UHGV virus genome: UHGV-0175496
Source of the DNA: a virus
Direction: 5' to 3' (one strand)
Length of the DNA stretch: 39,037 nt
The position numbers and the translations under genes are program-made. Numbering within the stretch: the first letter of the stretch is position 1; every line of letters begins with the position of its first letter. The notes beneath the pieces are model-generated. The model made no database searches. It saw only the letters and a program-made list of their open reading frames with translations, and was not told the DNA's origin. This document shows, piece by piece, positions 1-39,037 of this stretch.

Positions 1-53
1 TTATCAATTTGTTGCAACGAACAGGTCACTATCAGTCAAAATAAAATCATTAT
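1..53. other. Lambda-type attP P' arm fragment with three tandem Int arm-type binding sites (AGGTCACTAT, CAGTCAAAAT, AAATCATTAT); the core/overlap sequence is not inside the window
   Basis: Sequence TTATCAATTTGTTGCAACGAACAGGTCACTATCAGTCAAAATAAAATCATTATTTG matches the lambda P' arm as remembered; it abuts the 3' end of int. Confidence 0.7.
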
Positions 54-1120
54 TTGATTTCAATTTTGTCCCACTCCCTGCCTCTGTCATCACGATACTG
101 TGATGCCATGGTGTCCGACTTATGCCCGAGAAGATGTTGAGCAAACTTATCGCTTATCTGCTTCTCATAGAGTCTTGCAGACAAACTGCGCAACTCGTGA
201 AAGGTAGGCGGATCCCCTTCGAAGGAAAGACCTGATGCTTTTCGTGCGCGCATAAAATACCTTGATACTGTGCCGGATGAAAGCGGTTCACGACGAGTAG
301 ATGCAATTATGGTTTCTCCGCCAAGAATCTCTTTGCATTTATCAAGTGTTTCCTTCATTGATATCCCGAGAGCATCAACATGCAATGTTGTTGGGATGGC
401 AATTTTTACGCCTGTTTTGCTTTGCTCGACATAAAGATATCCATCTACGATATCAGACCACTTCATTTCGCATAAATCACCAACTCGCTGCCCGGTAACA
501 ACAGCCAGTTCCATTGCAAGTCTGAGCCAACATGGTGATGATTCTGCTGCTTGATAAATTTTCAGGTATTCGTCAGCCGTAAGTCTTGATCTCCTTACCT
601 CTGATTTTGCTGCGCGAGTGGCAGCGACAGGGTTTGTTGTTATATGGCCTTCAGCTATTGCCTCTCGGAATGCATCGCTCAGTGTTGATCTGATTAACTT
701 GGCTGACGCCGCCTTGCCCTCGTCTATGTATCCATTGAGCATTGCCGCAATTTCTTTTGTGGTGATGTCTTCAAGTGGAGCATCAGGCAGCCCCCTCCTT
801 ATTGCTTTAATTTTGCTCATGTAATTTATGAGTGTCTTCTGCTTGATTCCTCTGCTGGCCAGGATTTTTTCGTAGCGATCAAGCCATGAATGTAACGTAA
901 CGGAATTATCACTGTTGATTCTCGCTGTCAGAGGCTTGTGTTTGTGTCCTGAAAATAACTCAATGTTGGCCTGTATGGCTTCAGTGATTGCGATTCGCCT
1001 GTCTCTGCCTAATCCAAACTCTTTACCCGTCCTTGGGTCCCTGTAGCAGTAATATCCATTGTTTCTTATATAAAGGTTAGGGGGTAAATCCCGGCGCTCA
1101 TGACTTCGCCTTCTTCCCAT
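50..1120 (-). CDS. int: Lambda-type tyrosine integrase Int
   Basis: 356-aa ORF; translation matches lambda Int almost end to end (MGRRRSHERRDLPPNLYIRNNGYY ... HELRSLSARLYEKQ ... DDRGREWDKIEIK); ATG start and TAA stop checked in sequence. Confidence 0.95.
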   Translation of the reverse strand: MGRRRSHERRDLPPNLYIRNNGYYCYRDPRTGKEFGLGRDRRIAITEAIQANIELFSGHKHKPLTARINSDNSVTLHSWLDRYEKILASRGIKQKTLINYMSKIKAIRRGLPDAPLEDITTKEIAAMLNGYIDEGKAASAKLIRSTLSDAFREAIAEGHITTNPVAATRAAKSEVRRSRLTADEYLKIYQAAESSPCWLRLAMELAVVTGQRVGDLCEMKWSDIVDGYLYVEQSKTGVKIAIPTTLHVDALGISMKETLDKCKEILGGETIIASTRREPLSSGTVSRYFMRARKASGLSFEGDPPTFHELRSLSARLYEKQISDKFAQHLLGHKSDTMASQYRDDRGREWDKIEIK

Positions 1121-1316
1121 TTCTGATCCTCTTCAAAAGGCTACCTGTTACTGGTCGATTTAAGTCAACCTTTACCGCTGATTCGTGGAACAGATATTCT
1201 CTTCCATCCTTAACCGGAGGAGGGAATATCCTGCATTCGCGCACCCATCGACGAACTGTTTCAAGGCTTCTTGGGCGTCGCTGGCGAGCGTTCCACTCCT
1301 GAAGTGTCAAGTACAT
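1098..1316 (-). CDS. xis: Excisionase Xis
   Basis: 72-aa ORF MYLTLQEWNARQRRPRSLETVRRWVRECRIFPPPVKDGREYLFHESAVKVDLNRP... matches lambda Xis; overlaps the int start as in lambda. Confidence 0.95.
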   Translation of the reverse strand: MYLTLQEWNARQRRPRSLETVRRWVRECRIFPPPVKDGREYLFHESAVKVDLNRPVTGSLLKRIRNGKKAKS

Positions 1317-1611
1317 CGCAAAGTCTCCGCAATTACACGCAAGAAAAAACCGCCATCAGGCGGCTTGGTGTTCTTTCAGTTCTTCAATTCGAATATTGGT
1401 TATGTCTGCATGTGCTATCTGCGCCCATATCATCCAGTGGTCGTAGCAGTCGTTGATGTTCTCCGCTTCGATAACTCTGTTGAATGGCTCTCCATTCCAT
1501 TCTCCTGTGACTCGGAAGTGCATTTATCATCTCCATAAAACAAAACCCGCCGTAGCGAGTTCAGATAAAATAAATCCCCGCGAGTGCGAGGATAGTTACT
1601 TGTTCATATTA

Positions 1612-1893
1612 TTAATCGTCAATGTATTTTGAGCATTGTGGGCAATCATCGATCCCACAATACGATTCATATGCATCCTTTATTGCGTCGCGGGCTTCAG
1701 TAAGAGTATTGAATAAGTTGCAGCTATTATCTTTTTGATATAGGTAAGTTCCTAATTTATAAGCAGAAGAAGCATCATTTCCGCTGTCTAAAATTACATC
1801 GTTATGGATTCTGCACCTTGCAAGAACTCCTGATCCCATAAGGGTCTGCATAGCCCATTGCTCTTGATCTTCACACAAATCATGAATGCTCAT
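1612..1893 (-). CDS. Ea8.5-like small Cys-rich protein
   Basis: 93 aa from the ATG at 1891-1893, preceded by GAGGTG; the track's upstream start is GTG. Resembles lambda Ea8.5 in size, position after xis and C-terminal CxxC...CPxC motif. AT-rich. Confidence 0.6.
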   Translation of the reverse strand: MSIHDLCEDQEQWAMQTLMGSGVLARCRIHNDVILDSGNDASSAYKLGTYLYQKDNSCNLFNTLTEARDAIKDAYESYCGIDDCPQCSKYIDD

Positions 1894-2007
1894 TTCAACA
1901 CCTCTCTTCACGTTTCACACACGTTAAGATTAACAGTGTTTTTACATGCTTTGGAAGATTTATTTTATAAAAACTCTTTTAATACAAATAGATATAATAG
2001 TTCACTA

Positions 2008-2805
2008 TTATAGCTCCTTTAATCGAGGCGGTTCTGGTAGAGGCATCCAGTGGGTTACACCGCCAATTGGCTCATCGTCGTCGTACTCCAATGCGGCTAT
2101 ATAGAACCCGTCACGACGAGAATAAGAAATCCCGGACATTACAATGCCATCCGAAACAACAATAATGTCACCCGTTTCTTTCGGCATTCGCTCACTACAG
2201 CTTATCCAACCATCCGGAGTCACCGGAAGCGAGAACGGCAGCACATCTCTGTGAACAAGTTTTTGCTGTGACAGGTTATCCAGAACTTTCTGTACTGCTG
2301 CATCACCGAATACACCAAGCGCATCTGCCATAACTCCTACAACCTGATAAGCCTCAGCGCATACCGTGGATAAACCATCCGGAATTACCGGAGAGTTGCC
2401 GGGTTCTTTAATGTGCAAGCGAGGCTCACCATCTTTTGGCTCAGGCCACTGGCGCTCCATGTTGATCTTCAATTTATCTTCCATAGCAGCGGTAATTTCA
2501 GCATCGCTGATGCCAGCACGGCGCTGTGCATCCCAGAACAGGAAATGCATATCAGCCCACTCGCTGAGATCGTCTGGTTCGGCTGCGGCTTCCAGAGCCT
2601 CTTTTGAGAGGTGTTTCAGTGGACCAATGGGGCCAACGCAGCCAAATGTGGAGTCAGACCATTTGGCATGCTCGTGGCGAATCAGTTCGCGTTCCAGTGA
2701 TGCCAGTGCAATTCGTGCCAGTTCCATTTGTTCGCCACGAGTAAGCCCGTTTTCAAGCGGATTTTTAATGAACAATTCAATACGTTCTTTGGTAATAGTG
2801 GTCAT
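2008..2805 (-). CDS. Phage protein with DUF550-like N-terminus (MazG-like dNTP pyrophosphohydrolase fold) and DUF551-like C-terminus
   Basis: 265-aa ORF; ATG preceded by AAGGA. C-terminal EPIGGVTHWMPLPEPP is typical of DUF551 tails in lambdoid early-left regions. Domain call is from memory of the family, not a search. Confidence 0.55.
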   Translation of the reverse strand: MTTITKERIELFIKNPLENGLTRGEQMELARIALASLERELIRHEHAKWSDSTFGCVGPIGPLKHLSKEALEAAAEPDDLSEWADMHFLFWDAQRRAGISDAEITAAMEDKLKINMERQWPEPKDGEPRLHIKEPGNSPVIPDGLSTVCAEAYQVVGVMADALGVFGDAAVQKVLDNLSQQKLVHRDVLPFSLPVTPDGWISCSERMPKETGDIIVVSDGIVMSGISYSRRDGFYIAALEYDDDEPIGGVTHWMPLPEPPRLKEL

Positions 2806-2815
2806 TTGTTAGTCC

Positions 2816-3571
2816 TTAAACTGCTAGTTGCAATTGCATTTCAAAGCGGTCGCGTTGTTCACAATACGCAAGAGAACCAGGGCTATTGTGTGCCTCAATC
2901 CGTTCTACCATTAATGCTGCGCGTGTCTCTTTACTTGCAGGTGCATAAGCCCCAGACCAGGCTTTATCAATACCGATGTTTCGAGCGACGTTCGTACTAT
3001 CTGCGCTGGCTAAGGGTAATTTTGTGAATATCAGCGGATTTAACATGCGCAATCCATGTAGTTTCGTAACCGGCTGACCATGCCCATCAACAATGTGACG
3101 AATCAGGTCTTTCATTCTGGCTACCGCAAGAGTTGGGCGCTTTACGTCATAGTCGCCACAACTACCGATAGCCACTCGCGGAAACTCATTGCACAAATGA
3201 ATAAATCGCGCGTCACTTTCATTCATGTGCCACACTGGAACGCCAGCTAGTTTTCCGTGAGGCCACTCATTCAGAAGCGCATCATTTTCCTCCTCTCCGC
3301 CATCAATAATATCCGGGATAATGGCAAAATCGAATCCTGGGTGATTCTTCCAGCGAGCAACAAACTCGTAGTAATCGCTCCAGTCGATTTTGTTTTTGCC
3401 AGCTGCTTTCCAGGCGGTGAATGCACCGTTGTCCAGCGCGAACGACTGACAGTATTCAGCCGCGAGATTGATCTGGCCTGAATGCGCAAAACTGATAAAC
3501 GCATGTCGCCCTTTCCATGCTCTCATTGCGCACGTATCAGGAGTAATAGGCCCACCGTGGTAGTGAATCAT
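2816..3571 (-). CDS. TIM-barrel tRNA-guanine-transglycosylase-superfamily protein (DpdA-like candidate); function unproven
   Basis: 251 aa from the ATG at 3569-3571, preceded by AAGGAG. Motifs FALDNGAF (cf. Tgt DSGGFQ), DFAIIPDIIDGG and RVAIGSCG are spaced like TGT barrel strands. No CxCxxC zinc site seen. Confidence 0.4.
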   Translation of the reverse strand: MIHYHGGPITPDTCAMRAWKGRHAFISFAHSGQINLAAEYCQSFALDNGAFTAWKAAGKNKIDWSDYYEFVARWKNHPGFDFAIIPDIIDGGEEENDALLNEWPHGKLAGVPVWHMNESDARFIHLCNEFPRVAIGSCGDYDVKRPTLAVARMKDLIRHIVDGHGQPVTKLHGLRMLNPLIFTKLPLASADSTNVARNIGIDKAWSGAYAPASKETRAALMVERIEAHNSPGSLAYCEQRDRFEMQLQLAV

Positions 3572-3572
3572 C

Positions 3573-3980
3573 TCACTCTCCTTTGATGCGAATGCCAGTA
3601 GCGCGGATTGCATCGATGACTTCAGAAACTTTGTATGCCATTACCGTTTGGTAATCATCGTGAAAATCTGTTCGATGAAGCATGCTGCTACGTTCCGGGA
3701 GCAGTATTTCCCGCGCTTCCAGTTCTGCAATGCGCTTTTTTGCTGCTTCCAATTCATCCAGTAATTCCAGCACGGTAGCCGGATTAGCCTTGGCAACAAA
3801 ATCCCGGACTGGCTTACAATCAATCTCCGCAATGGGTTGATACGATGTGTAGCCATGCTGTCTTGTATAACTACCGTGACGAATAACGAAAAAATCACCA
3901 TTTATTTTTTTAGCCTGCCACTTATCTTCACCGGCTTTCTCTGCCGCTTCACGCAGTGCCTGAGAGTTAATTTCGCTCAC
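3573..3980 (-). CDS. Ea22-like (Ead/Ea22 family) protein
   Basis: 135 aa; N-terminus MSEINSQALREAAEKA and C-terminus GIRIKGE match lambda Ea22 ends, with a different middle. Start codon is GTG in sequence, overlapping the upstream stop. Confidence 0.7.
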   Translation of the reverse strand: MSEINSQALREAAEKAGEDKWQAKKINGDFFVIRHGSYTRQHGYTSYQPIAEIDCKPVRDFVAKANPATVLELLDELEAAKKRIAELEAREILLPERSSMLHRTDFHDDYQTVMAYKVSEVIDAIRATGIRIKGE

Positions 3981-4198
3981 TTCGAACCTCTCTGTTTACT
4001 GATAAGCTCCAGATCCTCCTGGCAACTTGCACAAGTCCGACAACCCTGAACGACCAGGCGTCTTCGTTCATCTATCGGATCGCCACACTCACAACAATGA
4101 GTGGCAGATACAGTCTGGTAGTTCAGACGACGCATTTTTATTGCTGTGTTGCGCTGTAATTCTTCAATTTCTGATGCTGAATCAATGATGTCTGCCAT
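3977..4198 (-). CDS. TraR/DksA-family C4 zinc-finger protein
   Basis: 73 aa with CCECGDPIDERRRLVVQGCRTCASCQ (CxxC-N17-CxxC); ATG verified; coupled to the downstream gene by overlap. Confidence 0.75.
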   Translation of the reverse strand: MADIIDSASEIEELQRNTAIKMRRLNYQTVSATHCCECGDPIDERRRLVVQGCRTCASCQEDLELISKQRGSK

Positions 4199-4296
4199 CT
4201 TCCATTAATCCCTGAATTGTTGGTTAATACGCTTGAGGGTGAATGCGAATAATAAAAAAGGAGCCTGTAGCTCCCTGATGATTTTGCTTTTCATGT

Positions 4297-4608
4297 TCAT
4301 CGTTCCTTAAAGACGCCGTTTAACATGCCGATTGCCAGGCTTAAATGAGTCGGTGTGAATCCCATCAGCGTTACCGTTTCGCGGTGCTTCTTCAGTACGC
4401 TACGGCAAATGTCATCGACGTTTTTATCCGGAAACTGCTGTCTGGCTTTTTTGATTTCAGAATTAGCCTGACGGGCAATGCTGCGAAGGGCGTTTTCCTG
4501 CTGAGGTGTCATTGAACAAGTCCCATGTCGGCAAGCATAAGCACACAGAATATGAAGCCCGCTGCCAGAAAAATGCATTCCGTGGTTGTCATACCTGGTC
4601 TCTCTCAT
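4297..4608 (-). CDS. Lambda orf61-like protein with a longer, divergent C-terminus
   Basis: ATG at 4606-4608 overlaps the end of the orf63 homolog by 20 nt, as orf61 and orf63 do in lambda; 103 aa here against 61 aa in lambda. Confidence 0.5.
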   Translation of the reverse strand: MRETRYDNHGMHFSGSGLHILCAYACRHGTCSMTPQQENALRSIARQANSEIKKARQQFPDKNVDDICRSVLKKHRETVTLMGFTPTHLSLAIGMLNGVFKER

Positions 4609-4780
4609 CTGCTTCTGCTTTCGCCACCATCATTTCCAGCTTTTGTGAAAGGGATGCGGCTAACGTATGAAATTCTTCGTCTGTTTCTACTGGTATTGGC
4701 ACAAACCTGACTCCAATTTGAGCGAGGCTATGTGCCATCTCGATACTCGTTCTTAACTCAACGGGAGATGCTTTGTGCAT
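4589..4780 (-). CDS. Lambda orf63 homolog
   Basis: 63 aa [23 protein letters not shown]...; same size, overlaps and position as lambda orf63. Confidence 0.7.
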   Translation of the reverse strand: MHKASPVELRTSIEMAHSLAQIGVRFVPIPVETDEEFHTLAASLSQKLEMMVAKAEADERDQV

Positions 4781-4935
4781 ACAGCTCCCCGTTTATTATT
4801 TATCTCCTCAGCCAGCCGCTGTGCTTTCAGTGGATTTCTGATAACAGAAAGGCCGGGAAATACCCAGCCTCGCTTTGTAATGGAGTAGACGAAAGTGATC
4901 GCGCCTACCCGGATATTATCGTGAGGATGCGTCAT
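4753..4935 (-). CDS. Lambda orf60a homolog
   Basis: [26 protein letters not shown]... about 60 aa; ATG overlaps the exo stop in an ATGA arrangement as in lambda. Confidence 0.7.
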
Positions 4936-5612
4936 CGCCATTGCTCCCCAAATACAAAACCAATTTCAGCCAGTGCCTCGTCCATTTTTTCGATGAACTC
5001 CGGCACCATCTCGTCAAAACTCGCCATGTACTTTTCATCCCGCTCAACCACGACATAATGCAGTCCTTCACGCTTCATACGCGGGTCATAGTTGGCAAAG
5101 TACCAGGCATCTTTTCGTGTCACCCACATGCTGTACTGCACCTGGGCCATGTAAGCCGACTTTATGGCCTCGAAACCACCGAGCCGGAACTTCATGAAAT
5201 CCCGGGAGGTAAACGGGCATTTCAGCTCAAGGCCATTGCCGTCACTGCATAAACCATCGGGAGAGCAGGCGGTGCGCATACTTTCGTCGCGATAGATGAT
5301 CGGGGATTCAGTAACATTCACGCCGGAAGTGAATTCAAACAGAGTTCTGGCGTCGTTCTCGTACTGTTTTCCCCATGCCAGCGCCTTAGCATTAACTTCC
5401 GGAGCCACACCGGTGCAAACCTCAGCCAGCAGGGTGTGGAAGTAGGACATTTTCATGTCAGGCCACTTCTTTCCTGAGCGGGGCTTGGCTATCACGTTGT
5501 GAACTTCTGAAGCGGTGATGACGCCGAGCCGTAATTTGTGCCATGCATCATCCCCCTGTTCGACAGCTCTTACGTCGATCCCGGTACGCTGCAGTATAAT
5601 GTCCGGTGTCAT
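4932..5612 (-). CDS. exo: Exonuclease (Red-alpha)
   Basis: 226 aa; matches lambda Exo throughout ([40 protein letters not shown]...). Confidence 0.95.
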
Positions 5613-6394
5613 GCTGCCACCTTCTGCTCAGTGGCTTTCTGTTTCAGGAATCCAAGAGCTTTCACTGCTTCGGCCTGTGTCAGTTCTGACGATGCGCGAA
5701 TGTCGCGGCGAAATATCTGGGAACAGAGCGGCAATAAGTCGTCATCCCATGTTTTATCCAGGGCGATCAGCAGAGTGTTAATCTCCTGCATGGTTTCATC
5801 GTTAACCGGAGTGATGTCGCGTTCCGGCTGACGTTCTGCAGTGTATGCAGTATTTTCGACAATGCGCTCGGCTTCATCCTTGTCATAGATACCAGCAAAT
5901 CCGAAGGCCAGACGGGCACACTGAATCATGGCTTTATGCCGTAACATCCGTTTGGGATGCGACTGCCACGGTCCGGTGATTTCTCTGCCTTCGCGGGTTT
6001 TGAATGGTTCGCGGCGGCATTCATCCATCCACTCGGTAACGCAGATCGGATGATTACGGTCCTTGCGGTAAATCCGGCATGTACATGATTCATTGTCCTG
6101 CTCAAAGTCCATGCCATCAAACTGCTGGTTTTCATTGATGATACGGGACCAGCCATCAACGCCCACCACCGGAACGATGCCGTTCTGCTTGTCAGGGAAG
6201 GCGTAAATTTCTTTCGTCCACGGATTAAGGCCGTACTGGTTGGCGACGATCAACAATGCGATGAACTGCGCATCGCTGGCATCACCTTTAAATGCCGTCT
6301 GGCGAAGAGTGGTGATCAGTTCCTGTGGGTCGACAGAATCCATGCCGACACGTTCAGCCAGCTTCCCAGCCAGCGTTGCGAGTGCTGTACTCAT
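5609..6394 (-). CDS. bet: Single-strand annealing protein Bet (Red-beta)
   Basis: 261 aa; matches lambda Bet ([43 protein letters not shown]...). Confidence 0.95.
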
Positions 6395-6399
6395 CCGTT

Positions 6400-6816
6400 T
6401 TATACCTCTGAATCAATATCAACCTGGTGGTGAGCAATGGTTTCAACCATGTACCGGATGTGTTCTGCCATGCGCTCCTGAAACTCAACATCGTCATCAA
6501 ACGCACGGGTAATGGCTTTTTTGCTGGCCCCGTGGCGTTGCAAATGATCGATGCATAGCGATTCAAACAGGTGCTGGGGCAGGCCTTTTTCCATGTCGTC
6601 TGCCAGTTCTGCCTCTTTCTCTTCACGGGCGATCTGCTGGTAGTGACGCGCCCAGCTCTGAGCCTCAAGACGATCCTGAATGTAATAAGCGTTCATGGCT
6701 GAACTCCTGAAATAGCTGTGAAAATATCGCCCGCGAAATGCCAGGCTGATTAGGAAAACAGGAAAGGGGGTTAGTGAATGCTTTTGCTTGATCTCAGTTT
6801 CAGCATTAATATCCAT
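6400..6816 (-). CDS. gam: Gam, RecBCD inhibitor
   Basis: 138 aa [55 protein letters not shown]... matches lambda Gam long form; the short form would start at MNAYY. Confidence 0.9.
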
Positions 6817-6914
6817 TTTTTATAAGCGTCGACGGCTTCACGAAACATCTTTTCATCGCCAATAAAAGTGGCGATAGTGAATTTAGTCTGGATAGCCATA
6901 AGTGTTTGATCCAT
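6771..6914 (-). CDS. kil: Kil, host cell-division inhibitor
   Basis: Internal start [47 protein letters not shown], 47 aa; overlaps gam and cIII as in lambda. Confidence 0.8.
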
Positions 6915-7047
6915 TCTTTGGGACTCCTGGCTGATTAAGTATGTCGATAAGGCGTTTCCATCCGTCACGTAATTTACGGGTGATTCGTTCAAGTAAAGAT
7001 TCGGAAGGGCAGCCAGCAACAGGCCACCCTGCAATGGCATATTGCAT
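6883..7047 (-). CDS. cIII: CIII, FtsH inhibitor stabilising CII
   Basis: Internal start [54 protein letters not shown], 54 aa, matches lambda CIII. Confidence 0.9.
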   Translation of the reverse strand: MQYAIAGWPVAGCPSESLLERITRKLRDGWKRLIDILNQPGVPKNGSNTYGYPD

Positions 7048-7119
7048 GGTGTGCTCCTTATTTATACATAACGAAAAACGCCTCGAGTGAAGCGTTATTG
7101 GTATGCGGTAAAACCGCAC

Positions 7120-7488
7120 TCAGACGGCCTTGATAGTCATATCATCTGAATCAAATATTCCTGATGTATCGATATCGGTAATTCTTATTCCTTCACCTCC
7201 ATCCATTGGAGGCCATCCTTCCTGACCATTTCCATCATCCCAGTCGAACTCACAAACAACACCATATGCATTTAAGTCTTTCGAAATTGCTATAAGCAGA
7301 GCATGTTGCGCCAGCATGATTAATACAGCATTTAATAAAGAGCCGTGTTTATTGAGTCGGTATTCAGAGTCTGACCAGAAATTATTAATCTGGTGAAGTT
7401 TTTCCTCTGTCATTACGTCATGGTCGATTTCAATTTCTATTGATGCTTTCCAGTCGTAATCAATGATGTATTTTTTGATGTTTGACAT
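7120..7488 (-). CDS. ea10: Ea10-like protein
   Basis: 122 aa MSNIKKYIIDYDWKASIEIEIDHDVMTEEKLHQINNFWSDSEYRLNKHGS... matches lambda Ea10; ATG verified. Confidence 0.85.
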   Translation of the reverse strand: MSNIKKYIIDYDWKASIEIEIDHDVMTEEKLHQINNFWSDSEYRLNKHGSLLNAVLIMLAQHALLIAISKDLNAYGVVCEFDWDDGNGQEGWPPMDGGEGIRITDIDTSGIFDSDDMTIKAV

Positions 7489-7650
7489 CTGTTCATATCC
7501 TCACAGAAAAAAATCGCCCTCACATTAGAGGTCAAAGAAGATTTCCAATAATCAGAACAAGTCGGCTCCTGTTTAGTTACGAGCGACATTGCTCCGTGTA
7601 TTCACTCGTTGGAATGAATACACAGTGCAGTGTTTATTCTTTTGTTTGCG

Positions 7651-7676
7651 TGAAAATGAAACCCGCCTGAGCGGGT
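7651..7676 (-). terminator. Intrinsic terminator just after the orphan gene (stem ACCCGC/GCGGGT, loop CTGA, then U-rich UUCAUUUUCA on the minus-strand transcript)
   Basis: Hairpin overlaps the TAA stop of the 7676..8545 gene; T-rich run follows in the direction of transcription. Confidence 0.5.
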
Positions 7677-8545
7677 TATGACCACTTTTTGTTTGGATTT
7701 CGTTGGTGAGCGTGGTTTACAGGATTATTTGATATACCCCATAACTCTGACTCGCTTATCTCTACACGAGAGAAAGACCTGCTTTCTTTCAGTTCTTTTA
7801 TAAACCTAGAACCTACGATGACATCTATTGTCCCAGAAAGTTCTTGTAAAAGATCTTTGTTTTTTCTGAGGAAGAAAACATCTTCTTTATATTTAATTTT
7901 TACATAGAATTTATTCTGTGTTTTTAATATATCAAAGCATGGCAGATATCTATATCCCTCATGCTTTCGCCACTGCTTAACAATTATAACATCTCTTTCA
8001 TTTACTGCATTAATCAGCCCAAGACCAAGTATAGGTATGAATATTCTATTGTCTGCCGAAAGCGTACAATTATCACCACCAGGCAAATATGTATAAATCA
8101 TGTCGGAATTTTTATACGCATCAACGAATGCACGTAAGAATCGTACATATTTTTGCCATCCGTTTATACCAAATTTACCATATAAGTATTCTTTATTTGT
8201 TAGAAGAAAACTATTTGTATCAGGAGCCTTATCTACAGACCTGTCGATAAGATCTCCAACTACGTTTACAAAGTCAAAGACAGAGTTTAATAAGAACAAT
8301 TGTCTTTCAGTCGGGCGAATTTCAATTATGTAGCCTGGATGAAGACGATATTGCATCTGCTTACGAAGTATACTGAACGCTTGGGTCCGGGCATCTGAAA
8401 GCAACTTCCTGTCGCCATCGCCGTGAGCATTGTTTCTAATAAAACTGATATAATTTGCTAATTTTTCAGCCTCTTTTTTGTGTTTTTTTCGCTCTGATGC
8501 TGAGTCTATTGGTTTTGGTATGGACTTGTAATCAATTTTCTTCAT
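7676..8545 (-). CDS. Orphan AT-rich protein of unknown function in the ral/sieB slot between N and ea10 (candidate exclusion, defence or anti-defence moron)
   Basis: 289 aa from the ATG at 8543-8545 (GAGG 6 nt upstream); the track start at 8557 is 4 codons upstream and overlaps the N stop as ATGA. About 25-35% G+C on sampled lines against ~50% flanks. No transmembrane run or motif recognised. Confidence 0.7.
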   Translation of the reverse strand: MKKIDYKSIPKPIDSASERKKHKKEAEKLANYISFIRNNAHGDGDRKLLSDARTQAFSILRKQMQYRLHPGYIIEIRPTERQLFLLNSVFDFVNVVGDLIDRSVDKAPDTNSFLLTNKEYLYGKFGINGWQKYVRFLRAFVDAYKNSDMIYTYLPGGDNCTLSADNRIFIPILGLGLINAVNERDVIIVKQWRKHEGYRYLPCFDILKTQNKFYVKIKYKEDVFFLRKNKDLLQELSGTIDVIVGSRFIKELKESRSFSRVEISESELWGISNNPVNHAHQRNPNKKWS

Positions 8546-8553
8546 TACGTACC

Positions 8554-8877
8554 TCATGCCAATGGAATGGATTTCCCTTTAACCTTTTGTCTTCCTTGAC
8601 AAGTTATACCGAACTCACTTGGCTTGCTATACCAAACTCGATGATTCTTGCGCTCAATACGTTGCAGGTTGCTTTCAATCTGTTCGTGGTATTCAGCCAG
8701 CACCGTAAGGTCTATCGGATTCAGTGCGCTTTCTACTCGTGATTTCGGTTTGCGATTCAGCGAGAGAATAGGGCGGTTAACTGGTTTTGCGCTTACCCCA
8801 ACCAACAGGGGATTTGCTGCTTTCCATTGAGCCTGTTTCTCTGCGCGACGTTCGCGGCGGCGTGTTTGTGCATCCAT
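8554..8877 (-). CDS. N: Antiterminator N
   Basis: Internal start MDAQTRRRERRAEKQAQWKAANPLLVGVSAKPVNRPILSLNRKPKSRVESALNPIDLTVLAEY..., 107 aa with the arginine-rich boxB-binding motif; matches lambda N. Confidence 0.9.
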   Translation of the reverse strand: MDAQTRRRERRAEKQAQWKAANPLLVGVSAKPVNRPILSLNRKPKSRVESALNPIDLTVLAEYHEQIESNLQRIERKNHRVWYSKPSEFGITCQGRQKVKGKSIPLA

Positions 8878-9032
8878 CTGGATTCTCTTGTCAGTTAGCT
8901 TTGGTGGTGTGTGTGAGTCGTAGTCCTGAACGAAAACACCCCACGATTGGCTCATTTGCAGCTAATCCGGATTCGCACTTCCGGCCAATGCTTCGTTTCG
9001 TATCACACACCCCAAAGCCTTCTGCTTTGAAT

Positions 9033-9066
9033 GCTGCCCTTCTTCAGGGCTTAATTTTTAAGAGCA
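9033..9066 (-). promoter_or_regulatory. nutL (boxA-like TGCTCTTA, boxB GCCCTGAAGAAGGGCAGC) on the pL transcript
   Basis: Reverse complement reads GTGATGCTCTTAAAAATTAAGCCCTGAAGAAGGGCAGC, the lambda nutL arrangement with one boxA change (C to T). Confidence 0.8.
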
Positions 9067-9111
9067 TCACCTTCAATGGTGGTCAGTGCGTCCTGCTGAT
9101 GGCTTAAAATT

Positions 9112-9179
9112 ACAAGAAAGATTGTATGTTGTAAACAAGAAATATTGTAAAAAGGGGCATGAAAAACAAACTCCATTGT
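9112..9179. promoter_or_regulatory. OL operator cluster of 434-type sites (ACAAGAAAGATTGT, ACAAGAAATATTGT, ACAAACTCCATTGT) overlapping pL
   Basis: Three 14-bp ACAA-N6-TTGT sites at about 9112-9125, 9135-9148 and 9166-9179, between the cI-operon end and nutL. Confidence 0.75.
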
Positions 9180-9229
9180 TTTTAAACGGAAAATAGTTTG
9201 TTTTTTGGTTATCGAGATTGAGGTGGGGA

Positions 9230-10586
<1,357 letters not shown>

Positions 10587-10594
10587 GACATTCC

Positions 10595-10626
10595 CGCTCT
10601 TACACATCCCAGCCCTGAAAAAGGGC
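10595..10626 (+). promoter_or_regulatory. nutR (boxA CGCTCTTA, boxB GCCCTGAAAAAGGGC)
   Basis: Exact lambda-type boxA and boxB just after the cro stop; the downstream leader matches the lambda tR1-to-cII region. Confidence 0.85.
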
Positions 10627-10705
10627 ATCAAATTAAACCACACCTATGGTGTATGCATTTATTTGCATACATTCAATCAATTGTTATCTAAGGAAATACT
10701 TACAT

Positions 10706-10999
10706 ATGGTTCGTGCAAACAAACGCAACGAGGCTCTACGAATCGAGAGTGCGTTGCTTAACAAAATCGCAATGCTTGGAACTGAGAAGACAGCGGAAGC
10801 TGTGGGCGTTGATAAGTCGCAGATCAGCAGGTGGAAGAGGGACTGGATTCCAAAGTTCTCAATGCTGCTTGCTGTTCTTGAATGGGGGGTCGTTGACGAC
10901 GACATGGCTCGATTGGCGCGACAAGTTGCTGCGATTCTCACCAATAAAAAACGCCCGGCGGCAACCGAGCGTTCTGAACAAATCCAGATGGAGTTCTGA
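10706..10999 (+). CDS. cII: CII transcriptional activator
   Basis: Internal start MVRANKRNEALRIESALLNKIAMLGTEKTAEAVGVDKSQISRWKRDWIPKFSMLLAVLEWGVVDDDMARL..., 97 aa, matches lambda CII; AAGGAAAT RBS. Confidence 0.9.
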   Translation: MVRANKRNEALRIESALLNKIAMLGTEKTAEAVGVDKSQISRWKRDWIPKFSMLLAVLEWGVVDDDMARLARQVAAILTNKKRPAATERSEQIQMEF

Positions 11000-11031
11000 G
11001 GTCATTACTGGATCTATCAACAGGAGTCATT

Positions 11032-11931
11032 ATGACAAATACAGCAAAAATACTCAACTTCGGCAGAGGTAACTTTGCCGGACAGGAGCGTAATGTGGCA
11101 GATCTCGATGATGGTTACGCCAGACTATCAAATATGCTGCTTGAGGCTTATTCGGGCGCAGATCTGACCAAGCGACAGTTTAAAGTGCTGCTTGCCATTC
11201 TGCGTAAAACCTATGGGTGGAATAAACCAATGGACAGAATCACCGATTCTCAACTTAGCGAGATTACAAAGTTACCCGTCAAACGGTGCAATGAAGCCAA
11301 GTTAGAACTCGTCAGAATGAATATTATCAAGCAGCAATGCGGCATGTTTGGACCAAATAAAAACATCTCAGAATGGTGCATCCCTCAAAACGAGGGAAAA
11401 TCCCCTAAAACGAGGGATAAAACATCCCTCAAATTGGGGGATTGCTATCCCTCAAAACAGGGGGACACAAAAGACACTATTACAAAAGAAAAAAGAAAAG
11501 ATTATTCGTCAGAGAATTCTGGCGAATCCTCTGACCAGCCAGAAAACGACCTTTCTGTGGTGAAACCGGATGCTGCAATTCAGAGCGGCAGCAAGTGGGG
11601 GACAGCAGAAGACCTGACCGCCGCAGAGTGGATGTTTGACATGGTGAAGATTATCGCACCATCAGCCAGAAAACCGAATTTTGCTGGGTGGGCTAACGAT
11701 ATCCGCCTGATGCGTGAACGTGACGGACGTAACCACCGCGACATGTGCGTGCTGTTCCGCTGGGCATGCCAGGACAACTTCTGGTCCGGTAACGTGCTAA
11801 GTCCGGCCAAACTCCGCGACAAGTGGACCCAACTCGAAATCAACCGTAACAAGCAACAGGCTGGCGTGACAGCCGGAAAATCAAAACTCGACCTGACAAA
11901 CACTGACTGGATTTACGGGGTGGATTTATGA
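11032..11931 (+). CDS. O: Replication initiator O
   Basis: 299 aa; matches lambda O; contains the origin iterons. Confidence 0.95.
   Translation: MTNTAKILNFGRGNFAGQERNVADLDDGYARLSNMLLEAYSGADLTKRQFKVLLAILRKTYGWNKPMDRITDSQLSEITKLPVKRCNEAKLELVRMNIIKQQCGMFGPNKNISEWCIPQNEGKSPKTRDKTSLKLGDCYPSKQGDTKDTITKEKRKDYSSENSGESSDQPENDLSVVKPDAAIQSGSKWGTAEDLTAAEWMFDMVKIIAPSARKPNFAGWANDIRLMRERDGRNHRDMCVLFRWACQDNFWSGNVLSPAKLRDKWTQLEINRNKQQAGVTAGKSKLDLTNTDWIYGVDL
11380..11510. repeat. ori-lambda: four ~18-bp iterons (TCCCTCAAAACGAGGGA-like) followed by an AT-rich unwinding region, inside O
   Basis: Direct repeats at about 11381, 11401, 11425 and 11448, then AAAAGACACTATTACAAAAGAAAAAAGAAAAG. Confidence 0.8.
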
Positions 11932-12629
11932 AAAACATCGCCGCACAGATGGTTAACTTTGACCGTGAGCAGATGCGCCGGATCGCCAACAACATGCTGG
12001 AACAGTACGACGAAAAGCCGCAGGTACAGCAGGTAGCGCAGATCATCAATGGTGTGTTCAGCCAGTTACTGGCAACTTTCCCGGCGAGCCTGGCTAACCG
12101 GGACCAGAACGAACTGAACGAAATCCGCCGCCAGTGGGTGCTGGCTTTCCGGGAAAACGGGATCACCACAATGGAACAGGTTAACGCAGGAATGCGCGTA
12201 GCCCGTCGGCAGAATCGACCATTTCTGCCATCACCCGGGCAGTTTGTTGCATGGTGTCGGGAAGAAGCATCCGTTATCGCCGGACTGCCAAACGTCAGCG
12301 AGCTGGTTGATATGGTTTACGAGTATTGCCGGAAGCGAGGCCTGTATCCGGATGCGGAGTCTTATCCGTGGAAATCAAACGCGCACTACTGGCTGGTTAC
12401 CAACCTGTATCAGAACATGCGGGCCAATGCGCTTACTGATGCGGAATTACGCCGTAAGGCCGCAGATGAGCTTGTCCATATGACTGCGAGAATTAACCGT
12501 GGTGAGGCGATCCCTGAACCAGTAAAACAACTTCCTGTCATGGGCGGTAGACCTCTAAATCGTGCACAGGCTCTGGCGAAGATCGCAGAAATCAAAGCTA
12601 AGTTCGGACTGAAAGGAGCAAGTGTATGA
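11928..12629 (+). CDS. P: Replication protein P (DnaB helicase loader)
   Basis: 233 aa; matches lambda P (MKNIAAQMVNFDREQMRRIANNMLEQYDEKPQVQQVAQIINGV...); ATGA overlap with O. Confidence 0.95.
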   Translation: MKNIAAQMVNFDREQMRRIANNMLEQYDEKPQVQQVAQIINGVFSQLLATFPASLANRDQNELNEIRRQWVLAFRENGITTMEQVNAGMRVARRQNRPFLPSPGQFVAWCREEASVIAGLPNVSELVDMVYEYCRKRGLYPDAESYPWKSNAHYWLVTNLYQNMRANALTDAELRRKAADELVHMTARINRGEAIPEPVKQLPVMGGRPLNRAQALAKIAEIKAKFGLKGASV

Positions 12630-12916
12630 CGGGCAAAGAGGCAATTATTCATTACCTGGGGACGCATAATAGCTTCTGTGCGCCGGACGTTGCCGCGCTA
12701 ACAGGCGCAACAGTAACCAGCATAAATCAGGCCGCGGCTAAAATGGCACGGGCAGGTCTTCTGGTTATCGAAGGTAAGGTCTGGCGAACGGTGTATTACC
12801 GATTTGCTACCAGGGAAGAACGGGAAGGAAAGATGAGCACGAACCTGATTTTTAAGGAGTGTCGCCAGAGTGCCGCGATGAAACGGGTATTGGCGGTATA
12901 TGGAGTTAAAAGATGA
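12626..12916 (+). CDS. ren: Ren
   Basis: 96 aa MTGKEAIIHYLGTHNSFCAPDVAALTGATVTSINQAAAKMARAGLL... matches lambda Ren. Confidence 0.9.
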   Translation: MTGKEAIIHYLGTHNSFCAPDVAALTGATVTSINQAAAKMARAGLLVIEGKVWRTVYYRFATREEREGKMSTNLIFKECRQSAAMKRVLAVYGVKR

Positions 12917-12989
12917 CCATCTACATCACTGAGCTAATAACAGGCCTGCTGGTAATCGCAGGCCTTTTTATTTGGGGGAGAGGGAAGTC

Positions 12990-13430
12990 ATGAAAAAACT
13001 AACCTTTGAAATTCGATCTCCAGCACATCAGCAAAACGCTATTCACGCGGTACAGCAAATTCTTCCAGACCCAACCAAACCAATCGTAGTAACCATTCAG
13101 GAACGCAACCGCAGCTTAGACCAGAATCGAAAGCTTTGGGCTTGCCTTGGTGACGTCTCTCGTCAGGTTGAATGGCATGGTCGCTGGCTGGATGCAGAAA
13201 GCTGGAAGTGTGTGTTTACCGCAGCATTAAAGCAGCAGGATGTTGTTCCTAACCTTGCCGGGAATGGCTTTGTGGTAATAGGCCAGTCAACCAGCAGGAT
13301 GCGTGTAAGCGAATTTGCGGAGCTATTAGAGCTTATACAGGCATTCGGTACAGAGCGTGGCGTTAAGTGGTCAGACGAAGCGCGACTGGCTCTGGAGTGG
13401 AAAGCGAGATGGGGAGACAGGGCGGCATGA
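12990..13430 (+). CDS. ninB: NinB (Orf) recombination mediator
   Basis: Internal start [51 protein letters not shown]..., 146 aa. Confidence 0.9.
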
Positions 13431-13603
13431 GGCGACAGCGACGAAGTTTCACCGATATCATCTGCGAAAACTGCAAATACCTTCCAACGAAACGCTCCAG
13501 AAATAAACGCAAGCCAATCCCAAAAGAATCTGACGTAAAAACCTTCAACTACACGGCTCACCTGTGGGATATCCGGTGGCTAAGACATCGTGCGAGGAAA
13601 TGA
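13427..13603 (+). CDS. Small basic nin-region protein (lambda NinD/NinE-like)
   Basis: 58 aa [58 protein letters not shown]; ATGA-coupled to ninB. Exact nin letter uncertain from memory. Confidence 0.65.
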
Positions 13604-14007
13604 CAATGCTTTTAATTCAACCTGGATTTGGCCTTAGCATCAAAAAAGGGCACATGTTCGGCGAGAAAGAGTCTCAACGAAAAATGGTGTCTATCCGGTT
13701 GCCATTTATCAGTATTTATTGGCTAAACAGGGAGGCAACAAATTATTGGTATACATGCGCCAGAGCAGCATTTAACGACCCTGAGTGGTTTGTAGAAAAC
13801 CATCACGCTGTTCGTCAGGCAAAGAGAAAGGCCGAAACGACATACATGAAGGCGTATCGAAAAGCATGGAAAGAACACAGCGATCGATACCAACAAGACA
13901 TGGAAAAGCTTGAATCAGAAAACATGGAATTAAGACGAAAGCTTGGTGAAGCAAAACGAGATATTGATGCTTACAAGCGACTTTTTAATGGTGAAAGCCA
14001 TGCTTAG
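13600..14007 (+). CDS. Hypothetical nin-region protein with C-terminal coiled coil
   Basis: 135 aa from ATG 13600 (GAGG upstream, overlaps the previous stop); C-terminus [31 protein letters not shown]. No lambda counterpart recalled. Confidence 0.5.
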
Positions 14008-14176
14008 TCCATCCCAATCCCTTCAATACCAGAAAGAAAGCGTCGAGCGAGCTTTAACGTGCGCTAACTGCGGTCAGAAGCTGCATGTGCTGGAAGTTCA
14101 CGTGTGTGAGCACTGCTGCGCAGAACTGATGAGCGATCCGAATAGCTCAATGTACGAGGAAGAAGACGATGAGTGA
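14000..14176 (+). CDS. ninF: NinF
   Basis: Internal start [58 protein letters not shown], 58 aa, matches lambda NinF. Confidence 0.75.
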   Translation: MLSPSQSLQYQKESVERALTCANCGQKLHVLEVHVCEHCCAELMSDPNSSMYEEEDDE

Positions 14177-14438
14177 TTTCTCTGAGCTTATTTCCTTCAA
14201 AAAAGACAGAGAAGAAATGCGGACTGAATCTGTCTATTACGTTCAACACCGGAATAAACGCTCTGTGCTTGATCAGGAGCTGGTTATTACCGGAGACCTG
14301 GCATTCAGAACATATAAGGCCAGCATGGAAATGAAGGATTTCCCTAAATGTGGTTCTGAAAGAGAAGCCGCGTTAAAGCTGGCAGAGTGGATGCAGAGAA
14401 TGGCTGCTGCAATTGAGAATTACTGGAGCGAACCATAA
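14169..14438 (+). CDS. Hypothetical nin-region protein
   Basis: 89 aa [33 protein letters not shown]...; tightly packed between ninF and ninG. No lambda counterpart recalled. Confidence 0.5.
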
Positions 14439-15049
14439 TGGCTAAACCAGCGCGAAGACGATGTAAAAACGAAGAATGTCGGGAATGGTTTCACCCTGCA
14501 TTCGCTAATCAGTGGTGGTGCTCTCCAGAGTGTGGAACAAAGATAGCACTCGAACGACGAAGCAAAGAACGCGAAAAAGCGGAAAAAGCAGCAGAGAAGA
14601 AACGACGACGAGAGGAGCAGAAACAGAAAGATAAACTGAAGATTCGAAAACTCGCCTTAAAGCCCCGCAGTTACTGGATTAAACAAGCCCAACAAGCCGT
14701 AAACGCCTTCATCAGAGAAAGAGACCGCGACTTACCATGTATCTCGTGCGGAACGCTCACGTCTGCTCAGTGGGATGCCGGACATTACCGGACAACTGCT
14801 GCGGCACCTCAACTCCGATTTGATGAACGCAATATTCACAAGCAATGCGTGGTGTGCAACCAGCACAAAAGCGGAAATCTCGTTCCGTATCGCGTCGAAC
14901 TGATTAACCGCATAGGGCAGGAAGCAGTAGACGAAATCGAATCAAACCATAGCCGCCATCGCTGGACTATCGAAGAGTGCAAGGCGATCAAGGCAGAGTA
15001 CCAACAGAAACTCAAAGACCTGCGAAATAGCAGAAGTGAGGCCGCATGA
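14438..15049 (+). CDS. ninG: NinG (Rap) recombination endonuclease
   Basis: 203 aa [41 protein letters not shown]... matches lambda NinG. Confidence 0.9.
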
Positions 15050-15252
15050 CGTTCTCAGTAAAAACCATTCCAGACATGCTCGTTGAAGCATACGGAAACC
15101 AGACAGAAGTAGCACGCAGACTGAAATGTAGTCGCGGCACGGTCAGAAAATACGTTGATGATAAAGACGGGAAAATGCACGCCATCGTCAACGACGTTCT
15201 TATGGTTCATCGCGGATGGAGTGAAAGAGATGCGCTATTACGAAAAAATTGA
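15046..15252 (+). CDS. ninH: NinH
   Basis: 68 aa [68 protein letters not shown]. Confidence 0.85.
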
Positions 15253-15901
15253 TGGCAGCAAATACCGAAATATTTGGGTAGTTGGCGATCTGCACGGATG
15301 CTACACGAACCTGATGAACAAACTGGATACGATTGGATTCGACAACAAAAAAGACCTGCTTATCTCGGTGGGCGATTTGGTTGATCGTGGTGCAGAGAAC
15401 GTTGAATGCCTGGAATTAATCACATTCCCCTGGTTCAGAGCTGTACGTGGAAACCATGAGCAAATGATGATTGATGGCTTATCAGAGCGTGGAAACGTTA
15501 ATCACTGGCTGCTTAATGGCGGTGGCTGGTTCTTTAATCTCGATTACGACAAAGAAATTCTGGCTAAAGCTCTTGCCCATAAAGCAGATGAACTTCCGTT
15601 AATCATCGAACTGGTGAGTAAAGGTAAAAAATATGTCATCTGCCACGCCGATTATCCTTGTGACGAATACGAGTTTGGAAAGCCAGTTGATCATCAGCAG
15701 GTAATCTGGAACCGCGAACGAATCAGCAACTCACAAGACGGGATCGTGAAAGAAATCAAAGGAGCGGACACGTTCATCTTTGGTCATACGCCAGCAGTGA
15801 AACCACTCAAGTTTGCCAACCAGATGTATATCGATACCGGCGCAGTGTTCTGCGGAAACCTCACATTGATTCAGGTACAGGGAGAAGGCGCATGGGCATA
15901 A
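15230..15901 (+). CDS. Ser/Thr protein phosphatase (lambda NinI/PPase-like)
   Basis: Start taken at [25 protein letters not shown] (GGAG upstream); metallophosphatase motifs GDLHG, GDLVDRG, GNHE. Confidence 0.85.
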
Positions 15902-16410
15902 GAGAACTAAACCTCACCAAAGAGCAGCACGAGTGGCTGAATGGCTGGCTTGAACTGTGGGGCGCATGGGTTTATTCAGGTCGTCTGGAAAAGCGCATGA
16001 GCAGCGTAATAGCGAAGTTCATGGAGAGCGTAGAGCCGGGAAGAGTTATGACAAGGCCAATGTGCAATGATGATGATGGAATGTTGATTTCTCAGGTCGT
16101 CGATTCCGTCATGTACATTGACAAAAAAGCCTTTGGAATCCTCCTCAGCTACTACGCTCATGGTTCATCTAAGCGAGCAATTGCATCCTACTATCACGCG
16201 ACTGCAAAGCCACGCAAGATGTGTGGACGTGGTGGCGAGGGATGGAGAAAACCTTCACTGGCAACCTGTAGAAACGAAATTGACGACATCCTGAAAGCGT
16301 CATTATTTGTTTTGTACCAGCCAATGCAAAATGCTTTCAAAATGCGTAAACGTGTTGAGAAAGTTAAGCATGTTGCTGTTAAAAACCTTGACATGCAATT
16401 AGCCATTTAG
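15892..16410 (+). CDS. Q: Late antiterminator Q, non-lambda type (phage 82/21-like family)
   Basis: 172 aa; no similarity to lambda Q as remembered. Sits between the phosphatase gene and the late promoter; N-terminal [12 protein letters not shown] resembles the phage-82-type Q family. Assignment rests on synteny plus memory. Confidence 0.6.
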
Positions 16411-16417
16411 CCATAAT
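16388..16417 (+). promoter_or_regulatory. Late promoter pR' (-35 TTGACA, 18-bp spacer, -10 CATAAT) overlapping the Q stop codon
   Basis: Near-consensus sigma70 elements at about 16388-16393 and 16412-16417, directly upstream of the terminator and the lambda-like S leader. Confidence 0.6.
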
Positions 16418-16426
16418 TAGAGGGTA

Positions 16427-16469
16427 AGCTGCCGTTAGTGACTCTTAAGTTGCAACGGTGGCTTTTTTG
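16427..16469 (+). terminator. Candidate tR' terminator (imperfect stem AGCTGCCGTT/AACGGTGGCT, then TTTTTTG)
   Basis: Hairpin plus T-run is followed by GTTTGCACAACAGGTAAGAGCATTGA, which matches the sequence just past tR' in lambda. Long loop, so moderate confidence. Confidence 0.45.
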
Positions 16470-17006
16470 TTTGCACAACAGGTAAGAGCATTGAACCCGC
16501 AGACCTCGCGGAATTGGTGAAAGGTGCCGCGCAGTGCTCTTATCGTTGTGGTGAATACGCAGGCTGATGCGTTAATCAGGTGAACGAGACACCCGCCGGT
16601 CCGTGATATGGCACACCGTGCCGGTCATATCTGCCGCGGTTAGGTTTACGAGGATTTCGTAAAGCTGGTCTAGGGTGAAGCCGTGAAAGCGGAGGAAGTA
16701 AAACGAGGCGTCGGTACACGCCTATCGTCATTAAGTCGGAGTTCAGCACCGACCGCCACAACCCAAACTGAGCCGTAGCCACTGGCTATCCTGAATTCAT
16801 CAGTGATAGTTATGCTGCGGCCTTCTACACATGACCTTCGTGAAAGCGGGCGGCAGGAGGTTGCGCTAACAACCTCCTGCCGTTTTGCCCGTGCATATCG
16901 GTCACGAACAAATCTGATTACTAAACACAGTAGCCTGGATTTGTTCTATCAGTAATCGACCTTATTCCTAATTAAATAGAGCAAATCCCCTTATTGGGGG
17001 TAAGAC

Positions 17007-17330
17007 ATGAAGATGCCAGAAAAACATGACCTGTTAGCCGCCATTCTCGCGGCAAAGGAACAAGGCATCGGGGCAATCCTTGCGTTTGCAATGGCGTACC
17101 TTCGCGGCAGATATAATGGCGGTGCGTTTACAAAAACAGTAATCGACGCAACGATGTGCGCCATTATCGCCTGGTTCATTCGTGACCTTCTCGACTTCGC
17201 CGGACTAAGTAGCAATCTCGCTTATATAACGAGCGTGTTCATCGGCTACATCGGTACTGACTCGATTGGTTCGCTTATCAAACGCTTCGCTGCTAAAAAA
17301 GCCGGAGTAGAAGATGGTGGAAATCAATAA
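17007..17330 (+). CDS. S: Holin S (S107; S105 would start at the third codon)
   Basis: 107 aa [64 protein letters not shown]... matches lambda S; dual-start MKM motif. Confidence 0.95.
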
Positions 17331-17790
17331 TCAACGTAAGGCGTTCCTCGATATGCTGGCGTGGTCAGAGGGAACTGATAACGGACGACAGAAAACCAGA
17401 AATCATGGTTATGACGTCATTGTTGGCGGAGAGCTATTCACTGATTACTCAGATCACCCTCGCAAACTTGTCACGCTAAACCCAAAACTCAAATCAACAG
17501 CCGCCGGACGTTACCAGCTTCTTTCCCGTTGGTGGGATGCCTATCGTAAGCAGCTTGGCCTGAAAGACTTCTCTCCGAAAAGTCAGGACGCTGTGGCACT
17601 GCAACAGATTAAAGAGCGTGGCGCTTTACCGATGATTGATCGCGGTGATATTCGTCAGGCTATCGACCGTTGCAGCAATATCTGGGCTTCACTGCCGGGC
17701 GCTGGTTATGGTCAGTTCGAGCATAAGGCTGACAACCTGATTGCAAAATTCAAAGAAGCTGGCGGAACAGTCAGAGAGATTGAGGTATGA
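17314..17790 (+). CDS. R: Endolysin R (lytic transglycosylase)
   Basis: 158 aa [53 protein letters not shown]... matches lambda R. Confidence 0.95.
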
Positions 17791-18224
17791 GCAGAGTAAC
17801 CGCGATTATCTCCGCTCTGGTTATCTGCATCATCGTCTGTCTGTCATGGGCTGTTAATCATTACCGTGATAACGCCATGACCTACAAAGAGCAGCGCGAT
17901 AAAGCAACATCCATCATCGCTGATATGCAGAAGCGGCAACATGATGTAGCAGAACTCGACGCCAGATACACAAAGGAGCTTGCTGATGCTAACGCGACTA
18001 TCGAAAGTCTCCGTGCTGATGTTTCTGCTGGGCGTAAGCGCCTGCAAGTCGCCGCCACCTGTGCAAAGTCAACGACCGGAGCCAGCAGCATGGTCGATGG
18101 AGAAAGCCCAAGACTTACAGCAGATGCTGAACTCAATTATTACCGTCTCAGAAGTGGAATCGACAGGATAACCGCGCAGGTTAACTACCTGCAGGAGTAC
18201 ATCAGGACGCAATGCCTTCGATGA
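17787..18224 (+). CDS. Rz: i-spanin Rz
   Basis: 145 aa; N-terminal [32 protein letters not shown] as in lambda Rz, with a divergent periplasmic coiled-coil. Confidence 0.9.
17980..18171 (+). CDS. Rz1: o-spanin Rz1, embedded in the +1 frame of Rz
   Basis: 63-aa embedded ORF with a lipobox (LLGVSAC) and proline-rich mature part ([16 protein letters not shown]), the classic Rz/Rz1 gene-in-gene arrangement. Confidence 0.7.
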
Positions 18225-18398
18225 TAGCGATAATTTTACTCATCATCCTTCACATCTGGCTCTGTAGACAGGGTGGTGATCACTTCTGGAGTGAATCCAG
18301 ATTAAACATCTCATTGCTGATGCTTGATATTGAGCATCTGTCGCGCGGTAAGGGGCTGCGTTGAGATAAGAGCCAGTCATTACAAATACCAGGATTTA

Positions 18399-18422
18399 GC
18401 CTCGCATTCGCGGGGCTTTTTT
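18399..18422 (+). terminator. Intrinsic terminator downstream of the lysis cassette (stem GCCTCGC/GCGGGGC, loop ATTC, TTTTTT)
   Basis: GC-rich hairpin with one G-U pair followed by six T. Confidence 0.5.
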
Positions 18423-18568
18423 ACATCTGCAGTAAACCGCGCATCGCAGCGCGTAACAATCCCGAGTCTTTCAGAAAGCTGAGCCTGAGAACTGCCGTAT
18501 ATGGTGGCGACCATCTCGGGGCGGCTTTTCTGTGCGAACAGGCTCACTTTCTAAAAGGTAAAGACGCT

Positions 18569-19087
18569 ATGAATCATCAATTGGCTAATCTCGATTTCCG
18601 GGACATGGTGGTTGTTTCTGGTGATCGCGTGATCACAACCTCCCGCAAGGTAGCAGCTTACTTCGACAAGCAGCATCACCACATCATTCAGAAAATCGAA
18701 AAGCTAGACTGTTCGGATGAATTTCTAACCAGCAACTTTTCGCGGGTTACCTATGAACACAAGGGTAATCAGTATGTTGAATATGAAATTTCCAAAGACG
18801 GCGCGATGTACATCATCATGTCGTTTACCGGCAAAAAAGCTGCCGCCATCAAAGAGGCGTTTATCAAAGCATTTAATTGGATGCGTGACAGGCTGATGGA
18901 GATGGCTCACTCATACCAAAGAGAGCACAACGAGTTAATGCTGGAGTTCATGAAGGAAAAGGATGTTGCCAGTATGTCAGGACGCTTGCTGAACCGCTGG
19001 GGCAGGATCAAAAAACCGCAACTCATAGCAAGAATCGAAAGGCTTGAGCAGCAGGCGCAAATATCGATCCCCGGACTGCCAAAGTGA
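18569..19087 (+). CDS. rha: Rha-family phage regulatory protein
   Basis: 172 aa; N-terminal VVSGDRVITTSRKVAAYFDKQHHHIIQKIEKL is typical of the Rha domain; sits between lysis and packaging genes as rha does in P22. Confidence 0.75.
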   Translation: MNHQLANLDFRDMVVVSGDRVITTSRKVAAYFDKQHHHIIQKIEKLDCSDEFLTSNFSRVTYEHKGNQYVEYEISKDGAMYIIMSFTGKKAAAIKEAFIKAFNWMRDRLMEMAHSYQREHNELMLEFMKEKDVASMSGRLLNRWGRIKKPQLIARIERLEQQAQISIPGLPK

Positions 19088-19439
19088 CCATTCCAAAGCC
19101 CATCTACGGGTGGGCTTGATAATGAAACCGTGATTTACATCCCCACAATCCGGGTATGTAAAAGATAGTTCAGGCGAGAACAGATTTAACTAAATCTGTG
19201 CACCACCAGTTGCGGCAGTACAGCGAAACAACCCAAGCCAGTAAGTGGGGAAATAACACTGGCAGCCACTGAAAGATGAACCTCCTGCCTTATGGCAAAA
19301 AAGATTCTTTGTGGTGGCGGACTGATGGAAAGACATCGGTTATTGCAGAGACCATTCAATGAGTGGTCTCGACAATGGCTTATACCCTACACGGGATAAC
19401 TTAACTGATATCCCTTTTAACGGATAAACGGAGCCAACA

Positions 19440-19676
19440 ATGGCAGAGATTATTCCCATGACTGAAGAACAGAAATTCCAGTTAGAGATTTACAAGCTGG
19501 TCATGAACCAGAACGCAGCCGCAGAAGAAGCATTTCAATTCATTGGCACTGACGAACTGAAGCTTGAGCTATTCAAAATTCACTTCCAGTCAGGTGGCGC
19601 TAATTCAGATATCACGATCCGCACATTCGAAGCGGTGCGTAAATCGAAGGAAGCGTTAGACCTGTTCACCACCTGA
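19440..19676 (+). CDS. Hypothetical small protein
   Basis: 78 aa; ATG with ACGGAG RBS; acidic, helical-looking. Confidence 0.45.
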   Translation: MAEIIPMTEEQKFQLEIYKLVMNQNAAAEEAFQFIGTDELKLELFKIHFQSGGANSDITIRTFEAVRKSKEALDLFTT

Positions 19677-19888
19677 GCATGATGTGAGCTGCGTAATCAA
19701 TTTGGGTAAGGAAAAGAAATTCCCAATTACTCAAGAGCTATACGAGCGGCTGGAAAGCGCCATCCATGATTACGATGGTGAAATCAGTTTATGTGAGGCG
19801 ATTGGCACACTCGAATTGCTGAAGCAGTCACTGATTGAAGGCGCGAAAGAGTCCTTAACCTGAAATAACGATTAAGTGAGATGAATAT

Positions 19889-19915
19889 GGCAGCACTCAA
19901 CATGCTGCCTTTTAT
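19889..19915 (+). terminator. Intrinsic terminator (stem GGCAGCA/TGCTGCC, 7-nt loop, TTTTAT)
   Basis: Perfect 7-bp stem followed by a T-run, between the rightward small ORFs and the leftward small gene pair. Confidence 0.5.
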
Positions 19916-19926
19916 CGTTTATTAGT

Positions 19927-20166
19927 TTAACCGCGAGCTTCACGACCGTTTTCGTCTTCAGGCACACGGAAACGCCAGTACTTATCTGGCTTAACCCAAA
20001 CAACACTTTCACCGCTATCAACCCTGAATTTATTAATCACTTTTGTTGATAGCGCTTGGTTGCCATCCGCATTTTCTTTGAGGTGCTGCTCGTTATGTTG
20101 TTTAACGAGATAATCCACAACATCCTGCTGATAAAGGCAACCCTCTGTTGATAAAACGGACATCAT
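19927..20166 (-). CDS. Hypothetical small protein, antisense to the late operon
   Basis: 79-aa ORF with ATG start but weak RBS; downstream of the 20211..20393 gene on the same strand. Confidence 0.4.
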   Translation of the reverse strand: MMSVLSTEGCLYQQDVVDYLVKQHNEQHLKENADGNQALSTKVINKFRVDSGESVVWVKPDKYWRFRVPEDENGREARG

Positions 20167-20210
20167 CCATGATGAAATATCATCAAGAGTTAAGGTTGGT
20201 GTGTTTGGGG

Positions 20211-20393
20211 CTATGGCTTTGGGGTAACGCGCTCAAGAGATTCCGGTTTGAAATATCCTTGCTCAAGCTTCTTGCCAGCAAACCATTGACAAAGAAAAGA
20301 GTTACCTTGGGTAGATGAAAATAACCTGATAGTCATGTCAGGTCCGCCTGATTTCAGTTTAACAATGTCACCTGCTTTAAAGTCATTGTTCAT
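20211..20393 (-). CDS. Small conserved protein with a GDxVxLKSGGPxMT motif (DUF2158/YodC-like), antisense to the late operon
   Basis: 60 aa from the ATG at 20391-20393 preceded by AAGGAG; motif DFKAGDIVKLKSGGPDMTI. Family name recalled from memory. Confidence 0.5.
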   Translation of the reverse strand: MNNDFKAGDIVKLKSGGPDMTIRLFSSTQGNSFLCQWFAGKKLEQGYFKPESLERVTPKP

Positions 20394-20419
20394 AACAATC
20401 TCCTTATGGGAAGTAAAAA

Positions 20420-20947
20420 ATGGCACTCACCGACAAACAAGAAATGTTCTGTCGCGAGTACCTCATCGATTTAAATGCCACGCAAGCGGCTATTCGGGCG
20501 GGGTACAGCGCAAAGACAGCTAACCGTACCGCATCCGAAAACCTGTCAAAACCTGACATCAAGTTAAGAATCTCCGAACTGAAAGCGCAACGCAATGATC
20601 TTGTTAGTATTAATGCAGAATATGTACTTAATCGCCTTATTGAAATCGACCAGATGGATGTGCTCGACATTCTCCTGCAAAACGGCGAGTTAAAGCCAAT
20701 TAAAGACTGGCCTAAGGTATGGCGCACAACGTTATCAGGAATGGATGTTGTGGAGATGGTATCCGCAGATAGTGCAGCACTCCTGAAGAAAATCAAATGG
20801 CCTGATAAGGTTAAAAACCTCGAACTTCTTGGTAAGCATGTTTCTGTTCAGGCATTTAAAGAACAATCTTCTCACGAGCTAACCGGCAAAGACGGCGGCG
20901 CAATCCAGATTGAAACATCACCGATGAGCACTCTATTCGGAAAATGA
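20420..20947 (+). CDS. Terminase small subunit
   Basis: 175 aa; N-terminal MALTDKQEMFCREYLIDLNATQAAIRAGYSAKTANRTASENL is a typical TerS HTH; C-terminal GKDGGAIQIETSPMSTLFGK matches the Sf6-group TerS tail as remembered. Confidence 0.8.
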   Translation: MALTDKQEMFCREYLIDLNATQAAIRAGYSAKTANRTASENLSKPDIKLRISELKAQRNDLVSINAEYVLNRLIEIDQMDVLDILLQNGELKPIKDWPKVWRTTLSGMDVVEMVSADSAALLKKIKWPDKVKNLELLGKHVSVQAFKEQSSHELTGKDGGAIQIETSPMSTLFGK

Positions 20948-22356
20948 CCTCGATTAATCCTATCTTTGAACCGTTCATTGAGGCGCATCGCTACAAAGTC
21001 GCCAAAGGCGGTCGAGGTAGCGGTAAATCATGGGCAATTGCGAGACTGCTTGTTGAAGCGGCGCGTCGGCAGCCTGTGCGTATTCTCTGCGCTCGTGAAC
21101 TGCAAAACAGTATCAGCGATTCGGTAATCCGGTTGCTTGAAGATACCATCGAGCGTGAAGGGTATTCTGCTGAGTTTGAAATTCAGCGTTCAATGATTCG
21201 TCATCTCGGAACGAATGCTGAATTCATGTTCTACGGCATCAAAAACAACCCGACGAAGATTAAATCGCTCGAAGGCATTGATATCTGCTGGGTGGAAGAA
21301 GCGGAAGCGGTCACGAAGGAATCATGGGATATCCTGATACCAACCATCCGCAAGCCGTTTTCCGAAATATGGGTGAGCTTTAACCCGAAAAACATCCTCG
21401 ACGATACCTATCAGCGATTCGTCGTAAATCCTCCCGATGATATTTGTCTGCTGACGGTGAACTACACCGACAATCCGCACTTTCCTGAAGTTCTCCGTCT
21501 GGAGATGGAAGAGTGTAAACGCAGAAATCCGACACTGTATCGTCACATCTGGCTTGGTGAGCCAGTAAGCGCAAGTGATATGGCAATCATCAAACGTGAA
21601 TGGCTTGAAGCTGCTACCGATGCGCACAAGAAACTCGGATGGAAAGCGAAAGGCGCTGTTGTCTCTGCGCATGACCCGTCAGATACAGGGCCGGATGCTA
21701 AAGGTTATGCATCGCGTCACGGTTCGGTGGTTAAGCGCATTGCCGAAGGTCTGCTGATGGACATCAACGAGGGTGCTGACTGGGCTACTTCGCTGGCGAT
21801 TGAAGACGGCGCTGACCATTACCTGTGGGATGGTGATGGTGTTGGTGCCGGGCTACGCAGACAGACAACGGAAGCGTTCTCCGGCAAGAAAATCACCGCT
21901 ACGATGTTCAAGGGCAGCGAATCGCCATTTGATGAAGATGCACCATATCAGGCCGGAGCATGGGCTGATGAAGTCGTGCAGGGCGACAACGTTCGCACTA
22001 TTGGCGATGTATTCCGCAATAAGCGAGCGCAATTCTATTACGCGCTAGCTGACAGGCTGTATCTGACATATCGGGCGGTTGTCCACGGTGAGTATGCAGA
22101 CCCCGACGACATGCTGAGTTTCGACAAAGAAGCGATAGGCGAGAAGATGCTGGAGAAGCTGTTTGCAGAACTGACGCAGATTCAGCGCAAATTCAATAAT
22201 AACGGGAAGCTGGAGCTTATGACTAAGGTCGAAATGAAGCAGAAGCTCGGTATTCCATCTCCTAACCTGGCTGATGCGCTGATGATGTGTATGCATTGCC
22301 CGGCATTGGTCCGCGAAGAAACAGAAATATACGTTCCCTCATCCTCCGGTTGGTAA
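20944..22356 (+). CDS. Terminase large subunit
   Basis: 470 aa; Walker A KGGRGSGKS near the N-terminus, C-terminal nuclease domain; ATGA overlap with TerS. Confidence 0.95.
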   Translation: MTSINPIFEPFIEAHRYKVAKGGRGSGKSWAIARLLVEAARRQPVRILCARELQNSISDSVIRLLEDTIEREGYSAEFEIQRSMIRHLGTNAEFMFYGIKNNPTKIKSLEGIDICWVEEAEAVTKESWDILIPTIRKPFSEIWVSFNPKNILDDTYQRFVVNPPDDICLLTVNYTDNPHFPEVLRLEMEECKRRNPTLYRHIWLGEPVSASDMAIIKREWLEAATDAHKKLGWKAKGAVVSAHDPSDTGPDAKGYASRHGSVVKRIAEGLLMDINEGADWATSLAIEDGADHYLWDGDGVGAGLRRQTTEAFSGKKITATMFKGSESPFDEDAPYQAGAWADEVVQGDNVRTIGDVFRNKRAQFYYALADRLYLTYRAVVHGEYADPDDMLSFDKEAIGEKMLEKLFAELTQIQRKFNNNGKLELMTKVEMKQKLGIPSPNLADALMMCMHCPALVREETEIYVPSSSGW

Positions 22357-22358
22357 AC

Positions 22359-24485
22359 ATGGCAGAGACATTAGAGAAAAAACATGAGCGGATCATGCTC
22401 AGGTTTGACCGCGCCTATTCTCCACAGAAGGAAGTGCGCGAAAAGTGCATTGAAGCTACGAGGTTTGCTCGTGTCCCCGGAGGTCAATGGGAAGGAGCAA
22501 CGGCGGCTGGAACTAAGCTTGATGAGCAGTTCGAGAAGTATCCTAAGTTTGAAATCAATAAGGTAGCAACTGAACTTAACCGCATCATTGCAGAATACCG
22601 CAATAACAGAATAACCGTTAAGTTTCGTCCTGGTGACAGAGAGGCAAGCGAAGAGTTAGCCAATAAATTAAATGGTCTGTTCCGTGCTGACTACGAAGAA
22701 ACTGATGGCGGTGAGGCTTGCGATAATGCATTTGACGACGCTGCTACTGGTGGTTTCGGTTGCTTCCGTTTGACGTCGATGCTGGTCAATGAATACGACC
22801 CCATGGACGATCGTCAGCGTATTGCTATTGAACCAATATACGACCCGTCGCGCTCTGTGTGGTTTGACCCTGACGCTAAGAAGTACGACAAATCTGACGC
22901 GTTGTGGGCGTTCTGTATGTATTCGTTGTCACCTGAAAAATATGAGGCTGAATACGGAAAGAAACCTCCTACTTCTCTGGATGTAACGTCTATGACCAGT
23001 TGGGAATATAACTGGTTTGGTGCAGATGTTATTTACATAGCGAAGTATTACGAAGTTCGTAAAGAGTCTGTTGACGTTATCAGTTATCGACATCCAATCA
23101 CTGGAGAGATTGCAACATACGACAGTGATCAGATCGAAGATATTGAAGATGAACTGGCAATAGCTGGATTTCAGGAAGTTGCAAGGCGCTCAGTGAAGCG
23201 CCGTCGTGTGTATGTATCAGTAGTGGATGGTGATGGTTTCCTTGAGAAACCTCGACGTATTCCTGGTGAGCATATCCCCCTCATCCCGGTTTATGGAAAA
23301 CGCTGGTTCATTGATGACATTGAGCGTGTCGAAGGGCACATTGCAAAAGCAATGGATCCACAGCGTTTGTATAACCTTCAGGTATCAATGCTGGCTGATA
23401 CTGCAGCGCAAGACCCCGGTCAGATCCCTATAGTTGGCATGGAGCAAATTCGTGGACTTGAGAAGCACTGGGAGGCTCGCAACAAGAAACGCCCAGCGTT
23501 CTTGCCGTTGCGCGAAGTGAGAGATAAATCTGGCAACATTATCGCTGGAGCTACCCCGGCAGGATATACACAGCCTGCGGTTATGAATCAGGCATTGGCT
23601 GCATTACTACAGCAAACCAGTGCAGATATTCAGGAGGTTACAGGCGGCAGTCAGGCCATGCAGCAGATGCCAAGTAATATTGCTCAGGAAACGGTTAACA
23701 ACTTGATGAACAGAGCAGATATGGCTTCGTTTATCTATCTGGACAATATGGCGAAAAGTCTTAAACGCGCTGGTGAAGTATGGCTGTCAATGGCTCGTGA
23801 AGTGTACGGTTCAGAGCGTGAAGTGCGCATCGTTAACGAAGATGGAAGTGATGATATCGCTGTCCTGAGCGCACAGGTTGTTGACAGGCAAACAGGGGCT
23901 GTTGTTGCGTTAAATGACCTTTCTGTCGGTCGATACGATGTGACGGTTGATGTTGGACCAAGCTACACAGCACGACGTGATGCAACGGTTTCTGTACTGA
24001 CAAATGTCCTTAGCTCTATGCTTCCAACAGACCCAATGCGTCCGGCAATTCAGGGTATTATTCTGGACAATATCGATGGCGAAGGCCTTGATGACTTCAA
24101 AGAGTACAACCGAAACCAACTGCTGATATCTGGCATTGCAAAACCACGCAATGAGAAAGAGCAGCAGATTGTTCAACAGGCGCAAATGGCAGCACAAAGC
24201 CAGCCAAATCCTGAAATGGTTCTCGCTCAGGCGCAAATGGTAGCAGCGCAGGCAGAAGCGCAAAAAGCAACTAACGAAACTGCTCAAACTCAAATCAAAG
24301 CATTTACTGCCCAGCAGGATGCGATGGAGAGTCAGGCAAACACTGTCTATAAACTGGCTCAAGCCAGAAACATCGATGACAAAGCAGTGATGGAGGCAAT
24401 ACGCCTTCTGAAAGATGTCGCCGAGTCACAACAACAGCAATTCCAGTCACCACCACAGTCTCCGGCAGACTTAATGCCGAGTTAA
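22359..24485 (+). CDS. Portal protein (P22 gp1-like)
   Basis: About 708 aa from ATG 22359; segments such as GEHIPLIPVYGKRWFIDDIERVEGH parallel the P22 portal; Q-rich C-terminal barrel region. Confidence 0.9.
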   Translation: MAETLEKKHERIMLRFDRAYSPQKEVREKCIEATRFARVPGGQWEGATAAGTKLDEQFEKYPKFEINKVATELNRIIAEYRNNRITVKFRPGDREASEELANKLNGLFRADYEETDGGEACDNAFDDAATGGFGCFRLTSMLVNEYDPMDDRQRIAIEPIYDPSRSVWFDPDAKKYDKSDALWAFCMYSLSPEKYEAEYGKKPPTSLDVTSMTSWEYNWFGADVIYIAKYYEVRKESVDVISYRHPITGEIATYDSDQIEDIEDELAIAGFQEVARRSVKRRRVYVSVVDGDGFLEKPRRIPGEHIPLIPVYGKRWFIDDIERVEGHIAKAMDPQRLYNLQVSMLADTAAQDPGQIPIVGMEQIRGLEKHWEARNKKRPAFLPLREVRDKSGNIIAGATPAGYTQPAVMNQALAALLQQTSADIQEVTGGSQAMQQMPSNIAQETVNNLMNRADMASFIYLDNMAKSLKRAGEVWLSMAREVYGSEREVRIVNEDGSDDIAVLSAQVVDRQTGAVVALNDLSVGRYDVTVDVGPSYTARRDATVSVLTNVLSSMLPTDPMRPAIQGIILDNIDGEGLDDFKEYNRNQLLISGIAKPRNEKEQQIVQQAQMAAQSQPNPEMVLAQAQMVAAQAEAQKATNETAQTQIKAFTAQQDAMESQANTVYKLAQARNIDDKAVMEAIRLLKDVAESQQQQFQSPPQSPADLMPS

Positions 24486-24498
24486 CCAGGAGTAATCA

Positions 24499-25383
24499 AT
24501 GGAAAACGAACTGATCATCGACGGTCAGGTTATTGACCTGTCTGAAACGCAGGAAAATGCAGAAGAAACCATCATCCAAACAGAGTCACAGCCTGAGAAT
24601 GAAAGCCAGGATGACAACGGAAAAGAGATGGCAACTGATCCTGAAAAAACCGAAGAGACACCAGAAGATTACGCCTTGCGTATTGGTGATGAAGAAATTC
24701 AGCTTAACGCTGACGATGATGATCACATTGACGGGCAACCTGCACCGCAATGGGTGAAAGATCTTCGCAAAGGCTTCAAAGAAACACAGAAAGAAAACCG
24801 TGAGTTGCGCCGCCAGCTTGAGGAAGCATTAGCCAAGCCTGCGGAACATCAGCAACCACAACCAGACGCTATTCCACCAAAACCGACTCTTGAGTCGTGT
24901 GATTATGACGAACAGGCGTTTGAACAGGCATTGACTGATTGGCATGAGAAAAAAGGCCGTGTCGAACAGCAGCAGCAACAAAAACTACGTCAGCAACAGG
25001 AATACCAACAGCGTTTCCAGCAAAGGGTAGAAGCGCATAAACAACGGGCAGCCAAACTTCCTGTGAAAGATTATCAGGAAATGGAGGCCATTGTTCTTAG
25101 TGAGCTACCACCAATTCAGCAGGAAATCATCATTCACTGTGCAGACGAAGGCTCTGAACTACTCGCCTATGGCTTAGGTAAGAGCCAGCAATTACGCCAG
25201 CGTGTAGCCGCTGAGACAGATCCAATTCGCGCAGCATTCCTCTTGGGGCAGATTAGCAAACAGGTAAGCCTTGCTCCAAAACCAAAGAAAGCCATCAAGC
25301 CAGAGCCGGAAGTACGTGGTGGCGGTGCTGATGCGAAACAAGACGAATTCAACAAATTATGCCCCGGCGCAAAAATCGAATAA
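24499..25383 (+). CDS. Scaffolding protein
   Basis: 294 aa; highly acidic and Q-rich with a basic helix-rich C-terminus; lies between portal and coat as P22 gp8 does. Confidence 0.8.
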   Translation: MENELIIDGQVIDLSETQENAEETIIQTESQPENESQDDNGKEMATDPEKTEETPEDYALRIGDEEIQLNADDDDHIDGQPAPQWVKDLRKGFKETQKENRELRRQLEEALAKPAEHQQPQPDAIPPKPTLESCDYDEQAFEQALTDWHEKKGRVEQQQQQKLRQQQEYQQRFQQRVEAHKQRAAKLPVKDYQEMEAIVLSELPPIQQEIIIHCADEGSELLAYGLGKSQQLRQRVAAETDPIRAAFLLGQISKQVSLAPKPKKAIKPEPEVRGGGADAKQDEFNKLCPGAKIE

Positions 25384-25394
25384 GGAAAAGATAA

Positions 25395-26666
25395 ATGCCT
25401 AACAATCTCGACAGTAACGTCAGTCAAATCGTTCTGAAAAAATTCCTTCCTGGTTTTATGTCAGATTTAGTTCTGGCGAAAACCGTAGACCGTCAGTTGC
25501 TGGCAGGTGAAATCAACTCCAGCACTGGCGATAGCGTTAGCTTTAAACGTCCGCATCAATTCTCATCCCTCCGTACTCCCACTGGTGATATTTCAGGGCA
25601 AAATAAAAACAACCTGATCTCAGGTAAAGCTACGGGGCGTGTAGGTAACTACATCACTGTTGCTGTTGAATATCAGCAACTGGAGGAAGCGATCAAGCTT
25701 AACCAACTGGAGGAAATTCTCGCGCCGGTTCGCCAGCGAATCGTTACCGACCTTGAAACAGAGCTTGCTCACTTCATGATGAATAACGGTGCGTTGTCAC
25801 TTGGTAGCCCCAATACTCCAATCACCAAATGGTCTGATGTTGCGCAGACGGCATCTTTCCTGAAAGACCTCGGCGTTAATGAAGGTGAAAACTATGCTGT
25901 AATGGATCCATGGTCTGCACAGCGACTTGCTGATGCGCAGACTGGTTTGCACGCTTCAGATCAATTGGTTCGTACTGCATGGGAGAATGCACAGATCCCA
26001 ACCAATTTTGGCGGCATTCGCGCACTGATGTCTAATGGGCTTGCATCTCGTACGCAGGGGGCATTTGGCGGAACACTGACAGTCAAAACACAGCCAACTG
26101 TTACCTATAACGCAGTTAAAGACTCATACCAGTTCACTGTAACATTGACCGGAGCGACAGCCAGCGTTACAGGTTTTCTGAAAGCTGGTGATCAGGTTAA
26201 ATTCACCAATACCTACTGGCTGCAACAGCAGACCAAACAGGCGTTGTATAACGGAGCCACACCAATTAGCTTCACTGCAACGGTTACTGCTGATGCTAAT
26301 TCAGACAGCAGTGGCGATGTGACGGTTACGCTTTCTGGTGTTCCGATTTATGACACTACAAACCCGCAGTACAACTCTGTAAGTCGTCAGGTAGCGGCAG
26401 GCGATGCCGTATCTGTAGTAGGCACTGCTAGCCAGACAATGAAGCCAAACCTGTTCTATAACAAGTTCTTCTGTGGACTTGGCTCTATCCCACTGCCGAA
26501 ACTGCACAGTATTGATTCTGCTGTTGCAACATATGAAGGTTTCTCCATCCGCGTACATAAATACGCAGATGGCGATGCCAACGTGCAAAAAATGCGCTTT
26601 GACTTACTGCCTGCATATGTGTGCTTTAACCCTCACATGGGCGGTCAGTTCTTCGGTAATCCGTAA
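25395..26666 (+). CDS. Major coat protein (Sf6/HK620-group)
   Basis: 423 aa followed by a strong terminator; position and size fit P22-like coat genes. Confidence 0.85.
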   Translation: MPNNLDSNVSQIVLKKFLPGFMSDLVLAKTVDRQLLAGEINSSTGDSVSFKRPHQFSSLRTPTGDISGQNKNNLISGKATGRVGNYITVAVEYQQLEEAIKLNQLEEILAPVRQRIVTDLETELAHFMMNNGALSLGSPNTPITKWSDVAQTASFLKDLGVNEGENYAVMDPWSAQRLADAQTGLHASDQLVRTAWENAQIPTNFGGIRALMSNGLASRTQGAFGGTLTVKTQPTVTYNAVKDSYQFTVTLTGATASVTGFLKAGDQVKFTNTYWLQQQTKQALYNGATPISFTATVTADANSDSSGDVTVTLSGVPIYDTTNPQYNSVSRQVAAGDAVSVVGTASQTMKPNLFYNKFFCGLGSIPLPKLHSIDSAVATYEGFSIRVHKYADGDANVQKMRFDLLPAYVCFNPHMGGQFFGNP

Positions 26667-26671
26667 TAACA

Positions 26672-26695
26672 AGGGGCTTCCGCCCCTTTTATGTT
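26672..26695 (+). terminator. Intrinsic terminator after the coat gene (AAGGGGC-TTCC-GCCCCTT, TTTTATGTTTT)
   Basis: Perfect 7-bp GC-rich stem with a T-run, directly after the coat stop codon. Confidence 0.75.
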
Positions 26696-26708
26696 TTAAG
26701 GAAACAAT

Positions 26709-26894
26709 ATGGATCGCATGAGTGTATTCCTTGCCGCAGATAACGAATCCGGACATGTACAGGCCGTTATCGCAGAAAAAGACTTCCAGTTTTTCGAAAA
26801 GTTGGGCTTTGTTGCCTCAGTTGATGAATTGAAACCGACCAGTAAGCGAGGTCGTAAGGCGGCAGACAATGGCAACAGTACTGACAAAGGGTGA
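26709..26894 (+). CDS. Hypothetical small protein
   Basis: 61 aa; ATG with AAGGAAACAAT RBS just after the coat terminator. Confidence 0.45.
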   Translation: MDRMSVFLAADNESGHVQAVIAEKDFQFFEKLGFVASVDELKPTSKRGRKAADNGNSTDKG

Positions 26895-27351
26895 GATCGT
26901 CCTTTTTGCGCTTCGTAAGTTTGCTATTGCTTCTAATGCATCGCTGACTGATGTTGAGCCGCAATCAATTGAAGATGGTGTAAATGATCTGGAAGATATG
27001 ATGTCCGAGTGGATGATTAACCCCGGCGACATTGGTTACGCTTTCGCAACTGGAGATGAGCAGCCATTACCAGATGATGAGTCAGGTCTTCCAAGAAAAT
27101 ACAAACACGCAGTAGGCTATCAGTTATTGCTGAGAATGCTATCTGATTACAGCCTTGAACCAACTCCGCAAGTTCTCAGTAACGCCCAACGCTCATATGA
27201 TGCCTTGATGACCGACACTCTGGTTGTTCCTTCAATACGACGACGTGGAGATTTTCCTGTAGGACAGGGTAATAAATATGACGTGTTCACATCTGACCGA
27301 TATTATCCAGGCGATCTCCCTCTGATTGATGGCGATATCACAAACGCATAG
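26869..27351 (+). CDS. Head completion / tail accessory protein (P22 gp4-like)
   Basis: 160 aa, first gene of the gp4-gp10-gp26 block by synteny and size. Confidence 0.65.
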   Translation: MATVLTKGEIVLFALRKFAIASNASLTDVEPQSIEDGVNDLEDMMSEWMINPGDIGYAFATGDEQPLPDDESGLPRKYKHAVGYQLLLRMLSDYSLEPTPQVLSNAQRSYDALMTDTLVVPSIRRRGDFPVGQGNKYDVFTSDRYYPGDLPLIDGDITNA

Positions 27352-27359
27352 GTGAATAA

Positions 27360-28778
27360 ATGCCGATTCAGCAACTTCCGCTTATGAAAGGTGTCGGCAA
27401 AGACTTTCGAAACGCCGACTATATCGACTATCTACCAGTGAATATGTTGGCTACACCCAAAGAAATCCTTAACAGCAGCGGATATCTTCGCTCATTCCCG
27501 GGCATTGCCAAACGTTCTGATGTGAACGGTGTATCTCGCGGCGTCGAGTACAACATGGCGCAGAATGCTGTTTATCGTGTGTGTGGTGGAAAGCTCTACA
27601 AAGGCGAAAGTGAAGTCGGTGACGTCGCCGGAAGTGGCCGCGTATCAATGGCGCACGGTAGGACATCACAGGCAGTAGGCGTTAATGGTCAACTGGTCGA
27701 GTATCGTTATGATGGCACGGTTAAAACCGTCTCAAACTGGCCTACAGACAGCGGATTCACGCAGTATGAGTTAGGTTCGGTTCGCGACATTACGCGCTTA
27801 CGTGGGCGTTATGCGTGGTCAAAAGACGGAACTGATTCATGGTTTATCACTGACCTTGGAGACGAATCGCATCCTGACCGCTACAGCGCACAATATCGGG
27901 CAGAATCGCAGCCGGACGGAATCATCGGAATCGGAACATGGCGAGACTTCATTGTCTGCTTTGGTTCATCGACGATTGAATATTTTTCCCTGACAGGTGC
28001 AACCACCGTTGGTGCTGCTTTGTATGTCGCGCAGCCATCACTGATGGTGCAAAAAGGCATCGCCGGAACTTACTGCAAAACGCCGTTTGCTGATTCCTAT
28101 GCTTTCATCAGCAATCCGGCAACAGGTGCGCCGTCTGTGTATATCATCGGCTCCGGGCAGGTGTCACCAATCGCCAGCGCGAGCATTGAGAAAATCCTCC
28201 GCTCCTACACTGCTGATGAACTGGCTGATGGCGTGATGGAATCGCTGCGATTTGATGCGCATGAGTTGCTGATTATCCACCTTCCGCGCCATGTTCTAGT
28301 ATACGACGCATCTTCAAGTGCCAATGGTCCGCAATGGTGTGTGCTGAAAACAGGACTGTATGACGATGTGTACCGCGCTATCGACTTCATTTACGAAGGC
28401 AATCAGATAACGTGCGGTGATAAGCTGGAGTCCGTGACCGGGAAATTGCAATTCGACATCAGCAGCCAGTACGACAAGCAACAGGAACACCTGCTGTTTA
28501 CTCCACTCTTCAAAGCAGATAACGCCAGAGTTTTCGACCTTGAAGTTGAATCTTCAACTGGCGTTGCGCAGTATGCTGACCGCCTTTTTCTCTCTGCAAC
28601 CACTGACGGCATCAATTACGGTCGTGAGCAGATGATTGAGCAGAATGAACCGTTCGTTTATGACAAACGTGTTTTGTGGAAGCGAGTAGGGCGCATCAGG
28701 AAAAATGTCGGCTTCAAATTGCGCGTTATCACGAAGTCACCTGTCACTCTGTCTGGCGCTCAGATAAGGATTGAGTAA
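27360..28778 (+). CDS. Tail accessory / packaged-DNA stabilisation protein (P22 gp10-like)
   Basis: 472 aa, the same length as P22 gp10, in the expected position. Confidence 0.7.
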
Positions 28779-29626
28779 TGGCGGATTCGAATCTCAATGT
28801 GCCGGTAATCATTCAGGCCACACGGCTCGACACATCAGTCCTTCCACGCAATATCTTCTCGCAGTCGTATCTGCTTTACGTTATCGCACAGGGCACTGAT
28901 GTTGGTAATGTGGCTAACAAGGCCAACGAGGCCGGACAGGGCGCTTATGATGCACAGGTCAGGAACGATGAGCAGGATGTGATTCTCGCTGACCATGAGC
29001 AGCGAATTTCTGCTGCGGAAGCAACGCTTGTTAATCATGAGGAGCGAATCAGCCAGGCAGAATCAACTCTTCAGGAACATGAAACACGAATAGCTCAGAA
29101 TGAAAGCGATATTGCGTCGCTTGATACCAGAGTTCAGTCGCTGGAATCGCAGGTTTCAGACCATGAAACGCGCATCGATGCTCTGGAGTATGCCACTACT
29201 CGCAAGAAGTCAGAGGTTGTTTACTCTGGCGTATCTGTAACCATCCCGACAGCGCCGACCAACCTTGTTAGCCTGCTGAAAACGCTCACGCCGTCATCCG
29301 GCTCGTTGGCACCATTCTTCGACACCGTTAACGACAAGATGGTTGTGTTCAACGAGAACAAAACCTTGTTCTTCAAGCTGTCGATCGTCGGGACGTGGCC
29401 CAGCGGAACCGCCAACAGGTCAATGCAGCTAACCTTTTCAGGCTCTGTTCCTGACACACTGGTAAGCAGTCGTAATGCGGCGACAACAACCGACAACATC
29501 CTGTTAGCTACGTTCTTCAGCGTGGATAAAGACGGCTTTCTTGCCACAAATGGCAGTACGTTAACCATTCAGTCAAATGGGGCGGCGTTTACTGCCACAA
29601 CCATCAAGATAATCGCGGAGCAGTAA
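28778..29626 (+). CDS. Tail needle (P22 gp26-like) with C-terminal knob
   Basis: 282 aa; repeating coiled-coil heptads ([43 protein letters not shown]...) then a ~120-aa C-terminal extension, as in Sf6/HK620-type needles. Confidence 0.8.
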
Positions 29627-30081
29627 TGATTCAGTTCAAACCAACGCGAAACATCGACCTGATCGAAGCAGTCGGAAATCACCCTGACATTATTGCCGGA
29701 AGCAACAACGGTGATGGATACGAATACAAGCCTGAATGCCGTTACTTTGAGGTGAACGTGCACGGTCAGTTTGGCGGCATTGTTTACTATCAGGAGATTC
29801 AGCCGCTGACATTCGATTGCCACGCCATGTACCTGCCAGAGATTCGCGGCTTCAGCAAGGAAATCGGGCTGGCGTTCTGGCGATACATTCTGACTAACAC
29901 CACCGTTCAGTGCGTCACATCGTTCGCTGCACGCAAATTCCGCCACGGGCAGATGTACTGCGCAATGATTGGCCTTAAGCGTGTAGGAACCATCAAGAAA
30001 TACTTCAAAGGCGTGGATGACGTGACATTTTACAGTGCTACACGCGAAGAACTAATCGACTTCCTGAATCACGGGAGATAG
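29626..30081 (+). CDS. gp14-like head assembly / ejection-associated protein
   Basis: 151 aa; assigned by position after the tail needle; TAATG overlap. Confidence 0.5.
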   Translation: MIQFKPTRNIDLIEAVGNHPDIIAGSNNGDGYEYKPECRYFEVNVHGQFGGIVYYQEIQPLTFDCHAMYLPEIRGFSKEIGLAFWRYILTNTTVQCVTSFAARKFRHGQMYCAMIGLKRVGTIKKYFKGVDDVTFYSATREELIDFLNHGR

Positions 30082-30083
30082 CC

Positions 30084-30776
30084 ATGTTATATGCATTTAA
30101 GCTGGGCAGAAAACTGCGCGGCGAGGAACCTTATTGCCCTGAAAAAGGCGGGAAAGGTGGCAGCTCTGATAAAAGCGCAAAGTATGCAGCAGAAGCTCAG
30201 AAGTATGCCGCAGACCTGCAAAATCAGCAGTGGCAGACGATCATGAAAAACCTTGCTCCGTTCACGCCGCTTGCGGAGCAGTATGTTAACCAGCTTCAGA
30301 ATCTTTCCAGTTTAGAAGGTCAGGGGCAGGCACTTAATCAGTATTACAATTCTCAGCAGTATAAAGACCTTGCAGGTCAGGCTCGTTACCAGAGTCTTGC
30401 TGCTGCGGAGGCGACTGGCGGACTTGGTTCGACAGCCACAAGCAATCAACTGGCTACGATTGCTCCGACTCTCGGTCAGTCGTGGTTATCAAACCAGATG
30501 AGCAATTACAACAATCTGGCAAACGTTGGGCTTGGTGCGCTGCAAGGTCAGGCAAACGCTGGGCAGACATACGCCAACAACATGAGCAGCATTGCACAGC
30601 AAAGTGCAGCACTTGCCGCTGCTAATGCCAATAAACCATCAAGTCTTCAGACTGCAATTAGCGGTGGCACGTCTGGTGCGATTGCCGGTGCAGGTCTTGC
30701 CAGTCTTTTGGGAACATCAACGCCTTGGGGCGCTGGCATTGGTGCTGGTATCGGATTGCTTGGCTCGTTGTTTTAA
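30084..30776 (+). CDS. Ejection (internal virion) protein, P22 gp7-like
   Basis: 230 aa with a Gly/Ala-rich hydrophobic C-terminus (GAIAGAGLASLLGTSTPWGAGIGAGIGLLGSLF); size matches P22 gp7. Confidence 0.65.
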   Translation: MLYAFKLGRKLRGEEPYCPEKGGKGGSSDKSAKYAAEAQKYAADLQNQQWQTIMKNLAPFTPLAEQYVNQLQNLSSLEGQGQALNQYYNSQQYKDLAGQARYQSLAAAEATGGLGSTATSNQLATIAPTLGQSWLSNQMSNYNNLANVGLGALQGQANAGQTYANNMSSIAQQSAALAAANANKPSSLQTAISGGTSGAIAGAGLASLLGTSTPWGAGIGAGIGLLGSLF

Positions 30777-30785
30777 GGGGTAATC

Positions 30786-32117
30786 ATGGCTACTTGGCAA
30801 GGAACAAACGGCGGATTGTTGGCTGGTATCGGCGGCGTCAACTCAAACGCTCCGAGCGTAAATGACATCGGCAATACGCTTCAGCTTATCAGGCAGAACA
30901 ATGATATTGAGCGTTCAGGCGCTAACAATGTTGGGCTGACAGCTTTGCAAGGCCTTTCAGGTATTGCGGGGGTGTTTCAGCAGGAAAAGCAGGCTCAGCG
31001 GCAGAAAGAATTTCAGCAGGCGTACGCTAATGCTTATGCGTCTGGTGATCGCGGTGCTTTGCGTCAGTTGGCTACTCAATATCCAGACCAGATTGAATCC
31101 GTTCGTAAAGGCATGGGATTCATTGATGAAGAGCAGCGTAATTCTATCGGCACCTTAGCGGCTGGCGCACGCCTTGCATCATCGTCTCCAGAAGCAATGC
31201 AATCATGGCTGCAAAACAACGCCGGTGAGTTAGCTCGTGTTGGCGTTAATCCTCAGGATGTCGCTCAGATGTACCAACAGAACCCGCAGCAGTTCGGCGA
31301 ATTTGTCGATCACCTAGGGATGGCCAGCCTCGGCCCCGAAAAATACTTTGACCTTCAGGATAAAATGCAGGGTCGTCAGGTGACCATGCGCGGTCAGGAT
31401 CTGGATTCGCAAACCGCCGCTCGGAATCAGGCAATCACAATGCGCGGACAAGATATCCAGGCGAATTTAGGTCAGCAGCGCATTAATCTGGACGCAGAAA
31501 CAAACCGCATTAACAACGAAAATAAGCGCCTTGACCGGATGCTATCAGCAGAAGCTAACGACCTGAAGCGACAGGAAATACAGAGCCGCATAGCAGCCAA
31601 CAACCAGAAGTTGCAGCAGAAGCAGCAAGAGCTAAATGATGGCTACAAAGACGGCATCAACACCCTCACAACCAGCATGTTCACTCTGAACGATATCGTT
31701 AGTTCTCCTTCACTTAAGAGCATTACAGGCTTACGTGGGGTAATCCCCAACGTTCCAGGCTCACAGGCTGCCGACACTCAGGCACGACTTGATACCTTTA
31801 AATCCCAAGCATACCTGACAGCGGTTCAGGCCATGCGAGGCATGGGTGCACTTTCTGATGCCGAGGGCAAAAAGCTCGACCAGGCTGTTGGTTCTCTGCA
31901 AAACTCGCAGAGCGAGGAGTCCTTTCGTCGCAACGCTGGCGTCATCCTGAACACGCTCAACCAGAAGCGTAATGAGGCGGTTGGTAAGTACGTTCAGCAA
32001 AACGGTATCAAGCGAGTGGAAGCGCCTCAGGCTTCTATAGATTACCTGAAGCAGCACCCCGAGCTGTCAATCGACTTCATTAATCGCTACGGATATCTTC
32101 CATCTTTGGGGCAGTAA
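30786..32117 (+). CDS. Ejection protein, P22 gp20-like
   Basis: 443 aa, Q/N-rich and coiled-coil-rich; second ejection gene by synteny. Confidence 0.6.
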   Translation: MATWQGTNGGLLAGIGGVNSNAPSVNDIGNTLQLIRQNNDIERSGANNVGLTALQGLSGIAGVFQQEKQAQRQKEFQQAYANAYASGDRGALRQLATQYPDQIESVRKGMGFIDEEQRNSIGTLAAGARLASSSPEAMQSWLQNNAGELARVGVNPQDVAQMYQQNPQQFGEFVDHLGMASLGPEKYFDLQDKMQGRQVTMRGQDLDSQTAARNQAITMRGQDIQANLGQQRINLDAETNRINNENKRLDRMLSAEANDLKRQEIQSRIAANNQKLQQKQQELNDGYKDGINTLTTSMFTLNDIVSSPSLKSITGLRGVIPNVPGSQAADTQARLDTFKSQAYLTAVQAMRGMGALSDAEGKKLDQAVGSLQNSQSEESFRRNAGVILNTLNQKRNEAVGKYVQQNGIKRVEAPQASIDYLKQHPELSIDFINRYGYLPSLGQ

Positions 32118-34511
32118 ATGGCTAATTACCGTGATTTGTTAGAGCAGGCTGGCGCACGTTACGGTGTGCCAGAAGGGTTGATGACTGCACTGGGTGCCAA
32201 GGAGTCTTCTTACAACCCTGCCGCAGTAAGCTCCGCCGGGGCTGTAGGATTGACTCAGGTCATGCCTGGGACATGGCGTGATATGGGTTATACCGATGAG
32301 CAAATGCAAAACCCCGAATATCAGGCTGACGCTGGCGCGCGCTATCTGGCAAAGATGTACCAGCAGTTTGGTAACTGGCGTGACGCTCTTCAGGCTTATC
32401 ACGACGGTCCCGGCAACGTTATGAAGGCAAAGCGTGGTGAATATACGCCAGGACCTGAAGGCCGCGGTTACGTTGATGATCGCTTTGCTCAATGGGCGGG
32501 TGACCCGGTGACAGACTCAACAGTCGAACAGCGCGCCACCTCTGCAAAGGTACATCCTCAGCAAGACCCTAACAACCCGTTTGCACAACTGGAAGTACAG
32601 TCATCCGAACAAGTATCGGCATCAGGTGTGCAGTCAGACCCAAATAATCCATTTGCTCAGATTGAGCAGCAGGCAGCCAGTCAGCAGCCACCTCAACCCG
32701 TAAGTTCCGTCGCACCGAAACCTGTTCAGCAGCAAGGCGGAATAATGTCTGACCTTGGTAATGGACTTGCTGAAACCGGGCGCGGCTTACTACAGGCAGG
32801 AATCAACGTAGCGAACATACCTGCTGAACTCACTGATGCTGTAACAAGCGCGGCGGCTTGGGCTGGCGGTAAACTCGGCATTGGCGATGGTACATATCAA
32901 CCAGCGCCACGAGTAACAACGCAGGGATTAGAGCAGGACTTTGGCCTTCAGCAAGGCGCGCTGACTCCACAAACTACAGAGGGCAGGGTATTTGCTGAGG
33001 CATTGCCTTACCTCACTCCTGCTGGCATTGAGAGAGCGGCAACACAGGCACCAACACTTGCTGGTCGAATTGCTCAGGGGGCAACTCGCCTTCTAGCAGA
33101 AAACGCAGTCGGATCACTTGCTGCAAATAGTGCGAAAGATGATGCGGAAGCACTCGCCACCGATTTAGGCGTTGGTGTACTTGCTGGCGGTGCTATTAAC
33201 GCTGCCGGACGTGGATTAGGTGCTGCTTATCGTGGCGTTAGTGGTGCTATCGCGCCAGAAGCACAGCAGGCTATCAGATTTGCAGAGCGTGAAGGCGTTC
33301 CTCTGCACACCACAGACCTGTTACAACCCACTTCCCGCGTCGGAAAAATGGCGCAGACTACAGCAGAAAATATCCCTCTGGCTGGCACAAGCGGAATGAG
33401 AGCAACGCAACAGGAAGCGAGAAGCCAGTTGGTGCAGAGATTTGCTGATAAATTCGGTGAGTATGATCCAGCTGTTGTTATTGACAGCCTTAAAGCGAAA
33501 ACATCAGGAATTCGTCGTGCTGCAGGGAACCGTCTTGAGCAGGTTCAGAATGCTATGGCTGGAGTAAACATTCAGCCTGCGCGAGCAATTCAGCAGATTG
33601 ATACAGAAATATCTAACCTGCAGAAGCTTGGTAAGGTTGCTGATAACGAGACAATTTCAAAACTTCAGTCATATCGTGATGAGCTTGTTCGCAATGCTGG
33701 CCCTGATGGCCCGGTAAATCTGGATTTGAAGCAATTAAGCGACCTGCGCAGCCAGTTCAGAATGGACGTGAAGGGTGAGCGACCAGTGTTACCAAACCGT
33801 TCCGATGCTGCCATTCAGCGCGTTTACAAGGCAATGACTGACGATATCAATGGTGCCATTGGTCAGAATCTTGGCAACGATACTCTCCGTAAATATCAGC
33901 AGGCCAATGCCGTCTACGCTGACGAAGCGGCGAAACTAAAGAATACCAGGCTGAAGAATGTTCTCATGAAAGGCGACCTGACGCCGGAAGTTGTCAACAA
34001 CATGCTATTCAGCAAGAACAAATCGGAAATTAAGACGCTGTATAACTCAGTTGGTCGTGTTGGCAGGGCGCAAATGCGCAATGGCATCATTGGAAAGGCG
34101 ATGGAGAAATCTGGCGGATCCCCTGACCAGTTCCTTCGGCAGCTTAACATCCTGCAAAACCAGACTGGCATCACATTTAAGGGGCAGGACGCTGCTTATC
34201 TGAAAGGATTAAAAAACTATCTGCAATCCACGCAGCAGGCTGCAAAAGCGGCAGTAACAACACCCACAGGGCAGCAAACCATCCCGTTCATTATCGGATA
34301 TGGGACGGCAATGAACCCGGCGACAACTGGCGCAGCAGTAAGCTACGGCCTTCTTGCTCGCGCCTATGAGAGTAAGCCATTCAGAGATGCAATGCTACGA
34401 ATGGCAAACACACCACGCGGATCAACAGCGTTTGAGAAAGCCATGCAGCAGGCACAAAAGGCAATTAACGCTATGACGCAGGGGGCTAAGTCTGATGCAT
34501 TGTCAGAATAG
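32118..34511 (+). CDS. Ejection protein (gp16 position) with an N-terminal soluble lytic transglycosylase domain
   Basis: 797 aa; N-terminus carries the SLT family signature GAKESSYNPAAVSSAGAVGLTQVMPGTWRDMGY...QAYHDGPGNV. Confidence 0.7.
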   Translation: MANYRDLLEQAGARYGVPEGLMTALGAKESSYNPAAVSSAGAVGLTQVMPGTWRDMGYTDEQMQNPEYQADAGARYLAKMYQQFGNWRDALQAYHDGPGNVMKAKRGEYTPGPEGRGYVDDRFAQWAGDPVTDSTVEQRATSAKVHPQQDPNNPFAQLEVQSSEQVSASGVQSDPNNPFAQIEQQAASQQPPQPVSSVAPKPVQQQGGIMSDLGNGLAETGRGLLQAGINVANIPAELTDAVTSAAAWAGGKLGIGDGTYQPAPRVTTQGLEQDFGLQQGALTPQTTEGRVFAEALPYLTPAGIERAATQAPTLAGRIAQGATRLLAENAVGSLAANSAKDDAEALATDLGVGVLAGGAINAAGRGLGAAYRGVSGAIAPEAQQAIRFAEREGVPLHTTDLLQPTSRVGKMAQTTAENIPLAGTSGMRATQQEARSQLVQRFADKFGEYDPAVVIDSLKAKTSGIRRAAGNRLEQVQNAMAGVNIQPARAIQQIDTEISNLQKLGKVADNETISKLQSYRDELVRNAGPDGPVNLDLKQLSDLRSQFRMDVKGERPVLPNRSDAAIQRVYKAMTDDINGAIGQNLGNDTLRKYQQANAVYADEAAKLKNTRLKNVLMKGDLTPEVVNNMLFSKNKSEIKTLYNSVGRVGRAQMRNGIIGKAMEKSGGSPDQFLRQLNILQNQTGITFKGQDAAYLKGLKNYLQSTQQAAKAAVTTPTGQQTIPFIIGYGTAMNPATTGAAVSYGLLARAYESKPFRDAMLRMANTPRGSTAFEKAMQQAQKAINAMTQGAKSDALSE

Positions 34512-34601
34512 CTTTTCAAACACCAGGAACGTGCAAAAACCAAATATGTAGAACGCGAGGTTTATCGTATCCCTCTGCATAGGCGATACCTTTGCTGATT
34601 G

Positions 34602-35087
34602 TTATCTGATGTTACTGCTACTGTTGCATGTGACTGTATTTCCAAACCCTGAATTGCAGTTTGTGTAAGTGTCAACTCGTGTTGGATAGGGTTGAGTTAT
34701 AACAGGCTGTCTCGCTTTTTGCTCGATCGCTTGCATTGTGTTTACAGCCTGATAATTCAATAAAGCCTGCTGGAATGCTTGGCTTTGTGCTATTTGTTGG
34801 GTTTGTTCTTGGCTTTGTAATTGAACATAAAGATTCTGAAGCTCAAGTCTTGCCTGTGCGTCACTTATTTTACCTTCATCAACACCTTGCCCGAGCATCT
34901 TTGCAGCAAGGACATACAGCTTAGGTGTTGGTGCAGACGCCATGCGTGAGTCGTTCTTTACACTGGCATCAAGGCAATTAGCCATATCGCTAAGCTTTTG
35001 ATAGCGTTGTTCGCAACTTGCTTGATAGTCACTTACTTTTGCGCATCCAACCAGCAGAAGAGGGATAATTAACAGTGATTTTTTCAT
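34602..35087 (-). CDS. Lipoprotein of unknown function in the immI-equivalent region (candidate exclusion or conversion factor)
   Basis: 161 aa from ATG 35085-35087 (AGGAG upstream); MKKSLLIIPLLLVGC lipobox signal peptide; Q-rich helical middle; Cys-rich C-terminus. Opposite strand to the structural genes. Confidence 0.65.
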   Translation of the reverse strand: MKKSLLIIPLLLVGCAKVSDYQASCEQRYQKLSDMANCLDASVKNDSRMASAPTPKLYVLAAKMLGQGVDEGKISDAQARLELQNLYVQLQSQEQTQQIAQSQAFQQALLNYQAVNTMQAIEQKARQPVITQPYPTRVDTYTNCNSGFGNTVTCNSSSNIR

Positions 35088-35157
35088 ATGGTTAACTCTC
35101 CTTAGTTTTTCACCGGATATCATGAAGGCAATGCCATTTTAGCCGGAAACTAGATTT

Positions 35158-35424
35158 CTATGTTTCCTTTTTATTATTGCTATACATGGTCTTAAGCGTT
35201 TCAAAAACCATTCTCTTAACCATATCAGATTGTTGTTCTGCCATACGCTCTGCATCGTCAATGTAAACGGATGCAGAGCTTTGTTTAGCCAATGATTCTT
35301 CAATCGCTGCAATTATCTCTGAGTTCAGCGATCTGTTATTCATCTTCGCACGCTGTTTAATTTTCGCGTGGAGTTCATGCGGAAGTCTCAAGTGAAACTG
35401 CGCCTCGTCGTATTTGCTGTACAT
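35158..35424 (-). CDS. mnt: Mnt-like ribbon-helix-helix repressor
   Basis: About 88 aa; FHLRLPHELHAKIKQRAKMNNRSLNSEIIAAIEESL and C-terminal DDAERMAEQQSDMVKRMVFETLKTMY parallel P22 Mnt. Confidence 0.75.
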   Translation of the reverse strand: MYSKYDEAQFHLRLPHELHAKIKQRAKMNNRSLNSEIIAAIEESLAKQSSASVYIDDAERMAEQQSDMVKRMVFETLKTMYSNNKKET

Positions 35425-35545
35425 CCTTGATGCCTCACCAGTTGGGTGGAATGGCATCGTAACCTACTGGATAAATACTCAATAGTACCATTTCGGTATG
35501 CAATCACATCATGGTTGCATCATATCATTCGTCTGGAGCAATGAA

Positions 35546-37681
35546 ATGTCAGATATCACCGCAAATGTTGTGGTAAGCATGCCTTCGCAACTCTTCACTA
35601 TGGCGCGTTCTTTTAAAGCTGTAGCCAATGGCAAAATTTATATCGGTAAAATTGACACTGACCCTGTAAATCCTGAAAACCAGATTCAGGTTTATGTGGA
35701 GAACGAAGACGGCTCTCACGTTCCTGTATCGCAACCAATCATCATTAACGCTGCTGGTTACCCGGTATATAACGGACAGATTGCCAAATTCGTTACCGTG
35801 CAAGGCCATTCTATGGCTGTTTATGATGCGTATGGTACACAGCAGTTCTATTTTCCGAATGTGCTGAAGTATGACCCTGATCAACTCAGGTCTGAATTAT
35901 CAGCTCAGGGTGGAGATAAGATTGTTGGTAGTTCGTATGGCGGAACCGTCTATACAGACTACAGTCCATCAGAATTCATTAAGTTTGCAGAATTCACCGT
36001 CCCAACAAGTCTTTCAAACAATAGACAAGCCGTTAAATATATAGACGGATTTTGGTATGTATGGAATGGAACATTTCCATACAATACTGGAACGTCAAAT
36101 CCTGGTAATAATGACACATGGAAATGCGTTGGACTTCTAAATGGTTTTTCGGTTAATGACGCTCAGAACTTTGGCTTCACAGGGGGTATGGACGATGCAC
36201 TTCCAGCGCTAAATGCGATGATTAGAAGCCCATTTTTTGAAATGTTTTTCCCTATTGGAAGTGAAATTAATATTTCGTCTGACTGGAATCTCCGTTCAAA
36301 TTTATATATAAACTTTCACGGTTCAACAATCAACTGGATGGGTGCTGCTTTCTCAAGTTCTGATGTTGTGAATGGTAGCGAGATGGCCATTTTAAATACG
36401 CCAAATTTTTCAGGTGGAACTACAGGGGCACTCGTAAACCTTCATCTGTCAAACTTAAATATTAAAGCAAATGATTACGCAATAGGCATAAGTGCAAGGA
36501 ATATTACAAATTTCTCTATAGAGAATGTTTATGTAGAGAAAGCGCAACGTCAAGGAATTAATGTATCTAATTGCCAGAATGGATGTATTAATCAAATAAC
36601 TCTGAAAGATTGCTCTCCTTTATCTGATAAAGGATTTACTAGCTCACAGCTAGAGAGTTGGGGCGATGGATTGATTGTATGGTATGGAAGCACTAACGTA
36701 TCCATTGATAACATTAGAGTTGAATCAGGAAATAATTCACGAGGAGGTCGCTGCGGTATCTGTATCGATGGTTATGCTCCATCCGGAAAGCCAGATTCAC
36801 GCAATATTTCTGTGAATAACGCTTATGTTTACGGTTATGACAGGCCTATACATACCGAACTATGCGGTATTGTTACCGTAACTAACAGTGTTTTCGAATA
36901 CAACTCAGGCTCTGACACGCATCACTTTTTGCAATGTGGTGTCGTCGTGTGGAATGTCCTTGAAACCACTACTTTTATCAACTGCACGTTTCGCACAGAT
37001 ATGCGGTTTATGAAAAACTCAGGCGCTAAGGCGAAATTCATAAAATGTAATGTGTACAAAACATCAAGCACTGAGCCTATGTTTATAACAGGTACAGAGC
37101 AAACAGGTATAGTTAATTTTGATGACTGCTTACTTTCTCATGCCGGTGGTGAATGGGGGGCTTGGAACTGTTCATTAAGTTTTAATGGTTGCACGATATC
37201 ATCTGATTCTGCTGGATCTGTTATTAATTTTGGTAGCGAATCCATACCAAAAAATATCACTATTGTTAATTCACATCTGTTAAACACATCAATATCAGCA
37301 CTGTTCGCACCTGGATTTACTGAAATTCATCTTTCTAATTCAACAATAAATGGAGATGTTAATTGCGGACCTTCTGCCAGACTTCGTGTAAATTCATGCG
37401 ATATATATGGAGTCGTTACATGCAATAGTGTAATGAGATACAACGGACAGAAACCAAATAAATTAATTTATTTGCAAAATGCAGACCAGCAATACAATGG
37501 CATGTGGCTAGGAACGCGCCCACCACTAGGTGCTAGACCAGATGGATCTGGAGATTGGTTGAGGGGTGATATAGTTTTTAATCTCGACGCCATAGAGTCA
37601 ACACCATTCCAATGGTATTGCGTAACCCCAGGATCGCCTGGAAGATGGGCTGTATCTGGAACTCTTGGCGCAGCTTCTTAA
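35546..37681 (+). CDS. Tailspike with P22-type head-binding N-terminal domain and a distinct receptor-binding domain
   Basis: About 711 aa from ATG 35546 (GGAG upstream). N-terminal ~110 aa ([47 protein letters not shown]...VLKYDPDQ) closely match the P22 gp9 head-binding domain; the rest differs and is rich in N/S/T/G beta-helix-like repeats. Confidence 0.9.
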
Positions 37682-37793
37682 ATTTAAATGAATAACTATA
37701 TTAGTTAATGGTCTTATCTCTGTCACAACCTCATGACACACAAAGCTTTGCACTGGATTGCAAGGCTTTGTGCCATTCGATAGTTAAGGTGGA

Positions 37794-38987
37794 TCACTCC
37801 ACCTTCCCATCAAGCCAGTCCGCCCACCATTGCATCATTTCTCTGCGCTTATCGAGATACTGAGCATGGTTGTAAATCCCGCGCACAGATCCGCCATTGG
37901 CATGTGCCAGTTGCACTTCAATAGCATCAGCGGGCCATTCGTGCTCGTTCATAATCGTGCTGAATTCATGCCTGAATCCGTGACCGCTTTCCAGACCCTC
38001 ATAGCCGATTTGTTTGATCACAAGTAGCACCGCGTTCTCGCAGATTGGCTTCTTCTTATCGTTGCGCCCGGAAAAAACAAACTCTGATACTGGTTTAGTG
38101 ATTGAGCTTAGTGTAGTGAGAAGTTCAACCACCTGGTCTGACATCGGGACAACATGAATTTTGCGTCCCTTCATCACACTGGCGTCGATGGTGATAATCC
38201 TGTTTTCAAAATCGACGTTCTTCCATAGCATGGAACGAAGCTCTTTTGTTCTTAGGGCTGTGTAGCGTAAAACTTTGGTCGCAATGAGCGATACGATACT
38301 TCCTGAAAATGTTGCAAGTGCTTTGTTGAATGCCGAGATCTGGTCGGCAGGTAAAAACGGGAAGTTCTTCTTGCGGTATCCCTTCATGGCGTCAGCAAGG
38401 TCAGGTGCCGGGTTATATTTAGCCCTACCAGTGACAATAGCGTAACGGAAAACCTCGCCGCATCTTCTGCGTGCTTTGTTGGCTCGCTCCATTGCACCGC
38501 GATCTTCAAATCTGCGGATTACTTCCAGCAGTTGCATCGGCTCAATATCCTGAATTTCAAGGCCGCCGATGATGGGTAAAATGTCGTCATCAAACATTTT
38601 TGCAAGTTCATTTGCATAGCCTACTGACCAGACTTGCTTCTTGTGCTCGTACCATTCCTTGTAAATCGCACTAAAGGAATTGTTGTTAGACGAAGCCTTT
38701 TTCGCTTTTACCGGATCGATGCCAACCGAGATGTCTTTCCTCGCGGTCCATGCTTTATCCCTTGCCTCTTGCAAAGTCATAAGCGGATATTTTCCGACGG
38801 TCAGGATTTTCTCCTTACCGTCAATCTTGTAGCGAAGCTGCCATACCTTTTTCCCTGATACAGGGACATAAAGGTACAGGCCATTACCATCGAGTAGGCG
38901 GTATGGTTTTTCTTTCGGCTTTGCTGCTTCAATCTGCTTAACGGTGAGCATGGGTAAAAATCCGGTGGGTAAAATTATTTTATCCAC
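37794..38987 (-). CDS. Tyrosine integrase of the P4/DUF4102 family
   Basis: Probable true start is the ATG at 38949-38951 (MLTVKQIEAAKPKEKPYRLLDGNGLYLYV); the track's start codon is GTG. Catalytic HGFRHE and a C-terminal Tyr; 3' end faces the tailspike. Confidence 0.85.
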   Translation of the reverse strand: MDKIILPTGFLPMLTVKQIEAAKPKEKPYRLLDGNGLYLYVPVSGKKVWQLRYKIDGKEKILTVGKYPLMTLQEARDKAWTARKDISVGIDPVKAKKASSNNNSFSAIYKEWYEHKKQVWSVGYANELAKMFDDDILPIIGGLEIQDIEPMQLLEVIRRFEDRGAMERANKARRRCGEVFRYAIVTGRAKYNPAPDLADAMKGYRKKNFPFLPADQISAFNKALATFSGSIVSLIATKVLRYTALRTKELRSMLWKNVDFENRIITIDASVMKGRKIHVVPMSDQVVELLTTLSSITKPVSEFVFSGRNDKKKPICENAVLLVIKQIGYEGLESGHGFRHEFSTIMNEHEWPADAIEVQLAHANGGSVRGIYNHAQYLDKRREMMQWWADWLDGKVE

Positions 38988-39037
38988 TTTTTACCCGTCA
39001 TGGAGTGCGGCTGTCAACGATCTGACGCGAACCATGA

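Follow-up and report, generated by a model that had tools for sequence, protein, structure and literature searches.

The viral genome UHGV-0175496, a stretch of 39,037 nt that was analysed as a whole and is referred to here as the window, opens with the int and xis genes of a lambda-type integration module, and the question it raises is whether this end is an attL site with bacterial DNA upstream or a decayed attP, and which integrase drives the element. A preliminary description of the locus had assumed that the answer to the first question would also settle the second. This premise fails, as an Sf6-type IntS beside argW is found at the window's other end. Because one end is lambda-type and the other argW-type, and the window contains no partner site for either integrase and no excisionase for IntS, the choice between attL and attP is no decider of the integrase. 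The explanation that we consider best, with a probability of about 0.58, is that the left end is an attL and that the element is a hybrid produced by recombination between prophages.

Results

Alignment of the first 1600 nt of the window with the phage lambda genome (98.9% identity, 19 mismatches) placed position 1 at position 27763 of J02459. Since the lambda core is annotated (misc_recomb) at J02459 27724-27738, the window starts exactly 24 nt beyond the last core base, which agrees with the distance of about 24 bp to the int side of the core given in the preliminary description. Base-by-base alignment revealed zero mismatches to lambda across positions 1-289. The Int-proximal part of a lambda-type P' arm occupies positions 1..53 (no strand assigned), is 100% identical to lambda 27763-27815 and presumably covers about +31 to +83 from the core centre in Landy-lab numbering. 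It contains the IHF H' consensus element TATCAATTTGTTG (WATCAANNNNTTR) at 2..14 on the + strand, which is identical to lambda, and the arm-type Int binding sites P'1 (AGGTCACTAT, 23..32, + strand) and P'2 (CAGTCAAAAT, 33..42, + strand), as well as P'3 (AAATCATTAT, 44..53, + strand), which overlaps the int stop codon (50-52). The H' site and the three arm sites of a lambda-type module are all present, and the earlier claim of an intact P' arm with three arm sites holds for P'1-P'3 and for the identity to lambda across 1-289, but not for the arm as a whole, which is truncated by the window edge, so that the core-type C' site lies outside together with the upstream portion of the H' footprint.

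The int gene (50..1120, - strand) codes for a lambda-type tyrosine integrase of 356 aa, 353 of which are identical in lambda Int. None of the three substitutions (H164P, A245T and I248V) is among the six catalytic residues, and the RKHRHY set is complete (R212, K235, H308, R311, H333 and Y342). Pfam analysis of an identical Int protein identified the domains Arm-DNA-bind_1 (PF09003), Phage_int_SAM_1 and Phage_integrase (PF00589), and the protein combines the N-terminal arm-binding domain with the catalytic set of a tyrosine integrase. The xis gene (1098..1316, - strand) encodes an excisionase of 72 aa (Pfam PF07825 Exc), which is identical to lambda Xis in 71 of 72 residues (G59S), and it overlaps the int start, as in lambda-type modules. 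That both genes are intact and nearly identical to those of lambda, as had been described, is borne out by these comparisons. A public assembly collection lists this exact Int sequence in 25,569 blocks. Based on established lambda biology, the N-terminal domain of Int would bind P'1-P'3, an IHF-induced bend at H' would let the same Int molecules contact the core, and Int would be expressed either from the CII-controlled promoter pI or, jointly with Xis, from pL. A TTGC-N6-TTGC repeat (1329..1342, - strand) without mismatch to lambda lies immediately before the xis start codon, and we take it to be the CII-binding element of pI. The same positions double as a mosaic boundary with argW prophages, as two matches (H139 and H143) start at query position 1329.

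The 15-bp core GCTTTTTTATACTAA has no match with up to two mismatches anywhere in the window, and the sole match with three mismatches in the whole window, at position 7924, is at chance level (1.15 expected); the core site is indeed out of view, as stated previously. The chromosomes of E. coli NT1F25 and LR-24, both complete, are 100% identical to window positions 1-1600, and in each of them the matching left end is preceded by the missing 24 nt, then by the core with the B arm, and then by ybhC. The metagenomic contig L023, which has 1 mismatch over window positions 1-12805 (12,805 nt), carries the same upstream sequence, and its context is common to 18 further contigs. In NT1F25, LR-24 and L023 (3/3), the junction runs from ...ccgttgaagcctGCTTTTTTATACTAAgttggcattataaaaaagcattgc directly into ttatcaa..., which is followed by ybhC. 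For the exact Int protein, ybhC was located 135 nt downstream of int in 10/10 distinct contexts returned. No copy of the core and B arm is present inside the window, and in every matching public sequence examined the core is found 24 nt upstream.

Because the matching public sequences continue into the 24 nt, GCTTTTTTATACTAA, the B arm and ybhC, the left end is, with high probability, an attL at the classical gal-bio site (a BOP' junction) with its B arm upstream; the left flank is here read by proxy, from public sequences that match the left end of the window and stand in for the flank of the source record. Judged by these alignments, the core lies just beyond the window edge and has not decayed, and its apparent loss is an effect of where the window was cut. 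With regard to the two alternatives raised in the preliminary description, the proxy sequences of NT1F25, LR-24 and L023 and the ten ybhC contexts favour attL with bacterial DNA upstream, and a decayed attP was rejected, since homology reaches the window edge and the core is present in every matching public copy examined. The sequence directly left of position 1 would hence consist of the 15-bp core GCTTTTTTATACTAA followed by gttggcattataaaaaagcattgc, with the B arm and ybhC beyond the core, and the attL reading predicts a left flank of ...gaagcctGCTTTTTTATACTAAgttggcattataaaaaagcattgc with ybhC before that.

At the other end of the window, the last late gene codes for a P22/Sf6-type tailspike (35546..37681, + strand; Pfam Head_binding). 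The exact tailspike protein is found in contigs that run on into intS-argW-yfdC and is on record as a 711-aa form; an exact-protein look-up of the 727-aa form, counted from the first ATG, returned no record, and an exact 60-mer of the tailspike had no match in IMG/VR. Between the tailspike gene and intS, a palindromic hairpin (37738..37771, no strand) is 95% identical to lambda 27470-27509, a region that we assume to be the sib/tI hairpin of lambda. The intS gene (37794..38951, - strand) encodes an integrase of the Sf6/HK620/KplE1 type with a length of 385 aa and the Pfam domains Arm-DNA-bind_3 and Phage_integrase, which is 97.9% identical to Sf6 gp16 and 99.0% identical to the IntS protein of PEC408. 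The window ends within the IntS-proximal arm of an argW-type att site (38952..39037, no strand), which contains GGGTAAAA repeats and breaks off 75 nt short of the 3' end of argW. The KplE1 papers term this IntS-proximal arm attL, and the sequences of published attL primers are located within it. The window end corresponds to position 18024 of Sf6, the attP core of which is located at 18099-18114. Two contigs, L008 and L011, are 100% identical to window positions 25546-39037 and extend 75 nt further into the argW 3' end, which places argW next to IntS; L011 stops inside argW, and L008 alone proceeds past argW into yfdC and mlaA. Based on homology and on these identical contigs, both window ends lie inside att arms and fall just short of the cores, by 24 nt on the left and 75 nt on the right, and the two cores are from different systems. 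When the sequence was inspected by eye, neither gene edges, intergenic midpoints nor terminal direct repeats fitted the window boundaries.

The left ~18 kb of the window resembles the early genes of lambda/434, and the right part resembles Sf6, a P22-like Lederbergvirus. By sequence comparison, the 39-kb element is a hybrid, in which positions 1-13382 are assigned to a lambda-like prophage and positions 13383-39037 to an Sf6/P22-like prophage ending in IntS. The recombination joint lies in ninB (12990..13430, + strand), where the match to the att-lambda prophages continues up to 13382 and divergence begins at 13383. Window positions 1-13430 share 99.8% identity with the NT1F25 prophage at att-lambda. 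The att-lambda-type contig L033 has 6 differences from the window over 13,430 nt, four of them in 13383-13424, and the contig L032 of the same type has 11 differences over 1-13430; both differ from the window at positions 13383, 13418, 13419 and 13424. After position 13430, the att-lambda-type contigs carry dam, which is missing from the window. As near-identity ends at 13382 and is followed in L032 and L033 by these differences and dam, we place the joint at the 3' end of ninB. The joint is located in shared sequence, with near-identity to the att-lambda type up to 13382 and identity to the argW-reaching contigs from at least 25546. Used as a proxy, the flanks of the matching contigs are ybhC for the left arm (L023, 1 mismatch) and argW-yfdC for the identical right arm. 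The left 13.4 kb (int to ninB) would derive from a lambda-like prophage, which public assemblies place at att-lambda, and the right 25.6 kb (ninE to tailspike, plus intS) from an Sf6/P22-like prophage, for which the identical contigs point to argW as its site.

No public contig was found that spans the ninB joint. Short-read contigs containing either half break at ninB, with L023 ending at ~13053 and L011 and L008 starting at ~13328 and ~13472, respectively, a pattern that a second copy of ninB in these genomes would be expected to produce. Every returned contig that encodes the left-arm 289-aa protein and reaches past ninB enters att-lambda-type late genes. Neither exact nor gapped patterns of the ren-ninB-ninE joint were matched in IMG/VR, JGI metagenomes or GTDB representative genomes, and >60% coverage of window positions 1-25000 was reached in no complete E. 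coli RefSeq genome. The 89-aa nin protein (13,391 blocks) and the large terminase (4,825 blocks) are widespread, and exact-protein look-ups with them returned only unrelated mosaics.

The sites and factors with which the two integrases would have to act were also looked for in the window. Lambda 27400-27738 matches only a 40-nt hairpin beside intS, so that a lambda P arm is absent from the window, and a matching attR, consisting of the P1, P2, X, F and H sites and a core, is missing, as the window holds neither a P arm nor a second core. For a second argW 3'-end core (TGGTGTCCCCTGCAGG), a search of the window that allowed up to 3 mismatches found nothing. A tblastn search of the window with TorI gave a best E-value of 2.4, indicating that a TorI homologue is absent, and the end opposite to intS carries neither TorI nor HkaC. 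TorI, the excisionase of the IntS module common to KplE1, HK620 and Sf6, has been reported to be essential for excision (PMC3509656). Ordinary argW prophages carry torI where the window has lambda int-xis. Lambda Int/Xis would consequently have an attL but no attR in cis, and IntS would have its intS-side site but neither TorI nor a partner site. Because the partner sites and, for IntS, TorI are absent from the window, neither integrase is expected to be able to excise the 39-kb unit alone.

Discussion

We propose that the hybrid most likely arose when two resident lambdoid prophages underwent RecA-type homologous recombination in ninB. The parental prophages would have been opposite in orientation and would have flanked the replication terminus, and a crossover between them would invert a terminus segment of ~1.7 Mb and exchange the prophage arms. 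Going by K-12 coordinates, we take att-lambda and argW to be roughly symmetric about the terminus. The complete genome Z1322HEC0003 (NZ_CP148579.1) contains the order yfdC-argW-intS, P22-like late genes, nin genes and lambda xis-int-attL-ybhC. Elsewhere on the same chromosome it carries the reciprocal product, in which torI and lambda-like late genes are followed by a POB' site with a one-mismatch core and then by ybhB-bioA. The Lar, NinB and Dam proteins are identical in both Z1322HEC0003 hybrids, and this is the only genome in which the reciprocal product (torI, lambda late genes and attR-ybhB) was demonstrated. Prophage-bounded, terminus-biased inversions have been documented in E. coli O157:H7 (PMC8743559).

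We lean slightly towards the view that the hybrid is a real chromosomal arrangement and not a mis-join, and this reading predicts a right flank of cgaaccgtgaat..., then argW 75 nt on, and yfdC. The competing explanation is an assembly or scaffolding chimera, in which two ordinary prophages, one at att-lambda and one at argW, were wrongly joined through shared ninB sequence. Positions 1-1316 would then be a normal attL whose attR is located at a distance of ~45 kb, and this prophage would be driven normally by lambda Int/Xis. A chimera would fit with the breaks of independent short-read assemblies at ninB, and the start of L011, 55 nt before the first distinguishing SNP (13383), is what a k-mer branch from a second ninB copy might look like. 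The entry of all returned left-arm contigs crossing ninB into the att-lambda-type late region, as well as the absence of the joint from every collection searched, point in the same direction. However, assemblers usually break and seldom mis-join at such repeats, and the window, a single contiguous record, extends through positions 13054-13327, which are covered by neither set of half-contigs. Together with the presence of the same architecture and its reciprocal product in the complete genome Z1322HEC0003, this makes a chimera doubtful in our view, albeit with a probability that has to be taken seriously.

It is very unlikely that the window represents a P22-like phage (Lederbergvirus) that carries a lambda integration module and resides at att-lambda, with IntS as a leftover passenger and a lambda attR just past the right end. 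Phage JEP4 (MT740315.1) and the prophage of E. coli A11 are such cases: the JEP4 genome (39,195 bp) contains the tailspike gene, the hairpin, an intS 3' remnant, a lambda-like P arm, an exact core, the P' arm and int, and in A11 the P22-like prophage is located between ybhC and ybhB and is flanked by BOP' and POB' sites. Both combine P22-like late genes with lambda-type int, xis and P' arm, as does the window, but their lambda-type attP (or attL plus attR) is complete, and of intS they keep only a short 3' remnant (~71 nt in A11). In contrast, the intS gene of the window is full-length and accompanied by 86 nt of upstream arm, lambda P-arm sequence is absent from the window, and for 13.5 kb the right end matches the argW-reaching contigs L008 and L011 with 100% identity. 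Based on the full-length intS and the identical right arm flanked by argW, a phage of the JEP4/A11 type at att-lambda was rejected. A lower probability still is given to a decayed attP or a closed circle in which position 39037 is joined to position 1, an element that would either have two integrases and have lost both cores, or be an argW-integrating phage with a dead lambda module. At 39,037 bp, the window has the usual size of a P22-like genome (Sf6 39,043 bp), and the position of both its ends within att arms, a short distance before the cores, would also suit a circle, but the linearisation point would have to coincide exactly with the novel joint, and the end-to-start junction has no match in IMG/VR and JGI metagenomes. 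In addition, homology to lambda and Sf6 reaches both edges, as for a cut through continuous sequence, and in every returned context of the Int allele the P' arm is followed by ybhC, with the 135-nt spacing unchanged.

If the hybrid formed by prophage recombination is a true arrangement, it would mark a terminus-symmetric inversion between att-lambda and argW and would provide a natural example of a pac-type prophage with an excision defect, of interest for lateral transduction and genome plasticity. On induction, recombination of attL with attR by lambda Int/Xis would flip the terminus segment back without excising a phage, and a double, nested prophage at argW would result; IntS could re-invert the segment likewise, with TorI supplied in trans. 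Until then, the element would replicate in situ, and host DNA would be packaged one-way from pac, past intS and argW and on to the yfdC side. Lateral transduction of such a kind has been described for P22 (PMC8575938). One might speculate that the hybrid is a 'locked-in' prophage, whose partner sites are ~1.7 Mb off, inverted, in a reciprocal hybrid, and whose induction would re-invert the terminus and lead to packaging of host DNA in situ, although we regard this full scenario as rather unlikely. By analogy with established lambda/P22 biology, both the excision defect and an integrase-driven re-inversion of the terminus are possible. For prophage annotation, the element suggests some caution, as an element may have two intact integrases and nevertheless fail to excise, if inter-prophage recombination has given it ends from different att systems. 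The feature that had been flagged at positions 1-1316 is itself a textbook lambda attL/int/xis module and already known, and the mismatch between the two ends of the whole element is likewise of a known kind, a curiosity of modest weight.

Several known systems share parts of this organization. Compared to the attP-int-xis region of phage lambda (J02459 27724-29078), the P' arm shows 100% identity from +31 on, Int and Xis differ in three and one residues, respectively, and the TTGC-N6-TTGC repeat is unchanged; unlike lambda, the window lacks the core and the P arm, and the partner arm in the matching public sequences is bacterial (B arm, ybhC). The NT1F25 prophage (NZ_CP075472.1) and the contigs L023 and L032-L034 correspond to the left part of the window (1-13430), with ybhC-attL on their left. 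In these prophages ninB is followed by dam, rusA, a QuuD-type Q gene, a porin gene, lambda-like head and tail genes and attR-ybhB, whereas the window continues into Sf6-like genes. With the Sf6/HK620/KplE1 IntS-TorI module at argW, the window has in common the IntS protein and the intS-proximal att arm, but the argW prophages PEC408 and NRZ100214 possess torI at the left end, where the window has lambda int-xis and no torI-side att site. The inversions described for O157:H7 (PMC8743559) are similar in that inverted homologous prophage segments recombine with a bias for the terminus and the composition of the prophage boundaries changes; that study contains no att-lambda/argW pair and no exchange between a lambda-like and a P22-like prophage that leaves two different integrases. 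The Z1322HEC0003 hybrid pair has the same argW-intS...lambda xis-int-attL-ybhC architecture as the window, but its immunity region, replication genes and tailspike are different and ~60% of window positions 1-25000 align. Both hybrid products are found within this one complete assembly, whereas the window would represent one of the two.

Module boundaries beyond xis and beside intS

When the natural argW prophages of NRZ100214 and strain 400660 (record listed: L062, NZ_OZ501642.1) were compared with the window, homology was found to begin at position 1329, just past xis. These prophages share exo-bet-gam and O-P-ren with the window, whereas torI-eag takes the place of its lambda int-xis. Window position 1329 is a sharp module boundary.

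In Lederbergviruses possessing a complete lambda-type attP, the intS 3' end survives as a remnant fused to a lambda-like P arm, which is 87-90% identical, as seen in JEP4 (19.8-20.3 kb, L063) and in E. coli A11 (L022), where the remnant measures approximately 71 nt. This remnant is a scar that shows the replacement of intS-attP-torI by the lambda module. In A11, a (CTATTAAA)n tandem array adjoins the scar. Immediately 3' of intS, the window carries a palindromic hairpin (37738-37771) with 95% identity over 40 nt to lambda 27470-27509, the lambda sib/tI hairpin region, which lies across attP from int. The hairpin is predicted to fold stably (z = -2.6) and is also present in JEP4.

Ends of the window and of a matching contig

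At its right end (38952-39037), the window contains only the intS-proximal half of an argW-type att site. GGGTAAAA is repeated there, at 38953, at 38967 and, in inverted orientation, at 38989. As this half site stops 75 nt before argW, both ends of the window are cut within att arms, shortly before the cores. The metagenomic contig ERZ28628135 scaffold_366 (ENA; L011), which is identical to the window over 25546-39037, starts in ninB, 55 nt ahead of the first distinguishing SNP, and its end falls exactly within the argW 3' end (tggtgtcccctgcag). Each contig end resembles a branch point in the assembly graph, suggesting that the sample contained a mixture of lysogens and non-lysogens or excised forms.

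Variation in the left part and neighbouring elements

The 265-aa ORF at window 2008-2805 joins dATP/dGTP pyrophosphohydrolase and DUF551 domains, and the exact protein is carried by only 19 contigs. NT1F25 differs from the window over this ORF by two SNPs (2440 and 2536), and its annotation shows a 206-aa gene and a pseudogene fragment here. In some genomes (contigs L028 and L029), a DDE transposase interrupts the int end of the lambda-like prophage beside xis, and a beta-lactamase gene of 291 aa comes next; this arrangement looks like the insertion of a resistance gene into the prophage. In Z1322HEC0003, an element at 4.465-4.474 Mb (L039) lies directly outside torI of the reciprocal hybrid and carries P4-satellite-type genes, coding for an arm-type integrase and for AlpA, Icd-like, ogr/Delta-like and polarity-suppression proteins.

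Follow-up and report, generated by a model that had tools for sequence, protein, structure and literature searches.

A "singleton" phage DpdA homologue encoded in the early region of a lambda/434-like E. coli phage

The 39,037-nucleotide genome UHGV-0175496 (the window, meaning the whole stretch of DNA that was analysed) encodes a 251-residue protein that, by profile comparisons and a structural model, is a homologue of phage DpdA with a tRNA-guanine transglycosylase (TGT)-superfamily barrel. From its sequence, its modelled fold and the behaviour of its relatives, we consider it fairly probable that the gene encodes a "singleton" phage DpdA that would mark DNA with 7-deazaguanine at a low level and in dependence on host preQ0. 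It represents no new kind of system, since the DpdA-only class was already known in 2019, when 76 such phages, including SPN3UB, HK106, and SfI, were listed (Hutinet 2019). Beyond this list, we found nothing in the literature on lambdoid or prophage DpdA.

Results

The carrier is a temperate E. coli phage of lambda/434-like type whose morphogenesis genes are P22-like. A lambda ea8.5-related gene, recognised by its match to PF20735, identifies this part of the genome as the "ea" block of leftward early genes, located between exo/bet and xis/int, in agreement with the open reading frame map and with lambda/434 synteny. The features of this block are collected in Table 1.

Table 1. Features in and around the dpdA-like gene (window coordinates)
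Feature	Position	Strand	Details
dpdA-like gene, 251 aa	2816..3571	-	predicted minimal TGT-fold (beta/alpha)8 barrel, "singleton" phage DpdA class
Codons of key residues in the dpdA-like gene	Asp47 3433-3431; Asp87 3313-3311; His115 3229-3227; His172 3058-3056; Asp191 3001-2999	-	
Shine-Dalgarno sequence AAGGAG of the dpdA-like gene	3578..3583	-	6 nt upstream of ATG 3571; sequence read directly
14-codon in-frame extension of the mechanical open reading frame	3572..3613	-	outside the gene; overlaps the end of the Ea22-like gene
Ead/Ea22-like gene, 135 aa	3573..3980	-	upstream neighbour; PF13935, E = 2.6e-17
Lambda ea8.5-related gene	1612..1911	-	PF20735, E = 1.1e-15
Downstream gene, 265 aa	2008..2805	-	conserved 34-aa N-terminus, PF04447, and DUF551
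PF04447 (formerly DUF550) domain	aa 42-137, nt 2395-2682	-	MazG-like dATP/dGTP pyrophosphohydrolase family; E = 3.2e-41
PF04448 (DUF551) domain	aa 199-260, nt 2026-2211	-	E = 7.5e-14

Mechanical calling of open reading frames gave two on the minus strand, 2816-3613 and 2008-2805. For the first, we ruled out a 265-residue reading from ATG 3613, which lacks a Shine-Dalgarno sequence. The 251-residue reading starts at ATG 3571, 1 nt past the stop codon of the Ead/Ea22-like gene upstream (TGA, 3575-3573), and homologues of its product all begin with MIHYHGG and are about 251 residues long. Because the Shine-Dalgarno sequence, its spacing, and the starts of the homologues favour ATG 3571, the 14-codon stretch up to 3613 was excluded from the gene. 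That the Shine-Dalgarno sequence is embedded in the 3′ end of the preceding gene is suggestive of coupled translation. Ead/Ea22-like genes are the commonest upstream neighbour of this allele, forming an upstream cluster of 43 loci. At its other end, the dpdA-like gene terminates with TAA at 2818-2816, and the next gene begins 10 nt on, at 2805. Both spacings given in the initial annotation, 1 nt and 10 nt, are therefore correct.

The initial annotation had also likened the encoded protein to DpdA and to the TGT barrel, a proposal that comparisons with DpdA families bear out. PHROG 887 holds the 251-residue protein (E = 5.8e-102), 9g DpdA (2e-98), and 7-11 DpdA (7e-74), and CAjan DpdA is likewise placed there. 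We built an alignment, A2, of 61 diverse sequences that samples a family comprising at least 1,500 clusters (1,520 counted) at 50% identity. In hhalign comparisons, A2 matched 9g DpdA with 98.35% probability (E = 1.1e-14) and CAjan DpdA with 98.87% probability (E = 3.2e-17). A tblastn search with 9g DpdA also matched the gene directly (E = 2e-5). The protein is 92% identical to its counterpart in SPN3UB, 67% to that in SfI, and 35% to that in 7-11, all of them singletons, and 39% identical to MED16 DpdA (E = 2e-43), for which an HHpred match to the TGT structure 2ASH at 99.18% has been reported.

Searches against general domain collections were negative. Scans of the 251-residue protein against Pfam, NCBIfam, and PADLOC returned no match, and none of the 61 family members matched PF01702, the canonical TGT model, or any other Pfam model. 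Profile searches thus placed the protein with the DpdA families and left the Pfam TGT model unmatched, as is also the case for 9g DpdA itself. When PDB sequences were searched for the family by phmmer and three profile hmmsearches, noise alone was returned. Comparison of the family profile with E. coli Tgt by hhalign, whether as a single sequence or as a 16-sequence profile, gave no match either; since that Tgt profile is shallow (members at least 83% identical), the missing match is no argument against superfamily membership.

The three motifs on which the first assignment rested, FALDNGAF (residues 44-51), DFAIIPDIIDGG (81-92), and RVAIGSCG (132-139), are all present. They are far from chance, as they contain positions that A2 shows to be invariant or conserved to 90% or more. 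Across the 61 sequences, Asp47, Asp87, His115, His172, Asp191, and Ser192 are invariant, and all of these except Asp87 are common to 9g and CAjan DpdA. Asp47, His172, and Asp191 are equivalent to Asp72, His196, and Asp215 of 9g DpdA, and both Asp residues also align with CAjan DpdA, which puts the expected catalytic Asp in place.

By comparison with characterised enzymes, roles can be proposed for several of these residues. Asp47 and Phe51, within LDNGAF, correspond to the general acid/base Asp and the gating Phe that follows it; both are common to 9g, where the motif is LDSGAF, and CAjan, and the bacterial enzyme (bDpdA) has Asp95 and Phe99. The Asp191-Ser192 pair (SADS) aligns with SCDS of 9g and CAjan, making Asp191 the predicted nucleophile, a residue that stands at the end of the last strand in bDpdA (Asp256), TGT (Asp280), and 9g DpdA (Asp215). 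His172 (KLHGLR) aligns with KVH196GFG of 9g, and this DpdA-signature His is missing from DpdA2 (Hutinet 2019); His115 is the second invariant His of the family. A base-binding Asp follows strand 4 in bDpdA (Asp130) and TGT (Asp156). In the present family, Asp87 (IIPD) is invariant; the same column holds Ser in 9g and CAjan, whose Asp sits three residues later, in the Asp90 column. About 60 residues remain after Asp191, where we sought a counterpart of the TGT zinc motif. No Cys or His column is conserved in this part of the family alignment, and of the five Cys residues in the protein (14, 41, 127, 138, and 237), only Cys237 lies past Asp191 and it is not conserved.

An AF2 model built from the 61 diverse sequences (pLDDT 92.8) predicts eight beta-alpha units, that is, a minimal (beta/alpha)8 barrel. 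An earlier AF2 model, made from a shallow alignment whose members were 65-93% identical to the query, had a pLDDT of 58 and was discarded. Foldseek comparison of the model with BFVD gave 29 matches at E ≤ 1e-3, about one-third of them annotated as phage queuine tRNA-ribosyltransferases and the others mostly unnamed phage proteins. Against the PDB, TrpA and dehydroquinase came out on top (E about 2e-3), and TGT was 37th and not singled out. These ranks, and the lack of matches to Pfam, NCBIfam, PDB sequences, and E. coli Tgt, would fit an unrelated TIM-barrel enzyme that merely resembles TGT. We regard that explanation as extremely improbable, however, given the profile-profile homology at over 98% to 9g and CAjan DpdA, the PHROG that the three proteins have in common, and the HHpred result for MED16 DpdA. 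The order of the active-site motifs also agrees with that in TGT, DpdA, and Cap10, and the absence of a Pfam TGT match extends to 9g DpdA.

Copies at least 95% identical to the dpdA-like gene are present in 204 of 5,426 complete E. coli genomes (about 4%), and 188 of the 204 matching genome records reach at least 99% identity. E. coli RM14721 (NZ_CP027105) has a 100%-identical copy, and phage Stx1a_EH2115 is another carrier of the allele. RefSeq labels all 204 copies "hypothetical protein," and the family as a whole lacks a Pfam or NCBIfam model. Truncated or recombinant copies of the gene also exist (P0150).

Such labels and such copies, together with the very low modification reported in relatives, might indicate that the open reading frame is a decaying, functionless relic carried along in a mosaic early region. 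This we judge very improbable, given the 1,520 clusters of the family, its conserved length, and the invariance of its catalytic Asp and His residues. The near identity of most E. coli copies, the good Shine-Dalgarno sequence, and the apparent translational coupling also speak against decay.

We next consider the downstream gene, to which a MazG-like dNTP pyrophosphohydrolase-type N-terminus had been ascribed. That assignment is well founded (PMC12884076): the PF04447 match (E = 3e-41) scores 139.9 bits against a cut-off of 23 and covers the full model, and acidic motifs are present at residues 69-72 (ExxE) and 82-85 (ExxD). The gene probably encodes a dATP/dGTP pyrophosphohydrolase. Of the enzymes with this domain, only that of SH-Ab 15497 is known to convert dGTP and dATP to dGMP and dAMP with release of PPi; in Z-genome phages, PF04447 enzymes take part in base-replacement pathways.

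The initial annotation went further and suggested that base-exchange enzyme and nucleotide hydrolase form a meaningful pair. In such a two-gene module, the hydrolase would cooperate with the DpdA-like enzyme, for example by lowering dGTP or supplying dGMP and so favouring deazaguanine entry. The common strand, the 10-nt gap, the part that PF04447 enzymes play in Z-genome phages, and the persistence of the pair in 13 near-identical E. coli prophage loci are all consistent with cooperation. However, of 84 related loci, only about 15 have a DUF550 gene directly downstream of the DpdA-like gene (one more has it upstream), and almost all of these copies, the 13 just mentioned, are at least 98% identical to the present one. 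When the immediate neighbours of dpdA-like genes in 90 loci were grouped by similarity rather than annotation, 31 clusters resulted on the upstream side and 37 on the downstream side, and no conserved partner gene was revealed. Eight annotated relatives (SPN3UB, SfI, Eeyore, Vibrio D453, Epa33, DMCA, RHph_N3_2, and MED16) have neighbours other than DUF550.

The two genes also travel separately. The DUF550 stretch matches many phage records in which the DpdA-like stretch finds no match (e.g., P13374, phiON-2011, and VSe13), only 107 phage records hold a DpdA-like gene, and a recombination joint falls inside the downstream gene. In addition, the known DpdA reactions are post-replicative base exchanges that are independent of dNTPs and need no dNTP hydrolase. 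The proposed pairing is therefore not upheld, and we give a two-gene module very little chance. Judged by these sequence comparisons, the DUF550/DUF551 gene is a lambdoid accessory gene that has been shuffled independently and lies outside the modification machinery.

As first noted, preQ0 synthesis genes are absent from the window. Tblastn searches of the window with CAjan FolE, QueD, QueC, QueE, and an annotated putative preQ0 transporter, with 9g FolE, QueD, Gat-QueC, and QueE, and with E. coli QueA and Tgt returned nothing below E = 0.1, so the host must supply any base. Among the neighbours of distant homologues are a C5 DNA methylase, a gene of the YhhQ/Vut_1 preQ0-transporter family (PF02592, 1.4e-13), and a gene whose marginal match to the QueD/PTPS family (PF01242, 1.1e-4) lies at the gathering threshold.

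Discussion

Our preferred reading, low-level marking of DNA by a singleton DpdA, can be set out as a series of steps. From lambda synteny, infection or induction would probably be followed by leftward transcription of the gene from pL, together with other early genes. The enzyme would bind a 7-deazaguanine base from the host Que pathway (preQ0, or possibly its amido form, ADG) and flip guanine out at a limited set of DNA sites. Guanine would be displaced through a covalent Asp191-deoxyribose intermediate, which N9 of the deazaguanine base would then resolve. The outcome would be dPreQ0 or dADG marks as rare as in 7-11 and MED16 (tens to hundreds per million nucleotides), and the likely benefit would be that phage DNA is partly shielded from restriction or from other defences that target DNA.

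Precedents for this reading come from relatives. In E. coli, 9g DpdA alone puts host preQ0 into plasmid DNA (Hutinet 2019). Virion DNA contains dADG at 50 (7-11) and 354 (MED16) per 10^6 nucleotides, very low levels whose link to DpdA is correlative, and in MED16 there was no visible effect on restriction.

An alternative is that TGT-type base exchange is kept but that the target is something other than phage DNA. The substrate could be host tRNA or, as for Cap10, a protein-linked deazaguanine, or the enzyme could remove or rewrite marks to counter Dpd-type systems or type IV CBASS. Divergence of this kind has been raised as a possibility, as singleton DpdAs form separate clusters (Hutinet 2019), and it would accord with the trace levels of dADG in 7-11 and MED16 and with the near-neutral pI of the protein (6.45), which does not suggest an obvious basic DNA binder. 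It would also accord with the lack of modification in the DpdA-only phage Orion, but that observation is explained by a host without preQ0 (Hutinet 2019). Moreover, the nearest sequences are validated DNA-acting DpdAs, distant relatives adjoin DNA methylase and preQ0-supply genes, and neither here nor in the wider set of neighbours examined, a set grouped by similarity and not annotated, did we recognise a Cap9/QueC-like or CD-NTase gene. We therefore regard a diverged substrate as unlikely.

A broader and rather improbable idea, which we offer as speculation, is that the DpdA-only enzymes of temperate enterobacterial phages are specialists and not bulk anti-restriction modifiers. They would either place rare, site-specific dADG or dPreQ0 marks using host base or act, like Cap10, on a non-DNA target and so interfere with deazaguanine-dependent immunity. 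If the former were true, such marks could imitate the "self" label that bacterial Dpd-type systems recognise or could tag the phage genome for some other purpose, and direct use of ADG by the enzyme would account for dADG in 7-11 and MED16 without DpdC.

Of the DpdA-only phages tested, two have trace dADG and one has none. Because this allele is carried by a lambda/434-type E. coli phage and is present in about 4% of complete E. coli genomes, K-12 genetics, que mutants, and lysogen induction can be used, making it among the most tractable settings for learning what the enzyme does in such phages. The main practical value of the present analysis is in annotation, both of the 204 E. coli copies and of the family to which they belong.

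Comparison with known systems places the protein closest to phage enzymes. Canonical TGT (PF01702) carries a C-terminal zinc site (CxCxxC...H) and tRNA-binding extensions, neither of which is present in the 251-residue protein. Bacterial DpdA (PDB 7ui4) is larger, with 413 residues, four insertions that include the 128-residue Ins8, and a structural zinc site. It requires the DpdB ATPase and works with DpdC; we recognised no DpdB or DpdC partner among the similarity-clustered, unannotated neighbours that we examined, and PADLOC gave no match. Cap10 of type IV CBASS (PDB 9ntn), with 9% identity, has a deazaguanine-conjugated CD-NTase as its target, and its gene accompanies those for Cap9 and CdnD, whereas the neighbours here are solely genes of the phage early region. 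The downstream protein, for its part, has the same Pfam domain and acidic MazG-like motifs as the MazZ-like enzyme of the Z-genome Acinetobacter phage SH-Ab 15497, but purZ, datZ, and DUF5664 are missing here and the domain is fused to DUF551 in what is a typical lambdoid accessory gene.

The DpdA1 enzymes of 9g and CAjan, validated preQ0 DNA transglycosylases, have the motifs LD(N/S)GAF, PxxH, (I/L)G(S/G), K(L/V)H, and S(A/C)DS in common with the 251-residue protein. They differ in that identity is only 15-19% and that they are 306-317 residues long, with N- and C-terminal extensions. In these Queuovirinae, which modify 25-30% of G, dpdA stands beside folE, queD, queE, and queC and next to the DNA polymerase gene, unlike the arrangement here. 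The closest likeness is to the singletons of the DpdA-only phages of gamma-proteobacteria (group 3 of Hutinet 2019), namely Salmonella phages SPN3UB (YP_007011024), SEN1, BTP1, and 7-11, Enterobacteria phages HK106 and SfI, and also Pantoea phage MED16. Their proteins are of the same family and about 234-261 residues long, their genomes lack preQ0 genes, their hosts make preQ0, and the phages, which are temperate or lambdoid, carry the gene in an early or accessory region. Nothing substantive sets this allele apart from them except its placement: the SPN3UB copy is in the nin region and the SfI copy lies between exo and a DksA-like gene, whereas the present gene occupies the lambda "ea" block beside a DUF550/DUF551 gene.

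The 251-aa protein very probably belongs to the DpdA family

Searches of Pfam, NCBIfam, PADLOC and PDB sequences gave no match to the 251-aa protein. Among PHROGs, it matched phrog_887, "queuine tRNA-ribosyltransferase" (E 5.8e-102), which also takes in the experimentally validated phage 9g DpdA (2e-98) and Salmonella phage 7-11 DpdA (7e-74). The family is large, with 7,710 matches among 8,000 scored candidates (90% clusters) and 1,520 clusters at E<=1e-3 among 50%-identity representatives. In an alignment of 61 members (A2; identity range 33-93%), Asp47, Ala50, Asp87, Ile89, Asn96, His115, His172, Asp191 and Ser192 are invariant. Compared with single sequences using hhalign, A2 matched 9g DpdA at 98.35% probability (E 1.1e-14) and CAjan DpdA at 98.87% (E 3.2e-17), showing homology with validated DNA transglycosylases. 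The same method gave no link between the family and E. coli Tgt, whose profile was shallow; MED16 DpdA, which is 39% identical to the 251-aa protein, is a reported 99.18% HHpred match to Thermotoga TGT. Membership of the DpdA family is thus very probable.

The initial annotation had called a TGT-fold, DpdA-like enzyme from three strand motifs, which we find at aa 44-51, 81-92 and 132-139. Profile searching, which placed the protein with DpdAs in phrog_887, the hhalign matches and a barrel model all bear this out. In the hhalign alignments and a MAFFT alignment with the 9g and CAjan proteins, the LDNGAF, PVWH, KLH172G and SAD191S motifs pair with LDSGAF, PCFH, KVH196G and SCD215S, respectively. 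"Conserved histidine 196" divides DpdA from DpdA2 (Hutinet et al., 2019). The alignment of catalytic aspartates, which had been proposed as a check, agrees: the predicted acid/base Asp47 and nucleophile Asp191 align with DpdA and are invariant in A2, and two histidines are likewise conserved. An AF2 model from a shallow alignment (pLDDT 58) was not used; the model built with A2 (pLDDT 92.8, pTM 0.89) predicts a barrel of eight beta-alpha units with no other elements. Foldseek against viral models returned 29 matches at E<=1e-3, about one-third annotated as phage queuine tRNA-ribosyltransferases and the rest mostly unnamed phage proteins.

One 298-aa protein of the representative library (P0150) resembles the SfI-type DpdA-like allele over its N-terminal half, continues past the PVW motif into unrelated sequence with a C terminus that is DUF551-like by eye, and has neither His172 nor Asp191. 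This protein is apparently a recombinant copy in truncated form.

The dpdA-like gene lies in a leftward early block

The window is a temperate-phage genome. Lambda and phage 434 match roughly half of the first 25 kb at ~98% (integrase, exo/bet, replication genes), and from ORF sizes and order alone its late region looks P22-like. The minus-strand run from bet to int is a leftward early block; synteny with lambda suggests that it is transcribed from pL.

Features of the window
Feature	Position	Strand	Remark
Left-end tyrosine integrase	50-1120	-	lambda-type int, with xis
Terminator-like hairpins	1543-1593	-	two, after ea8.5-like gene
ea8.5-like gene	1612-1911	-	xis, int come next
DUF550/DUF551 gene	2008-2805	-	directly downstream of 251-aa gene
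First 34 codons of DUF550/DUF551 gene	2704-2805	-	MTTITKERIELF...
251-aa dpdA-like gene	2816-3571	-	
Ead/Ea22-like gene	3573-3980	-	directly upstream of 251-aa gene
DksA-like zinc-finger gene	3977-4198	-	
Terminator-like hairpin	4258-4276	-	upstream of DksA-like gene
exo	4932-5612	-	then small ORFs
bet	5609-6394	-	
293-aa ORF	7676-8557	-	directly downstream of gene N
Mnt/Arc-like repressor gene	35158-35457		
727-aa ORF	35498-37681		
Right-end tyrosine integrase	37794-38987	-	Arm-DNA-bind_3, Phage_int_M, Phage_integrase

The mechanical ORF of the dpdA-like gene extends to 3613 (265 aa). We place the true start at ATG 3571 because AAGGAG lies 6 nt upstream, because it is 1 nt past the stop of the Ea22-like gene, and because all homologs begin MIHYHGG and are ~251 aa long; the 265-aa reading was dropped on these grounds. 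The tight spacing described initially holds on both sides, with 10 nt between the dpdA-like stop and the next start.

Minus-strand terminator-like hairpins flank the ea block, where a scan found 11 such sites against 3.3 expected. The right-end integrase follows closely on the repressor gene and the 727-aa ORF, which by size and position is possibly a P22-like tailspike. The two integrases would be adjacent if the sequence is circular or is a prophage beside another element. The 293-aa ORF lies where the GC content of the window is lowest (0.39). It is assigned to PHROG 12139, a family with no assigned function, and had no match in Pfam or PADLOC; its C-terminal 20 residues match what is annotated in phage 434 as a Nun-like transcription-termination peptide.

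The gene is a singleton, and DUF550 is an occasional neighbor

The window encodes no preQ0 pathway, as first noted: tblastn with CAjan FolE, QueD, QueC, QueE and annotated putative preQ0 transporter, with 9g FolE, QueD, Gat-QueC and QueE, and with QueA and Tgt from E. coli returned no match. This makes the dpdA-like gene a "singleton".

The downstream gene was also correctly described: it is a genuine PF04447 (DUF550) member (E 3e-41) with a fused DUF551 domain. In a Z-genome acinetophage, the PF04447 protein is a dATP/dGTP pyrophosphohydrolase. The suggested pairing of the two genes fared differently. We compared 84 loci, four in annotated phages and 80 in IMG/VR whose DpdA-like proteins are 86-100% identical. 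DUF550 comes after the dpdA-like gene in ~15 of them and before it in one, and the immediate neighbors form 31 upstream and 37 downstream clusters. With adjacency so infrequent and the pair not conserved, a two-gene module of DpdA-like enzyme and DUF550 hydrolase is highly improbable, and partnership with a nucleotide hydrolase is not supported.

Thirteen of the DUF550-paired copies are >=98% identical to the 251-aa protein; most other copies at this identity keep the 34-aa N terminus of the downstream gene, with the remainder replaced. These 34 codons are 91-100% identical in almost all such loci (L005-L034), and the rest of the ORF is DUF550+DUF551, DUF551 only or unrelated sequence. The recombination joint therefore lies inside the downstream coding sequence. 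Position varies too: in SPN3UB the gene sits in the nin region past the replication genes, in SfI it has exo/DUF1317 on one side and a DksA-like gene on the other, and in Eeyore it is flanked by a DksA-like gene and an exonuclease gene. Thus, it is an independently shuffled accessory gene.

Distant relatives have more telling neighbors. In Rhizobium phage RHph_N3_2 (locus L091, 4001-5205), the dpdA-like gene overlaps a YhhQ/Vut_1-family gene (PF02592, 1.4e-13). PF02592 is the DUF165 family, to which YhhQ belongs; YhhQ has been named as the preQ0 transporter. In Caulobacter phage DMCA (locus L089, 4705-5726), the gene comes after a 98-aa ORF whose QueD/PTPS-family match is marginal (E 1.1e-4, right at the gathering threshold), and in Pseudomonas phage Epa33 the gene after it encodes a C5 DNA methylase. 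These neighbors support a tie between the family and both 7-deazaguanine supply and DNA modification, and the RHph_N3_2 and DMCA loci may each be a minimal "salvage plus insert" module.

Discussion

The 251-aa gene belongs to a class that has been catalogued before. Hutinet et al. (2019, Supplementary Data 1) list 76 phages with DpdA and without preQ0 or G+ genes, including SPN3UB (YP_007011024, 92% identical to the 251-aa protein), HK106, SfI, SEN1, BTP1 and 7-11; their similarity network contains a gamma-proteobacterial singleton cluster, and they raised possible functional divergence. GenBank phage Stx1a_EH2115 has a near-identical gene (98%), and of 5,426 complete E. coli genomes, 204 contain copies >=95% identical, all annotated hypothetical. 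Our literature search found no paper on the lambdoid DpdA clade itself. Its interest lies solely in the biology of DpdA-only temperate phages; E. coli and a lambda-type setting would offer a convenient test bed for studying them.

Among DpdA-only phages, 7-11 carries 50 dADG per 10^6 nt, and MED16 carries 354 dADG and 3 dPreQ0 per 10^6 nt, which had no visible effect on digestion by the restriction enzymes tested. DpdA-only Orion, whose host is without preQ0, has no modification; in E. coli, 9g DpdA by itself puts preQ0 from the host into plasmid DNA. We consider it reasonably probable that the 251-aa protein is a DpdA that would be expressed early from pL, take up host preQ0 (or ADG) and exchange it for guanine at limited DNA sites via a covalent Asp191-deoxyribose intermediate, leaving rare dPreQ0 or dADG marks. 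Its homology to DNA transglycosylases stands beside two observations that would suit a diverged target, be it tRNA, protein or counter-defense: modification is at trace levels, and Cap10, a type IV CBASS protein, is the top structural match, the Foldseek search against the PDB itself being non-discriminating. We regard this main rival as rather unlikely.

As a putative DNA transglycosylase, the 251-aa protein differs from TGT and bacterial DpdA, which have a C-terminal Zn motif; it has no conserved Cys/His column past Asp191 and, like Cap10, is without the Zn site. Mutagenesis of bacterial DpdA identified Asp95 as general acid/base and Asp256 as nucleophile, the equivalents of Asp47 and Asp191, and Cap10 likewise combines an Asp pair, a His hydrogen-bonded to the nucleophile, and a nucleophile Asp.

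Follow-up and report, generated by a model that had tools for sequence, protein, structure and literature searches.

A phage-434-type gene beside N pairs a Nun-like arrest tail with a predicted TnpB/Cas12-like core

The Nun protein of phage HK022, the textbook example of a phage product that freezes RNA polymerase to exclude a rival, has to our knowledge been regarded as peculiar to that phage. Its gene, for which King et al. reportedly described a dedicated promoter, PNun, in 2000, takes the place of N next to the immunity region, within the pL operon, and is followed by an intrinsic terminator; the protein itself, 109-112 aa long, locates its targets with a small arginine-rich motif (ARM) that binds lambda boxB RNA. 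Arrest is the work of the C terminus: residues 96-109 wedge into the RNA polymerase elongation complex, contacts are made by N97, H98, H100, R102, K106, K107 and W108, residues 87-109 contain every known arrest determinant, removal of the last 13 residues abolishes polymerase binding, and for non-specific elongation complexes the tail has a Kd of ~300 nM (PMC5386594). A second group of systems relevant to this report comprises the RNA-guided nucleases TnpB (IS200/IS605 OrfB) and Cas12 (e.g., ISDra2 TnpB, 8BF8/8H1J; Cas12n, 9UDI; Cas12f; and Fanzor), in which a WED-REC-WED arrangement is combined with a RuvC domain bearing a D-E-D triad and with a zinc-finger/TNB domain. TldR (TnpB-like nuclease-dead repressors) and dCas12f-sigmaE are likewise derived from TnpB/Cas12, have been exapted for transcription control, and are in some cases prophage-encoded; their TnpB fold is still complete although the RuvC has decayed, and they employ guide RNAs and act as a DNA-bound roadblock or a recruiter of a sigma factor. 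Lastly, lambda carries Ral, orf28, and SieB (the last on the opposite strand) between N and ea10, a slot for accessory, non-essential cargo.

The same slot was analysed here in a phage-434-type genome (UHGV-0175496; the whole stretch of 39,037 nucleotides is hereafter the window, and its features are collected in Table 1). An insert at 7648-8563 that is not homologous to lambda stands where lambda has ral/orf28/sieB, in agreement with the initial annotation, which had proposed that these genes are replaced by a single gene of ~290 aa beside N. The ORF is real: counted from its first ATG it runs over 7676..8557 on the minus strand and encodes 293 aa in the ORF listing, and this ATG (8557-8555) shares bases with the N stop codon (TGA, 8556-8554), which bears out the coupling to the N stop that had been claimed for its start. 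The second ATG (8545-8543) is nevertheless the likely start, giving 289 aa; it is favoured because a GAGG Shine-Dalgarno sequence (8555-8552) lies 6 nt 5' of it, because it marks the beginning of the PHROG profile and of every homologue, and because the GenBank CDS of phage 434 starts at it as well. N lies directly upstream and is translationally coupled to the gene; the spacing is tight with either start, and the tight junction is retained in diverged relatives. The lower G+C content noted earlier was also recovered (35.3%, with a GC3 of 30.4%, against a mean of 47.2 +/- 3.9% for 867-nt windows across the 39 kb, of which the ORF is the lowest), as were the lysine-rich N-terminus (9 Lys among residues 1-35; pI 9.6 for the 289-aa protein) and the lack of a transmembrane segment in that protein (maximum Kyte-Doolittle value, 1.38).

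Table 1. Features of the locus in window positions
Feature	Position	Strand	Details
N antiterminator, lambda-type, 107 aa	8554..8877	(-)	PF11438 N36 match, E 2.9e-26
nutL boxB hairpin GCCCTGAAGAAGGGC	9036..9050	(-)	same sequence as lambda nutL boxB
CDS, 289 aa	7676..8545	(-)	stop TAA 7676-7678 included
Residues 1-70, basic (pI 10.1) Lys-rich helical hairpin (H16-38, H43-65)	8336..8545	(-)	AF2 pLDDT ~90
Residues 71-220, predicted TnpB/Cas12-like WED-REC-WED core	7886..8335	(-)	beta1, three REC helices, WED beta-barrel
Residues 221-274, acidic helical linker, low confidence	7724..7885	(-)	AF2 pLDDT <50
Residues 275-289, PVNHAHQRNPNKKWS	7679..7723	(-)	Nun C-terminal RNA-polymerase arrest peptide by sequence identity
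DNA module common to nun-bearing phages HK022, HK75, mEpX1	7648..7721	(-)	blastn 94-96% identity
Intrinsic terminator	7650..7677	(-)	7-bp G+C-rich stem 7660-7677, then T-rich tail TCATTTTC
Long hairpin without U-tract	7590..7629	(-)	~14 pairs 7594-7625, -21.9 kcal/mol, z = -6.9

The hairpin and U-tract reported after the gene correspond to an intrinsic terminator whose RNA fold (-15.4 kcal/mol, z = -4.2) was equalled by 0 of 200 shuffles. Hairpin-U terminators of differing sequence stand immediately after the stop codon in three relatives (L004, L005, and L006), and in HK022 and HK75 the same element as in the window lies 3' of nun. Foreign and AT-rich, the inserted gene has a terminator of its own. 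A second inverted repeat, of 9 bp at about 7596-7623, had been counted with the gene; the repeat exists, but it extends over ~14 pairs, and because it is situated in lambda-homologous DNA (window 6900-7647, lambda 33316-34064) it is part of the flank and not of the insert. In HK022, IS903 sits in the loop of the equivalent long hairpin. Upstream of the gene, phage 434 has nutL annotated at the place equivalent to the window boxB. A consensus scan within N for a promoter serving the gene alone returned only one 9/12 site, whose -10 element falls downstream of the start codon, and promoter-like sites in the scan were no more numerous than in shuffled sequence. The locus thereby differs from that of HK022 Nun in that no PNun-like promoter was detected, and expression in a lysogen, which classical exclusion requires, is therefore unsupported; as a lytic-phase product, the gene would confer a less obvious benefit.

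The protein had been described as an orphan that fits no family, a description that no longer applies. It is 97% identical to CPT_434_48 of phage 434 (UMO75312.1), which GenBank names 'Nun C-terminal peptide-containing protein'; it matches phrog_12139 (function unknown) over its full length (E 3.3e-203; residues 5-293 versus profile 1-289); and 93 of 5426 complete E. coli genomes (~2%) carry its gene. Further lambdoid prophages contain relatives whose identity falls to about 40%. None of the 16 family members had a Pfam match even when the threshold was relaxed to E = 10, the PADLOC scan of the protein gave none, and similarity to the Ral or SieB families was absent from Pfam, PHROG, and PADLOC. 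A literature search found no functional study of the gene or of a TnpB-Nun pairing, and the 434 genome announcement is silent on the gene; lambda imm434, the hybrid used in most '434' experiments, is without it, which may explain the lack of an assigned phenotype. In N-bearing relatives the gene is always found in the pL operon, directly 3' of N and followed by a terminator, as Nun is found in its own pL operon beside the immunity region, and homologues occur behind several different N types as well as behind put. The latter arrangement is seen in L006, a put-type phage without N, where a 42%-identical homologue comes after a 95%-identical putL and thus occupies exactly the nun slot; an Rfam search of the L006 leader gave no match, and the leader was recognised as put by direct alignment to the annotated putL of HK75.

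Kinship with Nun resides in the C terminus. The final 14 residues, VNHAHQRNPNKKWS, are identical (14/14) to HK022 Nun 96-109; phmmer aligned the tail to chain N of 6ALG at E 0.0011, the only credible match in the PDB sequence search, and phrog_5632 (Nun) was matched at E 4.5e-5. Equivalents of every contact residue listed above are present, together with the free C-terminus. Among homologues of 68-42% identity these contact positions are invariant, and variation is limited to Q101, N103, P104, N105, and the terminal S, none of which is structurally critical; in Nun itself, N103A behaves as wild-type (PMC5386594). The tail is kept in all full-length relatives, including those in which the whole locus is ~71% identical in DNA and those at 42-48% protein identity. 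It is also the most constrained part of the gene (pN 0.10 and pS 0.80, versus a gene-wide pN of 0.38-0.41), and 7 synonymous changes separate the window from L004 across the 15 tail codons. In the DNA alignment, homology to the nun phages begins exactly at codon V276, such that the shared module is made up of the terminator, the stop codon, and the 14 codons that precede it; the DNA downstream is shared as well. Across 112 viral ORFs, the Nun tail sits on at least four unrelated bodies, small proteins with a different ARM among them, and one prophage encodes both a big and a small form.

Upstream of the tail the resemblance to HK022 Nun ends. The protein is 289 aa in length as opposed to 109-112 aa, does not align with Nun 1-95, lacks a conserved ARM for the binding of boxB, and is encoded along with N instead of replacing it. 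H93 and R94, through which Nun contacts the upstream duplex, are also missing: both positions are N here, and no basic residue occupies either of them anywhere in the family. As R94A weakens binding by Nun, the loss of these contacts may leave the tail with a low intrinsic affinity.

To place the protein, the initial annotation had proposed HHpred or a structure prediction with Foldseek. The core of the AF2 model, which was built on only 16 sequences, matches the WED-REC region of TnpB/Cas12 at weak E-values. Structural comparison of the predicted model revealed WED and REC domains with TnpB topology over ~150 residues, and the TnpB/Cas12 motifs 'xIxLxPxxxQxxxL' (beta1), AYKN, 'IxxPxLGxx', and 'GK(F/Y)Y' appear in equal order. 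With sequence identity at ~10%, the likeness is structural, or marginal at the profile level: Foldseek returned no PDB match that reached E 0.001 and a single one in BFVD that did (9.4e-4), hhalign yielded a local and modest profile-profile match (P = 0.003), a HMMER profile search of the PDB produced no TnpB match and nothing relevant, and Pfam revealed no similarity to PF12323 or PF01385 at E = 10. Marginal matches to D-Ala-D-Ala ligase in a single-sequence PDB search (E 0.02) were dismissed as chance. As modelled, the core has the WED-REC fold of TnpB/Cas12 and the nuclease domains are absent; PF01385 and PF07282, which are present in genuine TnpBs, were missing, and the protein terminates ~70 residues past the WED domain, with neither RuvC nor a zinc-finger/TNB domain and no catalytic D-E-D triad. 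GTIDVIVG (residues 238-245) stands where TnpB has GVDVGI and is possibly a degenerate vestige of the RuvC-I strand, its Asp not being conserved in the family. Neither a transposon context nor an omega-RNA was detected at the locus, and the protein differs further from TldR and dCas12f-sigmaE in that none of these has a polymerase-jamming peptide. Residues 1-70 are the most variable part of the protein (pN 0.43-0.52 versus 0.36-0.41 for the core). Their basic helix was considered as an ARM for the phage's own boxB on account of the resemblance of AEKLANY to AEKQAQW of lambda N, and this idea was rejected because L004, which has the same N ARM and boxB, carries a weakly basic helix without an aromatic residue at that place.

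The evidence points to Nun-like transcription arrest and not to Ral-like anti-restriction or SieB-like exclusion, and on balance it is probable, if narrowly so, that the gene encodes a Nun-type transcription-arrest factor equipped with a new TnpB-derived targeting module. Transcribed together with N from pL ahead of the first terminator, which would close an immediate-early pL unit composed of these two genes, it would yield an immediate-early product independent of antitermination. In E. coli elongation complexes, the disordered C-terminal peptide would enter the active-site cleft of RNA polymerase and cross-link the enzyme to its nucleic-acid scaffold, so that translocation would be blocked, as has been shown for HK022 Nun. 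In place of the Nun ARM there is a basic body of 270 aa whose core is probably the nucleic-acid-recognising WED-REC half of TnpB/Cas12 after loss of RuvC and the zinc finger; this body may single out a particular feature of the target transcription complex, in DNA or in structured RNA, and thereby deliver the tail. Since the phage possesses a lambda-type N and nut, this target cannot simply be lambda boxB. The phage's own complexes would probably be spared, given that lambda N takes the same entry path into the polymerase; in put-type relatives, it is put-modified polymerase that would resist, as it resists Nun. We infer that the protein arrests RNA polymerase, that its core does the targeting, that the phage itself is immune, and that the biological role lies in exclusion of rival phages or host shut-off. 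Of the suggestion that this slot holds exclusion or anti-restriction cargo, the part that stands is that the gene is accessory 'warfare' cargo like its lambda counterparts; it bears no sequence or domain similarity to Ral, orf28, or SieB, and its predicted mechanism differs from theirs. Similarly, no experimentally described system covers the gene, as had been suspected, yet its Nun tail and TnpB/Cas12-like WED-REC core mean that it can be placed.

Several other readings account for portions of these data. The protein could be an untargeted factor for host take-over that jams any elongation complex unprotected by the phage's own N or put, so that soon after infection neither host nor rival genes would be transcribed, with the body serving only as a scaffold or regulator. 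The affinity of the Nun tail for non-specific elongation complexes (Kd ~300 nM), immediate-early expression coupled to N, the use by N of the same polymerase entry path, the Nun resistance of put-modified polymerase, and the position of the gene behind several N types and behind put are all consistent with such a role; nevertheless, we hold it to be unlikely, as a conserved 150-residue nucleic-acid-recognition fold under purifying selection (core pN ~0.4, pS saturated) is difficult to reconcile with a role as scaffold alone, the absence of the H93/R94 contacts suggests that the protein depends more on targeting and not less, and the co-occurrence of big and small forms suggests distinct specificities. 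Co-transcription and translational coupling with N, along with the likeness of the window's N-terminal helix to the lambda N ARM, would also suit an autoregulator of early transcription that competes with N at nut-modified complexes, limits pL and pR, and biases the lysis-lysogeny decision. The likeness is not conserved, however, as the helix of L004 illustrates, and homologues accompany different N ARMs and even reside in a put-type phage without N or nut, which renders autoregulation improbable.

Equally improbable is that the tail has no function and is left over from a mosaic recombination joint, in a protein that has nothing to do with RNA polymerase (e.g., a DNA-binding regulator). Relative to the nun phages, homology does start abruptly inside the gene and run on at 94-96%, past the terminator and into the flank, in the manner typical of lambdoid mosaic joints; a relic would hardly be retained at ~71% DNA identity across the locus and 42-48% protein identity, where synonymous sites are saturated and the tail has the lowest pN in the gene, nor would its conserved residues be expected to agree with the functional map of Nun. 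A final alternative, which we regard as very improbable, is an RNA-guided regulator akin to TldR or dCas12, whose body would bind a guide RNA and bring the Nun tail to complementary DNA. Such a regulator would draw on the TnpB/Cas12 fold of the core and has a precedent in phage-encoded TnpB derivatives that regulate transcription (PMC10705468); TldRs, though, retain the full TnpB fold, whereas the RuvC/TNB half, which in TnpB holds much of the omega-RNA and heteroduplex, is missing here. Moreover, sliding-window synonymous divergence revealed no suppressed region in the ORF, a permissive Rfam search gave no match around the gene or its remote relatives, and the downstream DNA is common to phages with ordinary nun.

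The Nun arrest peptide emerges as a portable module, with at least four different bodies bearing it. If the protein is indeed a targeted, Nun-type arrest factor, then one carrier, encoded by ~2% of complete E. coli genomes as well as by the classical phage 434, would use a domain of TnpB/Cas12 ancestry in place of the RNA-binding ARM. Two fields, namely the control of transcription elongation and the domestication of transposon-encoded RNA-guided nucleases, would thereby be joined, and a natural means of aiming a polymerase roadblock at chosen transcription units is suggested.

Remote relatives of the core point to a wider family in phage-host conflict. These lie within BREX operons, between brxC and pglX, and bear another conserved tail, GGLPSLGK[R/H]R; three other remote relatives (P0010, P0011, and P0016) are on contigs of 1-3 kb, whose neighbourhood is uninformative. 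A broader and unlikely proposal is that the TnpB WED-REC half has been exapted as a stand-alone nucleic-acid targeting module, specific for sequence or structure, that delivers short C-terminal 'warhead' peptides into host machines, with the Nun tail in lambdoid phages and the second tail in the BREX relatives. The lambdoid form would then be an RNA polymerase jammer whose specificity is set by the TnpB-like domain, which might read a TAM-like DNA motif or a structured RNA such as the put or nut element of a rival, or might even use a guide, and the tail of the BREX-embedded relatives would address a different target. Were this true, 'warhead' delivery would constitute a new design principle common to phage offence and bacterial defence. 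Residues 1-70, at the N terminus, are confined to the Nun-tail subgroup; the remote group lacks them.

The early left operon of the window is of the phage 434 type and is read leftward on the minus strand, with the 289-aa gene lying immediate-early with N, ahead of the first terminator, and followed by ea10 (DUF2528) and then by cIII, kil, gam, bet, and exo. As the initial annotation had proposed, a foreign insert replaces the ral, orf28, and sieB genes of lambda, and the suggested measurement of G+C confirmed a low value: the ORF, at 35.3% GC (GC3 30.4%), is the lowest among all 867-nt windows of the 39-kb sequence (mean 47.2 +/- 3.9%). A terminator hairpin of its own does stand straight after the stop codon, and the encoded protein (pI 9.6) is basic, with 9 Lys within the first 35 residues and no transmembrane segment found, in agreement with the same description. 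The first ATG overlaps the N stop codon, to which the start had been said to be coupled. The likely start is the second ATG, which has a GAGG Shine-Dalgarno and is where the GenBank entry of 434, the PHROG profile, and every homologue begin. The second inverted repeat was confirmed as well, with more strength than first stated; it belongs to the flank, since the surrounding DNA is 98% identical to lambda. This latter hairpin has no U-tract. It is shared by lambda, 434, and HK75, is interrupted in its loop by an IS903 copy in HK022, and may be a tL2-region element or processing site.

Coordinates of features in the window and in the loci compared
Feature	Sequence	Position	Strand	Remarks
cI434	window	9631-10263	-	with hex
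158-aa ORF, phrog_2651	window	9230-9706	-	overlaps cI end; counterpart of 434 Hex 'repressor protection protein'; start codon disputed per 434 record
oL/pL and nutL	window	9036-9050 (boxB)	-	boxB GCCCTGAAGAAGGGC
N, lambda-type	window	8554-8877	-	PF11438, E 2.9e-26
Foreign insert	window	7648-8563		in place of lambda 34065-35046
ORF from first ATG	window	7676-8557	-	293 aa
Gene from second ATG (8545)	window	7676-8545	-	289 aa
Hairpin and T-tract	window	7650-7677		G+C-rich; -15.4 kcal/mol, z = -4.2
Second inverted repeat	window	7594-7625		-21.9 kcal/mol, z = -6.9
Counterpart of the annotated 434 terminator upstream of ea10	window	7507-7536	-	-8.2 kcal/mol, z = -0.75; weakened by stem substitutions relative to 434
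cIII thermoregulator RNA element of lambda, RF01804	window	7002-7060	-	88.5 bits, E 1e-21
Equivalent of second inverted repeat, IS903 in loop	HK022 (L002)	around 1440-1500
Copy of gene with IS1A inside	E. coli NZ_CP062851.1	3340552-3342045
putL copy	L006	2935-3005		~95% identical to HK022/HK75 putL
290-aa gene	L006	3111-3983		42% identity
102-aa ORF	L005	9037-9345		uncalled
BREX relative	L008	376-1368
BREX relative	L129	692-1672
BREX relative	L130	1213-2205

The gene is not the orphan that it had been taken for. Phage 434 (OL657226/7) matches the region at 97.6% identity, and its counterpart of the gene, CPT_434_48, bears the GenBank label 'Nun C-terminal peptide-containing protein', so that the Nun peptide had already been flagged; the 434 genome announcement does not discuss the gene. 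The profile phrog_12139 is matched over its full length (E 3e-203), and the 90%-identity cluster of the protein has 1042 members. Copies occur in 93 of 5426 complete E. coli genomes, all of them chromosomal and annotated 'hypothetical', and 83 are full-length; a few genomes hold partial copies only (10 of the 93 are not full-length), and in one an IS1A lies inside the gene. The classical hybrid lambda imm434 is without it. Searching 1.84 billion representatives with a profile recovered full-length relatives (P0004 and P0005) and a remote group matching residues ~72-228 only.

Among all PDB chains, the sole meaningful phmmer match was HK022 Nun in an elongation complex (6ALG): the protein ends in 14 residues, VNHAHQRNPNKKWS, that are identical to Nun 96-109. 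In that complex Nun is ordered over residues 87-109 only, and all known arrest determinants lie there. N97, H98, and H100 touch RNA, template DNA, and the rudder of beta'; the C-terminal carboxylate is paired with R102; K106, K107, and W108 fill the pocket between hybrid and downstream DNA; and truncation by 13 C-terminal residues costs Nun both binding and arrest (PMC5386594). The C-terminus of the 289-aa protein is predicted from this identity to work like that of Nun. DNA homology to nun phages starts exactly at codon V276 and extends, at 94-96% identity, past the stop codon and the terminator into flanking DNA; taken alone, so abrupt a joint would be compatible with an accidental mosaic junction, but the diverged homologues argue against one. 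Locus L004, which aligns collinearly with the window between nutL and the terminator (71% DNA and 68% protein identity), retains PVNHAHQR..KKW despite seven synonymous changes in 15 codons, and V-N-H-A-H-x-R-[ND]-[PH]-x-K-K-W is kept in all five homologues of 42-68% identity, across which the tail has pN 0.10 and pS 0.80 (whole gene: pN 0.19-0.41, pS saturated). The positions that vary are 101, 103-105, and the terminal Ser, and Ala substitution of N103 is wild-type in Nun (PMC5386594). Outside the tail the 289-aa protein departs from Nun: it lacks a conserved boxB-binding ARM, shows no homology to Nun residues 1-95, and is without H93/R94; where small Nuns carry, at positions 93-94, a conserved aromatic/His plus basic pair that contacts the upstream duplex, it has N-N. 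Since R94A weakens binding by Nun and leaves arrest unaffected (PMC5386594), this tail should, by analogy, depend more on its delivery module than do those of small Nuns.

That module, which the initial annotation could not place, resembles the front half of TnpB. An AlphaFold2 model built on a 16-sequence alignment reached pLDDT 80-94 for residues 10-220 and left the last ~30 residues, the tail among them, disordered; its topology (beta72-77; helices 80-102, 110-116, and 118-145; beta-barrel 152-218) is WED-REC-WED. Structural comparisons were concordant over three libraries: against the PDB, Foldseek placed ISDra2 TnpB on top (prob 0.98) and TnpB/Cas12 proteins in eight of the nine best matches, none of them at E < 0.001, and against BFVD it returned viral TnpB/Fanzor-type 'transposases'. 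HMMER and Pfam sequence searches of the body gave no match. With hhalign (ISDra2 sequence verified beforehand as identical to 8BF8), the family aligned to a 93-sequence TnpB WED-REC alignment, residues 71-96 to TnpB 6-31, at P = 0.003, the score of 25.1 being reached by 0 of 100 column-shuffled controls (12.9 +/- 2.5, maximum 23.5), and greedy alignment placed four hallmark TnpB motifs in order; this weak sequence evidence points in the same direction as the fold. After the WED domain ~70 residues remain, with no RuvC, D-E-D triad, zinc finger, or TNB, though 'GTIDVIVG' may be a vestigial RuvC-I strand.

E. coli-type copies always follow a lambda-type N and lambda nutL, mostly with 434 immunity, and diverged copies follow other N variants (boxB of L005 and L096 is GCGCTGAAAAAGCGC; the N ARM of L029 differs). 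The metagenomic lambdoid phage L006 has no N gene; its 310-nt leader holds a putL copy, directly followed by a 290-aa homologue with a terminator right after the stop codon, exactly as nun is placed in HK022. Scanning viral contigs with the pattern NHAHxRxxxKKW yielded 112 intact ORFs ending in the Nun tail on four unrelated bodies: canonical Nun (80), the 290-aa type (25), and two small types with other ARMs (four and three). The small proteins of loci L111, L123, L098, and L072 (one cluster) and of L044, L045, and L113 (another) measure 79-123 aa, and their ARMs (P22-N-like GRRRLRR; MRKRDFARMARYNAEKQK) differ from the one in HK022 Nun, so that they presumably represent versions of Nun directed at different nut specificities; in L072 two such genes stand in tandem. 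The L005 prophage combines N, the big Nun-tail gene, and, right after its terminator, a 102-aa small Nun-tail protein with a P22-N-like ARM (MVDISYGRSSGQKTSKGRRRA...HKVVNHAHQRRPNKKWS), plausibly under its own promoter. Judged from this distribution over four bodies and from the co-occurrence in L005, the Nun tail is a portable warhead whose big and small carriers are not redundant.

On balance, sequence and model favor, with modest confidence, a Nun-type arrest factor bearing a TnpB-derived targeting module. The tail would thread into the cleft of elongation complexes and block translocation. Nun takes its specificity from an N-terminal ARM bound to boxB (PMC5386594); here the body, whose ancestors would have read TAM DNA and structured RNA, may supply that localization; candidate targets are a host locus, a competing phage, or any unmodified complex. 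The phage's own complexes would escape arrest: lambda N passes next to the upstream DNA into the catalytic cavity and follows the hybrid, and Nun-dependent termination is read through by put-modified polymerase (PMC8632103).

On its own, the Nun tail has affinity for any elongation complex (Kd about 300 nM; PMC5386594), as a general shut-off factor might, but that role is unlikely, since a conserved nucleic-acid-recognition fold is more than a scaffold would need. Autoregulation of the phage's own early transcription, for which co-transcription with N could speak, is more doubtful still, and a relic tail on a protein of unrelated function, suggested by the abrupt joint and set against the low tail pN, is equally so. 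An RNA-guided factor like TldR, which the TnpB-like fold would recall, is the least probable: RuvC and TNB are missing, and no sign of a guide RNA was found, there being no Rfam match and no dip in synonymous divergence across the ORF, and the downstream DNA is common to ordinary nun phages. Work on these nuclease-dead TnpB repressors does not cover the present family (PMC10705468). The favored reading, an arrest factor with a TnpB-derived module, lends itself to direct testing, since Nun assays and Nun-resistant rpoC alleles already exist. Such an architecture would surprise specialists in both the Nun and TnpB fields; in the literature searched there was no report of the TnpB-like body, tail selection analysis, a homologue in the put slot, the spread of the tail over different bodies, or BREX-embedded relatives.

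P0007 (E. coli BZL33_13755, 96 aa) is an in-frame fusion of the first 23 residues of Bet with the C-terminal 73 residues of the 289-aa protein, Nun tail included, and looks like the product of a prophage deletion that linked bet with the 3' part of the gene. Remote relatives of its core (326-330 aa, 21-27% identity to the 289-aa protein) with a different, conserved tail (...GGLPSLGKHR) sit between brxC and pglX, inside BREX operons, on all three contigs with context, the three being closely related.

Follow-up and report, generated by a model that had tools for sequence, protein, structure and literature searches.

The window analysed here, the whole 39,037-nucleotide stretch of virus genome UHGV-0175496, carries an antiterminator gene Q followed by a predicted late promoter, a terminator, a leader and the lysis genes. 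The features located in this region are as follows, with coordinates referring to the window.

15879-15894, + strand: left mosaic junction at the Q start codon, a stretch common to lambda and phage 21
15892-16410, + strand: Q antiterminator gene, 172 aa, phage 21/PF06530 family, L/Sf6/CUS-3 subtype, assigned from the open reading frame, Pfam and alignments
16174-16410, + strand: DNA-binding half of Q (aa 95-172), diverged from Q21 by changes that include H95R and R128N and extended by 10 aa at the C-terminus
16388-16393, + strand: -35 hexamer TTGACA of late promoter pR', from a pattern scan, aligning with the annotated phage 21 -35
16397-16412, + strand: predicted Q-binding element (QBE) of direct repeats, from alignment to the phage 21 QBE at the same distance from the start
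16397-16404, + strand: upstream repeat AATTAGCC of the predicted QBE
16405-16412, + strand: downstream repeat ATTTAGCC of the predicted QBE
16408-16410, + strand: Q stop codon TAG, within both the promoter spacer and the downstream repeat
16412-16417, + strand: -10 hexamer CATAAT, from a pattern scan, at -12 to -7 as is the phage 21 -10 AACACT
16424, + strand: transcription start (G) predicted from alignment with the start annotated for phage 21, OL657228 position 39541
16425-16431, + strand: putative sigma-dependent pause element TAAGCT(G), +2 to +8, identical to the annotated phage 21 SDPE and within the terminator 5' arm
16426-16472, + strand: predicted intrinsic terminator tR', from folding and from the 100% identity of 16425-16468 to phage 21
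16463-16494, + strand: right mosaic junction, from 21-type sequence to sequence just past lambda tR', the 'bsq4' boundary in the CUS-3 record
16473-17006, + strand: late-operon leader from tR' to the holin gene, partly lambda-like
17007-18224, + strand: lysis genes S (17007-17330), R (17314-17790) and Rz (17787-18224), from Pfam holin and Rz matches and DNA identity to lambda

The Q product matches the Pfam family PF06530 (Phage_antitermQ) with E = 1.1e-25 and 90 bits, the cut-off being 26, and the solved structures of Q21, PDB 6JNX and 6P18, match it at E ~1e-92. An earlier note, made from the sequence alone, had considered Q not to be of the lambda type and had proposed aligning it with the phage 21 protein. 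That judgement was borne out, since BLASTP of the window Q against lambda Q gave no similarity (E = 4.6), and the alignment yielded 86% identity over all 162 residues of Q21, with residues 1-94 identical. Moreover, the search with Q gave no match to the lambda-Q Pfam family, and no DNA identity to lambda was detected across 15895-16462. Assignment to a lambda-type Q, as in lambda and P22, or to an 82-type Q was rejected in favour of the phage 21 family.

As reference for phage 21 we employed the curated GenBank record OL657228, in which the -35, QBE, -10, start (39541), SDPE (39542-39548) and terminator (39543-39590) are annotated. The near-consensus promoter that had been proposed to overlap the Q stop codon was found at the same coordinates, with TTGACA, an 18-bp spacer and CATAAT matching the consensus at 11 of 12 positions by pattern scan; at the level of sequence, therefore, a sigma-70 promoter lies at or just past the 3' end of Q. 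The spacer of phage 21 is 17 bp and its -10 is AACACT rather than CATAAT. The predicted start at 16424 is the seventh base past the -10 (range 16423-16426), and numbering from it agrees with the -21 and -13 positions used for phage 21 (PMC6606751). Q21 ends upstream of its -35, with its stop at -44, whereas the window Q, 10 aa longer, ends inside the downstream repeat with its stop at -16 from the predicted start. The position of the Q stop varies within the family, falling at -44, -34, -24, -17, -16 or -5. At the latter extreme, in Pantoea (L219-L221), the Q reading frame (175-176 aa) spans the -35, both repeats and the -10, and its stop lies 5 nt before the predicted start.

Two direct-repeat subsites with the geometry of the phage 21 QBE lie between the -35 and -10 of the window, their TTAGCC hexamers occupying -25 to -20 and -17 to -12; it is in sequence that they differ from phage 21, where QBEu is ATTGAGCA and QBEd is AATGAGCA, each containing the hexamer TGAGCA. 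The C residues at -21 and -13, which are essential in the phage 21 QBE (PMC6606751), are retained in the window, and both repeats differ from phage 21 at the same two positions of the hexamer. The protein has changed as well. In the structure of 21Q, bases are contacted by H95 and R128 (PMC6606751) and, among the five base-reading residues (H95, R113, A124, R127 and R128), R113, A124 and R127 are unchanged and the other two are altered to Arg and Asn, respectively. DNA identity to phage 21 is nested within the cassette, amounting to 96.5% for Q aa 1-94, 73% for aa 95-162, 62% over the tail of Q together with the promoter core, and 100% in the pause element and terminator.

The variation of these positions was surveyed across 37 loci, comprising 32 from a collection with one genome per species together with the window, phage 21, SF11, an Enterobacter phage and Edwardsiella phage GF-2. 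The best 80 of at least 598 relatives in a scan of viral contigs were 98-100% identical, and it was the species-dereplicated genomes, with loci from many Enterobacterales species, that supplied the diversity. All 37 loci have promoter, repeats and hairpin in a common layout, with TTGAC[AT], two 8-bp direct repeats at a fixed distance and TAnnnT at +2 to +7. In the downstream repeat, Asn or Lys at residue 128 occurs with T at hexamer base 2 (15/15) and Arg with G (22/22), while Arg at residue 95 occurs with C at base 6 in 18 of 19 cases, Shimwellia being the exception, and His, Tyr or Leu with A (18/18). Residue 128 therefore follows base 2 in 37/37 loci and residue 95 follows base 6 in 36/37, counts that are phylogenetically non-independent and in which the association is inflated by linkage, the Q 3' end and the promoter being adjacent. 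Four combinations occur naturally, namely R95/N128 with TTAGCC (the window), L95/N128 with TTAGCA, R95/R128 with TGAGCC (GF-2) and H95 or Y95/R128 with TGAGCA (phage 21). Pairing was perfect in the viral contigs with identical leaders, both for the window type (55/55) and for the 21 type (29/29).

From this covariation we infer that the window Q binds the TTAGCC repeats. Since H95R and R128N vary in step with bases 6 and 2 of the repeats in the family survey, a specificity different from that of Q21 is suggested, and the two changes point to altered specificity rather than to a loss of function. More generally, we lean towards a modular code in which residue 128, as Arg or as Asn/Lys, would recognise G or T, respectively, at base 2 of each hexamer, and residue 95, as Arg or as His/Tyr/Leu, C or A at base 6, giving orthogonal Q/promoter pairs. 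The main competing possibility is that the window Q has the DNA specificity of Q21, the differences in the repeats and at residues 95 and 128 being neutral drift, such that each of the two Q proteins would also activate the promoter of the other. This derives some support from the conservation of the C residues that are essential at -21 and -13 and of the contact residues R113, A124, T125 and R127, as well as from the Shimwellia Q (L215), in which R95 is found with TGAGCA repeats and which indicates that position 95 tolerates some mismatch. We consider it unlikely, however, given that both repeats are altered at the same two positions, that the tracking of residue with base is complete for position 128 and broken once for position 95, and that all four combinations are natural. 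Furthermore, the diverged block, extending from Q aa 95 to the C-terminus and through the promoter core (62-73% identity), is flanked by DNA of 96.5% and 100% identity, which fits a specificity cartridge maintained as one unit, and the same inference of a different specificity was made earlier for phage L (PMC8022706).

If the modular code holds, the family would contain the orthogonal pairs TGAGCA, TGAGCC, TTAGCA and TTAGCC, together with the rarer TTACCC, TGGACA and TGGCAC, and co-resident prophages could avoid setting off each other's late genes. The diverged block at 16174-16424 would then constitute a portable specificity cartridge lying between a shared polymerase-binding half and the pause/terminator module. 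As far as we found, neither the two-position code nor the four-way natural combination has been described in the literature. Such a code could be used for building orthogonal antitermination switches, and it could serve to predict cross-activation of late genes among co-resident prophages, including Stx phages that carry a 21-type Q.

Directly past the predicted start lies TAAGCT (16425-16430), a -10-like putative pause element at +2 to +7, and it is followed, before the late genes, by the hallmarks of an intrinsic terminator. The hairpin extends over 16426-16464 with a G+C core at 16428-16462, and is succeeded by TTTTTT (16463-16468) and then GTTT. Since a terminator scan with an 8-nt loop limit had passed over it, the hairpin was folded directly, yielding -20.2 kcal/mol and z-scores of -3.45 to -4.8 relative to shuffled sequences. 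The consensus hairpin is retained across 12 different short leaders, with 5 of 16 pairs carrying compensatory changes on both sides, and in GF-2 a stem of different sequence occupies the same place. The earlier note had the hairpin beginning within about 10 nt of the start and the leader shorter than about 50 nt. The nearness was correct, the hairpin actually beginning at +3 to +5 and not at about +10, and the leader length also stands, in that, with the predicted start as +1, the T-run begins at +40 and alignment to the phage 21 record gives a predicted terminated leader of ~46 nt.

In phage 21 itself the start is annotated at 39541 and the terminator at 39543-39590, so the terminator begins at +3, and the very short leader is the native design of the phage 21 Q family and no oddity. 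The distance to the T-run varies among the 37 loci (+39 to +42 in 17 and +61 to +109 in 16, with none within 130 nt in four), and thus a very short leader is common in the family although not universal. In the relatives with a T-run 60-110 nt downstream (for example Yersinia, Rahnella and some Pantoea, within L219-L243), the first ~30 nt still resemble GTAAG[CG]TGCCGTA..TG..CTTAAG, and at least in Yersinia massiliensis the early transcript sequence forms a hairpin that lacks a U-tract; the early hairpin may have a role beyond termination, for example in pausing or in Q loading. A different arrangement occurs in HK629 (L207, JQ182735; 789-1580), in which the promoter and repeats are as in the window and the sequence diverges directly past the -10. 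There, a different -10-like element, TATGCT, stands at the pause position, followed by a different hairpin and T-run, an HNH endonuclease gene and then an intact 21-type TAAGCTGCC...TTTTTTT leader and terminator. The arrangement resembles the insertion of a mobile HNH cassette, with a pause and terminator of its own, at the exact point between +1 and the pause element, which leaves two tandem terminators in the late leader of HK629, and the same junction was found in 12 IMG/VR loci.

That the hairpin is primarily something other than a Q-controlled terminator, with the ~46-nt leader acting for example as a trans-acting small RNA and termination being incidental, is a reading to which we attach very little probability. 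It could account for the 100% identity of the 44 nt at 16425-16468 between 21-type and window-type sequences where neighbouring DNA is 62-73% identical, and for the conservation of +8 to +30 even in those relatives with a distant T-run. The late promoters of phage 21 and of other phages are on record as giving short terminated RNAs, and in Stx phages terminated pR' leaders can act as small RNAs, as for StxS (PMC7547250). Nevertheless, a hairpin followed by a T-run constitutes a textbook intrinsic terminator, and the conservation is explained by the overlapping constraints of a pause element and both stem arms and by recent recombination. In addition, a small-RNA role, for which no Rfam match was found, would add to the terminator role rather than replace it. 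The candidate was rejected on the ground that the identical sequence functions as the terminator 21tR' in vitro (PMC6606751).

For the promoter, agreement with the consensus does not by itself exceed chance, as one match of at least 11/12 is present in the 39-kb window where 0.65 is expected from first-order Markov simulations, and the case consequently rests on homology and conservation, from which the promoter is judged to be real. The view that it is a chance site inside a gene end, with the real late promoter elsewhere, draws on that near-chance frequency and can be set aside, because the site is homologous position for position to the mapped phage 21 promoter and recurs in each of the 37 loci, the repeats and pause element keeping fixed distances from it, and because a pattern scan of the + strand across 16470-17006, before S, revealed no other promoter-like site.

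To the left of the cassette, identity to lambda ninG-ninH-ninI is 98.5% over window 14435-15894 and ends at the Q ATG, a point at which the lambda record carries a misc_recomb mark. The segment 15879-16468 is phage-21-like. On the right, lambda identity resumes at the T-run (16463-16494) and again over 16757-18035, encompassing the last part of the leader, S, R and a portion of Rz, at 93-97% DNA identity. The earlier suggestion of a swapped Q-promoter cassette is thereby upheld, and the comparison supports an exact replacement of lambda Q-pR'-6S-tR' that begins at the Q ATG and ends at the terminator T-run. Over its aligning portions, which make up about half of the first 25 kb, the early half of the window is also ~98% lambda/434-like. 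Within the nin region a ninH-like open reading frame (15046-15252) overlaps a ninI-type phosphatase frame (15155-15901, TTG start, 248 aa), and the latter, as listed, is probably too long at its 5' end when compared with lambda NinI (221 aa).

S, R and Rz would be the first late genes under Q control. The note had described S, R and the leader past the terminator as lambda-type; this holds for S and R and only in part for the leader, which matches lambda at 16474-16556 and 16757-17006 and is interrupted by an insertion of ~200 bp (16557-16756) that is absent from lambda, 21, Sf6 and HK75 and, among phage records, occurs only in CUS-3, Huey and IME10. The insertion fills the slot of the tRNA genes in phages 21, Sf6 and L, which lie right past tR' in those phages, and a tRNA scan of the whole window found none. 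An Rfam search of 15500-17500 at a permissive threshold produced a chance snoRNA match only. The 540-nt leader (16470-17006) folds far better than its shuffles (z = -6.6). Within its lambda-homologous part, ~120 nt before S, a perfect 12-bp hairpin, GGCAGGAGGTTG-CGCTAA-CAACCTCCTGCC (16846-16885), precedes GTTTTG and could be a second, weaker leader terminator. Tandem terminators have been described in the late leader of lambda.

Inside Q, on the minus strand, TTGCGTGGCTTTGC (TTGC-N6-TTGC, 16204-16217) occurs with a -10-like TAGGAT at 16190-16185. In phage 21 the homologous position holds the annotated site at which CII binds to the antisense promoter paQ. Two further minus-strand sites of this kind, at 1329-1342 and 10715-10728, may correspond to pI and pRE, the number of TTGC-N6-TTGC motifs in the window being no higher than expected by chance (11 found, 10.7 expected).

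Taken together, the region is very probably the late-gene switch of a phage-21-family (PF06530) Q, of the subtype found in L, Sf6, HK75, CUS-3 and Huey. For phage 21, Q-dependent readthrough at pR'/tR' has been obtained in vitro and the QBE subsites and contact residues are structurally defined (PMC6606751; bioRxiv 10.1101/651190). From the homology, geometry, fold, conservation and mosaic boundaries observed in the window, we infer a start site, a pause, termination and Q binding to TTAGCC that would operate as follows. Host sigma-70 polymerase would start constitutively at ~16424 from TTGACA-18-CATAAT, after which sigma region 2 would re-bind the -10-like TAAGCT at +2 to +7 and the polymerase would pause or backtrack at about +14, with a nascent RNA of ~14-20 nt. 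Without Q, it would proceed to transcribe the 3' arm of the hairpin, terminate in the T-run at about +46 and free the ~46-nt leader RNA. With Q present, two protomers would occupy AATTAGCC/ATTTAGCC between the -35 and -10, and the upstream protomer would load as a ring ('nozzle') at the RNA-exit channel of the paused polymerase, admitting only single-stranded RNA. Since the pause element lies within the 5' arm of the terminator, Q would have to load before the 3' arm is made. Formation of the hairpin would be blocked, resulting in readthrough of tR' and transcription of S, R, Rz and the structural genes.

Among the closest known systems, that of phage 21 shares with the window the Q family, the -35, two 8-bp repeats at -25 to -12, TAAGCT at +2 to +7, an identical terminator and a leader of ~46 nt. 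It differs in the -10, spacer, repeats and Q stop described above, and in carrying tRNA-Asn and tRNA-Thr genes past the terminator where the window has none.

The resemblance to the lambda Q-pR'-6S-tR' region is one of organisation, with a constitutive sigma-70 promoter, a QBE between the -35 and -10, a sigma-dependent promoter-proximal pause and a terminator before S, and it extends to the context, the nin and lysis genes that flank the window cassette being 93-98% lambda, whereas the lambda Q protein is unrelated. The lambda leader is ~194 nt, which agrees with the position of its T-run in our comparison, and the window, with ~46 nt, contains no such 6S RNA leader before tR'. Lambda Q, in addition, requires a -35-like element that is absent from other lambdoid phages (PMC6606751).

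The late cassettes of phage L (gp23), Sf6 (gp59), HK75, CUS-3 and Huey are 96-99% identical to that of the window, and over the whole segment phages CUS-3 and Huey match the window at 98.7% identity. Within the cassette the differences are minor point changes; in the window and Sf6, for example, the upstream repeat reads AATTAGCC, and HK75, CUS-3 and L have AATTATCC there. Past tR', tRNA genes are present in L and Sf6, whereas the window has the lambda-like leader with the insertion that it shares with CUS-3, Huey and IME10. For phage L it was reported in 2021 that gp23 is 80% identical to 21 Q and diverges from residue 94 to the C-terminus, including the QBE-contacting residues, and that the presumed QBE is AATTATCC/ATTTAGCC instead of ATTGAGCA/AATGAGCA, such that a different specificity was expected (PMC8022706). 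In the Sf6 record the homologous promoter, "qut site" and "t R'" are annotated as similar to phage 21, and in the HK75 record pR' and Tr' are annotated at the same places. The subtype is also abundant, with at least 598 viral contigs encoding a relative of the window Q, the best 80 of which are 98-100% identical, and with ~400 records at 95% identity or more to the subtype among 5,426 complete E. coli genomes. The cassette is therefore an already known and ordinary one, annotated in the near-identical published phages Sf6 and HK75 and in phage 21, and for annotators the comparison locates the start of the late operon and the Q family that controls it, and indicates that a short leader is normal for this family.

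Follow-up and report, generated by a model that had tools for sequence, protein, structure and literature searches.

A predicted lytic transglycosylase domain at the N-terminus of the gp16-position ejection protein of a P22-like prophage

The ejection cassette and its gp16-position gene

The window, by which we refer to the whole 39,037 nucleotide stretch of DNA analysed (UHGV-0175496), is derived from a P22-like prophage. An ATG-initiated open reading frame (32118..34511, + strand) codes for a 797 amino acid gp16-position ejection (DNA transfer) protein, which is 100% identical to P0121 and combines an SLT domain, a linker and a body of the Sf6 gp13 type. Upstream of this gene are located, in order, genes for gp4 (PF11650), gp10, the gp26 needle (PF16532), gp14 (DUF2824), gp7 (230 aa; 30084..30776, +; PF25688 P22_gp7; e-value: 1.8e-134) and gp20 (443 aa; 30786..32117, +; PF16928 Inj_translocase; e-value: 2.7e-68), while the tailspike gene is its 3′ neighbor. 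The gene thus occupies the slot of gene 16 in the P22-like ejection cassette (gp14-gp7-gp20-gp16-tailspike), and its ATG directly adjoins the TAA stop codon of gp20. The product is recognizable as an ejection protein both by the homology of its body and by the location of its gene, which follows gp7 and gp20 and precedes the tailspike region. Furthermore, the PHROG 770 family, 'DNA transfer protein', matches residues 108-797 (e-value: 4e-239). The initial annotation had placed a protein of 797 aa in the gp16 position and given the length of P22 gp16 as approximately 609 aa; the reading frame and its neighboring genes agree with the former, while the 1,830 nt P22 coding sequence translates to exactly 609 aa. 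A reading frame on the opposite strand (34602-35123, -) was considered as a SieA homologue, but was rejected for lack of similarity to the P22 protein.

The N-terminal transglycosylase domain

Pfam, AF2 and Foldseek evidence delimits a family-1 lytic transglycosylase (SLT) catalytic domain in the first 126 residues of the protein (32118..32495, +). The Pfam SLT profile (PF01464) matches residues 7-110 over profile positions 2-110 of 117 (Bitscore: 88.6 against a cut-off of 21.3; e-value: 2.9e-25), which is far above chance. The same region also matches PHROG lytic-tail and internal-virion families as well as NCBIfam lytic transglycosylase families, while a sequence search of the PDB with the whole protein returned SLT matches only, with no match for the body region. 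Among these solved structures, Escherichia coli Slt70 (PDB 1qsa) is matched with an e-value of 4.6e-10 and places E29 opposite E478. The matches of a protein-database search with the 210 aa N-terminus were largely short fragments and generic SLT proteins of bacteria, and were used for alignment.

An N-terminal SLT signature had been noted in the initial annotation, and is present at residues 29-48 (ESSYNPAAVSSAGAVGLTQV), although one gap in the pattern had been given one residue short; the correct form is ES..N....S..GA.GLTQV. The family-1 motifs of the protein are E29-S30, G44-L45-T46-Q47 and A93-Y94-H95-D96-G97, the last forming part of the third motif AYHDGPG (residues 93-99), and residues E29, S30, G44, Q47, Y94 and G97 are invariant in an alignment of 60 SLT sequences. 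The predicted catalytic glutamate of the ES motif, E29, for which the codon (32202..32204, +) was checked, aligns with both Slt70 E478 and T7 gp16 E37. The domain search by which the initial annotation had proposed to check its assignment was strongly positive (Pfam, PHROG, Slt70, NCBIfam and Foldseek), with the catalytic glutamate in place.

The AF2 model of the domain has pLDDT values above 90 for residues 1-110 and of 82-92 up to about residue 126, and is predicted to adopt the all-alpha, goose-lysozyme-like fold. All of the top 50 Foldseek matches for this model are lytic transglycosylases, the best solved structures being Slt70, Slt, MltC, MltF and MltE (probability: 1.00). The match to Slt70 has an e-value of 8e-6, a TM score of 0.52 normalised to the 210 aa query and 33% identity in the structural alignment. 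By contrast with the domain model, an AlphaFold model of the entire protein, for which 30 aligned sequences (72-99% identity) served as input, had a mean pLDDT of 41 and was unusable. Sequence and domain model together confirm the presence of a family-1 lytic transglycosylase domain at the start of the protein, for which catalytic activity is predicted.

Linker, body and mosaic structure

The SLT domain is followed by a Q/P/S-rich linker (residues 127-206; 32496..32735, +), in which 16 Q, 11 P and 10 S were counted among 83 residues. It is probably disordered (pLDDT: 47-73), and its 3′ end forms the recombination junction with the body. The linker carries two copies of a motif, DPNNPFAQLE (residues 150-159; 32565..32594, +) and DPNNPFAQIE (residues 174-183; 32637..32666, +), which share nine of their ten residues yet differ at nine of 30 nucleotides, seven of these differences being synonymous. 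In other genera, the SLT domain is flanked on either side by related N-x-F-[AD]-Q-[FLIY] motifs, and the copies within each protein co-vary across the genera.

The all-alpha ejection-protein body (residues 207-797; 32736..34511, +) corresponds to residues 76-665 of Sf6 gp13 (97% identity by BlastP and alignment). Over residues 208-797 it shares 97% identity with Sf6 gp13 (590 aa) and 33% with P22 gp16 (584 aa), and its homologues carry the Pfam domain PF26808 in precomputed annotation. By sequence comparison the 797 aa protein is thus a chimera, in which residues 1-206, comprising the SLT domain and linker, stand in place of a 74 aa Sf6-type N-terminus. Direct scans found no SLT domain in P22 gp16 (609 aa), Sf6 gp13 (665 aa) or HK620 gp16 (722 aa), and the domain therefore represents a module difference relative to P22. 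The module gain that had been proposed on first inspection holds in so far as the domain is missing from P22 gp16, but the change is a replacement of the Sf6-type N-module rather than a simple addition.

Blastn comparison of the window with Sf6 and Sf101 delineated a single mosaic block of ~1.4 kb relative to Sf6 (31325..32729, +). The block encodes gp20 residues 180-443 and gp16 residues 1-204, and as such takes in the C-terminal 60% of gp20 in addition to the gp16 N-module. Residues 180-443 of gp20 share 36% identity with Sf6 and 97% with Sf101, and at the downstream junction the Sf101-type identity ends at 32735 while the Sf6-type identity begins at 32730. The gp20 and gp16 parts of the block are contiguous in 66/71 E. 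coli genomes and in all nine phage records, and one apparent case of unlinked parts in E. coli is a degraded prophage. Wherever it is found, the block is 97-99% identical. An obligatory co-adaptation of the gp20 C-terminal domain and the gp16 N-module was nevertheless rejected as a firm conclusion: Sf6 and HK620 share their gp16 N-module (61% identity) while their gp20 C-domains are unrelated (29% identity), and the pairing is therefore not obligatory. A derivation of the gp20 C-domain from those lytic genera in which the SLT domain is invariably present was likewise discarded, as it is no closer to their proteins (25-31% identity).

Relationship to other transglycosylases and ejection proteins

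In both fold and motifs (ES, GLxQ and AYNxGxG, the latter represented by AYHDGPG), the SLT domain resembles the family 1A C-terminal domain of Slt70, to which it is closer (33% identity in the structural alignment) than to T7 gp16. The protein differs from Slt70 in its lack of the superhelical U and L domains and of a signal peptide, in keeping with delivery by the virion rather than through Sec. T7 gp16, like the window protein, is the largest product of three consecutive ejection-protein genes, carries its SLT domain at the extreme N-terminus and has an extended linker after this domain. The two SLT regions share 28% identity (e-value: 1e-10), and by analogy both proteins would be expected to cut peptidoglycan as the DNA conduit is formed. 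However, T7 gp16 is 1,318 aa in length against 797 aa, and BlastP, a comparison of sequence and not of fold, produced no alignment between it and the window body (~590 residues) better than an e-value of 2. Given that the likeness is confined to the SLT domain while the remaining ~1,100 residues show no sequence homology, the protein may work in the manner of the T7 gp16 N-terminus, but is not classed here as a member of the T7 gp16 family. The P22-like E-proteins also differ from those of T7 in having no visible core stack (PMC8954989).

Members of the Sf6 gp13/P22 gp16 family share both the gene position and a homologous body with the window protein, but where the latter has an SLT domain the N-termini of Sf6, HK620 and P22 are short (61-74 aa), non-enzymatic and without a Pfam match. 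The converse arrangement is observed in Sf101 gp13 (911 aa; annotated as 'transglycosylase' in GenBank) and the equivalent proteins of Huey, Dewey and APC_JM3.2. Their first 206 residues (618 nt) are at least 99% identical to those of the window protein and the gene is preceded by the same gp20, while the body differs, with a P22/HK620-like start (SLMQQAGDWLTGG...) and 18-26% identity to the window body. More distant counterparts, with the same cassette order, occur in Murrayvirus (IME_EC2, Lumpael), Skarprettervirus, Sortsnevirus, Hungariovirus and Kosakonia phages. Their SLT regions share 50-63% identity with that of the window over the module, or 38-55% over longer alignments, and the AYHDGPGN and TPGPEG..YVD.RF motifs are common to all. 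The gp16 proteins of these phages are, however, about 1,000 aa in length and have a 30 aa leader with a MANxFDQF motif before the SLT domain, whereas the window protein begins with the domain itself and both of its motif copies lie C-terminal to it.

Distribution

The SLT module is present in 70 of 5,426 complete E. coli genomes, or about 8% of the 839 that match a gp7 probe (70/839), and in the phages IME10, Sf101, Huey and Dewey. An SLT domain was furthermore found on gp16 in every representative examined of Murrayvirus, Skarprettervirus, Sortsnevirus and Hungariovirus, as well as in Kosakonia phages. An identical 797 aa protein is already held by NCBI under the name "lytic transglycosylase domain-containing protein". 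SLT-bearing gp16 is thus already known, common and so named in public databases, and the present finding is correct but ordinary. As this name has also spread to many homologues that lack the SLT domain, a domain check is required before it can be trusted. The study of Casjens & Thuman-Commike in 2011 (Virology 411:393) reportedly may already describe SLT-bearing gp16 types. The literature searched contained no activity, virion-proteomics or mutant work on any P22-like SLT-gp16, including this protein. A 2022 review states that P22-like phages are without a gp16 transglycosylase, a generalisation which is too broad.

Proposed role in DNA ejection

We consider it likely that the protein is a virion-packaged ejection protein in which the N-terminal 126 residues constitute an active family-1 lytic transglycosylase, joined through a flexible 80-residue linker to the Sf6 gp13-type body. 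Packaging, ejection and muralytic activity are suggested by homology to the P22 E-proteins and T7 gp16. The P22 virion contains gp16 in about 12 copies, and their ejection gives rise to a trans-periplasmic conduit (PMC8402733). Once the phage has adsorbed and the tail needle has been released, gp7, gp20 and gp16 would exit the capsid via the portal and tail channel, the folded SLT domain presumably crossing the channel unfolded and refolding thereafter, as assumed by analogy with T7. In the periplasm, the domain would then cut MurNAc-GlcNAc bonds, E29 serving as acid/base and the product being 1,6-anhydro-MurNAc. The resulting local widening of the peptidoglycan mesh would allow the trans-envelope DNA conduit to assemble, after which the body would engage the inner membrane.

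The transglycosylase of T7 gp16 is needed for genome internalisation when the peptidoglycan is highly cross-linked (PMC8954989). By analogy, the phage can probably do without the SLT activity in rapidly growing cells, and would benefit from it mainly where the wall is highly cross-linked, as in the cold or in stationary phase. Infection proceeds without an SLT domain in the majority of P22-like phages, P22, Sf6 and HK620 among them, and the domain is therefore not essential to the mechanism. It may also be redundant, since the phage encodes a homologue of gp4, the protein credited in P22 as the virion muralytic protein on the basis of a weakly characterised activity (PMC5380687). As the same body occurs with and without the module (797 versus 665 aa; 97% identity), a clean genetic test of a virion-borne transglycosylase is available.

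The SLT module could alternatively have a mainly structural or assembly role, giving order to the gp20 tube as a 'wing' or docking module, with catalysis being minor and the linker motifs providing the binding. T7 gp16-N decorates the gp15 tunnel, and T7 residues 157-228, which follow the SLT domain, act as a 'molecular tape' on gp15 (PMC8954989). The module and the C-terminal domain of gp20 are carried by a single block, and the linker motif occurs twice, with conservation of its amino acids rather than its nucleotides and co-variation of its copies. However, relatives sharing 50-63% identity over the module (38-55% over longer alignments) have kept every motif residue of the catalytic site and substrate groove, indicating long-term constraint that a purely structural role would not need. 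The linkage to gp20 may simply reflect the recent spread of a near-identical block, and, as Sf6 and HK620 show, a gp16 N-module can be paired with unrelated gp20 C-domains. We regard a mainly structural role as rather improbable. More tentatively than the catalytic role, and doubtful in itself, the paired motif beside the SLT domain could represent a previously undescribed docking signal, a candidate for gp20 or portal binding, for virion tethering of gp16 or for a 'tape' on the periplasmic tube. Were this true, the natural pair of SLT-plus and SLT-minus gp16 proteins would provide a ready-made system for the study of wall crossing by P22-like phages, and the SLT-plus gp16 would also correct the published generalisation on their lack of a gp16 transglycosylase.

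It is very unlikely that the long reading frame arose through an error of annotation or assembly or by fusion within a prophage undergoing decay, the SLT domain and the ejection protein being in reality two products, or that an internal start at M210 yields a functional ejection-protein body without the SLT domain. Kosakonia phage Kc166B does have a separate 310 aa SLT reading frame before a 734 aa body, deletion fusions of other genes to the same body are observed in prophages, and a weak Shine-Dalgarno-like sequence (AAGGCGGA) lies upstream of the M210 codon. Against this, the same 797 aa reading frame is uninterrupted in the plaque-forming phages IME10 and phiKp_30 and intact in 53 complete E. 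coli genomes spanning the junction, while in Sf101, Huey and Dewey the module forms an in-frame fusion with another body, and fused versions of ~1,000 aa are the rule in four other genera. The adjoining gp20 stop and gp16 start codons are, moreover, as translational coupling would predict.

Action of the SLT domain late in infection, whether as an accessory lysin or through lysis from without, is given as little credence: the domain is of a peptidoglycan-cleaving type and some of the PHROG families that match it bear 'endolysin' labels, but it has neither a signal peptide nor a holin-linked context, its gene lies in the ejection-protein operon, and it is part of the same polypeptide as an ejection-protein body with packaged and ejected homologues. 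A separate endolysin (17314..17790, +; phrog_90; e-value: 2e-63) is encoded between a holin (phrog_126) and Rz (phrog_13) in a complete holin-endolysin-spanin cassette 15 kb upstream, and the phage therefore does not need the gp16 SLT domain for lysis.

Identification of the SLT domain

The UHGV-0175496 window represents a temperate P22-like (Lederbergvirus-type) phage genome, a mosaic of Sf6-, HK620- and IME10-like segments with 95-98% nucleotide identity. The gene 16 slot is occupied by an ORF of 797 codons (32118-34511, + strand). Homologs of P22 gp4 (PF11650), gp10, the needle gp26 (PF16532), gp14 (DUF2824), gp7 (PF25688; E-value: 1.8e-134) and gp20 (PF16928; E-value: 2.7e-68) are encoded upstream, while two small minus-strand ORFs and then the tailspike are found at its 3′ side. 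P22 gp16, given as about 609 aa in the initial annotation, is encoded by a 1,830 nt gene and is thus a 609 aa protein.

The N-terminal domain of the window gp16 is an SLT domain, being positive in every available test. The SLT signature noticed earlier is located at residues 29-48 (ESSYNPAAVSSAGAVGLTQV), although one gap in the pattern is one residue short, and the domain search proposed there identified Pfam SLT (PF01464) at residues 7-110 (E-value: 2.9e-25; Bitscore: 88.6; cut-off: 21.3). The same residues are matched by the NCBIfam lytic transglycosylase models, and PHROG matches over this stretch comprise lytic tail proteins and an "internal virion protein with endolysin domain". Among solved structures the top sequence match is Slt70 of E. 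coli (E-value: 4.6e-10), where E29 is placed opposite the catalytic E478 in an ungapped part of the alignment, while alignment with 59 SLT homologs showed E29, S30, G44, Q47, Y94 and G97 to be invariant. In an AlphaFold2 model of residues 1-210, pLDDT values exceed 90 for residues 1-110, range from 82 to 92 up to approximately residue 126 and fall to 47-73 beyond. The top Foldseek matches in the PDB are all lytic transglycosylases, namely Slt70, Pseudomonas Slt, MltC, MltF, MltE and MltD.

A chimeric protein with an exchangeable N-terminal module

Pfam and NCBIfam scans returned no matches for the gp16 proteins of P22 and HK620 (722 aa) or for Sf6 gp13 (665 aa), so that the difference from P22 claimed in the initial annotation is borne out; its interpretation of the N-terminal domain is supported. 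Residues 208-797 of the window gp16 are 97% identical to residues 76-665 of Sf6 gp13 by both alignment and blastp, while the unrelated 74-residue N-terminus of the latter (MAKAWKDV...) is exchanged for residues 1-206. As judged from these alignments, the window protein is a chimera. The DNA differing from Sf6 forms a single block (31325-32729), extending from approximately codon 180 of gene 20 to codon 204 of gp16. Residues 1-179 of the window gp20 share 94% identity with Sf6, whereas residues 180-443 share only 36% with Sf6 and 97% with Sf101, a breakpoint consistent with the Sf6/Sf101 gp12 mosaic boundary (PMC4755594). Sf101, Huey, Dewey and APC_JM3.2 carry the 618 nt SLT module with at least 99% identity, joined in frame to a different body with a P22/HK620-like start. 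The occurrence of the module on different bodies identifies it, at the sequence level, as an exchangeable cassette. The junction with the body is sharp (32730-32735) and lies within the Gln-rich linker.

At least five independently reassorting segments can be observed in the gp20-gp16 region (30786-34511) when the window, Sf101, Sf6, HK620 and P22 are compared (comparison loci L002, L003, L005 and L006), namely gp20-N, gp20-C and gp16-N, together with the gp16 body in two parts, its first ~90 aa and its remainder. Within 32721-32747, a Shine-Dalgarno-like sequence, AAGGCGGA, is furthermore located a few bases 5′ of the M210 ATG at the start of the body, and it is conceivable that putative internal initiation at this codon yields a product without the SLT domain.

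In 66/71 E. coli genomes and 9/9 phage records, the SLT module directly adjoins the gp20 C-domain, with the exceptions examined being degraded prophages. This contiguity may only mean that a block of 97-99% identity has spread recently, since Sf6 and HK620 share the gp16 N-module (61% identity) but have unrelated gp20 C-domains (29%).

A paired motif in the linker

The linker (residues 127-206), modelled with low confidence, contains the motifs DPNNPFAQLE (32565-32594) and DPNNPFAQIE (32637-32666), 24 residues apart. The copies are alike at 9/10 residues but differ at 9/30 nucleotides, seven of these differences being synonymous, which points to maintenance of the pair by selection on the peptide rather than to a recent duplication. 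In the gp16 proteins of other genera, N-x-F-[AD]-Q-[FLIY] likewise occurs twice, at the extreme N-terminus and behind the SLT domain; forms observed there include MANxFDQF and GNxFDQF (loci L010-L014 and L016-L019). Copies within a protein are more alike than those of different phages (on average 5.0 of 6 positions within and 3.3 between; p = 0.0004 by permutation across seven lineages, uncorrected for phylogeny). A docking function, comparable to the "molecular tape" of T7 gp16, would be a speculative explanation.

Relatives outside Lederbergvirus and a potential role in DNA entry

The gene order gp10-gp26-gp14-gp7-gp20-gp16-tailspike is common to Murrayvirus, Skarprettervirus, Sortsnevirus, Hungariovirus and the Kosakonia phages, where gp16 of every representative examined is a protein of ~1000 aa with an N-terminal SLT domain, sharing 50-63% identity with the window protein over the module and 38-55% over longer alignments. 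In Kosakonia phage Kc166B (L018:3408-6558) the module is annotated as a separate 310 aa ORF followed by a 734 aa body ORF, while the annotation of Sortsne (L017) divides a region readable as one frame of 1026 codons; these splits are either natural or the result of sequencing or annotation errors. All catalytic motifs are retained among relatives of 38-63% identity, which argues for selection on catalysis.

The N-terminus of T7 gp16 shares 28% identity with that of the window protein (E-value: 1e-10), its catalytic E37 being aligned with E29, but the body of the latter shows no sequence similarity to T7 gp16; the window gp16 is therefore likened to T7 gp16-N and not placed in the T7 gp16 family. 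The body also lacks a classical transmembrane helix (Kyte-Doolittle peak over a 19-residue window: 1.36). Each P22 virion contains ~12 molecules of gp16, which build a trans-periplasmic conduit together with gp7 and gp20 (PMC8402733). The best-supported reading, by analogy, is that the window gp16 would function like T7 gp16-N. We infer its packaging together with gp7 and gp20, its ejection via the tail after adsorption and its enzymatic activity, with the SLT domain opening the peptidoglycan locally so that a trans-envelope conduit could form. The T7 domain is required for genome internalisation only where peptidoglycan is highly cross-linked (PMC8954989). A similarly conditional benefit would be expected here, as Sf6, HK620 and P22 manage without the domain, the window phage also encodes a gp4 homolog and a separate holin-endolysin-spanin cassette serves lysis.

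Distribution and annotation

An identical 797 aa protein in NCBI (P0121) is named "lytic transglycosylase domain-containing protein", as are dozens of variants with 97-99% identity, while the Sf101 version is annotated as "transglycosylase" in the GenBank record of that phage. Of 5,426 complete E. coli genomes, 70 carry the SLT module, in each case on the chromosome and in one copy, and the exact junction with the Sf6-type body occurs in 53 genomes; a gp7 probe matched 839 complete E. coli genomes. The same module occurs in one Cronobacter prophage. Ejection proteins combined with a lytic transglycosylase are well known, and the SLT-bearing gp16 is a well-populated variant that databases already annotate as such. 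The IME10 ortholog, a 2.4 kb gene 16 ORF (L001:7001-9394, corresponding to NC_019501 31064-33457) with 97.7% identity, is wholly unannotated in both RefSeq and GenBank.

Hundreds of SLT-less gp16/Sf6-gp13-type proteins of 614-669 aa bear the same NCBI name (e.g. L007:2710-4707, L008:2722-4719, P0161, P0163, P0166, P0170 and many others). They occur in E. coli, Salmonella and Citrobacter and lack an SLT match, PF26808 being their sole Pfam entry; propagation of the name from the 797 aa chimera via the common body appears to be the cause. In some, presumably defective, prophages, in-frame deletions have also fused the gp16 body to the N-terminus of needle gp26, gp7 or gp20 (P0144, P0157, P0159, P0164, P0165 and P0198).

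A functional study of an SLT-bearing gp16 in a P22-like phage was not found in the searchable literature. The comparative paper of Casjens and Thuman-Commike from 2011 reportedly mentions SLT-bearing gp16 types. For P22, a review of virion-associated lysins has gp4 as its sole entry (PMC5380687). The value of the finding is modest: the window gp16 is a counterexample to the statement in a 2022 review that P22-like phages lack a gp16 transglycosylase, SLT-plus and SLT-minus gp16 proteins provide a natural pair for experiments, and the case reveals a propagated misannotation.

Additional genes in the phage genome

The position of P22 sieA is occupied by a gene for a 172 aa protein (34602-35123, - strand), adjoined by a Mnt/Arc-like repressor gene (35158-35457, - strand). 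The protein belongs to phrog_6067, to which PHROG assigns no function, is without a match in a Pfam scan and shows no similarity to P22 SieA; its gene could be a candidate for a different superinfection exclusion or moron gene. Two full-length tyrosine integrases, one lambda-type (Arm-DNA-bind_1) and the other P4/CPS-53-type (Arm-DNA-bind_3), are encoded one at each end of the window (50-1120 and 37794-38987, both - strand), and would be adjacent if the window represents a circularly permuted phage genome.

Follow-up and report, generated by a model that had tools for sequence, protein, structure and literature searches.

The interval between the last ejection gene and the tailspike gene of the P22-like E. 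coli prophage analysed here (the whole stretch of 39,037 nucleotides, hereafter the window) is, in the explanation that we consider on balance probable, a reduced 'ant moron' (the immI region of P22-like phages) that has lost its arc–ant–sar half together with the strong promoter Pant, and what is left would be a prophage-expressed operon in which Mnt regulates both its own gene and that of an envelope lipoprotein. The layout is common and has been described before, as a shortened form of the variable island of genes found ahead of the tailspike gene in P22-like phages. The features concerned are:

32118–34511, plus strand: gene for the last ejection (DNA-transfer) protein, in the position of P22 gene 16, with an N-terminal SLT lytic transglycosylase domain (Pfam SLT, 2.9e-25).
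34602–35087, minus strand: gene for a 161-aa lipoprotein (phrog_6067; the ORF runs 34602–35123).
35088–35157, minus strand: 70-bp spacer between mnt and the lipoprotein gene, carrying the lipoprotein Shine–Dalgarno sequence.
35158–35424, minus strand: mnt, for an 88-aa Mnt-family ribbon-helix-helix repressor with a C-terminal tetramerisation helix (Pfam and PDB matches).
35456–35482, minus strand: predicted Pmnt, homologous to P22 Pmnt (−35 TTGAGT, 35482–35477; −10 TACGAT, 35461–35456; spacer 15 bp).
35485–35499, no strand assigned: predicted Mnt operator GTACCATTTCGGTAT (RTACC-N5-GGTAY; GTACC-N5-GGTAT here), from homology of position and co-variation.
35498–35520, plus strand: inverted repeat ATGCAATCA-CATCA-TGGTTGCAT (ATGCAA-N11-TTGCAT).
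35524–35552, minus strand: candidate alternative leftward sigma-70-like site, CTGACA-17-AATGAT (9 of 12 consensus matches).
35546–37681, plus strand: tailspike gene, in the position of P22 gene 9 (Pfam Head_binding, 2.9e-67; Shine–Dalgarno GGAG at 35535–35538).

The left border of the moron is the ejection gene, whose counterparts in VSe13, Gally and EC01307 are annotated as injection or DNA transfer proteins, and the right border is the tailspike gene with its ATG at 35546. Between them lie the lipoprotein gene and mnt, both on the minus strand and opposite to the structural genes, as the first-pass annotation of this DNA had described; arc, ant and sieA are missing, and the distance from mnt to the tailspike ATG, put there at about 120 bp, is 121 bp. 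The same annotation held that Mnt has no antirepressor to control in cis, and this is upheld by tblastn of the whole window with P22 Ant, Arc and SieA, CUS-3 Ant, Kapi1 Ant, a KilAC and a Bro-N antirepressor, which gave nothing below E = 0.1; the only gene that is even loosely of antirepressor type belongs to the Rha family (18569–19087). Homology and operator scans of the window likewise disclosed no ant homologue elsewhere under Mnt control. Rfam gave no match at E ≤ 1 over 34000–36200, and the window has no tRNA genes. A complete immI region has arc, ant and the sar RNA downstream of the operator, and these are not present here; what is present are variable non-morphogenetic genes between homologues of genes 16 and 9, and sequence common to other such morons, which are the marks of an 'ant moron'. 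The arrangement had been presented as unusual, which it is not: morons with mnt alone have been published for ST64T, ST104 and Para1 (Villafane et al., 2008; PMC2629481) and for phage L (PMC8022706), and the orphan-mnt layout is the most frequent among related E. coli prophages (42 of 80 related IMG/VR loci); mnt stands alone at 47 of the 65 classifiable loci of the window type. The basic picture of P22-like genome organisation is unchanged by these results.

Both domains expected of an Mnt protein are recognizable, the N-terminal Arc-like ribbon-helix-helix DNA-binding domain (Pfam Arc PF03869, 1.1e-14) and the C-terminal coiled-coil tetramerisation domain (Repressor_Mnt PF11423, 4e-11), and the protein matches PDB entries 1MNT (E = 1.5e-18, residues 6–78) and 1QEY (E = 2.9e-6, residues 56–83). 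It is 46% identical to P22 Mnt over 76 aligned residues, with the recognition strand AQFHLRL where P22 has PHFNFRM. The ATG at 35424 is preceded by GGTGAGG at a distance of 8 nt and is the start used by PGAP; a longer 99-aa reading from 35457 is unlikely, that ATG lying inside the predicted −10 of Pmnt. An intact gene is present at about 74 of 78 loci (~95%), and purifying selection acts on it, with a pN/pS of about 0.15 (0.14–0.17 overall and 0.05–0.09 in the DNA-binding domain); the type-A loci used for selection estimates were retrieved by an exact operator-flank pattern, which biases the apparent conservation of the operator and leaves the coding-sequence estimates unbiased. These features argue that Mnt is functional rather than a remnant.

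The search for an Mnt operator that the first-pass annotation had proposed gave a single copy of RTACC-N5-GGTAY in the window (0.02 expected by chance). It lies 2 bp from the −35 hexamer TTGAGT of the predicted Pmnt, next to the gene's own promoter as in the Mnt family, and in the register of the annotated O_mnt of P22 (CTCAAT-A-GGTCCACGGTGGACC in P22 and CTCAAT-A-GTACCATTTCGGTAT in the window). Sequence comparison further indicates that the operator co-varies with the recognition strand across the Mnt classes. Gally, ST64T and ST160 (strand PQFNLRL) have AGACCAC-N-GTGGTCT at this place, and the AQFHLRL carriers VSe13, Escherichia sp., Buttiauxella and Serratia keep GTACC(A/G)TTTNGGTA(T/C); a Citrobacter AQFHLRL carrier has the same operator with one base changed (GTACTATTTCGGTAT) and the V6 and PQFRIRL Mnt proteins go with CCCCACGGTGGGG. 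Most likely, therefore, the Mnt operator is GTACCATTTCGGTAT and not the inverted repeat to which the annotation had drawn attention. No second operator or Mnt-controlled ant was found in the window or in Serratia L025.

Pmnt was read from the sequence and from alignment to the annotated P22 promoter, and its equivalents are TTGTTG-17-TACGAT in VSe13-type loci, TTGTGG-17-TATGAT in ST64T and TTGAGA-17-TATCAT in P22. The 15-bp spacer found in the window lineage is poor for sigma-70. Transcripts from it would start near 35449. The alternative site at 35552–35524, which would start transcription upstream of the operator, near 35517, is one of two weak minus-strand promoter sites given by a consensus scan of the region (shuffled sequences have a mean of 2.7), which detected no terminator; it could be the real promoter, in which case Mnt would be a downstream roadblock and hence a negative autoregulator. 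The rightward Pant-like promoter is degraded (TAAATA, with no −35) and looks dead, so that there may be little rightward transcription for Mnt to block.

As no convincing promoter or terminator was detected in the 70-bp spacer (by a consensus scan and, for promoters, a separate hexamer scan), we infer that the lipoprotein gene is co-transcribed with mnt. The same coupling recurs in relatives: the lipoprotein gene lies 15–17 bp behind mnt in Proteus phage Brookers and in Yersinia, and in the mnt operons of these two and of E. coli O104:H4 it lies 15–25 bp behind the preceding gene, which in O104:H4 is a small hypothetical gene overlapping mnt, giving the order mnt–hypothetical–lipoprotein beside a complete arc–ant. 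In Morganella it follows a 3′ stump of mnt. An autoregulated, prophage-expressed mnt–lipoprotein operon is thus the likely arrangement. It had been suggested that Mnt might regulate itself, the lipoprotein or the tailspike leader; control of itself and of the downstream lipoprotein are the best supported of these, and the connection that was drawn through the ATGCAA/TTGCAT repeat does not hold. Since loci with mnt only are in the majority, driving a lipoprotein cannot be the reason why mnt is kept.

The lipoprotein starts at 35087 (MKKSLLIIPLLLVGC) with a Shine–Dalgarno sequence (AAGGAGAG) 8 nt upstream (about 35096–35103), and in a prophage of 98% identity this 486-nt CDS is called by PGAP as well. 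Its lipobox (LVG before C15, MKKSLLIIPLLLVG before C15) fits [LVI][ASTVI][GAS]C, the cysteine is invariant in 32 aligned homologues, and Ala at +2 predicts sorting to the outer membrane. Behind the lipobox follow a helical domain (about residues 18–96), a Gln-rich helix and a C-terminal β-hairpin bracketed by cysteines. There are two C-terminal types, ending …TNCNSGFGNTVTCNSSSNIR and …TTNCTTYGNQTRCQSY. The gene is under purifying selection (pN/pS 0.058 for 40 intact sequences, the window's own included) and intact in 39 of 40 related loci. The phrog_6067 lipoprotein occurs without exception in the ant moron of P22-like Enterobacterales prophages, and about 3% of complete E. coli genomes carry it, O104:H4 and O26 strains among them. 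Searches of Pfam, NCBIfam and PADLOC returned nothing (the sole NCBIfam match was a sub-threshold GspK, 19 bits against a cut-off of 130), no profile of a characterised exclusion or defence family matched (PHROGs-annotated and PADLOC), and no relative of known function was found by sequence or fold. When 1.84 billion representatives were searched with a profile, the family grew to 250 clusters (at 50% identity), none of which carries a name or a Pfam domain; one of its distant members follows a cI-like repressor on the same strand, a placement in keeping with expression from the prophage. One distant homologue lies in an ordinary chromosomal neighbourhood. The protein is not a SieA, as P22 SieA matched the window only at E = 0.75 in tblastn and a lipobox takes the place of transmembrane segments. 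In the literature searched, nothing linked the 'ant moron' with a lipoprotein, or Sf101 with Mnt. A role in superinfection exclusion is possible for the lipoprotein, whose gene occupies the place of the exclusion gene in P22; if it blocks infection by P22-like phages, this would bear on phage host range and on phage therapy of strains such as those of O104:H4 and O26.

We envisage that the prophage expresses a leftward unit from Pmnt through mnt into the lipoprotein gene, and that Mnt, predicted to be a tetrameric ribbon-helix-helix protein, would bind GTACCATTTCGGTAT directly upstream of the Pmnt −35 as in P22. Bound there it would set the level of its own transcript, and thereby that of the lipoprotein, and would occupy the one place at which rightward transcription can enter the tailspike leader in the prophage. 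The lipoprotein would be exported, lipidated at Cys15 and placed in the outer membrane facing the periplasm, where it would most likely act on the cell envelope to the benefit of the lysogen; our leading guess is that it excludes superinfecting P22-like phages at the step of DNA delivery. The ATGCAA-N11-TTGCAT repeat would stand apart from this unit, as a hairpin in the mRNA leader of the tailspike gene that descends from an Sf6-type leader. A wider and distinctly more speculative proposal is that the orphan Mnt–operator pair serves a function apart from antirepressor control, perhaps insulating tailspike transcription or acting as a valve on its dosage, and that the lipoprotein founds a new family of outer-membrane lipoproteins carried by phages and often encoded behind lysogeny repressors, which could exclude superinfecting podoviruses by interfering from the periplasmic side with the conduit formed by the ejection proteins.

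In a P22 lysogen the prophage Mnt represses ant on an incoming genome, and the orphan Mnt might likewise repress the ant promoter in P22-like phages with the same operator class, whether these are superinfecting or resident in the same cell, and so guard the prophage against induction by a foreign antirepressor. Besides this established property of immI (a region described in PMC2629481), such immunity in trans would suit the strong purifying selection on mnt even where it stands alone and the coexistence of complete mnt–arc–ant sets in E. coli prophages. We nevertheless rate it unlikely, as no arc–ant unit was found behind GTACC-N5-GGTAY in the phage database, the genome survey or the IMG/VR loci, and in Serratia L025, where an AQFHLRL-type mnt stands beside two antirepressor genes, these are driven by a different promoter under ribbon-helix-helix control and the sole operator copy is upstream of mnt.

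Alternatively, the joint effect of leftward transcription from Pmnt and of Mnt bound 47 nt upstream of the tailspike ATG might be to tune how much late-operon transcription reaches the tailspike gene in lytic growth, the lipoprotein being an unrelated passenger. The P22 ant moron has been suggested to affect read-through from P-late into gene 9, with the possible participation of Mnt and Arc (PMC2629481); the place of the operator just upstream of the tailspike leader is fixed in four independent orphan lineages, and the predominance of mnt-only loci also fits. Against this, Sf6-type phages manage without any moron and a ribbon-helix-helix tetramer is not known to stop Q-modified polymerase, and we give this explanation little credence.

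The reading of mnt and its operator as the non-functional leftover of a decayed immI, with the lipoprotein gene an independent moron under its own promoter, is disfavoured and in our opinion quite improbable. The phage L paper considers "another function or a remnant" for its mnt homologue (PMC8022706), HK620 has only annotated remnants of mnt and ant, and the degraded Pant-like promoter and the 15-bp Pmnt spacer would agree with decay, but the low pN/pS of the DNA-binding domain, the open reading frame that is intact in nearly all loci, the conservation of operator half-sites that co-vary with the recognition strand and the predominance of this layout among relatives do not. The role of an Mnt with nothing left to repress, a question already raised in print, becomes directly testable now that an operator can be named.

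The inverted repeat in the spacer, ATGCAA-N11-TTGCAT, is real (35498–35520) and extends to 9-nt arms with one T.G position, but as a repeat with up to one mismatch arose somewhere in the window in 27 of 100 shuffles it is not rare by chance, and its significance rests on comparison with relatives rather than on statistics within the window. ATGCAA/GTGCAA-N11-TTGCAT also occurs in Sf6 and in eight Sf6-type loci that have neither mnt nor a moron, and the repeat is absent from VSe13-type loci, in which the Mnt recognition strand is identical. Its substitutions preserve pairing and follow the rules of RNA pairing on the plus strand; the folding energy of the window hairpin is not significant (z = −0.8), so that the case for a hairpin rests on these substitution patterns. 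The minimum-energy fold of the Sf6 type is a longer hairpin with TTGCAT in its loop, and the Sf6-type sequences accordingly show homology of the leader and not the same pairing. These comparisons place the repeat in the tailspike mRNA leader as an element that forms a hairpin, with no specificity for Mnt. That it might be the Mnt operator, or a second one, as its place in the mnt–tailspike spacer and its 2-bp overlap with the predicted operator could suggest, is extremely improbable given its occurrence without mnt, its absence beside the same recognition strand, a 17-bp spacing of arm centres unlike that of Mnt operators, plus-strand RNA pairing, and a different palindrome at the position of the P22 operator.

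Among known systems the closest in plan are the mnt-only morons of ST64T, ST104, Para1 and L. They share with the window the position between genes 16 and 9, mnt on the opposite strand, the lack of arc, ant and sieA, a palindromic operator adjoining the Pmnt −35 directly before the tailspike leader, and one extra small gene of unknown function. They differ in the class of Mnt (PQFNLRL with AGACCAC-N-GTGGTCT, as against AQFHLRL with GTACC-N5-GGTAY in the window), in the passenger gene (orf62 rather than the 161-aa lipoprotein) and in the tailspike leader, which is of the P22 type in the mnt-only morons and of the Sf6 type here. P22 itself is annotated as having sieA, orf59a and mnt together on one strand, followed by O_mnt, which Pmnt and Pant overlap, and by arc, sar, ant and gene 9. 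Its immI and the window have in common Mnt proteins with ribbon-helix-helix and tetramerisation domains, an identical geometry of operator to Pmnt and accessory genes after mnt that are expressed in the lysogen (in the window, expected to be so), but the window is without the regulated arc–ant and the antisense RNA and its Pant-like hexamers are degraded, so that a second-immunity function is not expected. The lipoprotein occupies the locus and orientation of P22 SieA (PMC10883804), just after the ejection genes; the two are of similar length (161 and 164 aa), located in the envelope and presumably expressed by the prophage (for the lipoprotein this is predicted). There is no sequence similarity between them, SieA being an inner-membrane protein of types A–C, whereas the lipoprotein has a lipobox and is predicted to lie in the outer membrane and to contain disulfides, and any exclusion activity of it is a guess. 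The P22-like prophage of E. coli O104:H4 2011C-3493 carries the same lipoprotein gene (about 94% DNA identity) in a leftward operon, where it follows an Mnt-like gene, but, unlike the window, keeps the complete arc–ant and an extra small gene (mnt–hypothetical–lipoprotein / arc–ant–tailspike), and the window looks like this layout after the loss of arc–ant.

The window is an E. coli prophage of P22-like (Lederbergvirus) type, whose rightward late operon closes with three genes for ejection proteins; the tailspike gene is followed by an integrase gene. The interval before the tailspike gene is arranged as follows.

32118-34511, + strand, last ejection-protein gene (SLT domain)
34602-35087, opposite strand to the late operon, lipoprotein gene (161 aa; lipobox MKKSLLIIPLLLVG/C)
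70 bp, spacer between the lipoprotein gene and mnt
35158-35424, opposite strand to the late operon, mnt (88 aa; Pfam Arc and Repressor_Mnt matches)
35485-35499, predicted Mnt operator
35498-35520, inverted repeat
ATG at 35546, + strand, tailspike gene (Head_binding, 2.9e-67)

Over 76 aligned residues the Mnt protein is 46% identical to its P22 counterpart; its PDB matches are 1MNT (1.5e-18) and 1QEY (2.9e-6). PGAP gives the same three CDSs with identical starts in the 98% identical prophage of strain EC01307. The first-pass annotation, which had described a lipoprotein gene and mnt without arc, ant or sieA, was accurate, its inverted repeat included: homologues of P22 Ant, Arc and SieA, of CUS-3 and Kapi1 Ant, and of a KilAC or Bro-N antirepressor are absent from the whole window. 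The sole window gene loosely of regulator/antirepressor type is a Rha-family gene between the lysis genes and terminase (18569-19087, + strand, 172 aa, Pfam Phage_pRha and ORF11CD3), and no Mnt-operator-like site was found near it. Two further + strand ORFs are probably not genes: a 32-aa GTG ORF within the mnt-tailspike spacer (35446-35544), without similarity to Arc, and an ORF from an in-frame upstream ATG (35498-37681) that would lengthen the tailspike by 16 residues but is disfavoured by the Shine-Dalgarno sequence and all homologues, which indicate a start at 35546.

The sequence at 35485-35499 is most likely the Mnt operator, mainly because protein and DNA co-vary at a fixed position. 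Read away from mnt, P22 has TATATT-CTCAAT-A-GGTCCACGGTGGACC, where CTCAAT corresponds to the Pmnt -35 in complement and the annotated mnt operator forms the palindrome; the window, in the same register, has TAAATA-CTCAAT-A-GTACCATTTCGGTAT. At exactly this site other Mnt classes, listed here by recognition strand, have different palindromes.

Palindromes at the operator site by Mnt recognition strand
PHFNFRM (P22, epsilon34, Pluralibacter): GGTCCAC-N-GTGGACC
PQFNLRL / TQFNLRL (Gally, ST64T, ST160, Proteus Brookers, Providencia, Symbiopectobacterium): AGACCAC-N-GTGGTCT, right half sometimes degenerate
AQFHLRL (window, Sf101, VSe13, Escherichia sp. E1V33, Buttiauxella, Serratia): GTACC(A/G)TTTNGGTA(T/C)
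AQFHLRL (Citrobacter): GTACTATTTCGGTAT, differing from the preceding palindrome at one left-arm base
V6 protein and PQFRIRL protein (Erwinia tracheiphila, L064; Pantoea sp. 1.19, L039): CCCCACGGTGGGG

The window contains a single occurrence of RTACC-N5-GGTAY, at 35485-35499, with 0.02 expected. Two IMG/VR loci (L124 and L154) carry GTACCATTTCTGTAT here and are natural variants of the predicted operator: G is replaced by T in its right half-site, and the spacer is otherwise identical. Across the Mnt classes the Pmnt hexamers are kept as TTGnnn, 17 bp, TAnnAT (the second hexamer being TATCAT, TATGAT, TAAGAT or TACGAT). The spacer in the window lineage is only 15 bp, as 2 bp have been deleted compared with the VSe13 type (CGTAACC in the window, 35456-35482, versus CGTAAAACC in VSe13, L001 2868-2910), and this length, normally very poor for sigma-70, is common to all of the approximately 100 loci of the window/Sf101/IME10 lineage. 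The rightward Pant hexamers, TTGACA-17-TATATT in P22, are degraded in the window to TAAATA without a usable -35.

The inverted repeat ATGCAA-N11-TTGCAT is present at 35498-35520, with arms that extend to 9 nt, but its suggested link to Mnt did not hold and it was rejected as the operator. The form (A/G)TGCAA-N11-TTGCAT lies about 35 nt before the tailspike ATG in Sf6 and eight Sf6-type loci, which have no gene between ejection gene and tailspike, whereas VSe13-type loci, with the same Mnt recognition strand as the window, lack it and have a P22-type leader instead. Across 80 window-type loci, the T.G position of the nine-pair stem has changed by G>A and by T>C, two C-G pairs by C>T and one A-T pair by A>G, and each of these keeps Watson-Crick or G.U pairing on the + strand; the exception is one A>T that breaks the loop-closing pair. 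In Escherichia sp. E1V33 two changes compensate each other (ATTCAA…TTGAAT). Among 13 distinct sequences, including two of Sf6 type whose predicted fold is a longer hairpin with TTGCAT in its loop, 94% of cells pair (reached by 1 of 500 shuffles) and the covariation score was reached in 25 of 500 shuffles. The Sf6-type leader hairpin, GCAAUGCCGG…CCG(G)CAUUGC (Sf6, L289 515-560; Sf6-type locus L158, about 1430-1480), has -23 to -24 kcal/mol and z of -3.1 to -3.8, a stability that none of 200 shuffles reached; the P22-type hairpin, CCGUAGC-CAC-GCUGCGG, has z = -2.1, and the window's hairpin by itself does not stand out thermodynamically (z about -0.8). On our reading, a hairpin-forming leader seems to be a general trait of P22-like tailspike mRNAs, the repeat being the window lineage's version. 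The repeat may serve mRNA stability, processing or the modulation of read-through.

As neither promoter nor terminator was found by a scan of the 70-bp mnt-lipoprotein spacer, Pmnt would drive mnt and then the lipoprotein gene downstream, and Mnt bound to its predicted operator, beside its own -35, would set the level of that transcript. P22 Mnt at this position is said, in 1987 work by Vershon et al., to repress Pant and favour Pmnt. The self-regulation and control of the lipoprotein raised in the first-pass annotation are plausible, although not through the repeat. Mnt must also be useful alone, because mnt-only loci dominate the window-type lineage (47, Sf101 and IME10 being examples, versus 18 with mnt and lipoprotein; 15 were unclassifiable). 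One candidate role for the orphan Mnt is control of transcription entering the tailspike gene. The other, repression in trans of the antirepressor genes of other phages, is weakened, as no ant gene was found behind the window's operator class in the phage database, the genome survey, the IMG/VR loci or the Serratia marcescens locus L025. In that locus (783-3431) an AQFHLRL-type mnt is convergent with KilAC-like and Bro-N antirepressor genes, which are driven from a separate ribbon-helix-helix gene pair, and in VSe13 the annotated 96-aa 'antirepressor' (L001 2261-2551) is a C-terminal remnant of a KilAC-like gene. That mnt is itself a decaying remnant was rejected on the evidence of IMG/VR loci, of which exact matches to the sequences flanking the repeat retrieved 107. 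In the 80 that were analysed, mnt is intact in about 74 of 78 cases, and its pN/pS, 0.14-0.17 for the whole gene, falls to 0.05-0.09 in the part encoding the DNA-binding domain. The Mnt of E. coli SCPM-O-B-8794 (L024) has a Q>L change in the recognition strand (AQLHLRL), and at about 2370-2400 of this locus inserted DNA breaks the tailspike frame a few codons past the ATG (…ATGTCAGATATCACC/TACCATGATTCTCATG…).

The lipoprotein is a member of phrog_6067, a family without assigned function. Pfam and PADLOC gave no match, NCBIfam only a sub-threshold one (19 bits, where the cut-off is 130), and neither sequence nor fold comparison gave a PDB relative. Of 40 related loci, 39 have the gene intact; pN/pS is 0.058 (40 intact sequences including the window's own). 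[quoted passage not shown] The gene stands 15-17 bp behind mnt in Yersinia and Proteus phage Brookers, adjoins a Bro-N gene in Serratia, accompanies a full mnt-arc-ant set in Tatumella and E. coli O104:H4, and is alone behind a 3' stump of mnt in Morganella. There the last 30 nt or so of mnt (…GCTATATAATGATAAAAAATAA; L013 3960-4000) are identical to the Brookers mnt end (L010 2020-2060), so mnt was deleted in Morganella and the lipoprotein kept; the gene has a new promoter-like site, TTTACA-17-AATGAT. A profile search enlarged the family to about 250 clusters (50% identity), which share its architecture. Three contexts of distant members were readable: a lambdoid immunity region, where the gene follows a cI-like repressor gene; a phage contig, where it is near a small terminase; and an ordinary chromosomal neighbourhood. 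Placement behind lysogeny repressors and in the P22 sieA position fits a prophage-made, envelope-acting protein; superinfection exclusion is the obvious candidate function. A second, unrelated 139-aa lipoprotein (MKRIIGVVAGAILLSGC…; epsilon34 gp15) occurs on the rightward strand of ant morons (Gally, L002 2323-2742; epsilon34, L006 2760-3179), and the locus seems to favour lipoproteins as cargo.

What is new here is modest: the assignment of the operator, evidence for selection on the orphan mnt, the recurrence of an mnt-lipoprotein operon, and a lipoprotein family that is wide and uncharacterised. The arrangement itself is a further member of a class already described, and common. Sorted by what precedes the tailspike ATG, the 80 IMG/VR loci nearest to the window's tailspike N-terminus comprise 42 with an orphan Mnt operator, 29 with an ant terminator, eight of Sf6 type without a moron and one other. 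Among 5,426 complete E. coli genomes, 269 have the window-type mnt with its spacer, 186 the lipoprotein gene and 96 the window arrangement (at least 80% coverage of the 1,301-nt query). The interval was named the 'ant moron' by Villafane et al. (PMC2629481); in P22 it holds sieA, orf59a and mnt on one strand, next O_mnt with the overlapping Pmnt and Pant, and then arc, sar, ant and gene 9.

Follow-up and report, generated by a model that had tools for sequence, protein, structure and literature searches.

An IntS recombination module and a lambda int-xis module at the two ends of a composite lambdoid prophage sequence

The tailspike-intS end of the window

The window, by which we mean the whole stretch of viral DNA that was analysed (39,037 bp of UHGV virus genome UHGV-0175496), closes on its right with a P22-like tailspike gene, a short spacer and a convergent gene for a tyrosine integrase, upstream of which lie several short repeats. 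The features of this end are the following.

35498-37681, plus strand: P22-like tailspike, 727 aa in its longest ORF, with a PF09008 head-binding domain (3e-67)
37739-37752 / 37759-37772, no strand: hairpin with a 14-bp stem and a 6-nt loop, 93% complementarity
37786-37793 / 37798-37805, no strand: perfect 8-bp inverted repeat around a 4-nt loop that contains the int stop codon
37794-38951, minus strand: intS, KplE1/HK620/Sf6-type tyrosine integrase of 385 aa, intact, assigned by Pfam and by identity to HK620 Int
38952-38959 (plus), 38967-38974 (plus) and 38989-38996 (minus): GGGTAAAA arm-type sites, assigned by sequence match
38952-39037, minus strand: P' arm (the integrase-proximal one) of the IntS att site, cut off 75 nt before the argW 3'-end core

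The longest minus-strand reading of the integrase ORF runs over 37794-38987 (397 aa), and the ATG at 38951, which is the annotated intS start in homologues, gives a protein of 385 aa with its stop codon at 37794-37796. Three Pfam domains together cover the full length, i.e. (i) PF13356 (2.3e-25), the P4-type arm-binding domain formerly known as DUF4102, which spans residues 14-98 of the 397-aa ORF, (ii) PF22022, the integrase central domain, and (iii) PF00589 (2.1e-38), the tyrosine-recombinase catalytic domain, the latter two both lying in the 385-aa IntS. The first-pass annotation had proposed that a second tyrosine integrase, from a different family with a P4-like arm domain, abuts the tailspike, and this is borne out by PF13356 and by the ORF coordinates, since between the end of the tailspike ORF (37681) and the int stop (from 37794) there is a spacer (37682-37793) of the same 112 bp that had been quoted. 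Given that the NCBIfam model PRK09692 scores the integrase at 237 bits, below its cutoff of 434, the resemblance to P4-like integrases would be one of family level only. HK620 Int is identical to the window integrase at 377 of 385 aa (97.9%), and the DNA from about 37735 to 39037 shows 95.6-98% identity to the integrase regions of HK620, Sf6, CUS-3, IME10, Kapi1 and others. Genes annotated as 'prophage integrase IntS' match the integrase DNA in 2,797 of 5,426 complete E. coli genomes, while the exact protein was found on 19 contigs, on which it adjoins argW and yfdC wherever the context extends far enough. The second integrase is thus IntS of the KplE1(CPS-53)/HK620/Sf6/CUS-3 recombination module.

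The spacer between the two convergent genes is highly structured, with region 37682-37830 folding at z = -4.5 on both strands. The perfect 8-bp inverted repeat that had been reported over the int stop is indeed present at 37786-37805, and a stronger 14-bp hairpin, which had been missed, sits between tailspike and int; the HK620 feature 38289..23, annotated as the terminator of the excision transcript, maps onto this hairpin (37739-37772). We therefore picture the spacer as a stretch that would hold terminator-type hairpins, without attP. As a side observation, the hairpin (37739-37773) doubles as a boundary of mosaic modules: in the one IMG/VR contig matched by a 50-mer of the tailspike 3' end, the phage UViG_2645727945_000025, the tailspike 3' end is 99.76% identical exactly up to 37773 and is followed by a different integrase, and in various IntS-type phages homology to the window begins at 37735-37804. 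In contigs identical to the window the tailspike is called as 711 aa, with its start at 35546, and because of this called start the 727-aa product has no entry on record.

On the other side of intS, the GGGTAAAA/TTTTACCC repeats that had been described around the integrase start were recovered where they had been placed. A fourth GGGTAAAA copy lies at 38574, inside int, and the whole window holds six copies against 0.74 expected, a count that was reached in 1 of 100 shuffles. A promoter scan returned a sigma-70-like, PintS-like match on the minus strand (-35 at 39001-38996, -10 at 38979-38974), which overlies the repeats. The 86 nt upstream of intS (38952-39037) differ by 1 nt from the K-12 KplE1/CPS-53 attL, and the HK620 record (int = 50-1207) places two attP repeats (1207-1232 and 1232-1253) and a promoter (1224-1273) right on the int start. 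Work on KplE1 has shown experimentally that the intS promoter overlaps attL, that arm-type P' sites of IntS (with a conserved TAAA motif) and TorI sites lie within attL, and that intS is repressed by IntS and TorI (Panis et al., PLoS Genet 2010, PMC2951348). Because the window's arm is almost that of K-12 attL and because of these experiments, the repeats can be identified, by sequence, as arm-type sites already known for IntS; they overlap the intS promoter, and through this overlap IntS (and TorI) would repress intS.

Where the arm leads is visible in related records. When the window is aligned with free HK620 and two integrated prophages, the four sequences agree to the window end except at one position, at which HK620 and one of the two prophages differ from the window. 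Past the window end, HK620 and the prophages remain homologous over about 90 nt, with a few substitutions, as far as TGGTGTCCCCTGCAG; from there HK620 continues into its other att arm, whereas the prophages enter the tRNA-Arg body. The divergence at TGGTGTCCCCTGCAG therefore puts the crossover site beyond the window, at the 3' end of argW. The HK620 record is in keeping with this, with its attP core at 1368-1383, about 160 bp upstream of the int start. In this module, the 3' end of the tRNA-Arg gene argW serves as the att core, about 160 bp upstream of int, and the stretch from the int ATG to this core is the P' arm; after integration, int sits at one prophage end and reads inward to the tailspike, and the cognate excisionase TorI sits at the far prophage end, beside dsdC. 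A tblastn search of the window for TorI/hkaC gave nothing better than E = 2.4.

The record from which the window itself comes turned up in none of the collections, and its flanks were read from identical or near-identical contigs. On the right, six loci (L003-L008) are 100% identical to the window up to 39037, four of them from 27794-27827 and the others from 29208 and 32463, and in contigs 100% identical to this part argW begins 75 nt past the window end. Three of the loci (L003, L004 and L007) run through argW into yfdC, two of these (L003 and L004) on into mlaA and fadL, and L005, L006 and L008 stop inside argW. The contig ends of these last three (GCA_032476415.1, SRR5963268, SRR5963267) fall 90-104 nt past the window end, in the argW 3' end/core, as expected when the core is duplicated at both prophage ends. 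Textbook knowledge of the KplE1/HK620/Sf6 module already covers this integrase, its place behind the tailspike, the repeats at its start and the regulation of the gene through them.

The lambda end and the ninB join

At its left end the window carries a second, lambda-type recombination module, with these features.

1-49, no strand: truncated lambda P' arm, present from 24 nt beyond the 15-bp core onward; integrase-proximal part of lambda attL (BOP')
50-1120, minus strand: lambda-type integrase of 356 aa, with PF09003 (7e-33) and PF00589
1098-1316, minus strand: lambda-type excisionase Xis of 72 aa, annotated at the same position in RM14721 and NT1F25

The first-pass annotation had reported a complete lambda int-xis with a P' arm and had pointed out that the lambda core is missing. 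Int and xis are there (PF07825 is found on Xis in identical contexts) and so is the P' arm, in truncated form, since window base 1 corresponds to lambda coordinate 27763, inside that arm, and only what follows 27763 is included. The core is indeed absent from the window, with up to 2 mismatches allowed, and the lambda P arm, searched for with the sequence upstream of the P' arm of phage Huey, has no match in the window either. The lambda module is therefore represented on the att side by its P' arm only, with no complete attP and no matched attL/attR pair. The host side of this end is again clear from related records, in which the exact lambda-type Int adjoins ybhC in all ten of the places shown. 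The ENA contig ERZ27296019 k141_1088 equals window 1-12805 with 1 mismatch and then enters ybhC, and the complete genome of RM14721, 99.91% identical over window 1-13430, has the order ybhC ... GCTTTTTTATACTAA, 24 nt, window base 1.

Both window ends are thus integrase-proximal att arms, of lambda attL on one side and of IntS attL on the other, and the DNA between them falls into two parts. The left 13.6 kb compare with phage 434 at 97.8% identity over 80% of their length, and the right 25.6 kb are an Sf6/HK620-like late region. The window is a composite, of a 434/lambda-like part from att-lambda and an Sf6/HK620-like part from argW, and whichever origin of the join is correct, each of the two integrases comes from a different well-known module. 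In the structure that we propose, bases 1 to about 13.4 kb would be a 434/lambda-like prophage at att-lambda beside ybhC, about 13.4-39 kb would be an Sf6/HK620-like prophage at argW, and the two would meet in a segment common to both prophages.

12914-13381, plus strand: shared ninB segment of about 468 bp, limits inferred, which acts as an assembly repeat in this lineage

A few other genes of the two parts deserve mention in their own right. On the left, a 293-aa ORF (7676-8557, minus strand) with no Pfam match lies in the 434-like early-left operon, between N and the DUF2528 gene on the cIII side, and is kept in RM14721 and NT1F25 as a hypothetical protein. On the right, a small terminase subunit of the Terminase_2 type (PF03592) stands beside a P22-like Terminase_3 large subunit (20420-22356), and the contig collection has this exact TerS in 37 blocks, which makes it uncommon. 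Just upstream of terS, two small genes on the minus strand (19927-20166 and 20211-20393) oppose the late operon, in a moron-like placement; they carry PF22266 (DUF6953) and PF09926 (DUF2158), and both are kept in several P22-like prophages with this TerS.

The evidence for the ninB segment comes from where related sequences part and where assemblies break. RM14721 is identical to window 10891-13382 and diverges from 13383. In k=141 assemblies a contig on the ybhC side ends at about 13053 and one on the argW side starts at 13242, and in other assemblies the right-hand contigs begin at about 13366 and 13472, positions that were worked out from the lengths of the contigs; a right-hand contig ending at 13242 was seen in at least 16 copies, and one locus (L063) is 100% identical to the window over 13242-30947. 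By the logic of de Bruijn graphs, we infer that these genomes contain two copies of 12914-13381, each with flanks of its own. The sequence at 13430 is not unique, being shared by three IMG/VR phages that have ninB and the same downstream gene.

What the two parents would look like on their own can be seen in other genomes. NT1F25 has the left-type early region followed by dam-ninE-ninX-rusA-Q-porin and lambda-like packaging genes, the late region of RM14721 has been replaced by trkG and an IS1 element, and NCCP 13717 has the layout of the right parent, dsdC-torI ... O-P-ren-ninB ... tailspike-intS-argW. Ten contexts of the exact O protein show lambda-like late genes where their reach suffices, and none of the ten has the join of the window. 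Nor was a contig linking both halves found through exact NinG, NinB, a 133-aa nin-region protein, TerS or O. A gapped ren-ninB-ninE pattern (32 nt of ren, N470, then 60 nt covering the ninB 3' end and the ninE start) had 0 matches in JGI metagenomes, IMG/VR and GTDB representative genomes, and a ren-ninB-ninE join without intervening dam occurs in no complete E. coli genome. Several observations on ninB itself have a bearing beyond this window: exact NinB occurs in lambda-like and P22-like prophages alike and is listed for about 35,800 blocks of the contig collection, the retrieved contigs of the lineage with placeable ends stop inside or just past ninB and none of those retrieved bridges it, and the gene, which is short and highly conserved, systematically breaks assemblies of lambdoid prophages and exposes them to chimeras.

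How the join arose is a matter of probability. Because the shared segment is short, because the join is seen in no long contig or closed genome, and because the closed genomes that were searched evidently do not include the source, we lean towards a wrong resolution of the ninB repeat in the source assembly, which would have linked the left arm of an att-lambda prophage to the right arm of an argW prophage. The alternative, which we regard as possible if somewhat doubtful, and which refines the composite reading without contradicting its core, is that the join is real and that one crossover in the shared ninB of two oppositely oriented prophages inverted a segment of about 1.66 Mb containing the terminus. 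The geometry of a single reciprocal crossover does fit. In K-12 orientation, the late genes of the att-lambda prophage are on the plus strand (locus L036, oriented by its gal-mod-ybhC order), and those of the argW prophage are on the minus strand (L067, compared with K-12 L078). The window flanks in identical contigs are exactly ybhC and argW, as such a crossover would have it. Moreover, inversions via prophage recombination have been documented in E. coli O157:H7 (PMC8743559). However, the identical segment measures only about 468 bp, the ren-ninB-ninE join is in no complete genome or contig, and close relatives have the canonical arrangement, while the behaviour of short-read assemblies cannot be brought to bear, since they would break at ninB under a chimera and a real recombinant alike. 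In K-12, argW is at 2,466,309. The inverted segment would extend from about 0.8 Mb to 2.47 Mb on the K-12 map.

We regard it as rather unlikely that the composite is physically real, a product of inversion in which lambda attL (at ybhC) and IntS attL (at argW) form two 'left' ends. Such an element would have two intact integrases and lambda Xis, no TorI and no usable att partner, so that excision would be impossible; it would be a P22-like/434-like hybrid that is locked in but complete in other respects and could still replicate and package in place, and it would add a further case of prophage-driven chromosome inversion and of a prophage trapped by mismatched ends.

Linear limits of the window and the place of attP

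Whether the join was made in the cell or in the assembler, the next question is whether the window closes on itself, as the first-pass annotation had considered when it placed two integrases of different families head to tail on the premise of joined ends. The junction does not support this premise: 1,400 nt made of the window end and start had no match in 5,426 complete E. coli genomes or in phage records, and a 29-mer across the junction was not found in IMG/VR. What lies past both ends, in identical and near-identical contigs, is host DNA, the very observation that had been named beforehand as telling against the idea. Host DNA beyond both ends, together with the lack of any record that joins them, means that the window is linear and not circular. 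It is a linear slice that breaks off before either att core, 75 nt from that of argW and 24 nt from that of lambda; its boundaries coincide with no ORF end on either strand.

It is accordingly very improbable that the window represents a complete circular or permuted phage with intS and lambda int-xis head to tail, both att cores having been lost through illegitimate recombination, which is the form that the conditional reading of the first-pass annotation would have to take. The size of 39,037 bp is typical of P22-like genomes and the lambdoid gene set is full, which would suit such a phage, but it would be a circular phage without any attP, and both window ends fall just inside att arms that run into host DNA.

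The weakest proposal, that the attP of the second integrase lies within the 112-bp tailspike-int spacer, as in P22 or in P22-like phages with a lambda int, has next to no chance of being right: although phages such as Huey do have a tailspike followed by a lambda-type int whose P' arm faces it, and although the spacer folds strongly, the core is placed upstream of int both in the HK620 annotation and by the KplE1 experiments (PMC2951348), the prophage att sites part from HK620 attP at the argW 3' end, outside the spacer, and the spacer is unbroken with tailspike and int in integrated prophages. A 'usual tailspike-attP-int layout' had been assumed for this region and has to be given up, with the att core mapping upstream of int and the spacer contiguous in integrated prophages. 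A comparison with tRNA 3' ends had also been suggested for the tailspike-int region; the argW core has no match anywhere in the window, with up to 3 mismatches allowed, and no tRNA gene or tRNA-like sequence was found in it. As a candidate attP, the spacer was ruled out on the upstream core, on its contiguity in integrated prophages and on the missing argW core.

The best explanation overall, in which we have considerable confidence, is therefore a known IntS module at the end of a linear composite of two prophages. The lesson is a general one: a prophage slice that has a different integrase at each end and no att core points to a composite and not to a new integration strategy, and such a composite is either a mis-resolved repeat common to two lambdoid prophages or a product of prophage recombination.

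Comparison with known systems

As in the KplE1/HK620/Sf6/CUS-3 module, a convergent int directly follows the tailspike and has arm repeats and a promoter upstream; unlike this module, the window has no core and no TorI/attR end, and carries lambda int-xis and a P' arm instead. As in lambda and 434 at att-lambda (between ybhC and ybhB), it shows the order int-xis-attL (BOP'), with the exact Int beside ybhC, whereas the core and the P arm are absent from it and its late genes are P22-like.

The inversions of E. coli O157:H7 (PMC8743559) offer a parallel for a real join, in that they involve oppositely oriented lambdoid prophages flanking the terminus, homologous sequence and mismatched hybrid ends. 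The difference is that inversion is here a hypothesis, with about 468 bp in common and no bridging read, contig or genome found. Finally, Escherichia phage Huey shows that mixtures of this kind occur naturally, since it combines a P22-like virion module with lambda int-xis. In Huey, three small genes separate the tailspike from the lambda int-xis that follows it, the P' arm faces these genes and intS is absent, whereas the window keeps intS after its tailspike and has no lambda P arm.
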